A stretch of DNA of 35,872 nucleotides. It comes from Gemmatimonadaceae bacterium (GTDB lineage: Bacteria > Gemmatimonadota > Gemmatimonadetes > Gemmatimonadales > Gemmatimonadaceae). Each line of letters opens with the position of its first letter. Within the stretch, counting starts at the first letter, position 1. Where the stretch lies: assembly GCA_036280115.1 (NCBI GenBank), contig DASURJ010001091.1:1-35872 (forward strand), in the 5' to 3' direction. The translations under genes were made by a program, and so were the position numbers. The notes beneath the pieces were generated by a model, which was not told where the DNA came from, searched no databases, and saw nothing but the letters and a program-made list of their open reading frames with translations. Below are positions 1 through 35,872 of this stretch, in pieces.

Positions 1-141
1 TGGAGGAGGATGCCTCGGGCTGTCCGCGCTCGCTGCGCCCGATTTCGTAGGCGCGCGTCACGGCGCTGAGCTGTTCCATCGGCGACATGCCCGGACGGAG
101 ACTGTGGAGGAGTTCCGAGAGGGCGGGGTTTTCGACGGCGG
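1..141. repeat. Left inverted terminal repeat (141 bp, perfect)
   Basis: Positions 1..141 are the exact reverse complement of 35732..35872. Identity breaks at 142 (g) versus 35731 (a). Confidence 0.95.
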
Positions 142-154
142 GTTGGTCGGTCAC
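1..154 (-). CDS. Outward-reading ORF, 5' portion only (left ITR copy), truncated by the window edge
   Basis: Candidate GTG at 154 with AAGGTG 5 nt upstream. It translates as VTDQPAVENPALSELLHSLRPGMSPMEQLSAVTRAYEIGRSERGQPEASSS... with no stop before position 1. Third-codon positions are mostly G/C. Inside the ITR it is identical to the right-end copy. Confidence 0.35.
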   Translation of the reverse strand, partial: MTDQPAVENPALSELLHSLRPGMSPMEQLSAVTRAYEIGRSERGQPEASSS

Positions 155-172
155 AGATTCACCTTGCCCCAC

Positions 173-190
173 CCTGACATTCGTGTCAGG
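173..190. promoter_or_regulatory. Perfect palindrome CCTGACA-ttcg-TGTCAGG (operator-like)
   Basis: A 7+7 bp inverted repeat with a 4-nt spacer. It lies in the intergenic region between the outward ITR ORF (start 154) and the inward HTH gene (start 270). An extra TGTCA half-site sits at 194..198. Confidence 0.5.
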
Positions 191-269
191 CTCTGTCAAG
201 GCGCGTCGGCGTCGTCCCACCCTCCAACCCATCTGGCTTCCGGCGACCGACGCGCCTGCTTGGATCAAC

Positions 270-473
270 ATGGCAGATTCCCACACGATGCGAGTTCGGG
301 CACAGCGTCTCGTCATGGCGGACGTTGCGCGACTCACCCGCGCCGGCTCGAGCGCGCGCCAGATTGCGGAGGCGCTTGGGTGCTCCGCGAGGACGGTGCA
401 CAGGTTGCGGGCTCTGACACGGATGTCAGGGGTCACCAAGCGCGGCACGCCGAAACTGTCGAGGAAAGCGTGA
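270..473 (+). CDS. Small helix-turn-helix DNA-binding protein (Hin/IS-transposase-type HTH), left terminal paralog
   Basis: In-frame ATG at 270 within track ORF 87..473; ATGs at 288 and 315 are alternative starts. Motif RLTRAGSSARQIAEALGCSARTVHRLRA. It is a paralog of the gene at 35410..35568. Confidence 0.6.
   Translation: MADSHTMRVRAQRLVMADVARLTRAGSSARQIAEALGCSARTVHRLRALTRMSGVTKRGTPKLSRKA
414..429. promoter_or_regulatory. Second copy of palindrome CTGACA-cgga-TGTCAG
   Basis: Same half-sites and same 4-nt spacing as 173..190. It lies inside the 3' end of the HTH gene. Confidence 0.4.
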
Positions 474-501
474 TGGCATGGGGAGTGCAGGGGGAGGGGG
501 G

Positions 502-624
502 ATGAGCAAGTGGCTGAATGTTTACGAGGTCGATGGCGGCGGTTGGGTGCGCGAGGTTTTCGCGCTCGGCGAATGGTACACCGTCGGCGTTTACGGGTCG
601 CGAGCCGCAGCGATGCGTGGCTGA
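502..624 (+). CDS. Hypothetical small protein (40 aa)
   Basis: ATG at 502 directly preceded by GGGGGAGGGGGG (SD-like). Translation MSKWLNVYEVDGGGWVREVFALGEWYTVGVYGSRAAAMRG, stop TGA at 622..624. It is too short to appear in the ORF track. Confidence 0.35.
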   Translation: MSKWLNVYEVDGGGWVREVFALGEWYTVGVYGSRAAAMRG

Positions 625-670
625 CTCAGCTTTCCGGAACGCCGTCCGTTGTGACCGGGAAGGAGAACCG

Positions 671-946
671 ATGAACTGGACATCACCCGCAACCCGCGAA
701 GAGGCAACCGCCCTCGCCCTCGAACACCAGCGCGGACACCTAATCCGCCGCCGGACCGCGACCGGCTACGAGTACGCTCCCGCCGCGGAATTCGAAGACC
801 GGTGGGAGGAGATTCAGCAAGACTTGGCAGCGCTCCGGTCGGTCTGCATCGACTGCACGCTGCCGCACGATCGATGCGACTGTCCCGACGTGGTTCAGGC
901 GCGCGAGGTTGATGAGGCGTATGAGCAACAGGAGGCGATGCGATGA
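671..946 (+). CDS. Hypothetical protein (91 aa), Cys-containing C-terminus
   Basis: Internal ATG of track ORF 518..946, preceded by GGAAGGAGAACCG (AAGGAG SD). The stop overlaps the next start (ATGA at 943..946). Confidence 0.6.
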   Translation: MNWTSPATREEATALALEHQRGHLIRRRTATGYEYAPAAEFEDRWEEIQQDLAALRSVCIDCTLPHDRCDCPDVVQAREVDEAYEQQEAMR

Positions 947-1167
947 GTTCCCATCCCGTAGCCCAAGGCGCCCGGGCGCTGAAACTGGGCGCGACCACGA
1001 ACGAGGCGTTCCGCGCGGCAGGGTACGCACTCACGCCCATCCAAGAGCACTCCGCGGCTCGCTTGGTCGTCCGAAGCGGCCGCATCGTCGGCCGGACGCG
1101 GAACGCTTCGCACGCGAACGACTGGCTGGAACGACTCGCCCGAAAGTTGGGATACCATGCTGACTGA
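943..1167 (+). CDS. Hypothetical protein (74 aa)
   Basis: Track ORF. The start is coupled to the upstream stop. Amino-acid composition looks protein-like. Confidence 0.5.
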   Translation: MSSHPVAQGARALKLGATTNEAFRAAGYALTPIQEHSAARLVVRSGRIVGRTRNASHANDWLERLARKLGYHAD

Positions 1168-1375
1168 ATCCGAGCGCCACATGTACGGCCGCGGACGCTA
1201 CGGCGAAGTCGCGAACCTCGTAGATATCTGCATGGCCGTGTCGAGTCGTCCGTGCGCTGGCGGCTCGTGTAGCGAGGACCACGCGTGCCCGAGGCATTTT
1301 CGCGCGCCGGAAGTCGCGGACAGGCTGGCCAGGATGCGAGCACGCAGACGCGAACGCTTTTCGGAGAAGAAGTGA
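1157..1375 (+). CDS. Hypothetical protein (72 aa), Cys-rich
   Basis: Track ORF. It overlaps its neighbours by a few nt on both sides. Confidence 0.45.
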   Translation: MLTESERHMYGRGRYGEVANLVDICMAVSSRPCAGGSCSEDHACPRHFRAPEVADRLARMRARRRERFSEKK

Positions 1376-1935
1376 TGCGAGACGAGCTTCGGATCATCAA
1401 CGCGCTGTCCGCCCACGTAGACGAGTTCGAGCGAGCCGCAGCGCATTACGAGATGCGCGGCCTGGCAAAGCCTGAGGCTAGGATGCGCAAAGAGGCTGTG
1501 GCAACGCGCGAGCTGCGGGACAGGTTACTGAATGCGCCACGCGAGACTGGAGAAGTGATGCGAGACAAGGACGAAAGGGTTAGGGCCGGAGACTACAAAC
1601 GCCTCGACTGGGAGGTGACTTGCCCGTTTTGCGGCGCCAGTCCTGGGCAGTCGTGCGGGCGAGATCGTGGGCCCGAGGACCCTTCGCACCGGGAGCGCAT
1701 TCACTACATGGCAGACAAATCGCGCGGAGAATCCGACCTCCGCGCCGCGAAAGAGCGGTTGGGGGCGTGGTGGCTGGCGGACTACTCCGAGCGATCGGTA
1801 AATCACATTCAGTTGAGCGGAGGGTCACACGGAATCTACCTTTACACCGATCGTTTGCGTGGAGCCGATTGCTATGAGGTGCGCGAAACCGAAGCCGCCG
1901 CCATCCTTGCGGCGCTGGAAAAGGTGAATGCGTGA
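1375..1935 (+). CDS. Hypothetical protein with CPFCGASPGQSC...H zinc-ribbon-like motif (186 aa)
   Basis: Internal ATG at 1375 of track ORF 1285..1935 overlaps the upstream TGA. Motif CPFCGASPGQSCGR followed by HRERIH. Confidence 0.55.
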   Translation: MRDELRIINALSAHVDEFERAAAHYEMRGLAKPEARMRKEAVATRELRDRLLNAPRETGEVMRDKDERVRAGDYKRLDWEVTCPFCGASPGQSCGRDRGPEDPSHRERIHYMADKSRGESDLRAAKERLGAWWLADYSERSVNHIQLSGGSHGIYLYTDRLRGADCYEVRETEAAAILAALEKVNA

Positions 1936-3446
1936 AAAAGCTCTGCCTCATCGACCTGTCCGGTCTGTTTTGGGCGAACTGGCACGCGACGGAGGCGCAT
2001 CCCGTTGGCGAGGCGTTCTCTCGGACCGTCGAGCAAGTGGCACGCGCAACCGATGGTCACGACCTTGCCGCGGTCTGTTGCGACGCGCCGCCGTACAAGC
2101 GTCGTGAGATTTTGCCCGAGTACAAGGCGCAGCGCGAGAAGCATCCCCCGCAGGCGCTCCAACAGCTCGACGACGTGAAGGCGCGGCTGGCGAGCGACGG
2201 CATGCTCGTCTGGTCCGTCCCGGGCTACGAGGCCGACGACGTGATCGCTACGGCAACACGGCTCGCGCTTGCTGAAGAGCAGCCGATGGATGTCACGATT
2301 TTCTCAGGCGACAAGGACTTGCTTCAGCTCGTCCAGTACGGAGTCCGGTGCGTCTCGCCGCGCTCCGGCGAGTACGACGAGGCGCGTGTTCTTGAGAAGA
2401 TGGGCGTCCCGCCGCGCCTCGTCGGCGACCTACTCGCGCTCATGGGCGACGACTCGGACAACATCCCGGGGCTTCCTGGCGTCGGCCCGAAGACGGCGGC
2501 GGAGTTGCTCAAGCAATTCGGGTCGCTCGAAAGCGTGCTCGCTGGCGCCCTGGAGATCAAGCGAGACAAGCTGCGCGAGACCGTGATTGCCGGAGCCCAG
2601 ACGGCGCGCCTCGCTCGCCGATGCGTCGAGCTGGAAACCGACGTGCCGATAAGCATCGACGACCTGTTCGCTGAGCGCAAAGCTGTGCCCCAAAAACCAC
2701 CGGAGGATTTTTCCAAAATGGACGACGAAGACATCGGGCAGAACGACGCGGCCTGGAGCGCGGCTCCGCCAGCGGACGACGCCGACACGGAGCCGCCGGA
2801 AAGCTCGCCGACAGACCCGGCACCGCCTCCGAAGGGCGAGCCTACTCCGCCCACGCGCTCGCTCGCCAGGGTAGATGCAACGGCGCTCGCGCGCCCCGTG
2901 TCGTTCGAGTTGGGCCTAGAGCCGCAGAGCATCGGCGGGGCGTACACGCTCGCGCGCGGCATGTTCCAGTCGGGTCTCTATTCCAAGTTCAAGAAGGCCG
3001 AAGCGATCTGGGCCGTGATGATTCGCGGTCGTGAGATGGGCATCGGCGCGCTGACGGCACTCGACTGTTTCCACGTCGTCGAGGGCAAGCCGGCGATCCA
3101 TGCGCACCTCGTCGTTGCGCGCGCGAAGGCGCACCCCGATTGCGAGTATTTTCAGCTCGTAGACTCTGGCCCGGACTTCGCGGAGTACGAGACGAAGAAC
3201 AAGCGGAACCCGAAGCCCACGCGGCTCAAGTACACGCTGGCGGAAGCGAAGCTCGCGGGCCTGTGCCCGCAGAATCCGCGCTCGACGCCGGTGCTCAACG
3301 AAAACGGCAAGGACAAGCGCGGCAACTGGGAGAAGCGCCCAAGCGAGATGATCCGTAAAACGTGCGCGACGCAACTGGCGCGCATCGAATACCCGGACGC
3401 GGCCCTCGGTCTCTACGCCGTGGAGGAATTGACCGATGACGACTGA
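1932..3446 (+). CDS. 5'-3' exonuclease (FEN / Pol I N-terminal type) fused to a C-terminal RecT-like single-strand annealing domain
   Basis: GTG start overlaps the upstream TGA (GTGA). The N-terminal ~250 aa carry LIDLSGLFWANWHA, EADDVIATA, FSGDKDLLQLV and the H3TH motif GDDSDNIPGLPGVGPKTAAELL. A Pro/Asp/Glu-rich linker follows. The C-terminal ~190 aa carry MIRGREMGIGALTALDCFHVVEGKPAIHAHL and GNWEKRPSEMIRKTCATQLARIEYPD, which resemble RecT-family conserved blocks. Confidence 0.75.
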   Translation: MKKLCLIDLSGLFWANWHATEAHPVGEAFSRTVEQVARATDGHDLAAVCCDAPPYKRREILPEYKAQREKHPPQALQQLDDVKARLASDGMLVWSVPGYEADDVIATATRLALAEEQPMDVTIFSGDKDLLQLVQYGVRCVSPRSGEYDEARVLEKMGVPPRLVGDLLALMGDDSDNIPGLPGVGPKTAAELLKQFGSLESVLAGALEIKRDKLRETVIAGAQTARLARRCVELETDVPISIDDLFAERKAVPQKPPEDFSKMDDEDIGQNDAAWSAAPPADDADTEPPESSPTDPAPPPKGEPTPPTRSLARVDATALARPVSFELGLEPQSIGGAYTLARGMFQSGLYSKFKKAEAIWAVMIRGREMGIGALTALDCFHVVEGKPAIHAHLVVARAKAHPDCEYFQLVDSGPDFAEYETKNKRNPKPTRLKYTLAEAKLAGLCPQNPRSTPVLNENGKDKRGNWEKRPSEMIRKTCATQLARIEYPDAALGLYAVEELTDDD

Positions 3447-3900
3447 ACTCACGCCCGAGCTCGAGCAGGAGATGCGGGAGGCGGTGGCACGCAAAAGCGC
3501 ACGCTCTAGACTGAGCTCGGCGATTCGCGATTACTCCCTTGCGTGCATGGCGCTGCGCGACAACCCCATGGGTACCAGGGGCGTCTCGGCGCGCCTCGAG
3601 AAGGCATCCGCTGCCGTGGAGCAGGACATCGGCGCGTATGTCATTGCCTGCGGCGGCAACACGGACGGACCCGCCGCGCTCACCCCCGAGCGCGTCTCTG
3701 CGTACCTGGCCGGGCTCGACGACGTTGCGTTTCTCGAGGTCTTGGCGGCGGGCGGAGAGCGTACCTCGGTCGCCTGCAAGCGGGTAACCGAACAGCTACG
3801 AGAGAGTGAGGCCGAACTCGACCGCCTCCGGGCGGAGAATGCGGAGCTGGCGCGCGACAAGGATCTGCTCATCCGCCAGCTGGAGAACAGGACGCCATGA
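3436..3900 (+). CDS. Hypothetical coiled-coil protein (154 aa)
   Basis: Track ORF that overlaps the upstream stop. The C-terminus is heptad-like (LDRLRAENAELARDKDLLIRQLE). Confidence 0.55.
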   Translation: MTTELTPELEQEMREAVARKSARSRLSSAIRDYSLACMALRDNPMGTRGVSARLEKASAAVEQDIGAYVIACGGNTDGPAALTPERVSAYLAGLDDVAFLEVLAAGGERTSVACKRVTEQLRESEAELDRLRAENAELARDKDLLIRQLENRTP

Positions 3901-4271
3901 CCGCCCGCCTAACCGACGCTGAGGTTGGCTCGATCATCGAGTGGGCGGAGCGCTTCCTCAGTACGCCGCACGTCCTTTCGAACGCAGAAACCGAACGCTA
4001 CCACCTCGCCCTCGAAGTCCGCGAACTGCGGGCGCGCGTTGTGGAGCTTGAAAGCGAGACCGCGAACATGCGCAAGGTCTGGGTCGAGAACCAGTCGCAC
4101 CGGGCGAGCCTGGAATCTGAACTCGTCACGGCACAGAGGCGCGTTGTGGAGCTGGAGGGGGTGAATGCATCGCTGAAGGCGCGCGGCAATCAGGCGTACG
4201 AAGCGGGACTTCGCGACGGCAAGGTCGAAGAGGCGGCGCGCGAACTCGAGAGGAAGCGTTATGGCTGCTGA
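3897..4271 (+). CDS. Hypothetical coiled-coil protein (124 aa)
   Basis: Track ORF with an ATGA overlap to the upstream gene. Confidence 0.55.
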   Translation: MTARLTDAEVGSIIEWAERFLSTPHVLSNAETERYHLALEVRELRARVVELESETANMRKVWVENQSHRASLESELVTAQRRVVELEGVNASLKARGNQAYEAGLRDGKVEEAARELERKRYGC

Positions 4272-4449
4272 ACCGCCCCAGCCGTCTCCCGAGGACTTCG
4301 AGAGGGCGACCGTCTACGCGCGCCGTTACTTGGCGAAGCATGATCGCGGTCCGCTCAAAGGCGAGGTCGAGACGTGGCGCTCGGATCGCGCGGTTCGTTG
4401 GGTTACGGCCGACGCGGCGCGGAGTGAGCAGGAGGAGAAGGCGAAATGA
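4261..4449 (+). CDS. Hypothetical protein (62 aa)
   Basis: Track ORF, coupled to its neighbours. Confidence 0.45.
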   Translation: MAAEPPQPSPEDFERATVYARRYLAKHDRGPLKGEVETWRSDRAVRWVTADAARSEQEEKAK

Positions 4450-4760
4450 CCGACGAGAAGCTCAGGGAGGCGATTGCGCGCCTGTCCCACTACCTGGACG
4501 CTGAGCCGATCCCAATCGAAGACTCGCACCTCGTCCTCTCCGCCGCCTCGTCCTGGCTCAAGCTCGTGCCCGTCCGCGGCAACGAGGTCACGGAGGCGGG
4601 ATTGTACATCCTGCCATCCGAGGAGCTGTACCGGTTCAACGGGAAGCGGTGGCTTCGGCCGGACGGCGAAGGCGACATGGAGTATTGCGAGGCTCCGGAG
4701 TGGGCCATCCCGTGGGGCGCCCTCCCCGCCATTCCAAAGGAGACGACCGATGACCCCTGA
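4446..4760 (+). CDS. Hypothetical protein (104 aa)
   Basis: Track ORF with an ATGA overlap to the upstream gene. Confidence 0.5.
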   Translation: MTDEKLREAIARLSHYLDAEPIPIEDSHLVLSAASSWLKLVPVRGNEVTEAGLYILPSEELYRFNGKRWLRPDGEGDMEYCEAPEWAIPWGALPAIPKETTDDP

Positions 4761-5085
4761 ACCCTTCGGCCCCCGCCTGCGCCGGTTTCGGCTGAAGAGC
4801 GGCATGACGGAAGCGCAGCTCGGCGAGGCCGCATTCCCGGGCATGACCAACTCCGATGCGATGATCCGCAACATCGAGGACGGGACGCCCATTCCTCTAT
4901 CCTGGCTCGTCACCATCGCCGCCGCGCTGGACATCTCCACCGACGAGCTGCTGGGCGTAGAGAGTCCGGTGGTGCGGAGGCTGAGGGAGGCGTTGGATGC
5001 CGGTGGCGCCGGACCGCTCGACAACATCGACGCGAGCGCGGTTGGCTTCCTCCGGTCGCTCCTGCCTGAAAGCGAGCGCGGGTGA
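4750..5085 (+). CDS. XRE-family (Cro/CI-type) helix-turn-helix transcriptional regulator
   Basis: Internal ATG at 4750 of track ORF 4474..5085. The sequence FGPRLRRFRLKSGMTEAQLGEAA...IRNIEDGTPIPLSWLVTIAAALDISTDELLG matches the HTH_3 pattern. Confidence 0.75.
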   Translation: MTPEPFGPRLRRFRLKSGMTEAQLGEAAFPGMTNSDAMIRNIEDGTPIPLSWLVTIAAALDISTDELLGVESPVVRRLREALDAGGAGPLDNIDASAVGFLRSLLPESERG

Positions 5086-5360
5086 CGATGACTCGATGCG
5101 AATACGACGGGCACGAGCACGACGCCGAGAAGGAGTGCCCGTCCTGCCAACTGTACAGCGCGGCGGTCGCGGCGCAGGGTGCTGCCGCACAATCGCTCGC
5201 TGTTGCTCGCGGGGCCGACCCCGGCGCGCGAACCTGGCTCAATGAGTACGGAATCTTCGGACAGGTCGATGGCTCCTACGTCGAAGTCGGAACGCGGGAA
5301 GAGGCGGCGCCGTTTGTTGCGCTCACCGCCAATCCCCGCCGAAAGCGCCACCGCCGATGA
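5082..5360 (+). CDS. Hypothetical protein (92 aa) with a CPSC motif
   Basis: Track ORF with an ATGA overlap to the upstream gene. Confidence 0.5.
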   Translation: MTMTRCEYDGHEHDAEKECPSCQLYSAAVAAQGAAAQSLAVARGADPGARTWLNEYGIFGQVDGSYVEVGTREEAAPFVALTANPRRKRHRR

Positions 5361-5408
5361 GCTACCGAGCTGGCGTAGGCGCATCGATAGCGCTGGAGGA
5401 CACCCCCG

Positions 5409-5972
5409 ATGCCTAACTGCGACCGCTGCGGGCGGGAGAGGGCGGAGAGTCTGCTGGCGTGGAACCGCGAATCCTACTCTCGCGTCATGGCGGAAGACGA
5501 CCATGACAGATTGGCGGTCGGGCGAACATGTGCGCGCGACATGCCGAACCGTGGCGGATTCTACCCGGACAACGCGACATGGGACTGCGACCGCGCCACC
5601 GTCGCCCGACTCAAAATACTCGTCGCGGAAAAGGACGAGTGCATAACGCTGTATGCCGAGGAGAACGAGGAACTGAAGTCCACCATCGCCAAGCAGCAGG
5701 CCAGGATTGCGGAGTTGGAGACTGGCGTCGTCGCGAAAGTCCTCGCGCTCGGAGCGAAGATTGTCGAGCTCGAACGGGAGAACGCGGAGCTGAGGGCGGA
5801 TGTGGACGCGCTGGGAATCTGCCAGAAGTGCGACGGCTCCGGTGTTTACGAGCCAAGGTCGGCGCACTGGGACCGTGAGAACCAGCAGATCGTCATTCCG
5901 CAAAAGGGAACGTGCCAGGCCTGCTCCGGCACCGGCCGCGTCGAGAGGGCGCGGAGGTGGAGACCTACGTAG
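5409..5972 (+). CDS. Hypothetical coiled-coil protein with a C-terminal DnaJ-type CxxCxGxG zinc-finger pair
   Basis: GGAGGA lies 8 nt upstream of the ATG. The N-terminus has CDRCG, the middle is coiled coil, and the C-terminus has CQKCDGSG...CQACSGTG. It ends in TAG at 5970..5972. Confidence 0.6.
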   Translation: MPNCDRCGRERAESLLAWNRESYSRVMAEDDHDRLAVGRTCARDMPNRGGFYPDNATWDCDRATVARLKILVAEKDECITLYAEENEELKSTIAKQQARIAELETGVVAKVLALGAKIVELERENAELRADVDALGICQKCDGSGVYEPRSAHWDRENQQIVIPQKGTCQACSGTGRVERARRWRPT

Positions 5973-6300
5973 ACCGCGGCGTGTCCTGGCGCTCGCGGTG
6001 GTTCCGCCTCAGTAGCTCGTGCTCGCGAATCGCGGCAAGCGTGTTGTCCTCGACGCGCTCCATTGCCGCGATGATGCTCGACCGTGAGCTTTCGACGGCG
6101 TGGAGAACGGCCTGTGTGCGTTGCTCGAGCGTCTCCGTGACGGGCTGGTTCATGGTGCGCAGAGCAACGTTCAGCTCATCGAGCACGCGCCCGATCCGCT
6201 CGGCCTGAACCGACCACGACCGAAGGCCGTAGACCACGATGACGACGATCAGGCCGAACGAGCCAAGCTCGCGTATTACGCCAACGGTTTCGGGGGTCAC
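5965..6300 (-). CDS. Type II membrane protein with periplasmic coiled coil (i-spanin-like or holin-like lysis protein)
   Basis: GTG at 6300 overlaps the lysozyme TGA (GTGA). An N-terminal TM segment LGSFGLIVVIVVYGL is followed by a helical region. It is the last gene of the lysis cassette. Confidence 0.5.
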   Translation of the reverse strand: MTPETVGVIRELGSFGLIVVIVVYGLRSWSVQAERIGRVLDELNVALRTMNQPVTETLEQRTQAVLHAVESSRSSIIAAMERVEDNTLAAIREHELLRRNHRERQDTPRST

Positions 6301-6884
6301 TTCCACCTTCCAATCGTCTCCATCGCCGCGTGGGCTTGGGCGAATAGGTTCGCGTTCGCTCGGTTCCTCGGCACGACGCCAGGGTTCCCGGTCGAGCGTA
6401 TCAGGCACTCGCGCCCGGCCTCGTCCCAAGCCTGAAGGTCCACCGCGCGTGAAAACTTCGGAAACTTGCGCCAGAATCCCGAGCCCATCGCCCACGCCAT
6501 CGACAGGATCCCCATCTGCGCGCTCGCCGGGAACTTGTCCCAGTTCCCCCAGCGCTCGATTATGTCACGCTCGTTTTCGGCGAGCTGCCGAAAGACCGCG
6601 TTGTCGATTGCGGCGTCTTGCAGACGGAGCGCTGTGATGGTCTCCGCCTCGCGCGCCGGAAGACGGCCGCTCTTCACGAGCTGCCACTCTTTGGCGATGT
6701 CCTCGCGCAGGGCGACCACGCCGTCCTGGTAGGTCCACCCGAACTTCGCGGCGGCTTCCGGCGAGTCGATCAGGTTCCCAACGCCCGTCGTAACCTTGCC
6801 CAGGATGTCGCAGTACATCCATTGAATCCGACCCTCGAGCGGGTGATTCAGGTCGAGCCAGAGGCGGCGGACTTCGGGTCTCAT
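6297..6884 (-). CDS. Endolysin, GH24 (T4/P22-type) lysozyme
   Basis: Internal ATG at 6884 of track ORF 6297..7196 overlaps the upstream stop. The sequence LEGRIQWMYCDILGKVTTGVG gives the E-x8-D-x5-T catalytic spacing seen in P22 lysozyme (EGERLKAYSDSRGIPTIGVG). The C-terminal block GVVPRNRANANLF fits the family. Confidence 0.85.
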   Translation of the reverse strand: MRPEVRRLWLDLNHPLEGRIQWMYCDILGKVTTGVGNLIDSPEAAAKFGWTYQDGVVALREDIAKEWQLVKSGRLPAREAETITALRLQDAAIDNAVFRQLAENERDIIERWGNWDKFPASAQMGILSMAWAMGSGFWRKFPKFSRAVDLQAWDEAGRECLIRSTGNPGVVPRNRANANLFAQAHAAMETIGRWK

Positions 6885-7099
6885 CGGCAGTAAAGCGCCC
6901 GCTCTCCTGAGCGAAGCGACCTCGGAACACGCGCACGGATCTTCGCCTCGTGACAGGCAGCGACGTACTCCTCGCGGAAGCCCGGGATGGCAGCGACCTC
7001 CGGACACACGCAGTCCCTCCATGTCTCGTACGAGTAGATGCAGCCAGCCGCGTGGACGAGGTGCTTGCGTAGACGACGGGCCTTTTCGCGGATGGTCAC
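6881..7099 (-). CDS. Hypothetical Cys-rich small protein (72 aa)
   Basis: Track ORF with GTGA coupling at both ends. Confidence 0.45.
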   Translation of the reverse strand: MTIREKARRLRKHLVHAAGCIYSYETWRDCVCPEVAAIPGFREEYVAACHEAKIRARVPRSLRSGERALYCR

Positions 7100-7356
7100 G
7101 ACGGCCTGTCCTCCCGCTGTTCCGGGGTCCAGAATGGCTCAGCCGCGTTACCTCGGATGGGGGCTTCCAGCGGCGGCAACGGCGGCGGCGCAACACGCAG
7201 CGCTGCGCTCAGGCGGGCCCTCCACGCCTCGGCCAGCATCATCGTCGCGTCTCGCCCGAACCAGGCCCAGAGCGCCCAGCCAACGGCAGCCACGGCGAAC
7301 ACAAGACCAAGGCCGACGCCCGCGGCAAGGGTGGCAGGGAGAGCCCACTCGTTCAC
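7096..7356 (-). CDS. Small membrane protein, holin candidate
   Basis: GTG start overlaps the upstream TGA. A hydrophobic stretch LPATLAAGVGLGLVFAVAAVGWALWAWF is followed by a charged tail. It lies upstream of the lysozyme. Confidence 0.45.
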   Translation of the reverse strand: MNEWALPATLAAGVGLGLVFAVAAVGWALWAWFGRDATMMLAEAWRARLSAALRVAPPPLPPLEAPIRGNAAEPFWTPEQREDRPS

Positions 7357-8024
7357 GACGGACGCCCCATCCTGGCGATACCGATCAGCAACTCGGCGAA
7401 CCGCGGAGGCGTCGCGGAGGATTCGCGCTTCCCGAGCGTCGGGAGATTTGCGGCCGGCCCGCGCTGGTCGTGGAATCCGATCTGATGCGTCCCCTTCGGG
7501 CGGCGCCAGTCCAGATCCGGGGGCTCAGGAACAACGCAGTAGAGCCATGTCGCCTTGGCGGCGCGATGCCCGTAGGCGCTCTGCCAGACCTCGCAGACCC
7601 AGCCGACGCCTGAACGCGACCAGCCACATGCCGTGGGGCGCGCTAGCCCGTGACGGGCCCAGGCTCGCGACGCCTTCGGGTGCTCCAGGACGCCGCCCCA
7701 TGTGTTCACGGCGTCGAGCGCGGCACGGAAACAACCGCCGTCGTTTCCTGGTCGGTTGTGCTCACCGCCCCAGCGTTTGAAGTTCACCGCCGCGAAGGCG
7801 CCCCAGAGCTGACAAGGCGGGTGAGCGACCACTGGCAGTGCGCCCGGATAGAGCCTCGCGTCCCGCGCCTCATCCCAGCACAGATCCGCCCCGAGCAGCC
7901 GCGGGTACGGTCCTCGCGGGTCAACAAACAGCGCAGCCACATCGCTCACGACAACACCACCGGCACGCCCACCGGTCGGCGCGGGAAAGCGTCGTGCAGC
8001 CAGGACACTAGGATCAGCATGCAC
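7353..8024 (-). CDS. Protein with cytosine-C5 methyltransferase-like motifs (PPCQ / LEHP), compact and without an obvious target-recognition domain
   Basis: Motifs are PVVAHPPCQLWG (like motif IV PCQ), GVLEHPKAS (like motif VI ENV) and ATPPRFAELLI near the C-terminus. No clear FxGxG SAM loop is seen. The start is uncertain: GTG at 8024 has no SD, and internal GTGs are possible. Confidence 0.35.
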   Translation of the reverse strand: MHADPSVLAARRFPAPTGGRAGGVVVSDVAALFVDPRGPYPRLLGADLCWDEARDARLYPGALPVVAHPPCQLWGAFAAVNFKRWGGEHNRPGNDGGCFRAALDAVNTWGGVLEHPKASRAWARHGLARPTACGWSRSGVGWVCEVWQSAYGHRAAKATWLYCVVPEPPDLDWRRPKGTHQIGFHDQRGPAANLPTLGKRESSATPPRFAELLIGIARMGRPS

Positions 8025-8058
8025 CAGAGGGCGAGCGCGACGGAGATTGCGGCGGCCC

Positions 8059-8298
8059 TCATACCTTCGGCCCCCACGGGATCTCTTGGACTACAGGGTG
8101 CAACCGCATCGGGACAGCGCCCACGAGTCGGATCTGCCCATGCCTGTCGAGCCGCTCCCGCGCCATCTCGTAGGCGGCTTCGGCGGCGTCGTACTCGGCT
8201 TGCTGAGCGCTCGCGTCGCCCGATTCGCGCGCGTCTTCCAGCCTGGAAAATGCCGCCTGCGCCAGCTCATCGGCCGCACGCACGACAGTGGCCAGCAT
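8059..8298 (-). CDS. Hypothetical helical protein (79 aa)
   Basis: Internal ATG at 8298 of track ORF 8059..8469. The longer N-terminal extension is Arg/Gly/Pro-rich and looks like a shadow frame. Confidence 0.4.
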   Translation of the reverse strand: MLATVVRAADELAQAAFSRLEDARESGDASAQQAEYDAAEAAYEMARERLDRHGQIRLVGAVPMRLHPVVQEIPWGPKV

Positions 8299-8312
8299 TT
8301 CGCCCGTGCTCG

Positions 8313-8663
8313 TCACTGCCCGCCTCCCCCGCTCCCACCGAGCGGCGCACACGGCACGGAACGAACGCCCGCCGTTCCGACGAAGCTCGCGGGCTCCAGG
8401 CTCGCCGCAGCGAACCGGGTAGCCGCGTCCTCGACGAACGGGCGGAGGAAGTCGGAACCGACCTGGCAAAGCTCCGGGTCGAATCCGCGACGCGGCGCCT
8501 CGGCTTTGCAGAGAGCTACGGCGAGCTGCTGGCCGAAGTCGATGGCGGGCTTGGGGTCGGGCTGCTGGGACGATGCGCAGGCCACCGCGCCAGTAACCAC
8601 GATGGCGAGAGCGGCGAACCCAATCAAGGCGCCTTCCAGAATGTCGTCAGGTCGGAGATTCAT
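8313..8663 (-). CDS. Putative lipoprotein (o-spanin candidate)
   Basis: Internal ATG at 8663. Signal-like N-terminus MNLRPDDILEGALIGFAALAIVVTGAVAC with an imperfect lipobox (AVAC). It is the first gene of the lysis cluster. Confidence 0.45.
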   Translation of the reverse strand: MNLRPDDILEGALIGFAALAIVVTGAVACASSQQPDPKPAIDFGQQLAVALCKAEAPRRGFDPELCQVGSDFLRPFVEDAATRFAAASLEPASFVGTAGVRSVPCAPLGGSGGGGQ

Positions 8664-8695
8664 GGGGCAAATGGTCTCATGGGGAGGCGGGCGGG

Positions 8696-10426
8696 TCAAT
8701 GTTGGCGCCTGCGGAGCATCTCCAATGCGAGGCCGCGGCGGTATTCTGGGGTGGGCTCGAGCCAATTCTGGAGTTCCGAAATCGTGAGGAAGCTCGCGTC
8801 ACTGGCGCCGCCAATCTCCTCGTCGGCGGCCGCCGAAGTGACCAGGAGTGCCGCAACGGAATCGCTCGCCCCTCCGACGCTCTCGCTCGCCGAGCCGTAG
8901 ATATTCGCGAGACCTTCGGCGAGGTCGGACGCCCCGAAGATGCTTTCGGATGCCGTCACGTAGGCGTTCGCGAGACCCTCCGCCGTGTCGGTCGCCCCGC
9001 CAATCTCTTCCGACGCCGAAGCCTGTCCAAGTAGCGCGGCGAAACCGACATCGCTTGCCCCAAAGATCGATTCGCTCGCCGTTCCCGTGACGAGCACGGC
9101 GCCCGCAGCAACGTCCGTCGCGCCGCCGATCGACTCGGACGCGGAAGCCGAGGCAGTGGCGGCAGCAACGCCCGTGTCGCTTGCGCCGAAGATGCTTTCG
9201 GAGGCGGACCCAGAGATGGCGCCGGAACCGAACGCCAAATACCAAACGAACGCCTGTGCCGCGGCAGCGTCCGTCATTTCGCAGGTGAAACCGTCCGAGC
9301 CTACCGCGATGCACTGCATCGAGCTTTCGACCGCATCCGATGCGACCTTTACGTAGACGTTATCGTGCTCGACGGCGGTCGCAACAACCGTGGTGGCCTG
9401 TCCGTCTTCGTCGTTTACGCCGAATGCTACTTCGGTCGAGGTGTCCGAAAAGGCTCCCATCGACCAGTCGTCATCGTCTTGTGCCGTATCCGCTGTGCTC
9501 TGCGTCTTGCAGTGCGAGACGAATAGGGCTGCCTTCGGCTCGAACCCCAGCCCGCTCTCCACGATGTCCGTGGTCGTGTCCGTCTGCGTGAGAAGGTCCC
9601 CGAGCGCATAGGAACCGCCCTTGAGCGCGGCATAGATGTAGCGCGTTGCCGTTCCCGACACCTCGGTCCAGTTGAGTCGAAACCCGGTCGAAAGCCACGA
9701 CGACACAGACGCCCTTGCGACGACCGTCGAGGTTCCGGACGACAAGGTAGCTACAGACTCGCCGGATTTGCAGTACGATACGCACTGCGTCGGGTCGGAT
9801 GTATCGTTGGACCCGCCGGCCCAGACGTAGTTACTCGGGCTTGCGCCGGCAGCGGCCCCGAACATGACGCGCGAGTCAACCCCGGCGGTCGGCGGATCGG
9901 CTGAGGAGTTTGATGCGCTGACCAGGAGCAGACAATCCGGCTGGAAACCGGGCGCCGTTATGTCTTGGTCTCCTGTCGCTCCCGGCTCAGAGAAAAACCC
10001 TATGTCGATGTCCGTGAGTGACGTTCCACCGATGGCCAGGTAATGGACACGCATCGAATCCGGCATTGCGTCGTCCACAACAAGCGTGAACCCGTCGGAG
10101 CCGAACGCCGAGAAGTCGAGCGCCCCGTCGATTGTGTCAGACCCGCCAAGGACGGCGACACAGGCGTCCACACCCTGTCCGGCGCAGGAGTTTCCTGCCG
10201 CTCCTGCGTCAGAAGAGCGTGAAGATGCGTACCCGCGCTCGGTCGCGGACATGAAACCATACCCGCGCCGATGCGTCCTTCCGCCCACCGCGTCGGTCGT
10301 ATCCGTGCGACCGTTCCACCAAAACAGCACGAACGACGGCTGGAATCCCACACCGGTCACCGCTACCGTCGTGGTAGCGGCGCCGGTTCCCGTGACGAAC
10401 GATCCGACCTTGCAGGAGAACGTCAC
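8696..10426 (-). CDS. Tail fibre / receptor-binding protein candidate: three tandem ~130-aa domains plus a C-terminal 21-aa repeat array
   Basis: GTG start. The three modules each contain a GFQP/GFEP motif and end in YLAIGG / YAALKGG / YLAFGSG. A seven-fold ASESI(F/G)GA(S/T)D repeat follows. It is the last structural gene before the lysis cassette. Confidence 0.55.
   Translation of the reverse strand: MTFSCKVGSFVTGTGAATTTVAVTGVGFQPSFVLFWWNGRTDTTDAVGGRTHRRGYGFMSATERGYASSRSSDAGAAGNSCAGQGVDACVAVLGGSDTIDGALDFSAFGSDGFTLVVDDAMPDSMRVHYLAIGGTSLTDIDIGFFSEPGATGDQDITAPGFQPDCLLLVSASNSSADPPTAGVDSRVMFGAAAGASPSNYVWAGGSNDTSDPTQCVSYCKSGESVATLSSGTSTVVARASVSSWLSTGFRLNWTEVSGTATRYIYAALKGGSYALGDLLTQTDTTTDIVESGLGFEPKAALFVSHCKTQSTADTAQDDDDWSMGAFSDTSTEVAFGVNDEDGQATTVVATAVEHDNVYVKVASDAVESSMQCIAVGSDGFTCEMTDAAAAQAFVWYLAFGSGAISGSASESIFGASDTGVAAATASASASESIGGATDVAAGAVLVTGTASESIFGASDVGFAALLGQASASEEIGGATDTAEGLANAYVTASESIFGASDLAEGLANIYGSASESVGGASDSVAALLVTSAAADEEIGGASDASFLTISELQNWLEPTPEYRRGLALEMLRRRQH
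8789..9208 (-). repeat. In-frame tandem coding repeat, about 7 x 63 nt (21 aa)
   Basis: Protein residues ~407-546 read SASESIFGASDTGVAAATASA / SASESIGGATDVAAGAVLVTGT / ASESIFGASDVGFAALLGQA / SASEEIGGATDTAEGLANAYVT / ASESIFGASDLAEGLANIYG / SASESVGGASDSVAALLVTSA / AADEEIGGASDASFLT. Confidence 0.8.
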
Positions 10427-10429
10427 GAG

Positions 10430-10816
10430 CTACGGGGTCGGAAGCCCGAGCTTTCCGCGAACGTCGGAGGCGGTCTCGAAGCCTACCCACTGCCAGCCGT
10501 ACGCGTGGAAAACTGCACTGACGCCCTCGAGCCAATGATAGAACGGCGCGTGTTCGATTGGTTCAAGCACGGTGGCGACGGCCGGCAAGAGCGAGAGAAG
10601 GCTGAGGGCCAGACCATCGGGACGAAGGGCCCAGAGCGCATCGAACTCCGTTTCCTCGTCCTCGGTCAGCGCGGCCCCTGTCTCCTCTCCGATGTACGTC
10701 TTCGCGTTCGCGAGCGTCAGGTGCCCGTCGTAGACCAGGCGAAACGAGTCGATGATGTATTCCCCGGCGATGTTGTTCGTTGCCTCTGGATGAATGCGCT
10801 CGATGAGATGTGCCAT
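10430..10816 (-). CDS. Hypothetical virion-module protein (128 aa)
   Basis: Internal ATG at 10816 preceded by AAAGAGGGAGCC (SD). It ends in TAG. Confidence 0.55.
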   Translation of the reverse strand: MAHLIERIHPEATNNIAGEYIIDSFRLVYDGHLTLANAKTYIGEETGAALTEDEETEFDALWALRPDGLALSLLSLLPAVATVLEPIEHAPFYHWLEGVSAVFHAYGWQWVGFETASDVRGKLGLPTP

Positions 10817-10827
10817 GGCTCCCTCTT

Positions 10828-11199
10828 TCAGCTCGCCGCCTGAGCGTGCGCCCAGGAAGCGATGCTCACTGTTTGCCCGGACACGATCGACGTGTTGTCG
10901 AGCGTGAGGTCTGACCCCACGGCGCCCGCCCACATTTCCTCATTGTCCGAGTCCATCACGCGGTACACGTCCGCGGTTCCGGTCGCCACAGCGGTACCGG
11001 AGTTCGGCAGGCCGGAAGCGGAAGCACTGCCCGACGAAGCGGCAGCGAACGCCGGGTCATCGAACGCGATTTCGACCAGCATCGACGCGAACGCCGCGGT
11101 GTAGATGCGGACCTTTCCGGCGCCGGAACCTTCGTTGACGAGTGCGGTCCGCGCGTCGGCGGAAGCATTGCGCGCCTTGGTCGTGAGCGTGAGAGCCAT
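10828..11199 (-). CDS. Hypothetical virion-module protein (123 aa)
   Basis: Track ORF. The ATG overlaps the upstream TAA by 1 nt. Confidence 0.55.
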   Translation of the reverse strand: MALTLTTKARNASADARTALVNEGSGAGKVRIYTAAFASMLVEIAFDDPAFAAASSGSASASGLPNSGTAVATGTADVYRVMDSDNEEMWAGAVGSDLTLDNTSIVSGQTVSIASWAHAQAAS

Positions 11200-11426
11200 T
11201 AGCGTTTCCCTTCCAGCTTGGCGAGGACGGCGAAGCGGTCGGGAGCCGGGATCGCGCCGGCGGCCGCGCGCCCGATGTGAGCAGATAGCCTCGCGTCGCG
11301 CTCGGCGTAGCGTCGGGTGAGTTCAGCGCCGAGACGGTCCCGCTCTTCGCGCGCAGCCTTCGCCTCGGCCACCTTGACGCGATACGCCGCGTAGAGTTCG
11401 TCGAATGGCACCGTGGCGAGTCCCAT
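11199..11426 (-). CDS. Hypothetical helical protein (75 aa)
   Basis: Internal ATG at 11426 overlaps the upstream TGA (TGATG). Confidence 0.45.
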   Translation of the reverse strand: MGLATVPFDELYAAYRVKVAEAKAAREERDRLGAELTRRYAERDARLSAHIGRAAAGAIPAPDRFAVLAKLEGKR

Positions 11427-11875
11427 CAGATGCTCCCTCGTCCGAGCCCGATTCGGCATTCCGTCTCCGCCGAAGCCTCCAGAATCATGTAGCACTCTTT
11501 GTCCGTCGGCCACTTCGGGATGAACACCTCGCGCGTCGTGGCTCCCGGGATCATGAGGCCGGCAGTCGAGGCAAATTCGCTGGCTGGCGTGTACTGCGCC
11601 GGGGTCTGCGCGGTTCCGGGCGCTACCTCCGCGCTAGAGCTGAGACTCGCCGCAACGTACACGAGGTTCGTTGCGTGCGTGTTCTGGATGCGGATGAACC
11701 TTCCGCCCCACGATCGCGGCATGAGCATCGCGCCGTGAGTGGTCGCGACCGTGACGACGCGCTCGCCGAAGTCGTTGGCAGTCGGCGCGCCCGGGGGCGT
11801 CGCCAGCGTGTTCGGGCAGTAGTCATTCGGGATGGTCCATGCGAGCTGGCGCACGGTTTCGAGTTGTCCGCTCAT
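11426..11875 (-). CDS. Hypothetical virion-module protein (149 aa)
   Basis: Track ORF with an ATGA overlap to the upstream gene. Confidence 0.55.
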   Translation of the reverse strand: MSGQLETVRQLAWTIPNDYCPNTLATPPGAPTANDFGERVVTVATTHGAMLMPRSWGGRFIRIQNTHATNLVYVAASLSSSAEVAPGTAQTPAQYTPASEFASTAGLMIPGATTREVFIPKWPTDKECYMILEASAETECRIGLGRGSI

Positions 11876-14307
11876 TGGGTCTCCAGTCGTTGGGTAGCAG
11901 TCAAAAACGAGGCGTCGGGAGCGGCGCCCGTGGAACCTCCGCCCTCGCCGCCCATGTCGGCAGGGGGCGGCGCGAGCCCGACGAGCGCCTGAGCGCCCGC
12001 GGGGGTCATTGAGTAGTCGCTCGGGAAATCGAACGCCAAGCCGAGCATCTGTCGGCGGCGGAACGGCAGCGCGCTACCGGCCTCGGTCGCCTCGCGCATG
12101 ACACGGACGCGAAGCTCCTGGAACAGCAGCGGCGAGTTTTCTTTGAACGCCTCGATCGCGGCTAGGTCGAGCTTCCCCTGCCCGAGTTCCTGGATCACGA
12201 GCCCGGGCTGAGTGATGCCCTTGATCTTCCGCATGCTGAGCTGGATGGCCTGGACGCCTACGACGGGATCCTCGACTTGCGGCGTGAGCGAGTGAGCGGC
12301 CCGATTCTGCACGGGCGGGAGAGCCTCGCGGATGGCCTGGACCTGCTTGATTGCCTGAGCCTGGACCGCAGACGACACGCCGGGATACTCGACGGCGTAG
12401 CGGTCGGTGAGCTGCGTGAGCCTGCCCATCATCCCGCGCGGGTCGTCGTCGATTTCGCGGATAGAATCGCGCGTCCGCTCGTACGCCTCGATCGCCTTCG
12501 CGCCGACGATCGGTACGACGGCATGCGCCTTGACCGGCTTCTCAGCGCCGACGAGCGCCTTTGCTGCCGTGGCCGTGGAGTTGTCGAGCGCAGAAACCGT
12601 GTCGAGCATCTTGACCAGCGCGCGGTCCCCGTAGTTCTGGAGAATCCTCGATGCCGCCGCGCCGCCGATGCCCGCGGCAAGCGCTCCGATGTTCCCGGAA
12701 GCCATGGCGCCAATCGCGCCACCGAAGCCGAGGATCCGTTCCCAGGGCGAGGTCAGTCCGCGGGCAGCTTCGTCGCTCGCCGCGCGCGTCGCCACGCTCT
12801 CGAGGTCACGCATCGCACCGAACTGGCGTTTCAGCTCGAGATACTCCGTCGGGTCCTGCCCCATCTTCCGGAGCGTCGAGACGGCCGAATCGTCGATCGT
12901 CTGCGAAACCATGCGCTCGACAGCCTCGAGTTCCGCCGCGTGCTCGGGGACCGGTGCCTGGATTCCACCGCCCGATGGGCGCTTCGGCTGGAACACGCTT
13001 CGGAGGTCACGGCGGAATTGGTCCAGCTCCGCGAAACTGACCGGCTCGATGCTGCCGAAGTTCGGATCCCACGGTCCTGCGTTCGCGGCCGCGTGGCGCT
13101 CGGCGAGTGGCGCGATTGACCGCTCCACACGCGCGGCCTTCGCTTGCACGTCTGGCGAGAGCGACGAGCGCATGGGCGCCAAAACCTCCGCCTCGACGCG
13201 CTGGATCAGGCTGCCCACGTCGGGACCTTCGAGCGCGCGCGTAACCTCGCCCGTCTCCGGATTCGTCACCGGGGGCGCAGACTTGATAGCGTTGTCGATC
13301 TTCTCGCGCACCGAGCCGAGTTCCGCGCCGACCTCGCGGCGCGCGATCGTCAGGTCCGCGGCGAGTTCTTCGGGCTTGCCAGCGCGTTCCCAGAGCTTCG
13401 CGCCCTTCAGCTCCTTCGAAGCCTCCGTGTTCCCGCGAAACTTGTACTCGCGTACGTCGTCGGCCAGCTCGGCCACGCGGCGCTCGACGCGCTCCGTGGT
13501 CGCTCCGAGCTTGCGCACGTCGGCGCGCCGGAATCCGGTTGCTCGGAGCGTGGCCCGGTCCCGCAGTCGCGCACCGATTCCGCCAAGCCCGCCCTCGAGT
13601 CCGGCGACGCTCGCTGCCTTCCGTGCGGCCGCCCCGAGGAAGTGTCCGCCGGCCCCGAGGCCAGCGCCGAAGAGCCCGCCCAGCTCCGCGCCTTCGCCGG
13701 CGCCCGCGAGGAGCTTCTCCGCCGTGATCTGCTGGCCCTCGAGCGCCGCGCGCGACGCCGCACTGCCGGCGCCCCAGAGCGCGCCCTCGGTCGCCCCGGC
13801 CGCGCCCACCGAAAGGGCCTTTGCGGCGAGCCTGCCGGCCGCTGTAGTGCCTCGGTAGCCGGCAAGGGCGGCGCCACCCTCGGCGAGCCGCGCCGCGCCA
13901 GAGCCAGCCTTGGCGGCGAGGGCGGCCGGCGAATACTTGAGGATGCCGGTGCCCTTCGCGCCGACGAGCCCGCCGACCAGCTCGGAACCGATCGCCGTGA
14001 TGGGGTTCTCTCGCTGTCGCTCGAGCGCCGCCTGCCCGTACTCGTCGCCGAGGACAGCGGCGGCGGCCACGTCGGACGCTCCGAGCGTGAGCCCGCGCGC
14101 GCCGCCCTCGACGGCCGTGATGGCTTGCTGGCCGAGCGTACCGCGCTCGCGAGCGATGGCGCGTTGCTCGACCGCCTCGGGACTCTCGAGCGTCATGCCG
14201 GCAGCGTACGCCTGCTGGATCTCGGCCTTGTCCACGAGCATCGGCGTCCCATCGGCGCCGAGCATGTGAACCCTGCCGTCTGCGGAAAGTGCGCCCTCTG
14301 CCATCAC
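11872..14307 (-). CDS. Large Ala/Gly-rich virion protein (internal virion / ejection protein candidate, 811 aa)
   Basis: Long ORF with good codon bias. It sits after the nozzle and fibre genes, as T7 gp15/gp16 do. No catalytic motif was recognised. Confidence 0.5.
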   Translation of the reverse strand: MMAEGALSADGRVHMLGADGTPMLVDKAEIQQAYAAGMTLESPEAVEQRAIARERGTLGQQAITAVEGGARGLTLGASDVAAAAVLGDEYGQAALERQRENPITAIGSELVGGLVGAKGTGILKYSPAALAAKAGSGAARLAEGGAALAGYRGTTAAGRLAAKALSVGAAGATEGALWGAGSAASRAALEGQQITAEKLLAGAGEGAELGGLFGAGLGAGGHFLGAAARKAASVAGLEGGLGGIGARLRDRATLRATGFRRADVRKLGATTERVERRVAELADDVREYKFRGNTEASKELKGAKLWERAGKPEELAADLTIARREVGAELGSVREKIDNAIKSAPPVTNPETGEVTRALEGPDVGSLIQRVEAEVLAPMRSSLSPDVQAKAARVERSIAPLAERHAAANAGPWDPNFGSIEPVSFAELDQFRRDLRSVFQPKRPSGGGIQAPVPEHAAELEAVERMVSQTIDDSAVSTLRKMGQDPTEYLELKRQFGAMRDLESVATRAASDEAARGLTSPWERILGFGGAIGAMASGNIGALAAGIGGAAASRILQNYGDRALVKMLDTVSALDNSTATAAKALVGAEKPVKAHAVVPIVGAKAIEAYERTRDSIREIDDDPRGMMGRLTQLTDRYAVEYPGVSSAVQAQAIKQVQAIREALPPVQNRAAHSLTPQVEDPVVGVQAIQLSMRKIKGITQPGLVIQELGQGKLDLAAIEAFKENSPLLFQELRVRVMREATEAGSALPFRRRQMLGLAFDFPSDYSMTPAGAQALVGLAPPPADMGGEGGGSTGAAPDASFLTATQRLETQ

Positions 14308-16103
14308 TGCTCCGGGGTCGCGCTGCCGGGCAGCGTTTCGAGGATGGGTTCGAGAGATTTCGGATCAGCCTGTAGGTCGTAGCGAACCGTATCAACGACG
14401 CGTCCGCGCGCCGCCGTCGCGACCTCGCCGAGCTTCGCATCCGCTCCGCCCAGGTCCACGATCGCCGTCGGGTCACCGAGCCACTCTTCGCGGAAGTCGA
14501 GCGAGCCTTTGTCGAGCGTGCCGAGGTTCGCGCCTTGCTTCAGACCGAGGAACAGATCGGCGGCCGCGCCTTCGATCTGCCCGCGGACCTTCGGATCGGT
14601 CTTCGCGCCGGGGAGCGAGCGCAGGTGCCGCAGGCGTTGCGCCGCGTTCGAGATCCGCGCGTCCACCTTGATTTGCTCTTGAGCCTTCCTGGCCTGGTCC
14701 GCGGACCGTGCGTAACCGTAGCTCCCGTCGGGGAGGCGCACGGCCAGCGCGCGCTCTTCGGGCTTCACGGCGCCACCACCAATCTGCGCGTACTGCGGCG
14801 GGGCGTACTGGAAGTTTTCTTGGACGATCCGGTCGTTTTCGAGCTGCGAAAGCTTGAGCAAAACGTCGCCCTTTTGCGCGCGTAGGGCCGCGGACTGGAG
14901 TGCCGCAGCTTGCATGTATTCCTGGGTGCCGATTTCGCGCGCGGCGTTTTCGGTGAGCTTCGCAGCCGCGTCGAGCCGGCGGGCCTCGAGATCGAGCGCC
15001 GCCGCTTCGGGCGTGCCGTAGAGCGCCACAGCCTCGGCGTAGTCTCCGCGCGCCTGCTCGCCCTTCGCGATCGACGCCTCGTAGCGCGCGCGCTGGTCGG
15101 CGACTTCCTGCGTGATCCCTTGCATGACCATGTCGTAGCCGGGGTTATTCGCGCGCCCCTGAAGGCCCTGGAGGTAGCCGCCGAGCGCCATCTGAATGGC
15201 CGCGCCGATCTGCTGGAACGTGGACTTGCTCGCCCAGACCTCTTTCGCGCTCTGGGGCGTGAGCTTCGCCGATTCGGCGTCGCGCTGCTGGATCTGCGCC
15301 TGCCGCTCGCGCAGCATCTTGTCCACGGCGACGCGGCGCTGTTCCTCGCGCTTGATGGCCTCTTGCTCGCGGCGGATGTTTTCCTGTCGCGCTTCGATGT
15401 CGCGTTGCTGGAGCTGGACTATGTTCTGGGTCTGGCGGTCGTGTACGTCCTCGGCGAGCGTGCCCTGCGTCTGCGCGAGGAACGTCTCCTCGGGCGATAG
15501 CCCGGCCGCTTCGGCGCGCTGCTGAGCGCCCGGGCTCCAATCGTCGCCCGTGAGAAGCGTCCGCGCTTCCTCGGGAACTTCCTGTCCCGGAACGCGCGTG
15601 AAGGACGAGCGAATGTCGCCGCCCTTGGAGAGCTGGACGATTCGACCGCCTCCGCGCCCGCGGGATTGGCGCGCCGCCATCGCCGCTTGGTCCGGGTCCG
15701 GCACTTCGCCCGTCTTGACCCGTGGCTCGGCCGGCGCGGCGCTCTTCGGCGCCGTTGGTGTCGGCGCGCCCGCGCCCTGCGAATCGGTGCCCTGTCGTCC
15801 CGGGTCGCCCTCCTCGGAGCCTCGTCCCCCGGATCCGCCCGAGCCCACGTCGCGCGGCGGAGCGGGCACCGGAGCGACGGGAGCGGGCTTCACGTCGGGG
15901 ACGTTGCCGACCGCGCCGGAGCCGTTCGCTCCCTCGTTCAGCGGCGTGTCGCCCGTGAACGCGAGCGCCCCACGCGCTGGGTCGAAGAGCGACGGGCGCT
16001 CTTCGTGGCCCGCCTGCTGGGCGACCGCGACGGGCATGGGGATCACGCGCCCGGGCGCGACCTCCACGTCAGCGAGACCGTCAGGCCGCAGAGCGTACGC
16101 CAA
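14304..16103 (-). CDS. Large coiled-coil virion protein with a low-complexity Pro/Gly N-terminus (internal virion protein candidate, 599 aa)
   Basis: Long ORF. The annotated start is TTG at 16103 and overlaps the upstream gene by 23 nt. Downstream GTG and ATG starts are possible. Confidence 0.5.
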   Translation of the reverse strand: MAYALRPDGLADVEVAPGRVIPMPVAVAQQAGHEERPSLFDPARGALAFTGDTPLNEGANGSGAVGNVPDVKPAPVAPVPAPPRDVGSGGSGGRGSEEGDPGRQGTDSQGAGAPTPTAPKSAAPAEPRVKTGEVPDPDQAAMAARQSRGRGGGRIVQLSKGGDIRSSFTRVPGQEVPEEARTLLTGDDWSPGAQQRAEAAGLSPEETFLAQTQGTLAEDVHDRQTQNIVQLQQRDIEARQENIRREQEAIKREEQRRVAVDKMLRERQAQIQQRDAESAKLTPQSAKEVWASKSTFQQIGAAIQMALGGYLQGLQGRANNPGYDMVMQGITQEVADQRARYEASIAKGEQARGDYAEAVALYGTPEAAALDLEARRLDAAAKLTENAAREIGTQEYMQAAALQSAALRAQKGDVLLKLSQLENDRIVQENFQYAPPQYAQIGGGAVKPEERALAVRLPDGSYGYARSADQARKAQEQIKVDARISNAAQRLRHLRSLPGAKTDPKVRGQIEGAAADLFLGLKQGANLGTLDKGSLDFREEWLGDPTAIVDLGGADAKLGEVATAARGRVVDTVRYDLQADPKSLEPILETLPGSATPEQ

Positions 16104-18693
16104 GCGCCGCTAGCTCCCGTTCGAGTTCGTCGATCCGGCGCTGCTGTTCGCCCTGCGCGCCCAAGGCAACGAGACCAGCCCGTTGCCCGTCCACGCCCAG
16201 CATTCCGTTCGGTTGCTGCCTCACGATCGGAGCTGCGTCCGTTCGGAGAATGTCTTGCGCCATCGGCCCGACCTGACGCCCCGGCGCGCCGCCGGGCATG
16301 TTCGGGTCCTTGTACGCGTAGGAGAAATTCGACAGGCCGCGAAGGTCCGTCTGGCTGGTCTTCGGGCCCGCGCGAGGGACGCTTCGAATGTCCTCGGCAT
16401 CACCGATGTCCACCTCCGTGCTCGACAGGTTCTCCGCGTCGCCGATGTCCACCTTGATGCGAGGCTTGCCCTTGGGCTTCGGCTTCGCGCGGTAGGCCGG
16501 AGCAGTCGCGTCGCGATAGGACGGGCCTGCCTCGCGCCGAATCGACTCGGGCGGCTCGCCGGGGCGCTCGGGGCGCGGCGCTTCGCGGAGCGGCCCACTG
16601 CCGGCGGGGATGCCCGTCTGATTCTCGTAGTACCGACCGATGCCTAGTTCCGCGAACCGAGGACTGATTTCGCCCGTCGCCATTCCGCGCGCGGCGTCCT
16701 GGTAGGCAAACTCTTCGGCTTCCAGCGCCGCCTGCTTTTTGGCCCGCTCGTCGCTCGTGACGTAGCTCGAATTGACGGGCTGGAATCCAGGGCTCTGATA
16801 CGTGGGAATCGGCGGTGGGGTGAGCTGGTCTTGGATCTGACCGTACGCGCTCGAGAGCATTCCTAGCATCCCCGGCGCAGTTCCGCCGCCCGCAGCATCC
16901 GACACGGATTTGCCGTGCTGAACGTTCGCCTGCTCGGCCGCGAACTGCGGCATCGCCGCGTCCGCGCCGGCCACCATGCTCGCGTCCTGCTGATAGCCCG
17001 CGGTCGGGCTGTTCATGCCGGAATAGGCGCCCGGCGGCCCGATGTCCGTTTTCGCGTTCACGTCGGAGAGCGCGCCTACGAGCAGACCGAGCCCGGCCGC
17101 GTCGCGGCTCTGGTCGTACGCCGCATTCGCCATCCCCGCCTGCAACCCCTGGCCGCTCTTGAGCGCCTCGAGTTGCATGTTGAGGTTCGCCTGGTTCGTG
17201 ACGGTTTGCAGGCCCATCCCCTGGTACGCCTGATCGGCGCCGTAACCCTGGGCCGCAGCCTGATTCGCGAGCCCGCCCATCTGCGCGTTGTAGCCGAGGC
17301 CCGTCGCCATCGCCTGGTTTCCGAGGCCCTGAGCGCCGAGCGCGAATTGCTGCCCCTGCGCGACGGACTGGTTCCCGAGGCCGATGCCCGCGAGCGCGGC
17401 CTGATCGCCGGCAGCCTGCCGACCCGCGGCGATCTGCTGCATGTTCGTGGCGTAGGCGTCGTTCATGCCGGCTTGCTGGAGCGCCTGGCCAGACACACCA
17501 AGAGCCGTCTGCGATTCGATGCCCTGCTGCTGATTCGCGAGCCCGCCCGCCTGCCCGAGCGCCGCGGTTTGCCCCTGGAGCGCACCGATGTCCTGCCCGC
17601 GCGCGGCAGTCTGCAAACCGCCCTGCGCGGATAGCGCGTTGGTCGCCTGCCCGAGCGCGCCCGTCTGGCCCATGAGGGCTTGGATGTCCTGTCCGCGCGC
17701 CTGCCCGAGGGCCTGGGTCTGCGCGGAGAGGCCCTGGATGTCCTGCGAACGCGCGGTGCCGAGCGCGCCCGTTTCGAGGCCCATCGCCTGGAGTTGCCGA
17801 TTGCGGAAGTCGTCGGACTCCTTCGCGCGGAGCAGGGCCATCGACTGATTCGTGTCCTGCTGCTGCGCCGCGTTCGCGAAAAGCGCCTGCCTTTCCGCGC
17901 CCGCGTTCGCGCCGCCGCGCCCGGAGCGCGCCATCGCGAGGTTCGACGCCATCGCGTTCTGCGCGCCCTGGCGGAGCTGCACCTCGGCCATCGAGGCGCC
18001 AGGTCCCTGCTGGTAGAAGTCGCGGATCGCTCCCGCGTTGCCCTGTTGCGCCGCTGTCGTCGTGCCCGCGACTCCGAGCGCCTGAGCGTTCGCCGTCTGC
18101 GCCTGCGGGGTCTTCGCGGCCGCGCCAAGCGCCGAAGCGTTCGAGCCGATGGCGCCCGCGTTGGCACCGAGGGCCCCCGCCGTCTGCGCCTGCGCTTGGT
18201 TGTTCGCGGCAGCAGCGCCTAGCGCGCCCGCGTTGCCCATGAGCCCTTGCTGCGCGCCCTGGCTCGTCTGCGCCGCCTGCTGCGCGCCAGCGAGGTTCAC
18301 CGTCGGCGCCTGCCGCCCTTGCGCGGTCATCGCCTGGTTTTGCAGATTCGCGGCCTGTTGGCCCTGAGCGCTCTGGATGCCGCCGCCGGCCGCCTGCGCC
18401 ATGTCCGCGCGCTGGTTCCCCTGCGCGAGCCCGGCGCCGCCCATCGCGTCCTGAGCGCCCGCGCGACCCGCCATCGCCGCCGCGCCCGCCGCGCCCTGCT
18501 GGGCGAATCCGCCCGCCGCCGCCTGCCGTTCCGCGTTCGCAGCTTGGCCCTGCTTCCACAGCTCCTTCTCCATGCGCTTGGCCCAAGCGCCTTCCATGTT
18601 GTGCCCGCCGATGTCGGACGCGTTCTCATCGATCTTCGGCGCCTTCACCTCGTCCTGGCTGAAGATATCGACGATGGGGTCGTAGATGGCCAT
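16081..18693 (-). CDS. Gln/Ala/Gly-rich fibre-like protein with a C-terminal intramolecular chaperone (Peptidase_S74-like) domain
   Basis: About 500 aa of degenerate QAxG repeats. Motifs LSDVNAKTDI and TSDERAKKQ resemble the S-D-x-R-x-K cleavage context. The C-terminus reads FSYAYKDPNMPGGAPGRQVGPMAQDILRTDAAPIV...GMLGVDGQRAGLVALGAQGEQQRRIDELERELAAL, typical of the endosialidase-chaperone domain. Confidence 0.65.
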   Translation of the reverse strand: MAIYDPIVDIFSQDEVKAPKIDENASDIGGHNMEGAWAKRMEKELWKQGQAANAERQAAAGGFAQQGAAGAAAMAGRAGAQDAMGGAGLAQGNQRADMAQAAGGGIQSAQGQQAANLQNQAMTAQGRQAPTVNLAGAQQAAQTSQGAQQGLMGNAGALGAAAANNQAQAQTAGALGANAGAIGSNASALGAAAKTPQAQTANAQALGVAGTTTAAQQGNAGAIRDFYQQGPGASMAEVQLRQGAQNAMASNLAMARSGRGGANAGAERQALFANAAQQQDTNQSMALLRAKESDDFRNRQLQAMGLETGALGTARSQDIQGLSAQTQALGQARGQDIQALMGQTGALGQATNALSAQGGLQTAARGQDIGALQGQTAALGQAGGLANQQQGIESQTALGVSGQALQQAGMNDAYATNMQQIAAGRQAAGDQAALAGIGLGNQSVAQGQQFALGAQGLGNQAMATGLGYNAQMGGLANQAAAQGYGADQAYQGMGLQTVTNQANLNMQLEALKSGQGLQAGMANAAYDQSRDAAGLGLLVGALSDVNAKTDIGPPGAYSGMNSPTAGYQQDASMVAGADAAMPQFAAEQANVQHGKSVSDAAGGGTAPGMLGMLSSAYGQIQDQLTPPPIPTYQSPGFQPVNSSYVTSDERAKKQAALEAEEFAYQDAARGMATGEISPRFAELGIGRYYENQTGIPAGSGPLREAPRPERPGEPPESIRREAGPSYRDATAPAYRAKPKPKGKPRIKVDIGDAENLSSTEVDIGDAEDIRSVPRAGPKTSQTDLRGLSNFSYAYKDPNMPGGAPGRQVGPMAQDILRTDAAPIVRQQPNGMLGVDGQRAGLVALGAQGEQQRRIDELERELAALGVRSAA

Positions 18694-18696
18694 GGG

Positions 18697-21600
18697 TTAC
18701 CTGTTGACGGGTGGGATGGGGCGGCCCTGCTCGCGGCGGGGACGGTAGTCGAGCGCCACTCCAACAAAAGCGAGCCCTTCGGTCAAAGTCGAGCCGTCCT
18801 GAGTCTCGGAAATCCGCAGCGCATAGCTCCCGCCCTTCTGGTAGGGGATTTGCCAGCCGCGCAGAACCTGGTCCCCGACGGTTGCCCCGAGGGCGGCCGT
18901 CGCATCGACGAACGAGTGCGCGGAGCTGAACGTCTGCGAGTCGTTGACCGCGATCCGGATATCGCACCCACAGTCGCCCCGGTACTCCGCCATCACGCCG
19001 ACCATGCGAACCCGTCCGTCCCCGAACATGCCCGCGGGCTTGAGCGGGTGCGTCTCGATCGTCACGCCGTACCAGGTGGACGTGCGGTCCGAGTAGGTGC
19101 CGGGCGTCATCACGTCGATTGCGCTCGTCGTGGCGAGCGCGAGCTTTCCGTCCCAGAGCGCGCCGGAGATGTGCGCGACGCCTCCCGCGATCGTGTCCAC
19201 GGACCAGAGCCCGATTCCCTGCTCGTCCAGTTGTGTGTAGTCGTAGCAGAGCACGCGGCCCTCGGTGCCCGCCGAGTTCGTCACGGTGAACGCGACGATA
19301 TGCTCCTCGGGAACGAGCGTTGCGCTGGTGACGACCGGGTAGCTTGCCATCACGTCGCTCACATTGCGACCGACCCACGCGACCGGGCCGAAACCGCGAG
19401 GCAGGAGGTGAATCTCCCCGTCGTTGCCCTGGAACATGAGCCCTTGCGGCGTCTCGACGAGCGAGCGCCATTCGTTGCAGCCGACCTGGCTCGACAGTCG
19501 GCGTGGCTCGTCGAAACCGCCTTGCGCCGTGTCGTCGGGACCGGCGCCACTGATGATGAAAATCGCGTCCGTCGCGAACACCGTCCACACGTCGTCGAGC
19601 ACAGCGACGCATCCGACGCGCCCCTGGATTCGAGCTCGAAAGCTGCGGTGATTCGAGAAGTGGACCGCCTCGCCTGGGAAGAACAGTTTCGACCACTGCA
19701 CTTCCGACGGGTCTTCCAGTCCGCCGCAGATGACGCGATCCTTTCCTGCCCAGATTGACCGGCATGGCGGGGGAGTGTCGTTTTGCAGCGGGCCGGATAG
19801 GCCGCCGCGGGCGCCTTGGGTGTAGAGGACGGGGTTTAGGCGTGCGGTCGCGTCCGCAATGTTGTCAGTGAATCCGCCGCTTGACGCGTCGAGTCCGCTT
19901 GGGACCGAAACGCGATAGAAGATCGCTTCGTCCACGAGCGTGCGCCAGAGGTCAATGCGTACGCTGCCGGTCGTGCCTGCGACGCTGCGCTGGTAGTCCG
20001 TCATGCGCTCCGGCGCCTGTGCATAGATGCCTAGCGTCTGAGTGCTCCCGCCGCCCGCCGTAACCGTGAACGGGTCGCTAACCTGAGAAAGGACCAGGTT
20101 GTTCCCGGCGTAGGTCCGGAGCGTCATGACGTATTGGTAGTCACCGTCGCCAAGGTTCCCGCCGCCAGCGTCTGCGATGCTGATGAGCTGTGGCGGAACG
20201 CTGTATCCGGCCTCCGCCGCGAGCAGCCCATCGAAGCACACGAGCAGACTATTCGCGATGTAGCGAAGGCCGGAAGCGAACGCGCTTTGGAGTCGAGCTG
20301 TACCGCGGAGCTTCGCAAGCGCCGTCGCGCAGGAAACGAATGGAGCGGCGCCGGTCTCCACGGTGTCCCCCAGGATGCGCGGATGGCCCCACATGATGTA
20401 CGACTGGCCGCTCAGCGTGAAAATCGGCGCTTCGGCCAGGTGCGCAGCGTCGCTCCAGTGCAGCGCGGAGTCGCGAGCCAGTGTCGCGTGGATTCCTCGG
20501 ATCGGGCTTGAGCTCGTGAACTCCAGACTGCAAAGGCAGTAGTTGCGCTGGAAGTCCGCGTCCGTGGTGCCCCAGACGTAGGCGAGATCCGACGTGAGAG
20601 CGACAGGCTTGGAGGCGAGCCCCATCCCATGGAGCACGACGGTTGTCGTGCCGAGCGCGTGGCTCGTTGTGTTGACCGAGCGGATCCAAGATCGTGCATC
20701 ACCAGACGTGCGCGCGGTCCAGAGGACGTGGACCACGCTGGAAGTTCCGCGTAGCAGCGCTACCGGACCCTCAGCCGTTGTCGATGCTATGGTCGTGGGC
20801 CCAGCTACGCTCGTTAGCGTGCTGTCGAATGTCTGGATCTTCACGTCGTCATCGGATGCGTCGCGCCAAGCAACGGCGATGTTTTCGCCGGTCGCGCCGA
20901 GCACCGAGAGCCCAACGCCGTCCGCCGTGAAATCCACGGAGTCCGCAAGCGTGCCGGCGCCGAAGGTCCAGAGGATGAGCGACAGCTCCGTGCTGCTCTT
21001 GCGGAACGCGACGGCGATCTGCGTTGAGGAGTAGGAGCAAATGTCGAAGTCGTACTGGGCCGCAAGCAGCGTCAGGCCGTTCGTCATGTCCTGGAGCGCG
21101 CTCCAGGTTCCGCCCGCCGCTGTCGTGTCGAACGAGCGACAGCGTATGCTCTCCGCGCTCGTGTTCTCCGCCCAGCACGCCACGAACGAGTTTCCGCAGG
21201 CGACGACGCGGGCCTTCCGAATCACGGTTCCGGAGTCGAGTGACTCCATGTCGCGAATCGTCCGCGTGGCCACGTCGTACACGATCGCCGAAACATCCGT
21301 GCTCGACGCGAAGACGGTGCATATGAGCCCGTTCGCGTAGGCCGACGAAACCTCGGTCACGCTTCCGCCGCCCCATGCGGCCGGACCAGGGAGCCGCTCG
21401 GGAGCCTCGAACGGCGGGAGTGTCCCGTGGGTGAGCCACCGGCTATCGGAACCGAAGCCGTAGACGCGATCCTCCGCGTCCGTGTATTTGGCGATGGCGA
21501 GCCCGGCGGTAGAGGGCAGAACTGCCTGGACGGGCAGGCTCGCAGACATGACGGCGGAGCCGCTCTGGCCGGTGAGCCCCTTTGCCACGGCCCCCGGGCG

Positions 21601-21726
21601 CTTCGCCACCCGTGACAGCTTTGTCATGCGGGCGTTGCTCAGGGTCTTCAAAAGTCCCTGCGGAGCGACCTTGGCCTCGATCTTGCTATCCTGGCCTTTC
21701 TGGAACGGAAGCTGGATCAGCGCCAT
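18697..21726 (-). CDS. Large tail protein, tentatively tail tubular protein B / nozzle (T7 gp12-like), 1009 aa
   Basis: Internal ATG at 21726. The N-terminus MALIQLPFQKGQDS...KRPG resembles my recollection of the T7 gp12 N-terminus (MALISQSIKNLKGG...KRP). Size and position fit. The similarity was not verified by search. Confidence 0.5.
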   Translation of the reverse strand: MALIQLPFQKGQDSKIEAKVAPQGLLKTLSNARMTKLSRVAKRPGAVAKGLTGQSGSAVMSASLPVQAVLPSTAGLAIAKYTDAEDRVYGFGSDSRWLTHGTLPPFEAPERLPGPAAWGGGSVTEVSSAYANGLICTVFASSTDVSAIVYDVATRTIRDMESLDSGTVIRKARVVACGNSFVACWAENTSAESIRCRSFDTTAAGGTWSALQDMTNGLTLLAAQYDFDICSYSSTQIAVAFRKSSTELSLILWTFGAGTLADSVDFTADGVGLSVLGATGENIAVAWRDASDDDVKIQTFDSTLTSVAGPTTIASTTAEGPVALLRGTSSVVHVLWTARTSGDARSWIRSVNTTSHALGTTTVVLHGMGLASKPVALTSDLAYVWGTTDADFQRNYCLCSLEFTSSSPIRGIHATLARDSALHWSDAAHLAEAPIFTLSGQSYIMWGHPRILGDTVETGAAPFVSCATALAKLRGTARLQSAFASGLRYIANSLLVCFDGLLAAEAGYSVPPQLISIADAGGGNLGDGDYQYVMTLRTYAGNNLVLSQVSDPFTVTAGGGSTQTLGIYAQAPERMTDYQRSVAGTTGSVRIDLWRTLVDEAIFYRVSVPSGLDASSGGFTDNIADATARLNPVLYTQGARGGLSGPLQNDTPPPCRSIWAGKDRVICGGLEDPSEVQWSKLFFPGEAVHFSNHRSFRARIQGRVGCVAVLDDVWTVFATDAIFIISGAGPDDTAQGGFDEPRRLSSQVGCNEWRSLVETPQGLMFQGNDGEIHLLPRGFGPVAWVGRNVSDVMASYPVVTSATLVPEEHIVAFTVTNSAGTEGRVLCYDYTQLDEQGIGLWSVDTIAGGVAHISGALWDGKLALATTSAIDVMTPGTYSDRTSTWYGVTIETHPLKPAGMFGDGRVRMVGVMAEYRGDCGCDIRIAVNDSQTFSSAHSFVDATAALGATVGDQVLRGWQIPYQKGGSYALRISETQDGSTLTEGLAFVGVALDYRPRREQGRPIPPVNR
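21613..21626. promoter_or_regulatory. Third copy of the TGACA-N4-TGTCA palindrome (TGACA-gctt-TGTCA)
   Basis: Same half-sites and spacing as 173..190 and 414..429. It lies about 100 nt inside the 5' end of the nozzle gene and about 140 nt upstream of the + strand moron start at 21765. Confidence 0.4.
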
Positions 21727-21764
21727 TCTTGGCCCGCCTCCCCGCAACCCTTCAGAGTGACCCC

Positions 21765-22097
21765 ATGAAAAAGACCTTCCTGCTCCTCATGCTCTCCGGC
21801 TGCTGCGCCGACCCGTCCGATACCCCGGAACCATCCTGCGTAGCGACCGAAAGCGAATCGCTCTCCGTCATCGACGAAACCGAATGCGCCTGGTACGGCA
21901 GCTCCCCGGGAACCGAGGGCGCGCTCATCGAGATCCGCTACCCGCGCACCGACGGAGCGTGCCCTGTCGCGTGCGGCTGGGACGGATTCTGCGCCGGCTA
22001 CGCCGACGACCTCTGCTTCCCGTGCCCAGCTGGCATCGAGGTGTTCGTGCCGCTCCAAGATGGCGGCGTGACCATCGAATGCCCCGAGGCCGAGTAA
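21765..22097 (+). CDS. Cys-rich secreted lipoprotein (moron; superinfection-exclusion candidate)
   Basis: Internal ATG at 21765. MKKTFLLLMLSGC carries a canonical lipobox (LSGC). The mature part has 9 further Cys residues. It is encoded opposite to the flanking late genes. Confidence 0.65.
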   Translation: MKKTFLLLMLSGCCADPSDTPEPSCVATESESLSVIDETECAWYGSSPGTEGALIEIRYPRTDGACPVACGWDGFCAGYADDLCFPCPAGIEVFVPLQDGGVTIECPEAE

Positions 22098-22310
22098 ATG
22101 CGCGTCCTGATCGTGCGCCTCACGAAGGCCGAACTCGACCGGTTCGCCGATCGCTTCGCCACTACGAACGGCAGCGCGGCCGCACTCGTCGGAATCCTCG
22201 AACGGATGCCCGGCTTTTTCTCCCTGCGGAAACGCGCAGAGGGTCGGCGCATCCTGATCGTTCCGAATCGGCAGCGCGGCGAGAAGCGCATGGAGGAGGG
22301 CGAGCTGTAG
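22098..22310 (+). CDS. Small ribbon-helix-helix-like protein (70 aa)
   Basis: The ATG immediately follows the lipoprotein TAA. The N-terminus MRVLIVRLTKAELDRFADRFATTNGSAAALVGILERM fits a beta-strand/helix/helix (CopG/MobC-like) pattern. It ends in TAG. Confidence 0.45.
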   Translation: MRVLIVRLTKAELDRFADRFATTNGSAAALVGILERMPGFFSLRKRAEGRRILIVPNRQRGEKRMEEGEL

Positions 22311-22312
22311 AA

Positions 22313-23344
22313 TCACGCGGACCTCGCGGGCTCGATCACGATCGCGATGTGCGCCTTGTTCGCGGCGTTCGTGAGGCCGGACCAGCTCATCGTGGTCGTT
22401 CCGGGGCGGGGCATCGATTTGTAGGAGGCTTGGAGCGAGACGGTCGCCGAGCCCGCCGAGCCGTCCACGATTTCGGTTTGGCCAGCGCCGGGCGTTCCGG
22501 TGTCCGTCTCGTCGTCGTTGGCCATGAAGTCGAGGATCAGGGCGCCGGGACGGGTCGTCGTGATGTCTCCGGAGGTTACGGTCGTCGTGGCGCTGTCGGT
22601 CGAGGCGGCGGCGGCCGGCAGGTAGTCTTGTGCGGCACCGATGACCCATAGCGCCACTCCGAGCAGATCGGTCGTGTGGTCCGGAACGCTCACGGACGCC
22701 GTTGCGGCCAGCGCGGCGGGCAGCGTGTACACGTCGCCGCGTACGGTCGTGGCACTGTTCGAACCGCGCCGCGACATGCCGACCGATCCCTGGTCCACAG
22801 GGAGTACGACGCTCGTGCCTTGGATCGCGTAGAAGAACACCAGCATCGGCAGATCCGTACCGGCCGGCGGAGTCGGAGGCGTCACGCTCAGAACACCAGT
22901 GGTCACGCCAGCCAGGGCGCTCGCTGCGTCGAACTCGACCGGTCGTGAAAACCCGCCGAACCACCCCGACGCATCGGGATAGAGGACGTGGAGCCCTTCA
23001 TCGATCCACCCCACGTCGCGGCCATTGATCGTCGAATCCACGGGGTCGAGCACGACGACGCCGCCCGACGAGTTGTAAATCGCGAGGGGCTGGCCGGCCG
23101 TGTCGGGGGTGGGCTTGGCGAGCAGGATGGTCGTGGCCGCGCTGACTGGCAGGAACATCCCGGGGCGCGCCAGGAATCCGCTTTCGGTCACGGCGACCTG
23201 GGGAGCAAGCCGGCGCGTCGCGGCGAGTTGGGCGCCTTGGTGCGCGTTCCGGATGCCTTCCTGGAACCGCATGAGCTTTTCGTTCAGCTCGCGGTTATTC
23301 GGGTCGAACGTCGATTCCTTCGGGATGGTGAGGCGGCCCGTCAC
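22313..23344 (-). CDS. Tail-associated structural protein (343 aa)
   Basis: GTG at 23344 overlaps the upstream TGA (GTGA). The Arg-rich part of track ORF 22313..23770 upstream of this GTG is a shadow of the neighbouring gene. Confidence 0.55.
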   Translation of the reverse strand: MTGRLTIPKESTFDPNNRELNEKLMRFQEGIRNAHQGAQLAATRRLAPQVAVTESGFLARPGMFLPVSAATTILLAKPTPDTAGQPLAIYNSSGGVVVLDPVDSTINGRDVGWIDEGLHVLYPDASGWFGGFSRPVEFDAASALAGVTTGVLSVTPPTPPAGTDLPMLVFFYAIQGTSVVLPVDQGSVGMSRRGSNSATTVRGDVYTLPAALAATASVSVPDHTTDLLGVALWVIGAAQDYLPAAAASTDSATTTVTSGDITTTRPGALILDFMANDDETDTGTPGAGQTEIVDGSAGSATVSLQASYKSMPRPGTTTMSWSGLTNAANKAHIAIVIEPARSA

Positions 23345-24054
23345 GAGGTCTCCACCATCGGGAATCCGCGTCGCGCGCCGATGTCCTGGATCTCCGGCGG
23401 GTGGTCGTCGCGGTCGCCGGCCATGGCTTCCAGGCGCACGATTTCGGCGTCGCGAAGCTCGCGTAGGTCGGCGAACGGCTGCTGTTCGATCGCGCGCAGG
23501 CGCATCGCCAGCTCCAGCGCCGGCAGCTCTTCCCAGCCGTTGACGAAGTCCTTGGTGTCGCTTGTGTCGTGCGTGAAATCGACCCAGCTCGGCAGGTAGT
23601 AGTGTCGCGCCGTGACCGCGCTTGTGGGCGTGGGCAGGATGATGACGTTCGCTCCCTGGAGACGGTACGCTTTCACGCCGCCTTCGACCCAAGAGCCGAA
23701 GTTGACGAACCGCGAGCGCGCCAGCACGGATTCGTACGTCGGCACGTTTTCGTGCCTGTTCGCGGCCCATTCGAGCGTGATGCCGTGCGTTCGGTAGTGC
23801 GTAGCCGGCAGCGCGTACGAGGACGTACCTGCCACGATCGAATGCGTCGCCGTCGTCGTGAAACGCTCGGCGCCGCCGGCCCGGATGATCAGATCGTAGT
23901 ACCGCGCACAGGCGAGGTTCAGGATCTGGTTCTGGCCGGCGTACGTCGAGGTCGAAACGTTGACGACAAACTGGTCCGTATCCCCGCCCGGGCGAAGGTC
24001 CGCGTACGCCTGGGCGAGGAGCCGGATTGCTTGCTGGGTGACGTTGCGAGCCAG
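23341..24054 (-). CDS. Connector/tail-region structural protein with a proposed non-canonical CTG start (237 aa)
   Basis: The frame is open from the TAG at 24058..24060 down to 23341. The first ATG/GTG/TTG is only at 23835, yet the 74 preceding codons are about 85 percent GC3 by my count. CTG at 24054 lies 6 nt downstream of GAAGAGGAG. Confidence 0.5.
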   Translation of the reverse strand: MARNVTQQAIRLLAQAYADLRPGGDTDQFVVNVSTSTYAGQNQILNLACARYYDLIIRAGGAERFTTTATHSIVAGTSSYALPATHYRTHGITLEWAANRHENVPTYESVLARSRFVNFGSWVEGGVKAYRLQGANVIILPTPTSAVTARHYYLPSWVDFTHDTSDTKDFVNGWEELPALELAMRLRAIEQQPFADLRELRDAEIVRLEAMAGDRDDHPPEIQDIGARRGFPMVETS

Positions 24055-24057
24055 GGG

Positions 24058-24303
24058 CTACTCCTCTTCCGGGTAGGTCTCGCCCTCGGCCTCCTCGTCG
24101 TCTCCGCCCATCGCGCAGGCGTTGTAGGCGCGCTTGAACGCCTCGGCGGCGCCCTTGTAGTCGCCGGCCTTCCCGCGCGTGAACATGTCCTCCATCGCGC
24201 GTTCCTCCATGCCCATCGGAGAGTCCTCGCCCGGGCCCATCTTCCCCGGTTTCCCGAGGCTTCCGAGCCCGAGCGCGTCGAGACCCATTTTGCCCATGGC
24301 CAT
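24058..24303 (-). CDS. Small Gly/Met-rich protein with an acidic C-terminus (81 aa)
   Basis: Internal ATG at 24303 overlaps the upstream TGA (TGATG). Sequence MAMGKMGLDALGLGSLGKPGKMGPGED...GGDDEEAEGETYPEEE. Its TAG stop is in frame with the next gene. Confidence 0.5.
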   Translation of the reverse strand: MAMGKMGLDALGLGSLGKPGKMGPGEDSPMGMEERAMEDMFTRGKAGDYKGAAEAFKRAYNACAMGGDDEEAEGETYPEEE

Positions 24304-24959
24304 CAGCGGGGGACCTTCGATTTGCCGGCCACGATCATGAGCATGACCGAGTTGTTGACGCTCGCGGACACGTCCGTCGCGACGCCAGCGGTTCCGAGGA
24401 TGAGCTCCGCGCGCAGCGCGTTGTACTTCGCGGCGATCGACGCGGCCCAGTTGCGCAGGATCGGCCAATGGACGGCCACGAGATCCTCACGGAGCGCGTC
24501 CGCCGAAGCGGGCGCGTCGGTGGGGTCCGTGAGTGCGACCAGGGTGCTCCCGGCCGTGCCCGACGTGCTGTCCGTGAGTGCCGTGGTCGCGGCCGCTGCG
24601 TTCGTCGCCGCGAAGATCGAGACCGGGAACGACATCGCGGACGCGGGCGAGCCCTCGTTCGTGACCGTCCCCAGTTGGATATGCAGGTCCGCCGGTGTCC
24701 CGAGCTGGCCCATGTGAAACACGCCGTACAAGCGCGTGTAGCCCTTCTCGAGCGTGACCGTGAACTTGCCGGCGGTCGCCGTGCGTTGGACGGACGCGAC
24801 GCCGCCGCCGGAGTCCATGAACCCTCCGGCGGTTGCGTCGGCCGCGTCGTCCACACGGGTCAGCGTGGTTTGGCTCGTGCCGTTCGGCCAGAAGCGGAGG
24901 AAGATGACCTCCACGTCCTTGCCGTAGGACGCGAGCGCGCCTCGGCTGGGGATCGACAT
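24303..24959 (-). CDS. Virion structural protein (218 aa), capsid-associated by position
   Basis: Internal ATG at 24959 overlaps the upstream TAA (TAATG). Composition is Thr/Ala/Gly-rich and beta-type. Confidence 0.55.
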   Translation of the reverse strand: MSIPSRGALASYGKDVEVIFLRFWPNGTSQTTLTRVDDAADATAGGFMDSGGGVASVQRTATAGKFTVTLEKGYTRLYGVFHMGQLGTPADLHIQLGTVTNEGSPASAMSFPVSIFAATNAAAATTALTDSTSGTAGSTLVALTDPTDAPASADALREDLVAVHWPILRNWAASIAAKYNALRAELILGTAGVATDVSASVNNSVMLMIVAGKSKVPR

Positions 24960-25456
24960 TACGCCACCGTCCCAGCCGGGCAGTACGCGACGGTGATGGT
25001 ACCGGCGGGCACGATGACGCCCGTTCCGGCGACTGCCTTGACGTAGTAGACCGAGCCGCCGACGGGCACGATGACCTCGGCCGTGTCGCTGACCGGGATG
25101 TTTTCTGCCACCTTCGCGGCCCAGTTTCCCGACCCGCCTGCGGTAGTGTCCACCGAGAAAGCGTCGTCGATCGTCCCAGCTGCGCCGTCGTCCGTTCCGA
25201 TCTGGATGGTGGCGTAGTTGGATGCGTTCGCCGTGAGCGTCGCGGTTGCGGCGGTGTACTTCGCCGAGAGCAGCTCGACCGGGAACGGGTGCGGATTCGT
25301 CCACATGAGCGTGGTTTCGGTCGCATCCGCGGTGGAATCCGCGCCGTTCTCGTACTTGAACGTCGAGGCGAAGAAGTGTTTGATCGAGCTGACCGTCTCG
25401 TCGAGGTTGTGATCAGCCGCGAACTTTTCGTACATTTTTCGTGCGTTATAGGCCAT
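24959..25456 (-). CDS. Virion structural protein (165 aa), possible capsid decoration protein
   Basis: Strong SD (AAGGAG) upstream of the ATG. It lies immediately downstream of the capsid gene. Confidence 0.55.
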   Translation of the reverse strand: MAYNARKMYEKFAADHNLDETVSSIKHFFASTFKYENGADSTADATETTLMWTNPHPFPVELLSAKYTAATATLTANASNYATIQIGTDDGAAGTIDDAFSVDTTAGGSGNWAAKVAENIPVSDTAEVIVPVGGSVYYVKAVAGTGVIVPAGTITVAYCPAGTVA

Positions 25457-25466
25457 TGGCGTCTCC

Positions 25467-26732
25467 TTACGCGGCGGTGTGCGGCCAGGTGCCGACGGTC
25501 CAGTGTCCGGGGTTCTTCACCCACGTCTGCCCGCGCATGCCGATGCGCCCCTGACGCGCGTTCTGCGTGGACGAGTCGAGCCACTTGCCGTTGGCGAGCA
25601 GCGAGCGCGGACATCCGCCCGCGGTGTTGAGCGAGTAGTCCTTCGCGGGTCCCATGTGGAACGTGCCGCTCGGGTAGTCGGGCTCGGAGAGCACGGTCAC
25701 GGTGCCGTTCGGAGTCATGAGCTTCCCGACCTGGAACGAGATGCCAGTCGGTCCAGTACGGTTCGTGTAGAACGTCTGGATATCGATCTCGTTCGCGAGG
25801 TGTTCCATGTCCGTCGGGTTCGTGATGAGCACCGAATCCTCGCTGGCCGACTGGAGGAAAGCCTCCGTACACGCGCGATTGATGCATTCGCGCATCGTCC
25901 CGAGGCCCGTCATGCTCGGCCGAACCCCGGAGAGCATTTGGATGTCCTTCAGGGTCCGATCGACCGTGAAGAACGACTCGCCGCCGCTCGGGTCCGCCGT
26001 CGGAACCCAGGCCAAAAGCCCGCTGTTCGCCTGCGTGTAGGAACCACGCGGGAAAACGTACGTCGCGGTCGTCAGGCCCGTGATGGTCGCGAGCGTCGCG
26101 CCGCCGGTCGAGAGCGTCACCGTGACCGCGTTGGTCTGCCGGTTGATGTCCGTAACGGTGGCGTAGGTCGGGCTCGAGCTGTTCGGCAGGAGCCCACCCG
26201 GAGAGGTGAGGCCTGTGTCGTTCGCGAACTCGAGTTGCATCTTCGGGCGAATGTGCCGAAGCGAGGTGCGACGGTCGAGCTTGATAACCAGCGTCGAGGT
26301 CGTGGTGTTCGAGAGCGTGCCGAGCGTGCCGCCTGGCTGCGAGAGCAGCGCGAAGGACATGCGGCGCCCCCACTCACGGTTCGCGCGCTTCTGCTCGTCG
26401 GCGATCAGCTCGACGATCGCGCCCTTGTTGTTCTCCATGTCGAAGATCGCGGAGTTCTGGATCGAGTAGATCCCGAACATCTCGACCTTGGTCACGAAGA
26501 ACCGGACTTCCTCGGACGGCGCCTGCGCGGCGAGAGCCGTGGAGAAGTCGTGGCCGAAGCCGGCCGGGTCGGAGACCTTGACCACGAGATACTTGCCCTC
26601 GCCGTAGAACGAGGTGTTCCGCGTGATCATGTTCATGAACTTCGACTCTTCGAACATCGGATCGCTGGGATCCTCGTCGTAGAGTCGCTTTTGCAGGTTT
26701 ACTTTCCCTGCGGACGTTGCAGAGGTGGCCAT
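25467..26732 (-). CDS. Major capsid protein (HK97-fold expected)
   Basis: A 421-aa ORF directly after the scaffold gene and before small structural genes. The assignment rests on gene order and size only. Confidence 0.65.
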   Translation of the reverse strand: MATSATSAGKVNLQKRLYDEDPSDPMFEESKFMNMITRNTSFYGEGKYLVVKVSDPAGFGHDFSTALAAQAPSEEVRFFVTKVEMFGIYSIQNSAIFDMENNKGAIVELIADEQKRANREWGRRMSFALLSQPGGTLGTLSNTTTSTLVIKLDRRTSLRHIRPKMQLEFANDTGLTSPGGLLPNSSSPTYATVTDINRQTNAVTVTLSTGGATLATITGLTTATYVFPRGSYTQANSGLLAWVPTADPSGGESFFTVDRTLKDIQMLSGVRPSMTGLGTMRECINRACTEAFLQSASEDSVLITNPTDMEHLANEIDIQTFYTNRTGPTGISFQVGKLMTPNGTVTVLSEPDYPSGTFHMGPAKDYSLNTAGGCPRSLLANGKWLDSSTQNARQGRIGMRGQTWVKNPGHWTVGTWPHTAA

Positions 26733-26762
26733 TTCGAGCCCTTTCGAGCGCGGCCGCTCTGG

Positions 26763-27929
26763 TTACGACAGGAACGTGATGCCCATGTCCTCCAGAACGC
26801 CTTCGCTCACGAGTTGCGCTAGGCGTTCTTCCTTCGTGAGCTTTCGCTCACTGCCGGCCGAAGCGTTCGCGCGGGTTGAGGAAACCGTTCGTCCCGGGAG
26901 CGACTCGCTCTCCGGTTCAACGGGTTCCGCTTGCGCCTGGGTGGCCCGTCCCAGACCCCCGGGTGCGGGGGCACCGCCGAAAAGGTTGGCGGCTAGGATC
27001 CCGTCTATCTTACCGATCGCGGCCGCATCGTCAAGCCCCTCGCTTTGCCGCAGGTTTACGACCGTCTGCACGATCTGCCCGAGGTTGCCGAGCTTGGCGT
27101 ACGCGAGCACGCGCGGGTGCTTCGCCAGTGGCGCGAGGTCCCGTTCCACGAGCTTCGCGGCCTCGGCGTCCGGAAGCTCGGACTTGCGCGCCTCCCAGTA
27201 CGCGCTCTTGTAGGCGATTGCCATATCGCGGAGTGCGGTTCTGTTCGTCGCGGAGAGCTGGCCTGCGACTGCGTTCGTTGGCGCACACACGGCATCGGCG
27301 ACTTCGGCGCGGCGCCGTTCGAGAGCTTGGTTCTGCTGCGCCTCGGTCGCCTGCTTGTCGCGGCCCTCGCGCTCCTTCCGAAGCTCCGCGATTTCGTTGC
27401 GCAGCGCAACGATCTCCGGGTCCGGCTCTTTCTTCTTTCCGTTGCGCGCGACCGCGAGATTGGCCTCCGACAGGAAATCCTCGCCCTTCTGGCCGGAAGC
27501 GGCACGGATGCGCGTGAGGGCGTTCAGCGCCTGTTCGGTCGTCCCCTCGGTCACGAGGCGCAAATCTTGGTTGAACGAGTCGCGGATGTTCTTGAAGTTC
27601 GCGTATTCGCGGCGTTCCTCCTCGCGCTGGGCCTTCTCGCGCTTCGCCCGCTTCTTCAGCTCGACGTACTCGCGGTCCATCTCGACGCGCTTTTTCTTGA
27701 GTTCCTCGCGCGCCTTCGCGACCCAGCCGGGCGAGTTTTCCTCCTCGTCGGGTTTCTCCTCGGCCTTCTCGGGCGGCTCGTCGCCTTCCGGCGGCTGCTC
27801 TTCGGCGGACTTGCGGGAGGCGCGTGTTGCTTCGAACTCGGCGATCGCGTCCTCTACGATGTCGCCGGTTTCCTGGATGGGCGGTGCGCCGTTCGGTGCG
27901 GGGGCTCCGGGGGTCTGCTGCGCGGTCAT
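26763..27929 (-). CDS. Scaffolding protein
   Basis: Internal ATG at 27929 overlaps the upstream stop. The protein is highly charged, Glu/Lys/Arg/Ala-rich and helical (EELKKKRVEMDREYVELKKRAKREKAQREEERREY). It lies between portal and capsid. Confidence 0.65.
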   Translation of the reverse strand: MTAQQTPGAPAPNGAPPIQETGDIVEDAIAEFEATRASRKSAEEQPPEGDEPPEKAEEKPDEEENSPGWVAKAREELKKKRVEMDREYVELKKRAKREKAQREEERREYANFKNIRDSFNQDLRLVTEGTTEQALNALTRIRAASGQKGEDFLSEANLAVARNGKKKEPDPEIVALRNEIAELRKEREGRDKQATEAQQNQALERRRAEVADAVCAPTNAVAGQLSATNRTALRDMAIAYKSAYWEARKSELPDAEAAKLVERDLAPLAKHPRVLAYAKLGNLGQIVQTVVNLRQSEGLDDAAAIGKIDGILAANLFGGAPAPGGLGRATQAQAEPVEPESESLPGRTVSSTRANASAGSERKLTKEERLAQLVSEGVLEDMGITFLS

Positions 27930-28171
27930 GCTTGGCCTTTCTCTTCGGGCGGTCCCAACCGGACCACGAGTTCCTTGCACAGGCGCATGGCACGATCGAG
28001 CGTCCAGGCGGCATCCAGCATGGCACCGCGGGTAGCGCGCTCGAGTAGCAGGCTGTCCCTGCCCATCTCGTATGCGTTGCGCATGGCTTCTTCGGGGGTG
28101 GTTTCGTTTTCGCGGACCTGGCGGGCCAGATCCATCAGATTGGAGTCGTCTTGGTTCATGTGTGTTTTCAT
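27926..28171 (-). CDS. Hypothetical small protein (81 aa)
   Basis: Track ORF with ATGA overlaps to both portal and scaffold genes. Confidence 0.45.
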   Translation of the reverse strand: MKTHMNQDDSNLMDLARQVRENETTPEEAMRNAYEMGRDSLLLERATRGAMLDAAWTLDRAMRLCKELVVRLGPPEEKGQA

Positions 28172-30117
28172 TGGAGCATCGGGGGCGCGCCGTTCATGGG
28201 CGGCGTCGCCGCGTTGGGGGGGGCCATCGGGTCACCGGCGGCGACGGGCGGAGGAGGCGGAGGTACTTGCGCCTCGCCCTGCTTGGCGATCTTGTTGCAC
28301 GCCTCGAACCACTTGATCACGTTGTCCACGGTCTCGGGGGATGCGCCGTCCACCTCGAGCCGGTTGATGCGATCGACCGCGAGTTGTTTCGCGAGCGCGG
28401 CGTCGGGATAGATCATGTAGGTCGTCGGCATCGTCTCGTCGGTGAGGCCCTCGCGCGCGCACCGGTCCAGGGACTTCTGGATGTTCTTCTCGCGCGCGTT
28501 CGTGTCGCCGAGCACCGCGCCCACGTCGGGGAACTCTTCGAACATGGCCGTCGCGGCGCGCACCGCTAGATCCGGATTCACCTGGCGCAGGCGTTCGAGT
28601 CGGCTGATCTTCATGCCGGGAGACTGCGGGAGCAAGTTCGCGGGCGAGGCCACGACCATGAACGTCTTCCGCTCGAGTTCGACGTCTTTCCAGCGGATAC
28701 GCTGCATAGATTTCGCGTCGCCCCAGAACGTCTCGAACTGCGGGTCTTTCTTTGCCATCCAGCGGCACGCCTCGATCACGTTCTGACCGCATTCTACCCA
28801 GCAGTCTTCCCACGCTTGGTTGCCCTCGAAATGACGCTGCTGCGTGACCTCGGTCAGGTGTTCCATGCCTGGAGCGTGGTCCACGCCGACGGGTCGCTCG
28901 CCACTCAGCATCATGTTGTTGACGCCGGCCTGCTCCTTCATCCACTCGACGATTCGCTGTCGCTCGTTGAACAACTCGGACGGGATCGGCTGCGGTTGCA
29001 GGTACATCGCGGCTCCGCCGGGCGGACCGTTCGTCTCGATGAACGCGGCCAGGTTCGTCGTAAAGTGATTCCGGTTGACCTTGCCCTTTTGCATGAGCAG
29101 GCGCGGAATGGCATGGAAGTACAGCGCTGCGTCCACACGCTCTTCCCACCGGTCTAGCTTGAGCTGCCCTCCCGCGAGTAGCTCCGGGATGCCACACGAC
29201 CAGTAGTCGGTCGGGTTCCGAAGCGGGAAAAAGCCGGAGAGCATGAACCGCTCGAGCGGCCACGGCTCGGAGAGGAGGAGTTTGTTGCTGATTGAAAGCG
29301 TGCGCAGGCCGTCGTGCCCCGGGTCTGGCTTGCGCTTTCCTTTGCCCTTGCCGAGGCCCCACGCCGCGTCGTCGTCGAGGTCCACGTATCCGCTCGGCAG
29401 ATGGATGCTCTCGATCACGAGCACGCGATCGGTTCCGGTCGGGCGCCGCACGTCGCCGACCATCTCGGCGGGCGCGCTGTCGGCCTCAAGAATCTCGTCC
29501 TTGAAATCCGGGAAGTCGGCGATCAACTGGTAGCGGTCCACGGCCATGAGTTCGTGTCCCTGTCTCGGGTCCACGCCGTCGCCGTCTGGGACGAGCCAAT
29601 GCCACGGATAGACCGAGCGCAGGCTCACGCGATTCCGCTCGTAGTCGGGGACAACGCGCACGAAACCGCCGTCGAAGATGAAGCCGTGCTTCGCGACGCG
29701 CCGCCCAAGGTGCGAGTAAGCGCCGTTCGCGCGGAACACGCCCTCAACCGCGCGCATCATGCCTTGCGCCTGCTCGCGTTCGTTCACGCTGCCGGCCTCA
29801 GTGAGGAAGAACGGGCGGATCTTGTTCTGGACGGTGTACGCGACGCGCGTATCCACGCATTCGCGGATGACGTTCTGACCAGGCTGCCCGCCGCTCGCGT
29901 CGATGTCGAGCATCCGTAGCACGTCGCTCGGGTCGGCAGCCTTGCCTTGCGTCAGGTGCCGCGAGTTGCCGAAGTACGCGGTCAGCGCAGCGTCGCCAAT
30001 CTCACGCGCCTCGTCGCCCTGCTCGTTCTTGAGCGAGGTCGCGACGTTCCAAACCGTGTCGTGGATGTCCCGCTCTTCCTCGCGATCCCACCACGCTTCA
30101 TTCGCTAGATCCGCCAT
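28168..30117 (-). CDS. Portal protein
   Basis: A 649-aa ORF between terminase and scaffold. ATG at 30117 is preceded by GAGGAAGGG. The assignment rests on size and synteny. Confidence 0.7.
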   Translation of the reverse strand: MADLANEAWWDREEERDIHDTVWNVATSLKNEQGDEAREIGDAALTAYFGNSRHLTQGKAADPSDVLRMLDIDASGGQPGQNVIRECVDTRVAYTVQNKIRPFFLTEAGSVNEREQAQGMMRAVEGVFRANGAYSHLGRRVAKHGFIFDGGFVRVVPDYERNRVSLRSVYPWHWLVPDGDGVDPRQGHELMAVDRYQLIADFPDFKDEILEADSAPAEMVGDVRRPTGTDRVLVIESIHLPSGYVDLDDDAAWGLGKGKGKRKPDPGHDGLRTLSISNKLLLSEPWPLERFMLSGFFPLRNPTDYWSCGIPELLAGGQLKLDRWEERVDAALYFHAIPRLLMQKGKVNRNHFTTNLAAFIETNGPPGGAAMYLQPQPIPSELFNERQRIVEWMKEQAGVNNMMLSGERPVGVDHAPGMEHLTEVTQQRHFEGNQAWEDCWVECGQNVIEACRWMAKKDPQFETFWGDAKSMQRIRWKDVELERKTFMVVASPANLLPQSPGMKISRLERLRQVNPDLAVRAATAMFEEFPDVGAVLGDTNAREKNIQKSLDRCAREGLTDETMPTTYMIYPDAALAKQLAVDRINRLEVDGASPETVDNVIKWFEACNKIAKQGEAQVPPPPPPVAAGDPMAPPNAATPPMNGAPPMLQ

Positions 30118-30343
30118 TTGCCGCCCTTCCTCGGTTTGCAAGCTTCAGGTGCGCCGCGCGTACGCCGTCCGGCCGCGTCTTCTGCCGCTCGTCCTCGACC
30201 TCGCCAGCCACGTCGAGCGGGCCGAGAATCGCGCTCTTGAGCGCGCCGGACTCGTACAGCTCGCACGACACGACTCCGCCTTCGCGCAGTACGCGCAGGG
30301 TTTCAGCCAAGTCGGGCGAGGGCGTTTCGGTAGGATCCATCAT
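30098..30343 (-). CDS. Hypothetical small protein between terminase and portal (about 70-81 aa)
   Basis: Track ORF filling the 185-nt terminase-portal gap, with good GC3 bias. The start is uncertain: ATG at 30343/30340 or TTG at 30310. Confidence 0.4.
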   Translation of the reverse strand: MMDPTETPSPDLAETLRVLREGGVVSCELYESGALKSAILGPLDVAGEVEDERQKTRPDGVRAAHLKLANRGRAANGGSSE

Positions 30344-31790
30344 CGTTTCCTTGTTCGACGCGCCGCCAGAACTCTTGGACGGGCGTTAGTTCGGGATCGG
30401 GAGTCTTGGGCACGGCCGGCGCGTTCTTGAGCGCGAGCATGTAGGCCGGGATGTAGTCGCAGTGGCGGCCGTCCTTGGTCTTCGGGAGCGAGAGAGACGC
30501 GTTCCCGTTCGAGCTGATCCTCTTCGACATGTTCTGAAAGTCGCTCCGGACCTGCGGGTCTTTCGGCAGCGAGAGCAGGCCGCCACGAAGGAGAGCAACG
30601 ACTTGCTCGGCCAGCGGCAGGCGGTTAGCGCCGGTCAAGTCCTCGCGCACGCACACGACGCCGAACTCTGCCGCGATGTCGATCAGGGCCTCGGCCATGT
30701 TCTGGTCGGTCATGACGTACGGGACGCCGTACGGCTTGAGCAGGCCGGCCATCTCGGCAATGACTGCCTTTGGGCTGAGCGGAGCGCCAGCGCGTGGCTT
30801 CCATTCGCGGTGGAGCACGGTCTCGTAACCGCCCTCGGGATTGCCGCCCATGACGACCAGCGTCCAGGCGTTCGAGCGTGTCGCCGGGTCCATGCCGGCG
30901 GAGTAGGACCAGTGCGGATCGGGCGGCACAGGCTCCGCGTCCTCGCGCTCCGCTGCCTCGATTTCACCGCGCGATAGCAGGGCGAATTCGGGGTCCGAGA
31001 ACACACACATCACGTTCTTGTTGAACGCGTCGGCATTCGTGCGCTCGAGCTCGGCGCAGTTCTCCGGCGAGTATGTCACCGGGTTCATGAGCGGCCCCTC
31101 GGCCTTGCACACCAGGAAATCCGCGTTCGGCTTGCCCCAGTTCTGCTGGAACAGCTCGAACGCTGGGCCGATGGCGCCCTCGGCCGAGCCGATCAGCATC
31201 TCGAGCCCGCCAGGCAGAACGCGCCCGTGGATTGCGTCGCGCGCGCCCTCGAGATTCTTCACGTAGTCCACGCTGGACCCCATGAGGAAAATCTCTTCGA
31301 AGATGATCCCGGGCAACCAGCGACCAACGAGCGTGCGGCCGTACGCGGCGAGGGCCACGACCTTGATTTCCACCGGGCGCCCGCTCTCGTGCTCAATGGT
31401 CACGGAGTCGGCCGTCTGCTTGAGGATCAGCGGGCGCAGGATGTCCGAGTTCTCCAGGATGCCGATGACGTGGGCGAGCGTGGCCTTGCTCGTGTCAATC
31501 TCGGGAGAGACGATCGGGACGCGCAGGGAGTCGCTCGGCTTGACCGGTGCTCCGACGTAGCAGGTGCGCGCGATCTTGATGGCGCAGGCGCTCATCATCA
31601 TCGACTTGGCTGAGCGGATGCCGGCAACGACCATGAGCGAGCGCAGCATCGAACCGAAGTCCGGCAGCTCTTCGCCGTACGCCCGAACGACGTGTGGGTG
31701 CGCGCCGAGCCCGTCGAGCGGGGCACGGTCGAGGAGGCGGCAGTTCGCGATCTGGACGGGCGTCGGTGGCGTGCCCTGGCCCTCGTTCAT
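30303..31790 (-). CDS. terL: Terminase large subunit
   Basis: Deviant Walker A VAGIRSAKS and Walker B-like LPGIIFEE. RNaseH-like nuclease acidic blocks AGMDPATRSNAWTLVVMG, YVMTDQN and RHCDYIPA. The start is taken at ATG 31790; ATG 31901 is an alternative. Confidence 0.8.
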   Translation of the reverse strand: MNEGQGTPPTPVQIANCRLLDRAPLDGLGAHPHVVRAYGEELPDFGSMLRSLMVVAGIRSAKSMMMSACAIKIARTCYVGAPVKPSDSLRVPIVSPEIDTSKATLAHVIGILENSDILRPLILKQTADSVTIEHESGRPVEIKVVALAAYGRTLVGRWLPGIIFEEIFLMGSSVDYVKNLEGARDAIHGRVLPGGLEMLIGSAEGAIGPAFELFQQNWGKPNADFLVCKAEGPLMNPVTYSPENCAELERTNADAFNKNVMCVFSDPEFALLSRGEIEAAEREDAEPVPPDPHWSYSAGMDPATRSNAWTLVVMGGNPEGGYETVLHREWKPRAGAPLSPKAVIAEMAGLLKPYGVPYVMTDQNMAEALIDIAAEFGVVCVREDLTGANRLPLAEQVVALLRGGLLSLPKDPQVRSDFQNMSKRISSNGNASLSLPKTKDGRHCDYIPAYMLALKNAPAVPKTPDPELTPVQEFWRRVEQGNDDGSYRNALARLG

Positions 31791-31857
31791 GCCGCAGCCC
31801 CAATCCGACGTGAAGATCGACTCCACGGTCAGACGGGGAAGTCCGTTCGCGCGGAGT

Positions 31858-32358
31858 TCAGGTTCGGCCGACAATCGGGATCCGCCTGTCGCGCGCCGCA
31901 ATCGCCTCGCGGCAAATCGCGCCCACGATGAGCTGGAACTTCGCGCGGTCGGTCCGCTCGGCGAGCTTGTTCGCGTTCTCGTAGCTCAGCTCGATCGCGT
32001 ACGTGAGCGAGAACCGATCGACGAACGCGACCGCAAAGCCCGTGTGCGTGAACCTGGATTCCGTGGCACCCAGCCCCGCGCTCCGGAGTTCGTTGTTGCA
32101 GGACTCGACGAGCGCTCGGAGGAACTCGTGCTTGGCGCGCTCCGTCGCGTCGATCTCCGCCATCGTCGGAGGAGCGGGTTCGTCGTGCGTCCGGGATTGG
32201 TTCCGGTCGCCGTACAGCTCATCCATCAAGTCGTCGAGGTGCGCCGTTGGATCCGAGCGCTGGTCGCGACGGATGTCCCGAACGATGTCCGCCTCCTCGG
32301 CCGCGTCGATCTGCGGCTCGAGGTTCTCCCCCTCCTCGATGAGGATTCGCTCGGTCAC
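31858..32358 (-). CDS. Hypothetical protein with an acidic N-terminus; small terminase subunit candidate by position only
   Basis: GTG start overlaps the upstream TGA. It lies immediately upstream of terL. Confidence 0.35.
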   Translation of the reverse strand: MTERILIEEGENLEPQIDAAEEADIVRDIRRDQRSDPTAHLDDLMDELYGDRNQSRTHDEPAPPTMAEIDATERAKHEFLRALVESCNNELRSAGLGATESRFTHTGFAVAFVDRFSLTYAIELSYENANKLAERTDRAKFQLIVGAICREAIAARDRRIPIVGRT

Positions 32359-32579
32359 GCGGCCTTCACCTTGGCCGGCGCCGCCGCGTACTCGACGTAC
32401 TTGACGCGATCGACGTGGACGGAGAACGTCCGACGCTTACCCCCGGTTTCGGTGCAATCGACCCAGTGGTCGCCCAGTTCGATTTCGAACTCAGGCCGGC
32501 CTATCTTGGAACCCCCGTTACTGGACCACGGGATCGCCTTCTCGAGCGTGACGCTCAAGACTTCGCGGGCTTTTCTCAT
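32355..32579 (-). CDS. Hypothetical protein (74 aa)
   Basis: Track ORF, coupled to the downstream gene. Confidence 0.45.
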   Translation of the reverse strand: MRKAREVLSVTLEKAIPWSSNGGSKIGRPEFEIELGDHWVDCTETGGKRRTFSVHVDRVKYVEYAAAPAKVKAA

Positions 32580-32616
32580 TCGGCCAGGGTGCTACCCGGC
32601 CGGCGGTCCCGTCAAA

Positions 32617-33693
32617 TCACGCGCCGAGCTTCTCTCGAATCCAGGCCATTCCTGCGGCAATCCGTGCCTTTTCCTCGGGTGGCTCGCCTCGGTCAACGGA
32701 GTGCAATTCGAGGGCCTCTCGTAACCTGCCGGCGCCGCAGAGGGCCTTGCCGAGCGTGCTCCAGCGCTTCCAGCGGTAGACCGAACGGTCGAGGAAAATG
32801 CCGTACTCGGGCTCCTGGAGCGCGCACGCCTGCCTCGCGTACAGCTCGGCCGTGAGGAAGTCGCCGCGCCCGATGTACCACTCGGCGAGTGAGCAGAGGG
32901 GCTCGGCGCGGTCGCGATCTGTGGCGTAGGCGCGCGTGTAGTCCAAGCGCGGGTCTATGCCGATCGTTGCGGCGATGTGGCCGATACATAGGAGCGAGAA
33001 GAAGGCGTGCTCATGCGTCGGGTTCGAGTTGACGCACGTTACGTATGCCACACCGGCCGCTTCCAGTTCTCCGATGTTCCTGAGCGCCTGCCCCAAGTAG
33101 AACCACGCCCGCTCGTCCCTCGGGTGGTCCTTGACCCACTCGGAGAGCAGGCGCGCGTCCTCGGAGTTCTTCTCCCCCGAGTTCCGCCGCGCCGAATCGT
33201 TGTGCTCGATTATGCGCGCGCCGTCCCACCGGACGACGTTCAGCGGCAGCCCGTCCGCGCGCCGGATCGTCTCGTGCGTGATGGGCTCGAACACCCACGG
33301 AATCGACGCGCGAGCGAGTAGGCGATCGGTGCCTTCGACGCCCTCGGGATACTGCGACGAGACGACTACGAGGTCGGCGTCTGGGGGTGAAAAATCTCCG
33401 GTGACCTTGAGCGTTTCGTCGGCGTCGATGAACAGGAGCTTCGCGTCAGGATGTTGCGCCGCGAATGGTTTGCACAGGCGGGCGGCTTCTGTTCTGTTCG
33501 GACCGAATCCAGTCCACGGCCGCTTGAAAATCAGCACCGTTTTTTCTGGCAGCTCCGCCTCAATGATGGCGCACGTCTCGTCCGTTGAACCCGTGTCCAC
33601 GATGACCGCCGCATCGACGTACGGCCTCACCGACCGCAAACACCTCGCGATACAGTGGGCCTCGTTCTTCACAATCATGTTCAGGCAGATCAT
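32617..33693 (-). CDS. Family 2 glycosyltransferase (GT-A fold) fused to C-terminal TPR-like repeats
   Basis: ATG at 33693 preceded by GAGGAAG. Motifs CLNMIVKNEAHCIARCLRSV, VIVDTGSTDET and the DxD motif FIDADE. The C-terminal half has TPR-like helices (AWFYLGQALRNIGELEAAGVAY, LAEWYIGRGDFLTAELYARQA). Confidence 0.75.
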   Translation of the reverse strand: MICLNMIVKNEAHCIARCLRSVRPYVDAAVIVDTGSTDETCAIIEAELPEKTVLIFKRPWTGFGPNRTEAARLCKPFAAQHPDAKLLFIDADETLKVTGDFSPPDADLVVVSSQYPEGVEGTDRLLARASIPWVFEPITHETIRRADGLPLNVVRWDGARIIEHNDSARRNSGEKNSEDARLLSEWVKDHPRDERAWFYLGQALRNIGELEAAGVAYVTCVNSNPTHEHAFFSLLCIGHIAATIGIDPRLDYTRAYATDRDRAEPLCSLAEWYIGRGDFLTAELYARQACALQEPEYGIFLDRSVYRWKRWSTLGKALCGAGRLREALELHSVDRGEPPEEKARIAAGMAWIREKLGA

Positions 33694-33917
33694 CCTGTCT
33701 TCCTCAGCGAAGCGCACCCGCGGCAAAGACGCTCACGGGTTCCGCTTTCGCGTTCGATTTTGACCGACGCACCGAGCGCGCCGCAACGAATGCAGGTGTA
33801 GTGCTTGACCCGTGGCGCCGTGCTCTTCGCGCCACCGCCCGAGCCCGTCACGCGGTGGACGTGCGGACAGGAAAGGACCTCGCAGTAGCCGTACGGGAAA
33901 CCGTGCGAACACTTCAC
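33690..33917 (-). CDS. Small zinc-ribbon protein (75 aa)
   Basis: GTG at 33917 overlaps the upstream TGA. Cys/His pairs C..H...C....CPH and CIRC...CRGC. Confidence 0.45.
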   Translation of the reverse strand: MKCSHGFPYGYCEVLSCPHVHRVTGSGGGAKSTAPRVKHYTCIRCGALGASVKIERESGTRERLCRGCASLRKTG

Positions 33918-34087
33918 GTCGCGGCCCCGTTCGCGTGCTTGCGGACGCGCTTCCTCGGCTTGAGCATCGCGAGGAGTTGCTCCGCGCAAGTCCGGTACGT
34001 CTGCGCGACGCTCGGCTCGCGTTCCTTCGCGCGTTCGAGCCATTCGGCGGCCTTCGCTTCGAATCGGGTGCGTTCGGCGGAGGTCAA
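33914..34087 (-). CDS. Hypothetical small helical protein (57 aa)
   Basis: TTG at 34087 overlaps the upstream TGA (TTGA). The longer track ORF overlaps the upstream gene and is Arg-rich. Confidence 0.3.
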   Translation of the reverse strand: MTSAERTRFEAKAAEWLERAKEREPSVAQTYRTCAEQLLAMLKPRKRVRKHANGAAT

Positions 34088-34590
34088 TTGTCGAACCCGA
34101 AGACGATGCGCACGTCGGACGGCTTGCCTACCTTGACCAGTTCCGGCAGGAACCTGGCGAAGAACACCGCCGACTCGCGCCACTCTCCTGGCTGGTAATC
34201 CAGCAGCTCTGCGACCGTAAGCCACGAATAGGAGTGATCCCCGATCCAGTATTCTCCGTACTCTGCCTCCAAGGCATCATCGTCCGCGACGCGCTCCAGG
34301 CGAATCGAATCCAGCTCCGGAGACATGTCCGAAGGAAAGCCCTTCGGGTGGCAGATCGGCGTGATCTCCGGCTCGAAATAGTTGCGAACGTCGGCCAGCG
34401 CGGCGAATGTTCGGTAGTCCCTGTCGTCGTATCCGCGGACTTCCTTCGTGCCCTTGCACTTGTAGCATTCGCGGTCTTCTCGGTCGCGACCTGAACCGTT
34501 GCACCAGTGGCAAGGCGAGCGCACGGCGACCAGTTTCCAGGCGCCAGACTCGTCGCGCTTCTCTACGAACAAATGGATATCACAGCCCAT
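34084..34590 (-). CDS. Conserved-looking hypothetical protein (MGCDIH N-terminus) with an inserted CxxCxGxG zinc finger
   Basis: Track ORF of 168 aa. Motifs CHWCNGSG and CYKCKGTK, followed by GDHSYSWLTVAELL. I could not assign a family from memory. Confidence 0.55.
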   Translation of the reverse strand: MGCDIHLFVEKRDESGAWKLVAVRSPCHWCNGSGRDREDRECYKCKGTKEVRGYDDRDYRTFAALADVRNYFEPEITPICHPKGFPSDMSPELDSIRLERVADDDALEAEYGEYWIGDHSYSWLTVAELLDYQPGEWRESAVFFARFLPELVKVGKPSDVRIVFGFDN

Positions 34591-34592
34591 AA

Positions 34593-34784
34593 CTATCTAT
34601 TGCTCCTCAGGTGAAACTTGGCCCACTCCGGAGTCACGCGCAGGAGCGCCATCCCGCTCGATGACAGCAGCTCGATCCGTTCGATTCGCCCACGCTTCGT
34701 GACAACGTGGGCGACGACCTCGAACGCGAGACCGCCTGCGAGGTAGTGGACGGTTCCGACGGCGAAGCGGCGCTTGGGGGTCAC
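34593..34784 (-). CDS. Hypothetical protein (63 aa)
   Basis: GTG start overlaps the upstream TGA. Confidence 0.45.
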   Translation of the reverse strand: MTPKRRFAVGTVHYLAGGLAFEVVAHVVTKRGRIERIELLSSSGMALLRVTPEWAKFHLRSNR

Positions 34785-35035
34785 GCTTCCAACTCCCGAA
34801 TCTCACTCTCCAGCGTACGGGCCCAGACGGCGAGCCTGGCGTCGTCGGGTCTCGCGTCGAGCATGGCGCGCATCTGGTCGAGGATCGCGCGCTTGTGCTC
34901 GGCTCTGGCTTTCCGCGTCGCGACGTGCTGCGGCCCGAAACGACGCCACGCGAGCGATGCCTCCGCCTCCAGCATCGCGAGGTTTGCCCAGGGAGACTGT
35001 TCGACTTGGGCGAGGACTTGGGCGGCGAGGCTCAC
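34781..35035 (-). CDS. Hypothetical helical protein (84 aa)
   Basis: GTG at 35035 overlaps the upstream TGA. Confidence 0.45.
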   Translation of the reverse strand: MSLAAQVLAQVEQSPWANLAMLEAEASLAWRRFGPQHVATRKARAEHKRAILDQMRAMLDARPDDARLAVWARTLESEIRELEA

Positions 35036-35232
35036 GGCGCACCTCCACAAGCGCGAACGTAGGCATCGATCTCGACCTGCAAGGCTTCGCGCTCCGGCCC
35101 TTCGCGGTTCCCGGTCTTATGGTTCTCGTCGTCCTGCCAGTAGTGGTCAGTGTACTCAGTGATGGCCTTGTCCAGCTCGGCGCGCGCTCCTGCCAGCTTT
35201 CGCGGAACCCTCCTCTTGCGATTCGCCATCAC
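35032..35232 (-). CDS. Hypothetical protein (66 aa), basic N-terminus
   Basis: Track ORF, starting at GTG 35232 or ATG 35229. Confidence 0.45.
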   Translation of the reverse strand: MMANRKRRVPRKLAGARAELDKAITEYTDHYWQDDENHKTGNREGPEREALQVEIDAYVRACGGAP

Positions 35233-35351
35233 TCACCCACCATCGCCATCGCGTACGCCGCCGCGCCCATGTCCAGCGAAACGGTCGCGTTGCCGTTGCA
35301 GTTCCAGAGTTTGCGGTTGATCATGAGAAAATCTTGGTGAAAAATCGTCAT
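35233..35351 (-). CDS. Hypothetical micro-protein (39 aa)
   Basis: ATG at 35351 with GGAGA 7 nt upstream. Translation MTIFHQDFLMINRKLWNCNGNATVSLDMGAAAYAMAMVGE, with TGA abutting the next start. It is below the track size cutoff. Confidence 0.3.
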
Positions 35352-35380
35352 CGTCGAATCTCCAATCAGGTTCGGCCATG

Positions 35381-35407
35381 GCCCCGGACGCTGAAGCGTC
35401 GCGGGGC
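35381..35407. terminator. GC-rich stem-loop downstream of the right HTH gene
   Basis: GCCCCG-GACGC-tgaa-GCGTC-g-CGGGGC, a 5+6 bp stem with one bulge. There is no clear T-tract on the - strand, so the terminator function is speculative. Confidence 0.25.
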
Positions 35408-35409
35408 TT

Positions 35410-35568
35410 TCACTTCTTGCGAACGGTCTTCCCGCTCCGGACTTTAGCCCTCGCGCGCCAGCGACTGACGGTCCGCACGGTACAGCGCAGGCTGACCGCG
35501 ATTTCGTCCAGCGTGTACCCGTCGCGAGTCATCTTCGCCACGCGCTCCAGCATCGTCCGTTCGTTCAT
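35410..35568 (-). CDS. Small helix-turn-helix DNA-binding protein (52 aa), right terminal paralog
   Basis: Hand translation: MNERTMLERVAKMTRDGYTLDEIAVSLRCTVRTVSRWRARAKVRSGKTVRKK. It shares 13 of 26 identical residues with the left HTH core by manual alignment. It is below the track size cutoff. Confidence 0.55.
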   Translation of the reverse strand: MNERTMLERVAKMTRDGYTLDEIAVSLRCTVRTVSRWRARAKVRSGKTVRKK

Positions 35569-35589
35569 CCTTGACCAAGGCTCCCACAA

Positions 35590-35601
35590 CTGTCATGACA
35601 G
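35590..35601. promoter_or_regulatory. Perfect 12-bp palindrome CTGTCA-TGACAG (operator-like)
   Basis: It has the same TGTCA/TGACA half-sites as the left-end palindromes, but abutting and in the opposite relative order. It lies in the 45-nt gap between the divergent right HTH gene (35568) and the outward ORF (35614). Confidence 0.45.
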
Positions 35602-35613
35602 CGCAAGGACCAA

Positions 35614-35872
35614 ATGGACCCAGAGGACATCGAACACAACGACCACATGGCGTACATTGAGGAGGCTCGGGCCGAGAACGCAGCGTATGAGCTGAGACAG
35701 GCCTGTGGAGGCCAAACGGACCCCCAAATGACCGCCGTCGAAAACCCCGCCCTCTCGGAACTCCTCCACAGTCTCCGTCCGGGCATGTCGCCGATGGAAC
35801 AGCTCAGCGCCGTGACGCGCGCCTACGAAATCGGGCGCAGCGAGCGCGGACAGCCCGAGGCATCCTCCTCCA
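35614..35872 (+). CDS. Outward-reading ORF, 5' portion only (right copy), truncated by the window edge
   Basis: ATG at 35614 with AAGGA 4 nt upstream; ATG at 35728 is an alternative. There are 86 codons with no stop up to the last base: MDPEDIEHNDHMAYIEEARAENAAYELRQACGGQTDPQMTAVENPALSELLHSLRPGMSPMEQLSAVTRAYEIGRSERGQPEASSS. GC3 is high. Confidence 0.4.
   Translation, partial: MDPEDIEHNDHMAYIEEARAENAAYELRQACGGQTDPQMTAVENPALSELLHSLRPGMSPMEQLSAVTRAYEIGRSERGQPEASSS
35732..35872. repeat. Right inverted terminal repeat (141 bp, perfect)
   Basis: Exact reverse complement of 1..141. Confidence 0.95.

What the first reader, a model, noticed from the sequence alone, without database searches (positions are those of the whole stretch)
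1..141. Perfect 141-bp inverted terminal repeats on a tailed-phage genome with no recognisable end-replication machinery
The first 141 nt are the exact reverse complement of the last 141 nt (35732..35872). Tailed phages usually end in direct repeats, cos sites or permuted pac ends. ITRs are the hallmark of protein-primed linear replicons (phi29, PRD1-type, adenovirus, Streptomyces linear plasmids), of hairpin-telomere elements and of transposons. Yet I see no family-B polymerase, terminal protein, protelomerase or transposase here. There is a caveat. 141 is also the default largest k-mer of the MEGAHIT assembler, so an exactly 141-bp ITR could be a graph overlap. In that case both contig ends attach, in opposite orientations, to one collapsed node, which would be a longer inverted repeat or an invertible segment. 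Either outcome is biologically interesting; a pure chimeric artefact is the null hypothesis.
Basis: partly seen in the sequence, partly recalled or inferred. Interest (0 to 1): 0.7.

Follow-up and report, generated by a model that had tools for sequence, protein, structure and literature searches.

The report
Assembler-length inverted repeat on incomplete phage contig
The perfect 141-base inverted repeat at the two ends of this phage contig is real sequence, but its length is set by the assembler (MEGAHIT's largest k-mer), so it marks where a longer inverted repeat was cut off and not the physical ends of a genome.

Summary
Bases 1-141 are the exact reverse complement of 35732-35872, and identity falls to random at base 142.

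The headline reading, ITR genome termini with no end-replication machinery, is not supported.
- The repeat is exactly 141 nt, MEGAHIT's usual largest k.
- It is coding. It holds the first 47 codons of an outward-reading gene ("X"). X starts just outside the repeat at each end (GTG 154, minus strand; ATG 35728, plus strand) and runs off both contig ends with no stop.
- A separate k=31 assembly of run SRR25158508 matches window 30773-35761 perfectly. It stops exactly 30 nt (k-1) into the repeat, as expected at a graph branch on the repeat boundary.
- The large terminase model has both an ATPase and a nuclease domain, so DNA is cut from concatemers. This is unlike phi29-type protein-capped genomes.
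- No family-B polymerase, protelomerase, transposase or integrase is present.

Most likely the contig is the 35.6-kb single-copy stretch between two inverted copies of a longer repeat. The rest of X and whatever lies beyond it are missing. Whether the map is circular (large segment, repeat, small segment, repeat) or linear with long ITRs could not be settled. Interest is low.

The parts
1..141 (.). Left arm of the perfect inverted repeat. It is the visible 141-nt stub, and the repeat is inferred to continue beyond base 1.
   Evidence: 100% reverse complement of 35732-35872.
35732..35872 (.). Right arm of the perfect inverted repeat. It is inferred to continue beyond base 35872.
   Evidence: The Logan k=31 contig L001 ends at 35761, 30 nt into this arm.
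1..154 (-). Left copy of gene X, 5' fragment. GTG start at 154-152 is preceded by AAGGTGA. It reads VTDQP-AVENPALSELLHSLRPGMSPMEQLSAVTRAYEIGRSERGQPEASSS... and runs off the contig with no stop.
   Evidence: Sequence read directly. Frame translation. Codon-usage score +13.2 bits over 46 codons, reached by only 1.0% of wrong-frame windows.
35728..35872 (+). Right copy of gene X, 5' fragment. ATG start at 35728. It reads MT-AVENPALSE... with the same 47 codons and runs off the contig with no stop.
   Evidence: (GC1/2/3 = 0.69/0.45/0.78). The Logan gene caller also called an open-ended outward gene here.
155..269 (.). Left divergent intergenic region between X and the left HTH gene. It holds the operator-like palindrome CCTGACA-N4-TGTCAGG at 173-190.
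270..473 (+). Left inward HTH regulator (HTH_23, phrog_664). It is the first gene of the plus-strand early arm. The start may be ATG 288, judged from its paralogue. A second palindrome, CTGACA-N4-TGTCAG, lies at 414-429.
35410..35568 (-). Right inward HTH regulator. It is a paralogue of the left one (43% identity over 37 aa, E = 4e-9; same PHROG family). It is the first gene of the minus-strand late arm.
35569..35727 (.). Right divergent intergenic region with the palindrome CTGTCATGACAG at 35590-35601.
30303..31874 (-). Large terminase with an ATPase domain and an RNase H-like nuclease domain. It implies that DNA is cut from concatemers.
   Evidence: PHROG matches. AlphaFold model with pLDDT 90.6. 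Foldseek hits to the HK97, D6E, Sf6 and T4 terminases, and to the G20c nuclease domain with TM 0.80.
28168..30141 (-). Portal protein, P22-like.
1932..3446 (+). Fusion of a 5'-3' exonuclease and a RecT annealase. This phage recombinase could recombine inverted repeat copies.

Best explanation
The 141 nt are real DNA, but their length and their 'terminal' position come from the assembler. The contig is the 35.6-kb single-copy stretch of a tailed, terminase-packaged phage (probably temperate, possibly infecting Myxococcota). This stretch lies between two inverted copies of a repeat longer than 141 bp.

In a de Bruijn graph the two copies collapse into one node. The unitig for the unique stretch therefore stops after one k-mer (141 nt) of the repeat at each end.

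The repeat begins a few bases after the start codon of an outward-reading ORFan gene, X. X is therefore present, at least in its 5' part, in two inverted copies. Each copy sits back-to-back with a paralogous HTH regulator that heads one arm of the genome: the early arm 270-5972 (+) and the late arm 35568-5965 (-). The rest of X and whatever lies beyond it are missing from the window.

The layout I think most likely (inferred, not shown) is a circular or permuted map: large unique segment, repeat, short segment, repeat. The two X copies would converge on the short segment. That segment may carry functions absent from the window, such as an integrase or a replication initiator. Homologous recombination between the copies, for example by the phage's Exo-RecT, could flip it.

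It is not a protein-primed, hairpin-ended or transposon-type ITR replicon.
For: Shown:
- The identity is exactly 141 nt, then random. 141 is the k-max used with MEGAHIT in 71 papers, and it is the default by my own knowledge. A spurious 141-bp terminal duplicate from MEGAHIT is documented in PMC11572364. Any true repeat of 141 nt or more would appear as exactly 141, so a true length of exactly 141 is a priori very unlikely.
- The repeat is coding in the outward direction. The frame stays open through all 47 codons and is in frame with a start codon just outside the repeat at each end. GC1/2/3 are typical of genes here. The codon score is +13.2 bits, exceeded by 1.0% of wrong-frame windows and within the range of true genes. 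A gene without a stop at both ends means the contig is truncated at both ends.
- Logan contig L001 (run SRR25158508, k=31, a different assembler) equals window 30773-35761 with 0 mismatches and ends exactly 30 = k-1 nt into the repeat. Logan keeps every 31-mer only once and discards singleton k-mers. This is therefore the signature of a node with two incoming flanks at the repeat boundary. The other three Logan contig ends seen do not lie at repeats within the window, so a chance break at this exact base is about 1 in 5000.
- The terminase has a nuclease domain.
- No PolB, protelomerase, transposase or integrase is in the window.
- The ITR does not fold better than shuffled sequence (z = +1.0).
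- The HTH genes next to X at each end are paralogues, and similar palindromes occur only near the two ends. The inverted duplication is therefore older and wider than 141 nt.

Context:
- In CheckV's survey only 33.2% of ITR contigs were more than 90% complete, against 90% of DTR contigs (PMC8116208).
- A distant relative with the same structural module is 40 kb long and carries an integrase and a DnaA_C-type replication protein that the window lacks.
Against: - The continuation of the repeat was never seen. The ITR DNA and the X peptide have no match in IMG/VR, JGI metagenome contigs, GTDB genomes or the 5.8-billion-protein set.
- The left junction (141|142) could not be checked in the independent assembly, because the Logan contig there could not be retrieved.
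- Coverage and read pairs are not available.
- X has no homologue, so its status as a gene rests on codon statistics and start-codon context only.
- Close relatives (terminase 76-82% identical) diverge before this region and give no information on it.
- The circular layout with a short segment is inference. A linear genome with long ITRs gives the same assembly graph.
Confidence: 0.72

Rival explanations
1. The replicon is linear with long gene-bearing inverted terminal repeats (longer than 141 bp). Each ITR carries a copy of X reading towards the physical end. The contig is the whole unique part, and only the outer parts of the ITRs are missing. The ends would be maintained by an unknown mechanism.
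For: It gives exactly the same assembly graph and the same k-1 break in Logan. The genome is strikingly two-armed: both arms are transcribed inward from the ends, and each is headed by a paralogous HTH regulator. No integrase is present in the window.
Against: No PolB, protelomerase or other end-replication gene is present (same calls). The terminase carries a nuclease domain, as in phages that cut concatemers. More distant relatives with the same structural module carry integrases, so they are circular, integrating phages. No tailed phage of this kind is known (my own knowledge).
Confidence: 0.1
2. The contig is a misassembly or population chimera, and no single genome carries both junctions. 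One flank-repeat junction would come from a co-occurring related strain or a rearranged subpopulation that shares at least 141 identical bases of X. The assembler would have threaded the two into one path.
For: Relatives of this phage are mosaic exactly in this region. Similarity of about 80% nt ends upstream of the glycosyltransferase gene, and several Logan contigs stop there. The left junction was not confirmed independently. The Logan assembly of the run breaks into pieces of about 5 kb, which suggests modest coverage or strain variation.
Against: The 35.9-kb contig is one unbranched path at k=141. The two Logan contigs that could be retrieved (window 468-5410 and 30773-35761, about 28% of the contig) match it at 100%, so nothing in those two stretches hints at a second strain. 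The Logan break at exactly k-1 nt into the repeat needs a second flank in the same run with at least 2 reads per k-mer. The paralogous HTH genes argue for an old inverted duplication within one genome.
Confidence: 0.14
3. The 141-bp ITRs are the true physical ends of a complete 35,872-bp linear genome replicated from its ends.
For: A real ITR of exactly 141 bp would also be assembled as seen.
Against: It requires a coincidence with the assembler's k. An apparently real gene would be cut off by both genome ends. There is no PolB, terminal-protein candidate or protelomerase. The terminase has a nuclease domain. The ITR has no special fold.
Confidence: 0.03

Closest known systems
De Bruijn-graph contig bounded by a collapsed inverted repeat, as with the chloroplast layout (large single-copy, IR, small single-copy, IR) and the k-length terminal overlaps of MEGAHIT contigs
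   Same: The terminal repeat has exactly the length of k-max (141). Identity is perfect with an abrupt edge. Genes are cut at the contig ends. An independent assembly at a different k breaks k-1 nt into the repeat.
   Different: The neighbouring graph nodes, the coverage and the small segment were not seen, so the full layout is inferred.
Phage invertible segments flanked by inverted repeats (P1 C segment with about 0.6-kb repeats, Mu G segment; from my own knowledge)
   Same: Two inverted copies of the 5' part of a gene read from both sides into a segment between them.
   Different: No Cin/Gin-type invertase is in the window. The repeat lies in the regulatory region between the early and late arms, not in tail-fibre genes. 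In P1 and Mu the start of the gene lies outside the segment on one side only, whereas here each copy has its own start codon and its own divergent promoter region.
Protein-primed ITR phages (phi29/Salasmaviridae, PRD1/Tectiviridae)
   Same: Inverted identity at the two ends of a linear sequence record, and inward transcription from both ends.
   Different: No family-B polymerase is present. The terminase has a nuclease domain. The repeat is coding and runs off the record.
N15-type linear plasmid-prophages with hairpin telomeres
   Same: A tailed temperate-type phage whose replicon could be linear despite a cutting terminase.
   Different: No protelomerase is present. The terminal sequence is not palindromic and does not fold (z = +1.0).

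Membership tests
Assembly-graph stub of a longer inverted repeat (MEGAHIT k=141) | The repeat length equals the assembler's largest k. | tested here: met
   Exactly 141 nt. k-max 141 is used with MEGAHIT in 71 papers.
Assembly-graph stub of a longer inverted repeat (MEGAHIT k=141) | Sequence features are cut off by the contig ends. | tested here: met
   Gene X is open through all 47 codons at both ends with a coding-type codon score.
Assembly-graph stub of a longer inverted repeat (MEGAHIT k=141) | An independent assembly branches at the inner edge of the repeat. | tested here: met
   Logan k=31 contig L001 ends 30 nt into the repeat. Logan's rules are given. Only the right end could be tested.
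Assembly-graph stub of a longer inverted repeat (MEGAHIT k=141) | About two-fold read coverage on the repeat, and a neighbouring node in the graph. | not testable with these tools
   No reads or graph are available. The extension was not found in any collection.
Protein-primed ITR replicons (phi29, PRD1, adenovirus type) | Family-B protein-primed DNA polymerase. | tested here: not met
   No polymerase of any kind in about 60 ORFs scanned with Pfam and PHROGs.
Protein-primed ITR replicons (phi29, PRD1, adenovirus type) | Terminal protein. | tested here: inconclusive
   No match was found, but terminal proteins are poorly conserved and most ORFs here have no annotation.
Protein-primed ITR replicons (phi29, PRD1, adenovirus type) | Unit-length DNA is packaged by an ATPase that lacks a nuclease domain (phi29 type). 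| tested here: not met
   The terminase model has an ATPase and an RNase H-like nuclease domain (G20c nuclease TM 0.80).
Protein-primed ITR replicons (phi29, PRD1, adenovirus type) | The ITRs are the physical ends of virion DNA. | not testable with these tools
   This needs reads or virion DNA. The truncated gene argues against it.
Hairpin-telomere linear phage-plasmids (N15 type) | Protelomerase gene. | tested here: not met
   No match in Pfam or PHROGs.
Hairpin-telomere linear phage-plasmids (N15 type) | Palindromic telomere site at the ends. | tested here: not met
   The ITR does not fold better than shuffles (z = +1.0; 170 of 200 shuffles fold at least as well).
Transposons and transposable phages (Mu type) | Transposase, and short terminal inverted repeats next to variable host DNA. 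| tested here: not met
   No transposase was found (same scans). The repeat is a perfect 141 nt and coding.
Site-specific invertible segments (Mu G, P1 C, shufflons) | An invertase or recombinase gene next to the segment. | tested here: not met
   No serine or tyrosine recombinase is in the window. It could lie in the missing part.
Site-specific invertible segments (Mu G, P1 C, shufflons) | Both orientations of the segment are present in the population. | not testable with these tools
   This needs reads across the repeat.

The most novel reading that the evidence does not exclude
The phage is a linear replicon whose physical ends are long (more than 141 bp) inverted repeats. Each repeat carries a copy of the ORFan gene X. 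The ends are maintained without a family-B polymerase, terminal protein or protelomerase, which would be a new way of handling ends in a tailed phage. A milder variant is a recombination-driven flip-flop segment between the early and late arms that acts as a regulatory switch.
Probability: 0.08. Interest if true: 0.8.

Novelty: not a real feature. Interest (0 to 1): 0.18.

Why it matters
The value here is mainly as a caution. Pipelines such as CheckV label contigs with terminal inverted repeats of 20 bp or more as complete genomes. This contig would pass that test while lacking part of the genome, including the rest of gene X. It may also lack the integrase and replication genes that relatives carry.

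An ITR whose length equals the assembler's k, and which cuts a gene, should be read as a repeat boundary. The underlying biology is only mildly interesting and needs the reads to be described. It is an inverted duplication of the X 5' end and a paralogous regulator at the heads of the two transcription arms of a very divergent phage, possibly of Myxococcota.

Tried and rejected
1. Searching for the continuation of the repeat.
- An exact 40-mer and a codon-degenerate 50-mer of the ITR gave no match in IMG/VR or JGI metagenome contigs.
- The X peptide gave no match in the 5.8-billion-protein set.
- Back-translated words of X gave no match in GTDB genomes, JGI metagenomes or IMG/VR.

2. Retrieving the Logan contig over the left junction. 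I guessed the called product of the left HTH gene (starts at 270, 288, and a partial product from 114) and of ORF 518-946. None is on record, so the left junction remains unverified.

3. Using relatives to see what lies between the arms.
- Exo-RecT relatives (L003-L005, L024, L025) share only that gene and one or two tail genes. They have integrase and cI/cro-type modules upstream.
- Close terminase relatives (L026-L029; 76-82% aa identity, about 80% nt identity over the late arm) lose similarity at window position ~33.7 kb. Their contigs stop before the region of interest.
- A 40-kb JGI relative (L030) has a different, co-directional early region.

4. GenBank phages. There is no useful match by DNA or by terminase protein. 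The terminase has no sequence match in the PDB.

5. X against Pfam at E <= 1: nothing.

6. Promoter and terminator scans of both ends: nothing. No tRNA genes.

7. Considered and rejected.
- IS elements flanking the contig: the identity starts inside a coding frame, with no transposase and no IS-type ends.
- A hairpin read-through artefact: the ends are not palindromic.
- MDA fold-back chimeras: these would occur at random positions and low abundance, yet Logan keeps only k-mers seen at least twice.

Full report
**Observation.** The first 141 bases of the window are the exact reverse complement of the last 141 (35732-35872). The match is perfect and ends abruptly. From base 142 inward, ungapped identity is 11-21 per 60 bases, which is random for 66% GC. 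A gapped alignment of the two 480-nt ends finds no further DNA homology. The next-best inverted pair in the window is 33 nt at 79%.

**What the window is.** I called genes with a codon model trained on the window's long ORFs. Two arms converge at about 5.97 kb.
- The plus-strand arm runs 270-5972. It holds an HTH regulator, a zinc-finger DNA-binding protein, a 5'-3' exonuclease fused to a RecT annealase at 1932-3446, and a repressor-like HTH.
- The minus-strand arm runs from 35568 down to 5965. It holds an HTH regulator, a GT2-TPR glycosyltransferase, a large terminase at 30303-31874, a P22-like portal at 28168-30141, an SU10-like adaptor, a virion protein, and four large tail-region proteins of 587-1009 aa.

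It is therefore a tailed phage, and a very divergent one. There is no useful match among GenBank phages.

About 60 ORFs were scanned against Pfam and PHROGs. None is a DNA polymerase, protelomerase, transposase, integrase or recognisable replication initiator.

**The repeat is coding and the gene is cut off.** Read outward, one frame of the 141 nt is open throughout (AVENPALSELLHSLRPGMSPMEQLSAVTRAYEIGRSERGQPEASSS). At both ends it is in frame with a start codon lying just outside the repeat.
- At the right end the start is ATG at 35728.
- At the left end, on the minus strand, it is GTG at 154, preceded by AAGGTGA.

The stretch has the GC1/GC2/GC3 pattern of real genes here, 0.69/0.45/0.78. With the codon model, the outward frame scores +13.2 bits over 46 codons. 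The other five frames score -1 to -38. Only 1.0% of wrong-frame 138-nt windows from the window's genes reach 13.2, and 23% of true in-frame windows score lower.

This gene (X) has no stop before either contig end. A sequence record that cuts the same gene at both ends is not a complete genome.

**The length is the assembler's.** 141 is the largest k-mer normally used by MEGAHIT. It is the default list by my own knowledge, and 71 papers state k-max 141. One paper documents a spurious 141-bp terminal duplicate on a MEGAHIT contig (PMC11572364).

In a de Bruijn graph the two copies of an inverted repeat collapse into one node. The unitig for the unique stretch between them carries exactly one k-mer of the repeat at each end. 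Any true repeat of 141 nt or more would therefore appear as exactly 141. A true length of exactly 141 is one value among very many.

**Independent assembly.** The small HTH protein at the right end is also encoded on a Logan contig of run SRR25158508 (L001). L001 equals window 30773-35761 with no mismatch and stops exactly 30 nt into the repeat.

Logan contigs are built at k=31. K-mers seen once are discarded, and every 31-mer is kept only once per accession (PMC12424806). A contig that ends with k-1 bases of the repeat is what is expected when the first 31-mer wholly inside the repeat has two incoming flanks.

The other three Logan contig ends I could see (window 468, 5410, 30773) do not lie at repeats within the window. 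Breaks come about every 5 kb, so a chance break at this exact base is about 1 in 5000.

A second flank joined to the repeat at this base thus exists in the reads of that run. This makes a MEGAHIT-only chimera unlikely. I could not retrieve the Logan contig over the left junction, so that side is unverified.

**Against end-replicating ITR replicons.**
- No family-B polymerase or protelomerase is present.
- The terminase argues against unit-length protein-capped DNA. A model built from 43 homologues (pLDDT 90.6) matches whole large terminases: HK97 (E = 3e-18), D6E, Sf6 and T4. It also matches isolated nuclease domains (G20c, TM 0.80, rmsd 2.9 A; P74-26; SPP1) and isolated ATPase domains. A nuclease-bearing terminase cuts genomes out of concatemers, whereas phi29-type packaging ATPases have no nuclease domain (my own knowledge).
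- The 141 nt do not fold better than shuffled sequence (z = +1.0), so they are not hairpin-telomere or parvovirus-like ends.
- More distant relatives that share the structural module (L030, terminase 38% identical, 40-kb contig) or the Exo-RecT gene (L003, L024) carry integrases. They are ordinary integrating phages.

**The inverted duplication is wider and older than 141 nt.** Back-to-back with each X start lies a small inward HTH gene. The two proteins are paralogues (43% identity over 37 aa, E = 4e-9) and both match phrog_664.

Operator-like palindromes with CTGACA/TGTCAG half-sites occur at 173-190, 414-429 and 35590-35601, all within 450 nt of an end. Each arm of the genome thus begins with the same kind of module: X outward, a divergent control region, and an HTH gene inward. 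Only the X part is identical. This favours a real two-copy arrangement in one genome over a join between strains.

**What could not be found.** The continuation of the repeat is in none of the collections I could search. X is an ORFan.

Close relatives exist only as Logan contigs: L026 (33.6 kb), L027, L028 and L029, with terminase 76-82% identical. They share the late arm at about 80% nt identity. They lose similarity at window position ~33.7 kb and stop soon after, so they say nothing about the repeat.

The topology stays open. The same graph arises from two layouts:
- a circular or permuted genome of the form large segment, repeat, small segment, repeat, which I favour given the cutting terminase and the integrating relatives;
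- a linear genome with long terminal repeats.

**Verdict.** The sequence identity is real. As 'inverted terminal repeats of a genome' it is an assembly product: the k-mer-long stub of a longer inverted repeat on an incomplete contig.

CheckV's own survey found that only 33.2% of ITR contigs were more than 90% complete, against 90% of DTR contigs (PMC8116208). That fits this case.

My confidences:
- 0.72 that the repeat is longer than 141 nt and the contig is incomplete.
- 0.10 for a linear replicon with long ITRs.
- 0.14 for a chimera or a strain join.
- 0.03 for true 141-bp termini.

Interest is low. The reads of SRR25158508 would settle the matter in an afternoon.

Noticed in passing
window 1932-3446 (+): One 504-aa protein fuses a 5'-3' (FEN-type) exonuclease (residues 4-243) to a RecT-like annealase (about 331-502). 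This fusion is very common in uncultured phages: 5058 proteins with E <= 1e-20 (among the 8000 candidates that the search scored), many on contigs of 34-42 kb.
   Followed up: partly
window 270-473 (+) and 35410-35568 (-); palindromes at 173-190, 414-429 and 35590-35601: Each transcription arm is headed by a paralogous small HTH_23 / phrog_664 regulator (43% identity). Operator-like palindromes with CTGACA/TGTCAG half-sites are found only near the two contig ends. The missing junction is probably the phage's regulatory switch region.
   Followed up: partly
window 30303-31874 (-); protein P0135: Among the listed terminase relatives, the only one for which a source gives an organism name is a Byssovorax sp. 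MAG protein (39% identity). With 66% GC, this hints at a Myxococcota host. Close relatives (76-82%) occur only in Logan assemblies of four other SRA runs.
   Followed up: no
L026 1-661 and L027 1-661, against window 33700-34300: Logan contigs of a close relative from two different runs (SRR29085005, SRR28886893) start at the same base, about 560 nt upstream of the glycosyltransferase gene. This is where similarity to the window ends. It is a mosaic boundary or another repeat in this lineage.
   Followed up: partly
window 32617-33717 (-): A GT2 glycosyltransferase with TPR repeats sits at the head of the late operon, upstream of the terminase genes. It is much more variable among relatives (56-75% aa) than the portal and terminase genes downstream of it (76-87%).
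   Followed up: no
window 17543-17756, inside the 870-aa gene 16081-18693 (-): Three diverged copies (72-73% identity) of a unit of about 64 nt, spaced 96 and 54 nt apart, lie inside a large tail-region protein. The protein therefore has an internal repeat.
   Followed up: no
window 21765-22310 (+): Two small plus-strand genes (110 and 70 aa, no family match) are embedded in the minus-strand late arm between tail genes, like a moron. Relatives L026 and L029 also have two small opposite-strand genes at this spot.
   Followed up: no
window 6884-8059: My codon model called no gene in this 1.2-kb gap, yet ORF 7353-8024 (-) matches phrog_12600 (unknown function) at E = 2e-59. Gene content here is underestimated by simple coding statistics.
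   Followed up: partly

What the first reader, a model, noticed from the sequence alone, without database searches (positions are those of the whole stretch)
142..473. Mirror-image terminal modules: ITR, palindromic operator-like site, then an inward-facing paralogous mini-HTH gene at each end
Each terminus has the same layout: an outward ORF in the ITR, a short gap containing a TGACA/TGTCA palindrome (173..190 on the left, 35590..35601 on the right), and a small HTH gene reading inward (270..473 + and 35410..35568 -). The two HTH proteins are paralogs, with 13/26 identical residues over the core (TRAGSSARQIAEALGCSARTVHRLRA versus TRDGYTLDEIAVSLRCTVRTVSRWRA). Each heads one of the two convergent transcription arms. 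A duplicated and diverged end-proximal DNA-binding protein paired with its own palindrome suggests a dedicated system for end recognition or early-switch control. I cannot match it to a described system.
Basis: partly seen in the sequence, partly recalled or inferred. Interest (0 to 1): 0.75.

Follow-up and report, generated by a model that had tools for sequence, protein, structure and literature searches.

The report
Assembly-edge repeat, not phage termini
The 141-base "terminal repeat" is the overlap between this contig and a neighbouring 8.9-kb contig of the same phage, so the two small DNA-binding genes sit next to ordinary two-way promoter regions inside a larger genome, not at its ends.

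Summary
There is a perfect 141-bp inverted repeat, an outward ORF inside it, TGACA/TGTCA palindromes, and one small HTH_23 gene reading inward at each end (43% identity over 37 aa).

The ends are not genome termini.
- 141 is the usual maximum k of the MEGAHIT assembler.
- The outward ORF has no stop codon within the window.
- A Logan contig from run SRR25158508 (L032, 8,930 bp) starts exactly at the inner edge of the repeat. It carries the ORF on for 57 more codons, then runs through the phage's replication module.
- The assembly graph joins this contig, inverted, to both ends of the 35.6-kb core.

The HTH genes lie outside the repeat. HTH-L is closer to mycobacteriophage proteins (59%) than to HTH-R, so a recent in-genome duplication is not supported.

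TGACA-N4-TGTCA is truly enriched: 3 sites against 0.01 expected, one conserved in an 82%-identical relative. The TGACA boxes also fit a promoter-like pattern, TGACA-N17-CAAGG, that points at the flanking genes.

Best reading: ordinary small phage regulators at two divergent promoter regions. End recognition is refuted. Whether the 8.9-kb segment is really present twice in inverted orientation remains open.

The parts
1..141 (-). Left copy of the 141-bp repeat. It is identical to the first 141 nt of contig L032 (segment E) and codes residues AVENP...EASSS of the outward ORF.
35732..35872 (+). Right copy of the 141-bp repeat, also identical to the first 141 nt of L032.
2..154 (-). ORF-L. Probable GTG start at 154 with AAGGTG 5 nt upstream. 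It runs off the window and is 108 aa when completed from L032. It is the first gene of a 4-gene outward operon.
35614..35871 (+). ORF-R. ATG at 35614 (alternative start 35728). It runs off the window and is 143 aa (or 105 aa) when completed from L032. From AVENP onward it is the same protein as ORF-L.
162..201 (.). 40-bp symmetric box cluster, CCTTG-N8-TGACA-N4-TGTCA-N8-CAAGG, in the 115-bp divergent intergenic region. It holds the 174-189 palindrome and two face-to-face TGACA-N17-CAAGG motifs, one pointing at ORF-L and one at HTH-L.
270..473 (+). HTH-L, 67 aa. It matches HTH_23 and phrog_664, has three predicted helices, shows atypical codon usage, and is the first gene of the + strand gene set.
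415..441 (+). Second TGACA-N4-TGTCA site (415-428), inside the 3' end of HTH-L. A CAAGC box follows at N17, pointing at the next genes (478/502). It is 240 bp from the first site.
35410..35568 (-). HTH-R, 52 aa. It matches HTH_23 and phrog_664, has three predicted helices, and is the first gene of the long - strand (structural) gene set.
35569..35601 (.). Right box cluster in the 45-bp divergent region: CCTTG-N2-CAAGG (35569-35580) and the back-to-back TGTCATGACA (35591-35600). On the - strand it reads TGACA-N17-CAAGG, abutting the HTH-R start.
21613..21626 (.). Third TGACA-N4-TGTCA site, in the 5' coding part of the 1009-aa gene and about 140 nt upstream of an opposite-strand lipoprotein gene. 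It is conserved base for base in relative L023 and is written with rare ACA and TCA codons.

Best explanation
The window is one assembly unitig: the 35.6-kb unique core (structural genes plus a recombination module) of a tailed phage whose genome is at least 44.5 kb.

The 141-bp 'ITR' is the k-mer overlap (k = 141) with the neighbouring contig E (L032, 8.9 kb). The assembly graph attaches E, in opposite orientations, to both ends of the core.

The 'outward ORF in the ITR' is the 5' part of the first gene of a four-gene operon that continues into E. Behind that operon lies the replication module: a DnaA_C-type HTH protein, a DnaC/IstB-like ATPase and a zinc-finger protein.

HTH-L and HTH-R are ordinary small three-helix HTH_23 DNA-binding proteins of a kind common in actinophage early regions. 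Each is the first gene of an operon transcribed divergently from a copy of the four-gene operon.

The TGACA/TGTCA boxes lie in these two-way control regions. They look like -35-type promoter elements set 17 nt from a CAAGG box, and probably double as operators. Inferred mechanism: a dimeric HTH protein binds the boxes, occludes RNA polymerase and sets expression in both directions. HTH-L is the best candidate for TGACA-N4-TGTCA, and HTH-R for the abutted TGTCATGACA. The site at 21613 would bring an opposite-strand lipoprotein gene under the same control.

Shown: the anatomy, the continuation of the DNA, the domain assignments, and the motif enrichment and conservation. Inferred: who binds what, and the direction of regulation.
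For: The ends are not termini.
- The repeat is exactly 141 bp, and 71 papers pair MEGAHIT with k-max 141.
- The ORF has no stop within the window.
- Protein P0022 begins at AVENP, exactly at the repeat edge, and runs 57 aa beyond the window.
- Its contig L032 (same run, SRR25158508) starts at the repeat edge. Its first 141 nt are identical to both window ends, and it runs 8,930 bp.
- L001, a k=31 contig of the right arm, stops exactly 30 nt into the repeat.

E is phage early DNA: DnaA_C 1e-21, IstB-like and Phage_zn_bind_8 hits.

The window is a tailed phage with a large terminase subunit and a portal protein. It has no recognised replication genes of its own.

The HTH assignments rest. Homologues in Che9d and Gordonia phage Mariokart lie in the middle of early regions.

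Motifs: TGACA-N4-TGTCA, 3 sites against 0.01 expected. Site 3 is identical in the 82%-identical relative L023 although neighbouring codons differ. TGACA-N17-CAAGG has 3 perfect hits against 0.10 expected, all in the two divergent regions and each oriented toward a gene, plus a one-mismatch copy at 415.
Against: - No binding or transcription data exist.
- The generic sigma-70 scan found no promoters at either end, and CAAGGN is a poor -10 element.
- The CAAGG box is common (83 copies), and the bipartite pattern was noticed after the fact.
- For HTH-R the motif abuts the ATG, which does not fit simple promoter geometry.
- No relative covering either junction could be fetched, so conservation of the arrangement is untested.
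- The graph topology is not explained by a single-copy circular genome. Both core ends have E-start as their only successor, and E is unbranched for 8.9 kb.
Confidence: 0.65

Rival explanations
1. The 8.9-kb segment E really is present twice in one molecule, as a large inverted repeat flanking the 35.6-kb core. That gives a genome of about 53 kb or more, either linear with long terminal inverted repeats or circular with a chloroplast-like repeat pair. On this reading the two HTH modules are the diverged inner remains of a repeat that once reached further. They would then be true old paralogues, each now controlling its own copy of the repeat-borne operon.
For: - At k=141, each end of the core runs into E-start as its only successor. 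Neither junction was pruned, so both are abundant (inferred).
- The k=31 contig L032 is unbranched for 8,930 bp, and L001 stops at k-1 into it.
- Faint similarity continues about 8 codons past the perfect repeat (QTDPQMT|AVENP against VTDQP|AVENP).
- Both sides share the same layout, the same HTH family and the same TGACA-N17-CAAGG boxes.
Against: - No depth or read-pair data are available.
- Long inverted repeats are not a known feature of terminase-packaged tailed phages (own knowledge).
- Core plus one copy of E is 44.5 kb, matching the 42-44 kb contigs of distant relatives.
- In distant relative L003 the DnaA_C-like gene lies 1.8 kb upstream of, and divergent from, the exonuclease/RecT gene. 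That orientation is not the one the left junction predicts.
- HTH-L is closer to mycobacteriophage proteins than to HTH-R and has foreign codon usage.
- A second graph branch at 468 hints at variant arrangements near the left junction.
Confidence: 0.3
2. The 141-bp repeat is a true terminal inverted repeat of a linear genome, and the two HTH paralogues recognise the ends or their palindromes for replication or packaging.
For: The repeat is perfect and the gene layout is mirrored.
Against: - DNA continues at least 8.9 kb past the window end.
- The repeat length equals the assembler's k.
- A coding ORF without a stop runs off both ends.
- No terminal protein or protein-primed polymerase was found, and the phage has a large terminase subunit.
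- No TGACA palindrome lies inside the repeat or anywhere in E.
Confidence: 0.03
3. The palindromes are not operators. They are simply overlapping -35 hexamers (xTGACA, close to TTGACA) of divergent host-type promoters: face-to-face on the left and back-to-back on the right. The HTH proteins act elsewhere.
For: TGACA is 5 of the 6 bases of the canonical -35 hexamer. All three perfect TGACA-N17-CAAGG motifs use the canonical 17-nt spacing and point at genes. For ORF-L the geometry places a transcription start at the GTG, giving a leaderless mRNA (read directly from the sequence).
Against: - Site 3 (21613) has no CAAGG partner in either direction, yet it is conserved in L023 with rare codons.
- The exact N4 spacing recurs three times and no other spacing occurs. 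That fits a dimer binding site better than chance overlap of promoters.
- TGACA half-sites are depleted elsewhere in the window (22 against about 38 expected).
Confidence: 0.2
4. One of the two core-E junctions is not part of the main genome. It would come from a co-occurring variant or rearranged subpopulation, or from chimeric library molecules, so the mirrored picture is an artefact of collapsing two arrangements into one contig.
For: - A k=31 branch lies immediately after HTH-L at 468-497 and is not explained by any repeat within the window.
- The 142-467 segment has atypical codon usage on both strands.
- Contigs of the closest relative, from two different samples, also break near the right end.
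Against: - A two-variant mixture should also create branches at the core edges. That would have stopped the contig before it entered E, yet the contig includes 141 nt of E at both ends.
- Random chimeras do not assemble into a single clean junction.
Confidence: 0.15

Closest known systems
Small 'helix-turn-helix DNA binding' proteins of actinobacteriophage early regions (e.g. Mycobacterium phage Che9d gp66, Gordonia phage Mariokart gp48; Pfam HTH_23, phrog_664)
   Same: They have the same domain family and a similar small size. HTH-L is 58.7% identical to the Che9d-type proteins over 46 aa, and HTH-R is 50% identical to Mariokart gp48 over 38 aa.
   Different: Those genes sit in the middle of early operons, not as the first gene next to a divergent promoter. 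Their targets are also unknown.
Lambda-type CI/Cro switch regions and other divergent promoter/operator units with autoregulating HTH proteins
   Same: A short intergenic region lies between divergent transcription units. Dyad-symmetric boxes overlap the -35-like elements, and an HTH gene is the first gene on one side.
   Different: The divergent partner is not a second repressor: the ORF has no HTH and no homologues. There is a single dyad per region rather than a tripartite operator. No integrase or lysogeny module was found.
k-mer-length terminal overlaps of de Bruijn graph contigs (MEGAHIT k=141), which appear as direct repeats on circular genomes
   Same: The repeat length equals k exactly. 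Identity is perfect and then drops abruptly. The neighbouring contig starts at the repeat edge.
   Different: Here the overlap is inverted, meaning that both contig ends lead into the same neighbour. This signals a real inverted repeat of at least 141 bp in the sample. The k=31 contig suggests it is up to 8.9 kb or more.
Terminal inverted repeats of protein-primed linear phages and plasmids (phi29, Cp-1, PRD1, actinobacterial linear replicons)
   Same: Only the appearance of an inverted repeat at the two ends of the sequence record.
   Different: The repeat is not at the ends of a molecule. It is coding. No terminal protein or family-B polymerase was found, and the phage has a large terminase subunit.
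Invertible segments flanked by inverted repeats within coding sequence (Mu G, P1 C; Gin/Cin/Hin)
   Same: The inverted repeat begins inside an ORF, so two different N-terminal parts are joined to the same downstream coding sequence.
   Different: No serine invertase was found. The HTH_7 resolvase match of HTH-L is below the cut-off. The repeat would be at least 8.9 kb rather than tens of bases. The variable parts are N-terminal and only 5-40 aa long.

Membership tests
Genome-terminal inverted repeat of a protein-primed linear replicon | The repeat lies at the physical ends of the molecule | tested here: not met
   Contig L032 from the same sample continues 8,930 bp beyond the window end, starting exactly at the repeat edge. 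A k=31 contig stops k-1 nt into the repeat.
Genome-terminal inverted repeat of a protein-primed linear replicon | Terminal protein and protein-primed family-B DNA polymerase are encoded | tested here: not met
   Pfam and PHROGs scans of most ORFs of the window and of ten L032 ORFs found none. They found a large terminase subunit, a portal protein, a DnaA_C-type protein and an IstB-like protein instead. Many ORFs have no hit, so the absence is not absolute.
Pfam HTH_23 / phrog_664 small DNA-binding proteins | Profile match above the curated cut-off | tested here: met
   HTH-L scores 31.9 bits and HTH-R 30.6 bits against a cut-off of 24.6. phrog_664 E-values are 1.3e-10 and 1.3e-7.
Pfam HTH_23 / phrog_664 small DNA-binding proteins | Three-helix helix-turn-helix fold | tested here: met
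   AlphaFold2 models give three helices, with mean pLDDT 75.6 and 83.1. The best Foldseek matches are the DeoR DNA-binding domain on its operator, RcsB, and resolvase HTH domains, at TM 0.70-0.72 with weak E-values.
Pfam HTH_23 / phrog_664 small DNA-binding proteins | Sequence-specific DNA binding | not testable with these tools
   This needs EMSA or footprinting on 162-201, 415-428, 21613-21626 and 35569-35601.
CI/Cro-type bidirectional genetic switch | Divergent transcription units separated by a short region carrying dyad-symmetric sites | tested here: met
   The intergenic regions are 115 bp and 45 bp and carry TGACA dyads.
CI/Cro-type bidirectional genetic switch | Two antagonistic repressors encoded on opposite sides of the operators | tested here: not met
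   The divergent ORF (108-143 aa) has no HTH, no Pfam hit and no homologues among 1.8 billion representative proteins.
Site-specific invertible segment (Gin/Cin/Hin type) | An adjacent serine invertase gene and short crossover repeats | tested here: not met
   No recombinase domain was found. HTH_7 scores 22.0 bits, below the 23.8 cut-off, in a 67-aa protein with no catalytic domain. The repeat contig is unbranched for 8.9 kb.
Genome with a large inverted repeat pair (long TIR or chloroplast-like IR) | The same sequence is joined in opposite orientation to both ends of a unique segment | tested here: met
   This is met at the level of the assembly graph only. Both window ends carry the first 141 nt of L032, and the k=31 graph branches at the same point.
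Genome with a large inverted repeat pair (long TIR or chloroplast-like IR) | Two-fold read depth of the repeat and single molecules spanning repeat-core-repeat | not testable with these tools

The most novel reading that the evidence does not exclude
A terminase-packaged tailed phage, possibly infecting Gemmatimonadaceae, carries its whole 8.9-kb replication module twice, as a large inverted repeat flanking the 35.6-kb core. The repeat boundary falls within the first codons of an operon, so each copy is driven from a different control region with its own diverged HTH regulator and TGACA boxes.
Probability: 0.3. Interest if true: 0.6.

Novelty: new member of a known kind. Interest (0 to 1): 0.3.

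Why it matters
First, this is a caution for genome scans. A perfect inverted terminal repeat whose length equals the assembler's k, with an ORF running off the end, marks an unresolved repeat junction and not a complete linear genome. Completeness calls based on such ITRs, and any biology built on 'termini', would be wrong here. About 9 kb of the phage, including its replication module, lies outside the contig.

Second, the TGACA-N4-TGTCA and TGACA-N17-CAAGG boxes give a small, testable regulon in an otherwise unannotated phage lineage. It comprises two junction control regions and one lipoprotein gene.

Third, if the graph topology reflects one molecule, an 8.9-kb inverted repeat in a tailed phage would be unusual and worth a long-read check.

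Tried and rejected
Searches that found nothing:
- Exact-pattern scans for the repeat in IMG/VR and JGI metagenomes, and for the first bases of E beyond the repeat in GTDB genomes.
- A word-index homology search with the 48-aa ORF fragment.
- tblastn of ORF-R against plasmids and phages.
- Searches for relatives in IMG/VR with the large terminase subunit and with the DnaC-like protein of E.

Relatives that did not help:
- IMG/VR relatives found with the exonuclease/RecT protein share only that gene, apart from one other window-gene match each in L002 and L003 and a DnaA_C-like match in L003.
- The close relatives L023, L024 and L026 (76-82% identical large terminase subunit) break before reaching the HTH-R region. 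Their far ends could not be fetched.
- L028, L029 and L033 were too distant or uninformative.

Other negative results:
- The sigma-70 and terminator scan found nothing at either end.
- A sequence search of the PDB gave only designed repeat proteins.

Ideas considered and rejected:
- An IS or transposon insertion, because there is no target-site duplication at 141/142 versus 35731/35732 and no transposase.
- A hairpin-telomere fold-back, because that would join an end to its own complement, not to the other end.
- HTH-R as the small terminase subunit, because a 166-aa gene directly upstream of the large terminase subunit gene is the better candidate.

Full report
**1. What the window is**

The window is 35,872 bp at 66% GC. 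PHROGs identifies a large terminase subunit (30303-31901, - strand) and a portal protein (28168-30141, - strand). Pfam identifies a 5'-3' exonuclease/RecT fusion (1932-3446, + strand), a phage zinc-finger protein (1285-1935) and a glycosyltransferase-TPR protein (32617-33726). It is therefore a terminase-packaged tailed phage.

A codon-usage model trained on the long genes gives a + strand gene set from 270 to 5972. Everything from 35568 down to 5965 is on the - strand, apart from a two-gene + strand cassette at 21729-22310. No replication, lysis or integration gene was recognised in the window. No close relative exists among deposited phages or in IMG/VR.

**2. Checking the observation**

- Positions 1-141 and 35732-35872 are perfectly reverse-complementary. 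Identity collapses at base 142.
- The outward frame through the repeat has gene-like codon usage (+0.24 to +0.28 per codon). The inward frames are negative. The outward frame has no stop within the window.
- The palindromes are present as described: CTGACATTCGTGTCAG at 174-189 and CTGTCATGACAG at 35590-35601.
- Both small genes match HTH_23 above Pfam's cut-off and phrog_664. They align at 16/37 identities, E = 4e-9, and are each other's only relatives in the six-frame translation.
- AlphaFold2 gives three-helix bundles (pLDDT 75.6 and 83.1). These resemble operator-bound DeoR, RcsB and resolvase HTH domains.

So the described features exist.

**3. The ends are not ends**

Four observations together are decisive.

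(a) The repeat is exactly 141 bp, the standard largest k of MEGAHIT. Its default k list ends at 141 (own knowledge), and 71 papers pair MEGAHIT with 'k-max 141'. Unitigs of a k=141 graph overlap their neighbours by exactly one 141-mer.

(b) A Logan (k=31) contig from run SRR25158508, L001, is 100% identical to the right arm. It stops exactly 30 nt (k-1) inside the repeat, which is the signature of a graph branch at the repeat edge.

(c) An exhaustive HMMER search with the outward ORF found P0022, a 103-aa protein. Its first residue is the first codon of the repeat (AVENP...), and it continues for 57 residues beyond the window.

(d) Its contig L032 (SRR25158508_63731, 8,930 bp) begins exactly at the repeat edge. 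Its first 141 nt match both window ends at 100%, and it shares nothing else with the window.

L032 first carries the rest of a four-gene outward operon. It then carries 19 genes pointing back toward the window. These include a DnaA_C-type HTH protein (1e-21), an IstB/DnaC-like Walker-A protein and a second Phage_zn_bind_8 protein. This is the missing early/replication module.

The genome is thus at least 35,590 + 8,930 = 44,520 bp. That is similar to the contigs of distant relatives, at 42-44 kb. Several L032 proteins are deposited at NCBI as 'MAG TPA ... Gemmatimonadaceae bacterium', which is a weak host hint from binning.

**4. What the graph topology implies**

Both ends of the core run 141 nt into the start of E and stop there. 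So each end has E-start as its only surviving successor, and E-start has two comparably abundant predecessors. L032 is unbranched for 8.9 kb.

The simplest single-molecule reading is a core flanked by inverted copies of E, giving a genome of about 53 kb or more. Three observations argue against it:
- The size of relatives fits a single copy of E.
- In distant relative L003, the DnaA_C-like gene is divergent from, and close to, the exonuclease/RecT gene.
- A further k=31 branch lies at 468-497, right behind HTH-L, and is not explained by any repeat in the window.

Without read depth or long reads I cannot decide. I give the true large inverted repeat about 0.3. Either way, the 'termini' are junctions between the core and E.

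**5. Are the HTH genes a duplicated pair?**

- Nucleotide similarity ends at the repeat edge, apart from faint similarity over about 8 codons of the ORF (QTDPQMT|AVENP against VTDQP|AVENP).
- HTH-L's best matches are Che9d-type proteins of cluster F mycobacteriophages (58.7% over 46 aa). HTH-R's best match is Gordonia phage Mariokart gp48 (50%). Both exceed the 43% identity between HTH-L and HTH-R.
- In those phages the genes are unremarkable members of early operons.
- HTH-L has negative codon-usage scores (-0.11 per codon), which suggests recent acquisition.

A recent in-genome duplication is therefore not supported. An old one, possibly an earlier and wider repeat, cannot be excluded.

**6. 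The DNA boxes**

TGACA-N4-TGTCA occurs three times (175, 415, 21613) against about 0.01 expected. No other spacing from 0 to 10 occurs. It is the most over-represented spaced 5-mer palindrome in the window (Poisson 1.6e-7 over 9,216 tests). TGACA/TGTCA pentamers are otherwise depleted (22 against about 38 expected).

Site 3 lies in the 5' coding part of the 1009-aa gene. It is written with the rare codons ACA and TCA and is identical in L023, a relative with an 82%-identical large terminase subunit, although flanking codons differ. It sits about 140 nt upstream of an opposite-strand lipoprotein gene (MKKTF...LSGC) that is also conserved in L023.

The right-end site, TGTCATGACA, uses the same half-sites in the opposite order with no spacer.

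Each TGACA box in the two intergenic regions is followed at exactly 17 nt by CAAGG, in the direction of a gene. There are three perfect hits against 0.10 expected: toward ORF-L, toward HTH-L and toward HTH-R. A one-mismatch copy at 415 points at the next genes.

The boxes therefore look like -35 elements of a set of related promoters arranged face-to-face (left) or back-to-back (right). They probably double as operators. E contains none of them. The generic sigma-70 scan found nothing at either end. CAAGG is also a common word (83 copies), so the promoter reading is provisional.

**7. Most likely mechanism**

Each HTH protein is the first product of its operon. It faces a copy of the ORF operon across a 115-bp (left) or 45-bp (right) control region.

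I infer that HTH dimers bind the TGACA dyads, overlap the -35 boxes, and thereby autoregulate and set expression of the divergent operon. The recognition helices are similar (CSARTVHRLRA and CTVRTVSRWRA), which fits the shared half-site. The different half-site geometry fits two proteins with different dimer arrangements.

Sites at 175 and 415 are 240 bp apart, about 23 helical turns. This would allow looping around the HTH-L gene, but that is speculation. The site at 21613 would tie the lipoprotein gene to the same regulator. None of the binding steps has been shown.

**8. Comparison with known systems, and verdict**

This works like the common phage arrangement of a small autoregulating HTH protein at a bidirectional promoter/operator. 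By profile score and fold, the proteins are members of HTH_23/phrog_664.

It is not a member of the protein-primed terminal-repeat class, because the defining features were tested and not met. It is not a Gin/Hin-type invertible segment, because no invertase is present. It is not a CI/Cro pair, because the divergent partner is not a repressor.

The finding as framed, mirror-image terminal modules for end recognition, is not upheld. The ordinary regulatory reading is plausible. The remaining point of interest is the unresolved and possibly real 8.9-kb inverted repeat, which one read-mapping experiment would settle.

Noticed in passing
L032:8206-8285 and L032:8742-8930: The box TGACGAAA recurs three times on one strand (8247, 8279, 8830), with related ACGAAA/CGAAATG copies nearby. 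It lies in the non-coding stretches on either side of the last gene of E, about 0.85-1.4 kb from the DnaA_C-type gene. It never occurs in the 35.9-kb window. This may be an iteron or origin region.
   Followed up: partly
window 21729-22310 (+): A two-gene cassette lies on the opposite strand inside the tail-gene block. The first product has a lipoprotein signal (MKKTFLLLMLSGC) and is 40% identical to the gene at the same place in relative L023. It looks like a moron or superinfection-exclusion gene.
   Followed up: partly
window 468-497: The Logan k=31 contig of the left arm (L027) starts at 468, directly after HTH-L, although no repeat in the window explains a branch there. The sample seems to hold an alternative sequence upstream of this point.
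   Followed up: partly
window 1932-3446 (+): A single 504-aa protein combines a PolI-type 5'-3' exonuclease (N and SAM-fold domains) with a C-terminal RecT-family segment. The same full-length architecture recurs in three IMG/VR contigs at 36-50% identity.
   Followed up: partly
window 32617-33726 (-): A family-2 glycosyltransferase fused to TPR repeats sits among the small genes upstream of the terminase genes. It is conserved in relatives L023 and L026 at 56-75% identity.
   Followed up: no
window 17543-17756 (-): Three diverged 64-nt direct repeats, spaced 96 and 54 nt apart, lie inside the 870-aa gene (16081-18693). This is the kind of internal repeat seen in tape-measure or fibre proteins.
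   Followed up: no
L032 (whole): Three proteins of this contig are deposited at NCBI as 'MAG TPA ... Gemmatimonadaceae bacterium' (HEX6051788, HEX6051792, HEX6051795). This hints at a Gemmatimonadota host by binning, whereas the HTH proteins' nearest phage relatives infect Actinobacteria.
   Followed up: no
L033:2709-3275: In a relative from another sample, the gene beyond the E-far nuclease-like gene is a GIY-YIG-like ORF (...YIGVTWDPLQRLRQH...) that is absent from this phage. The neighbourhood of the far end of E is variable.
   Followed up: no
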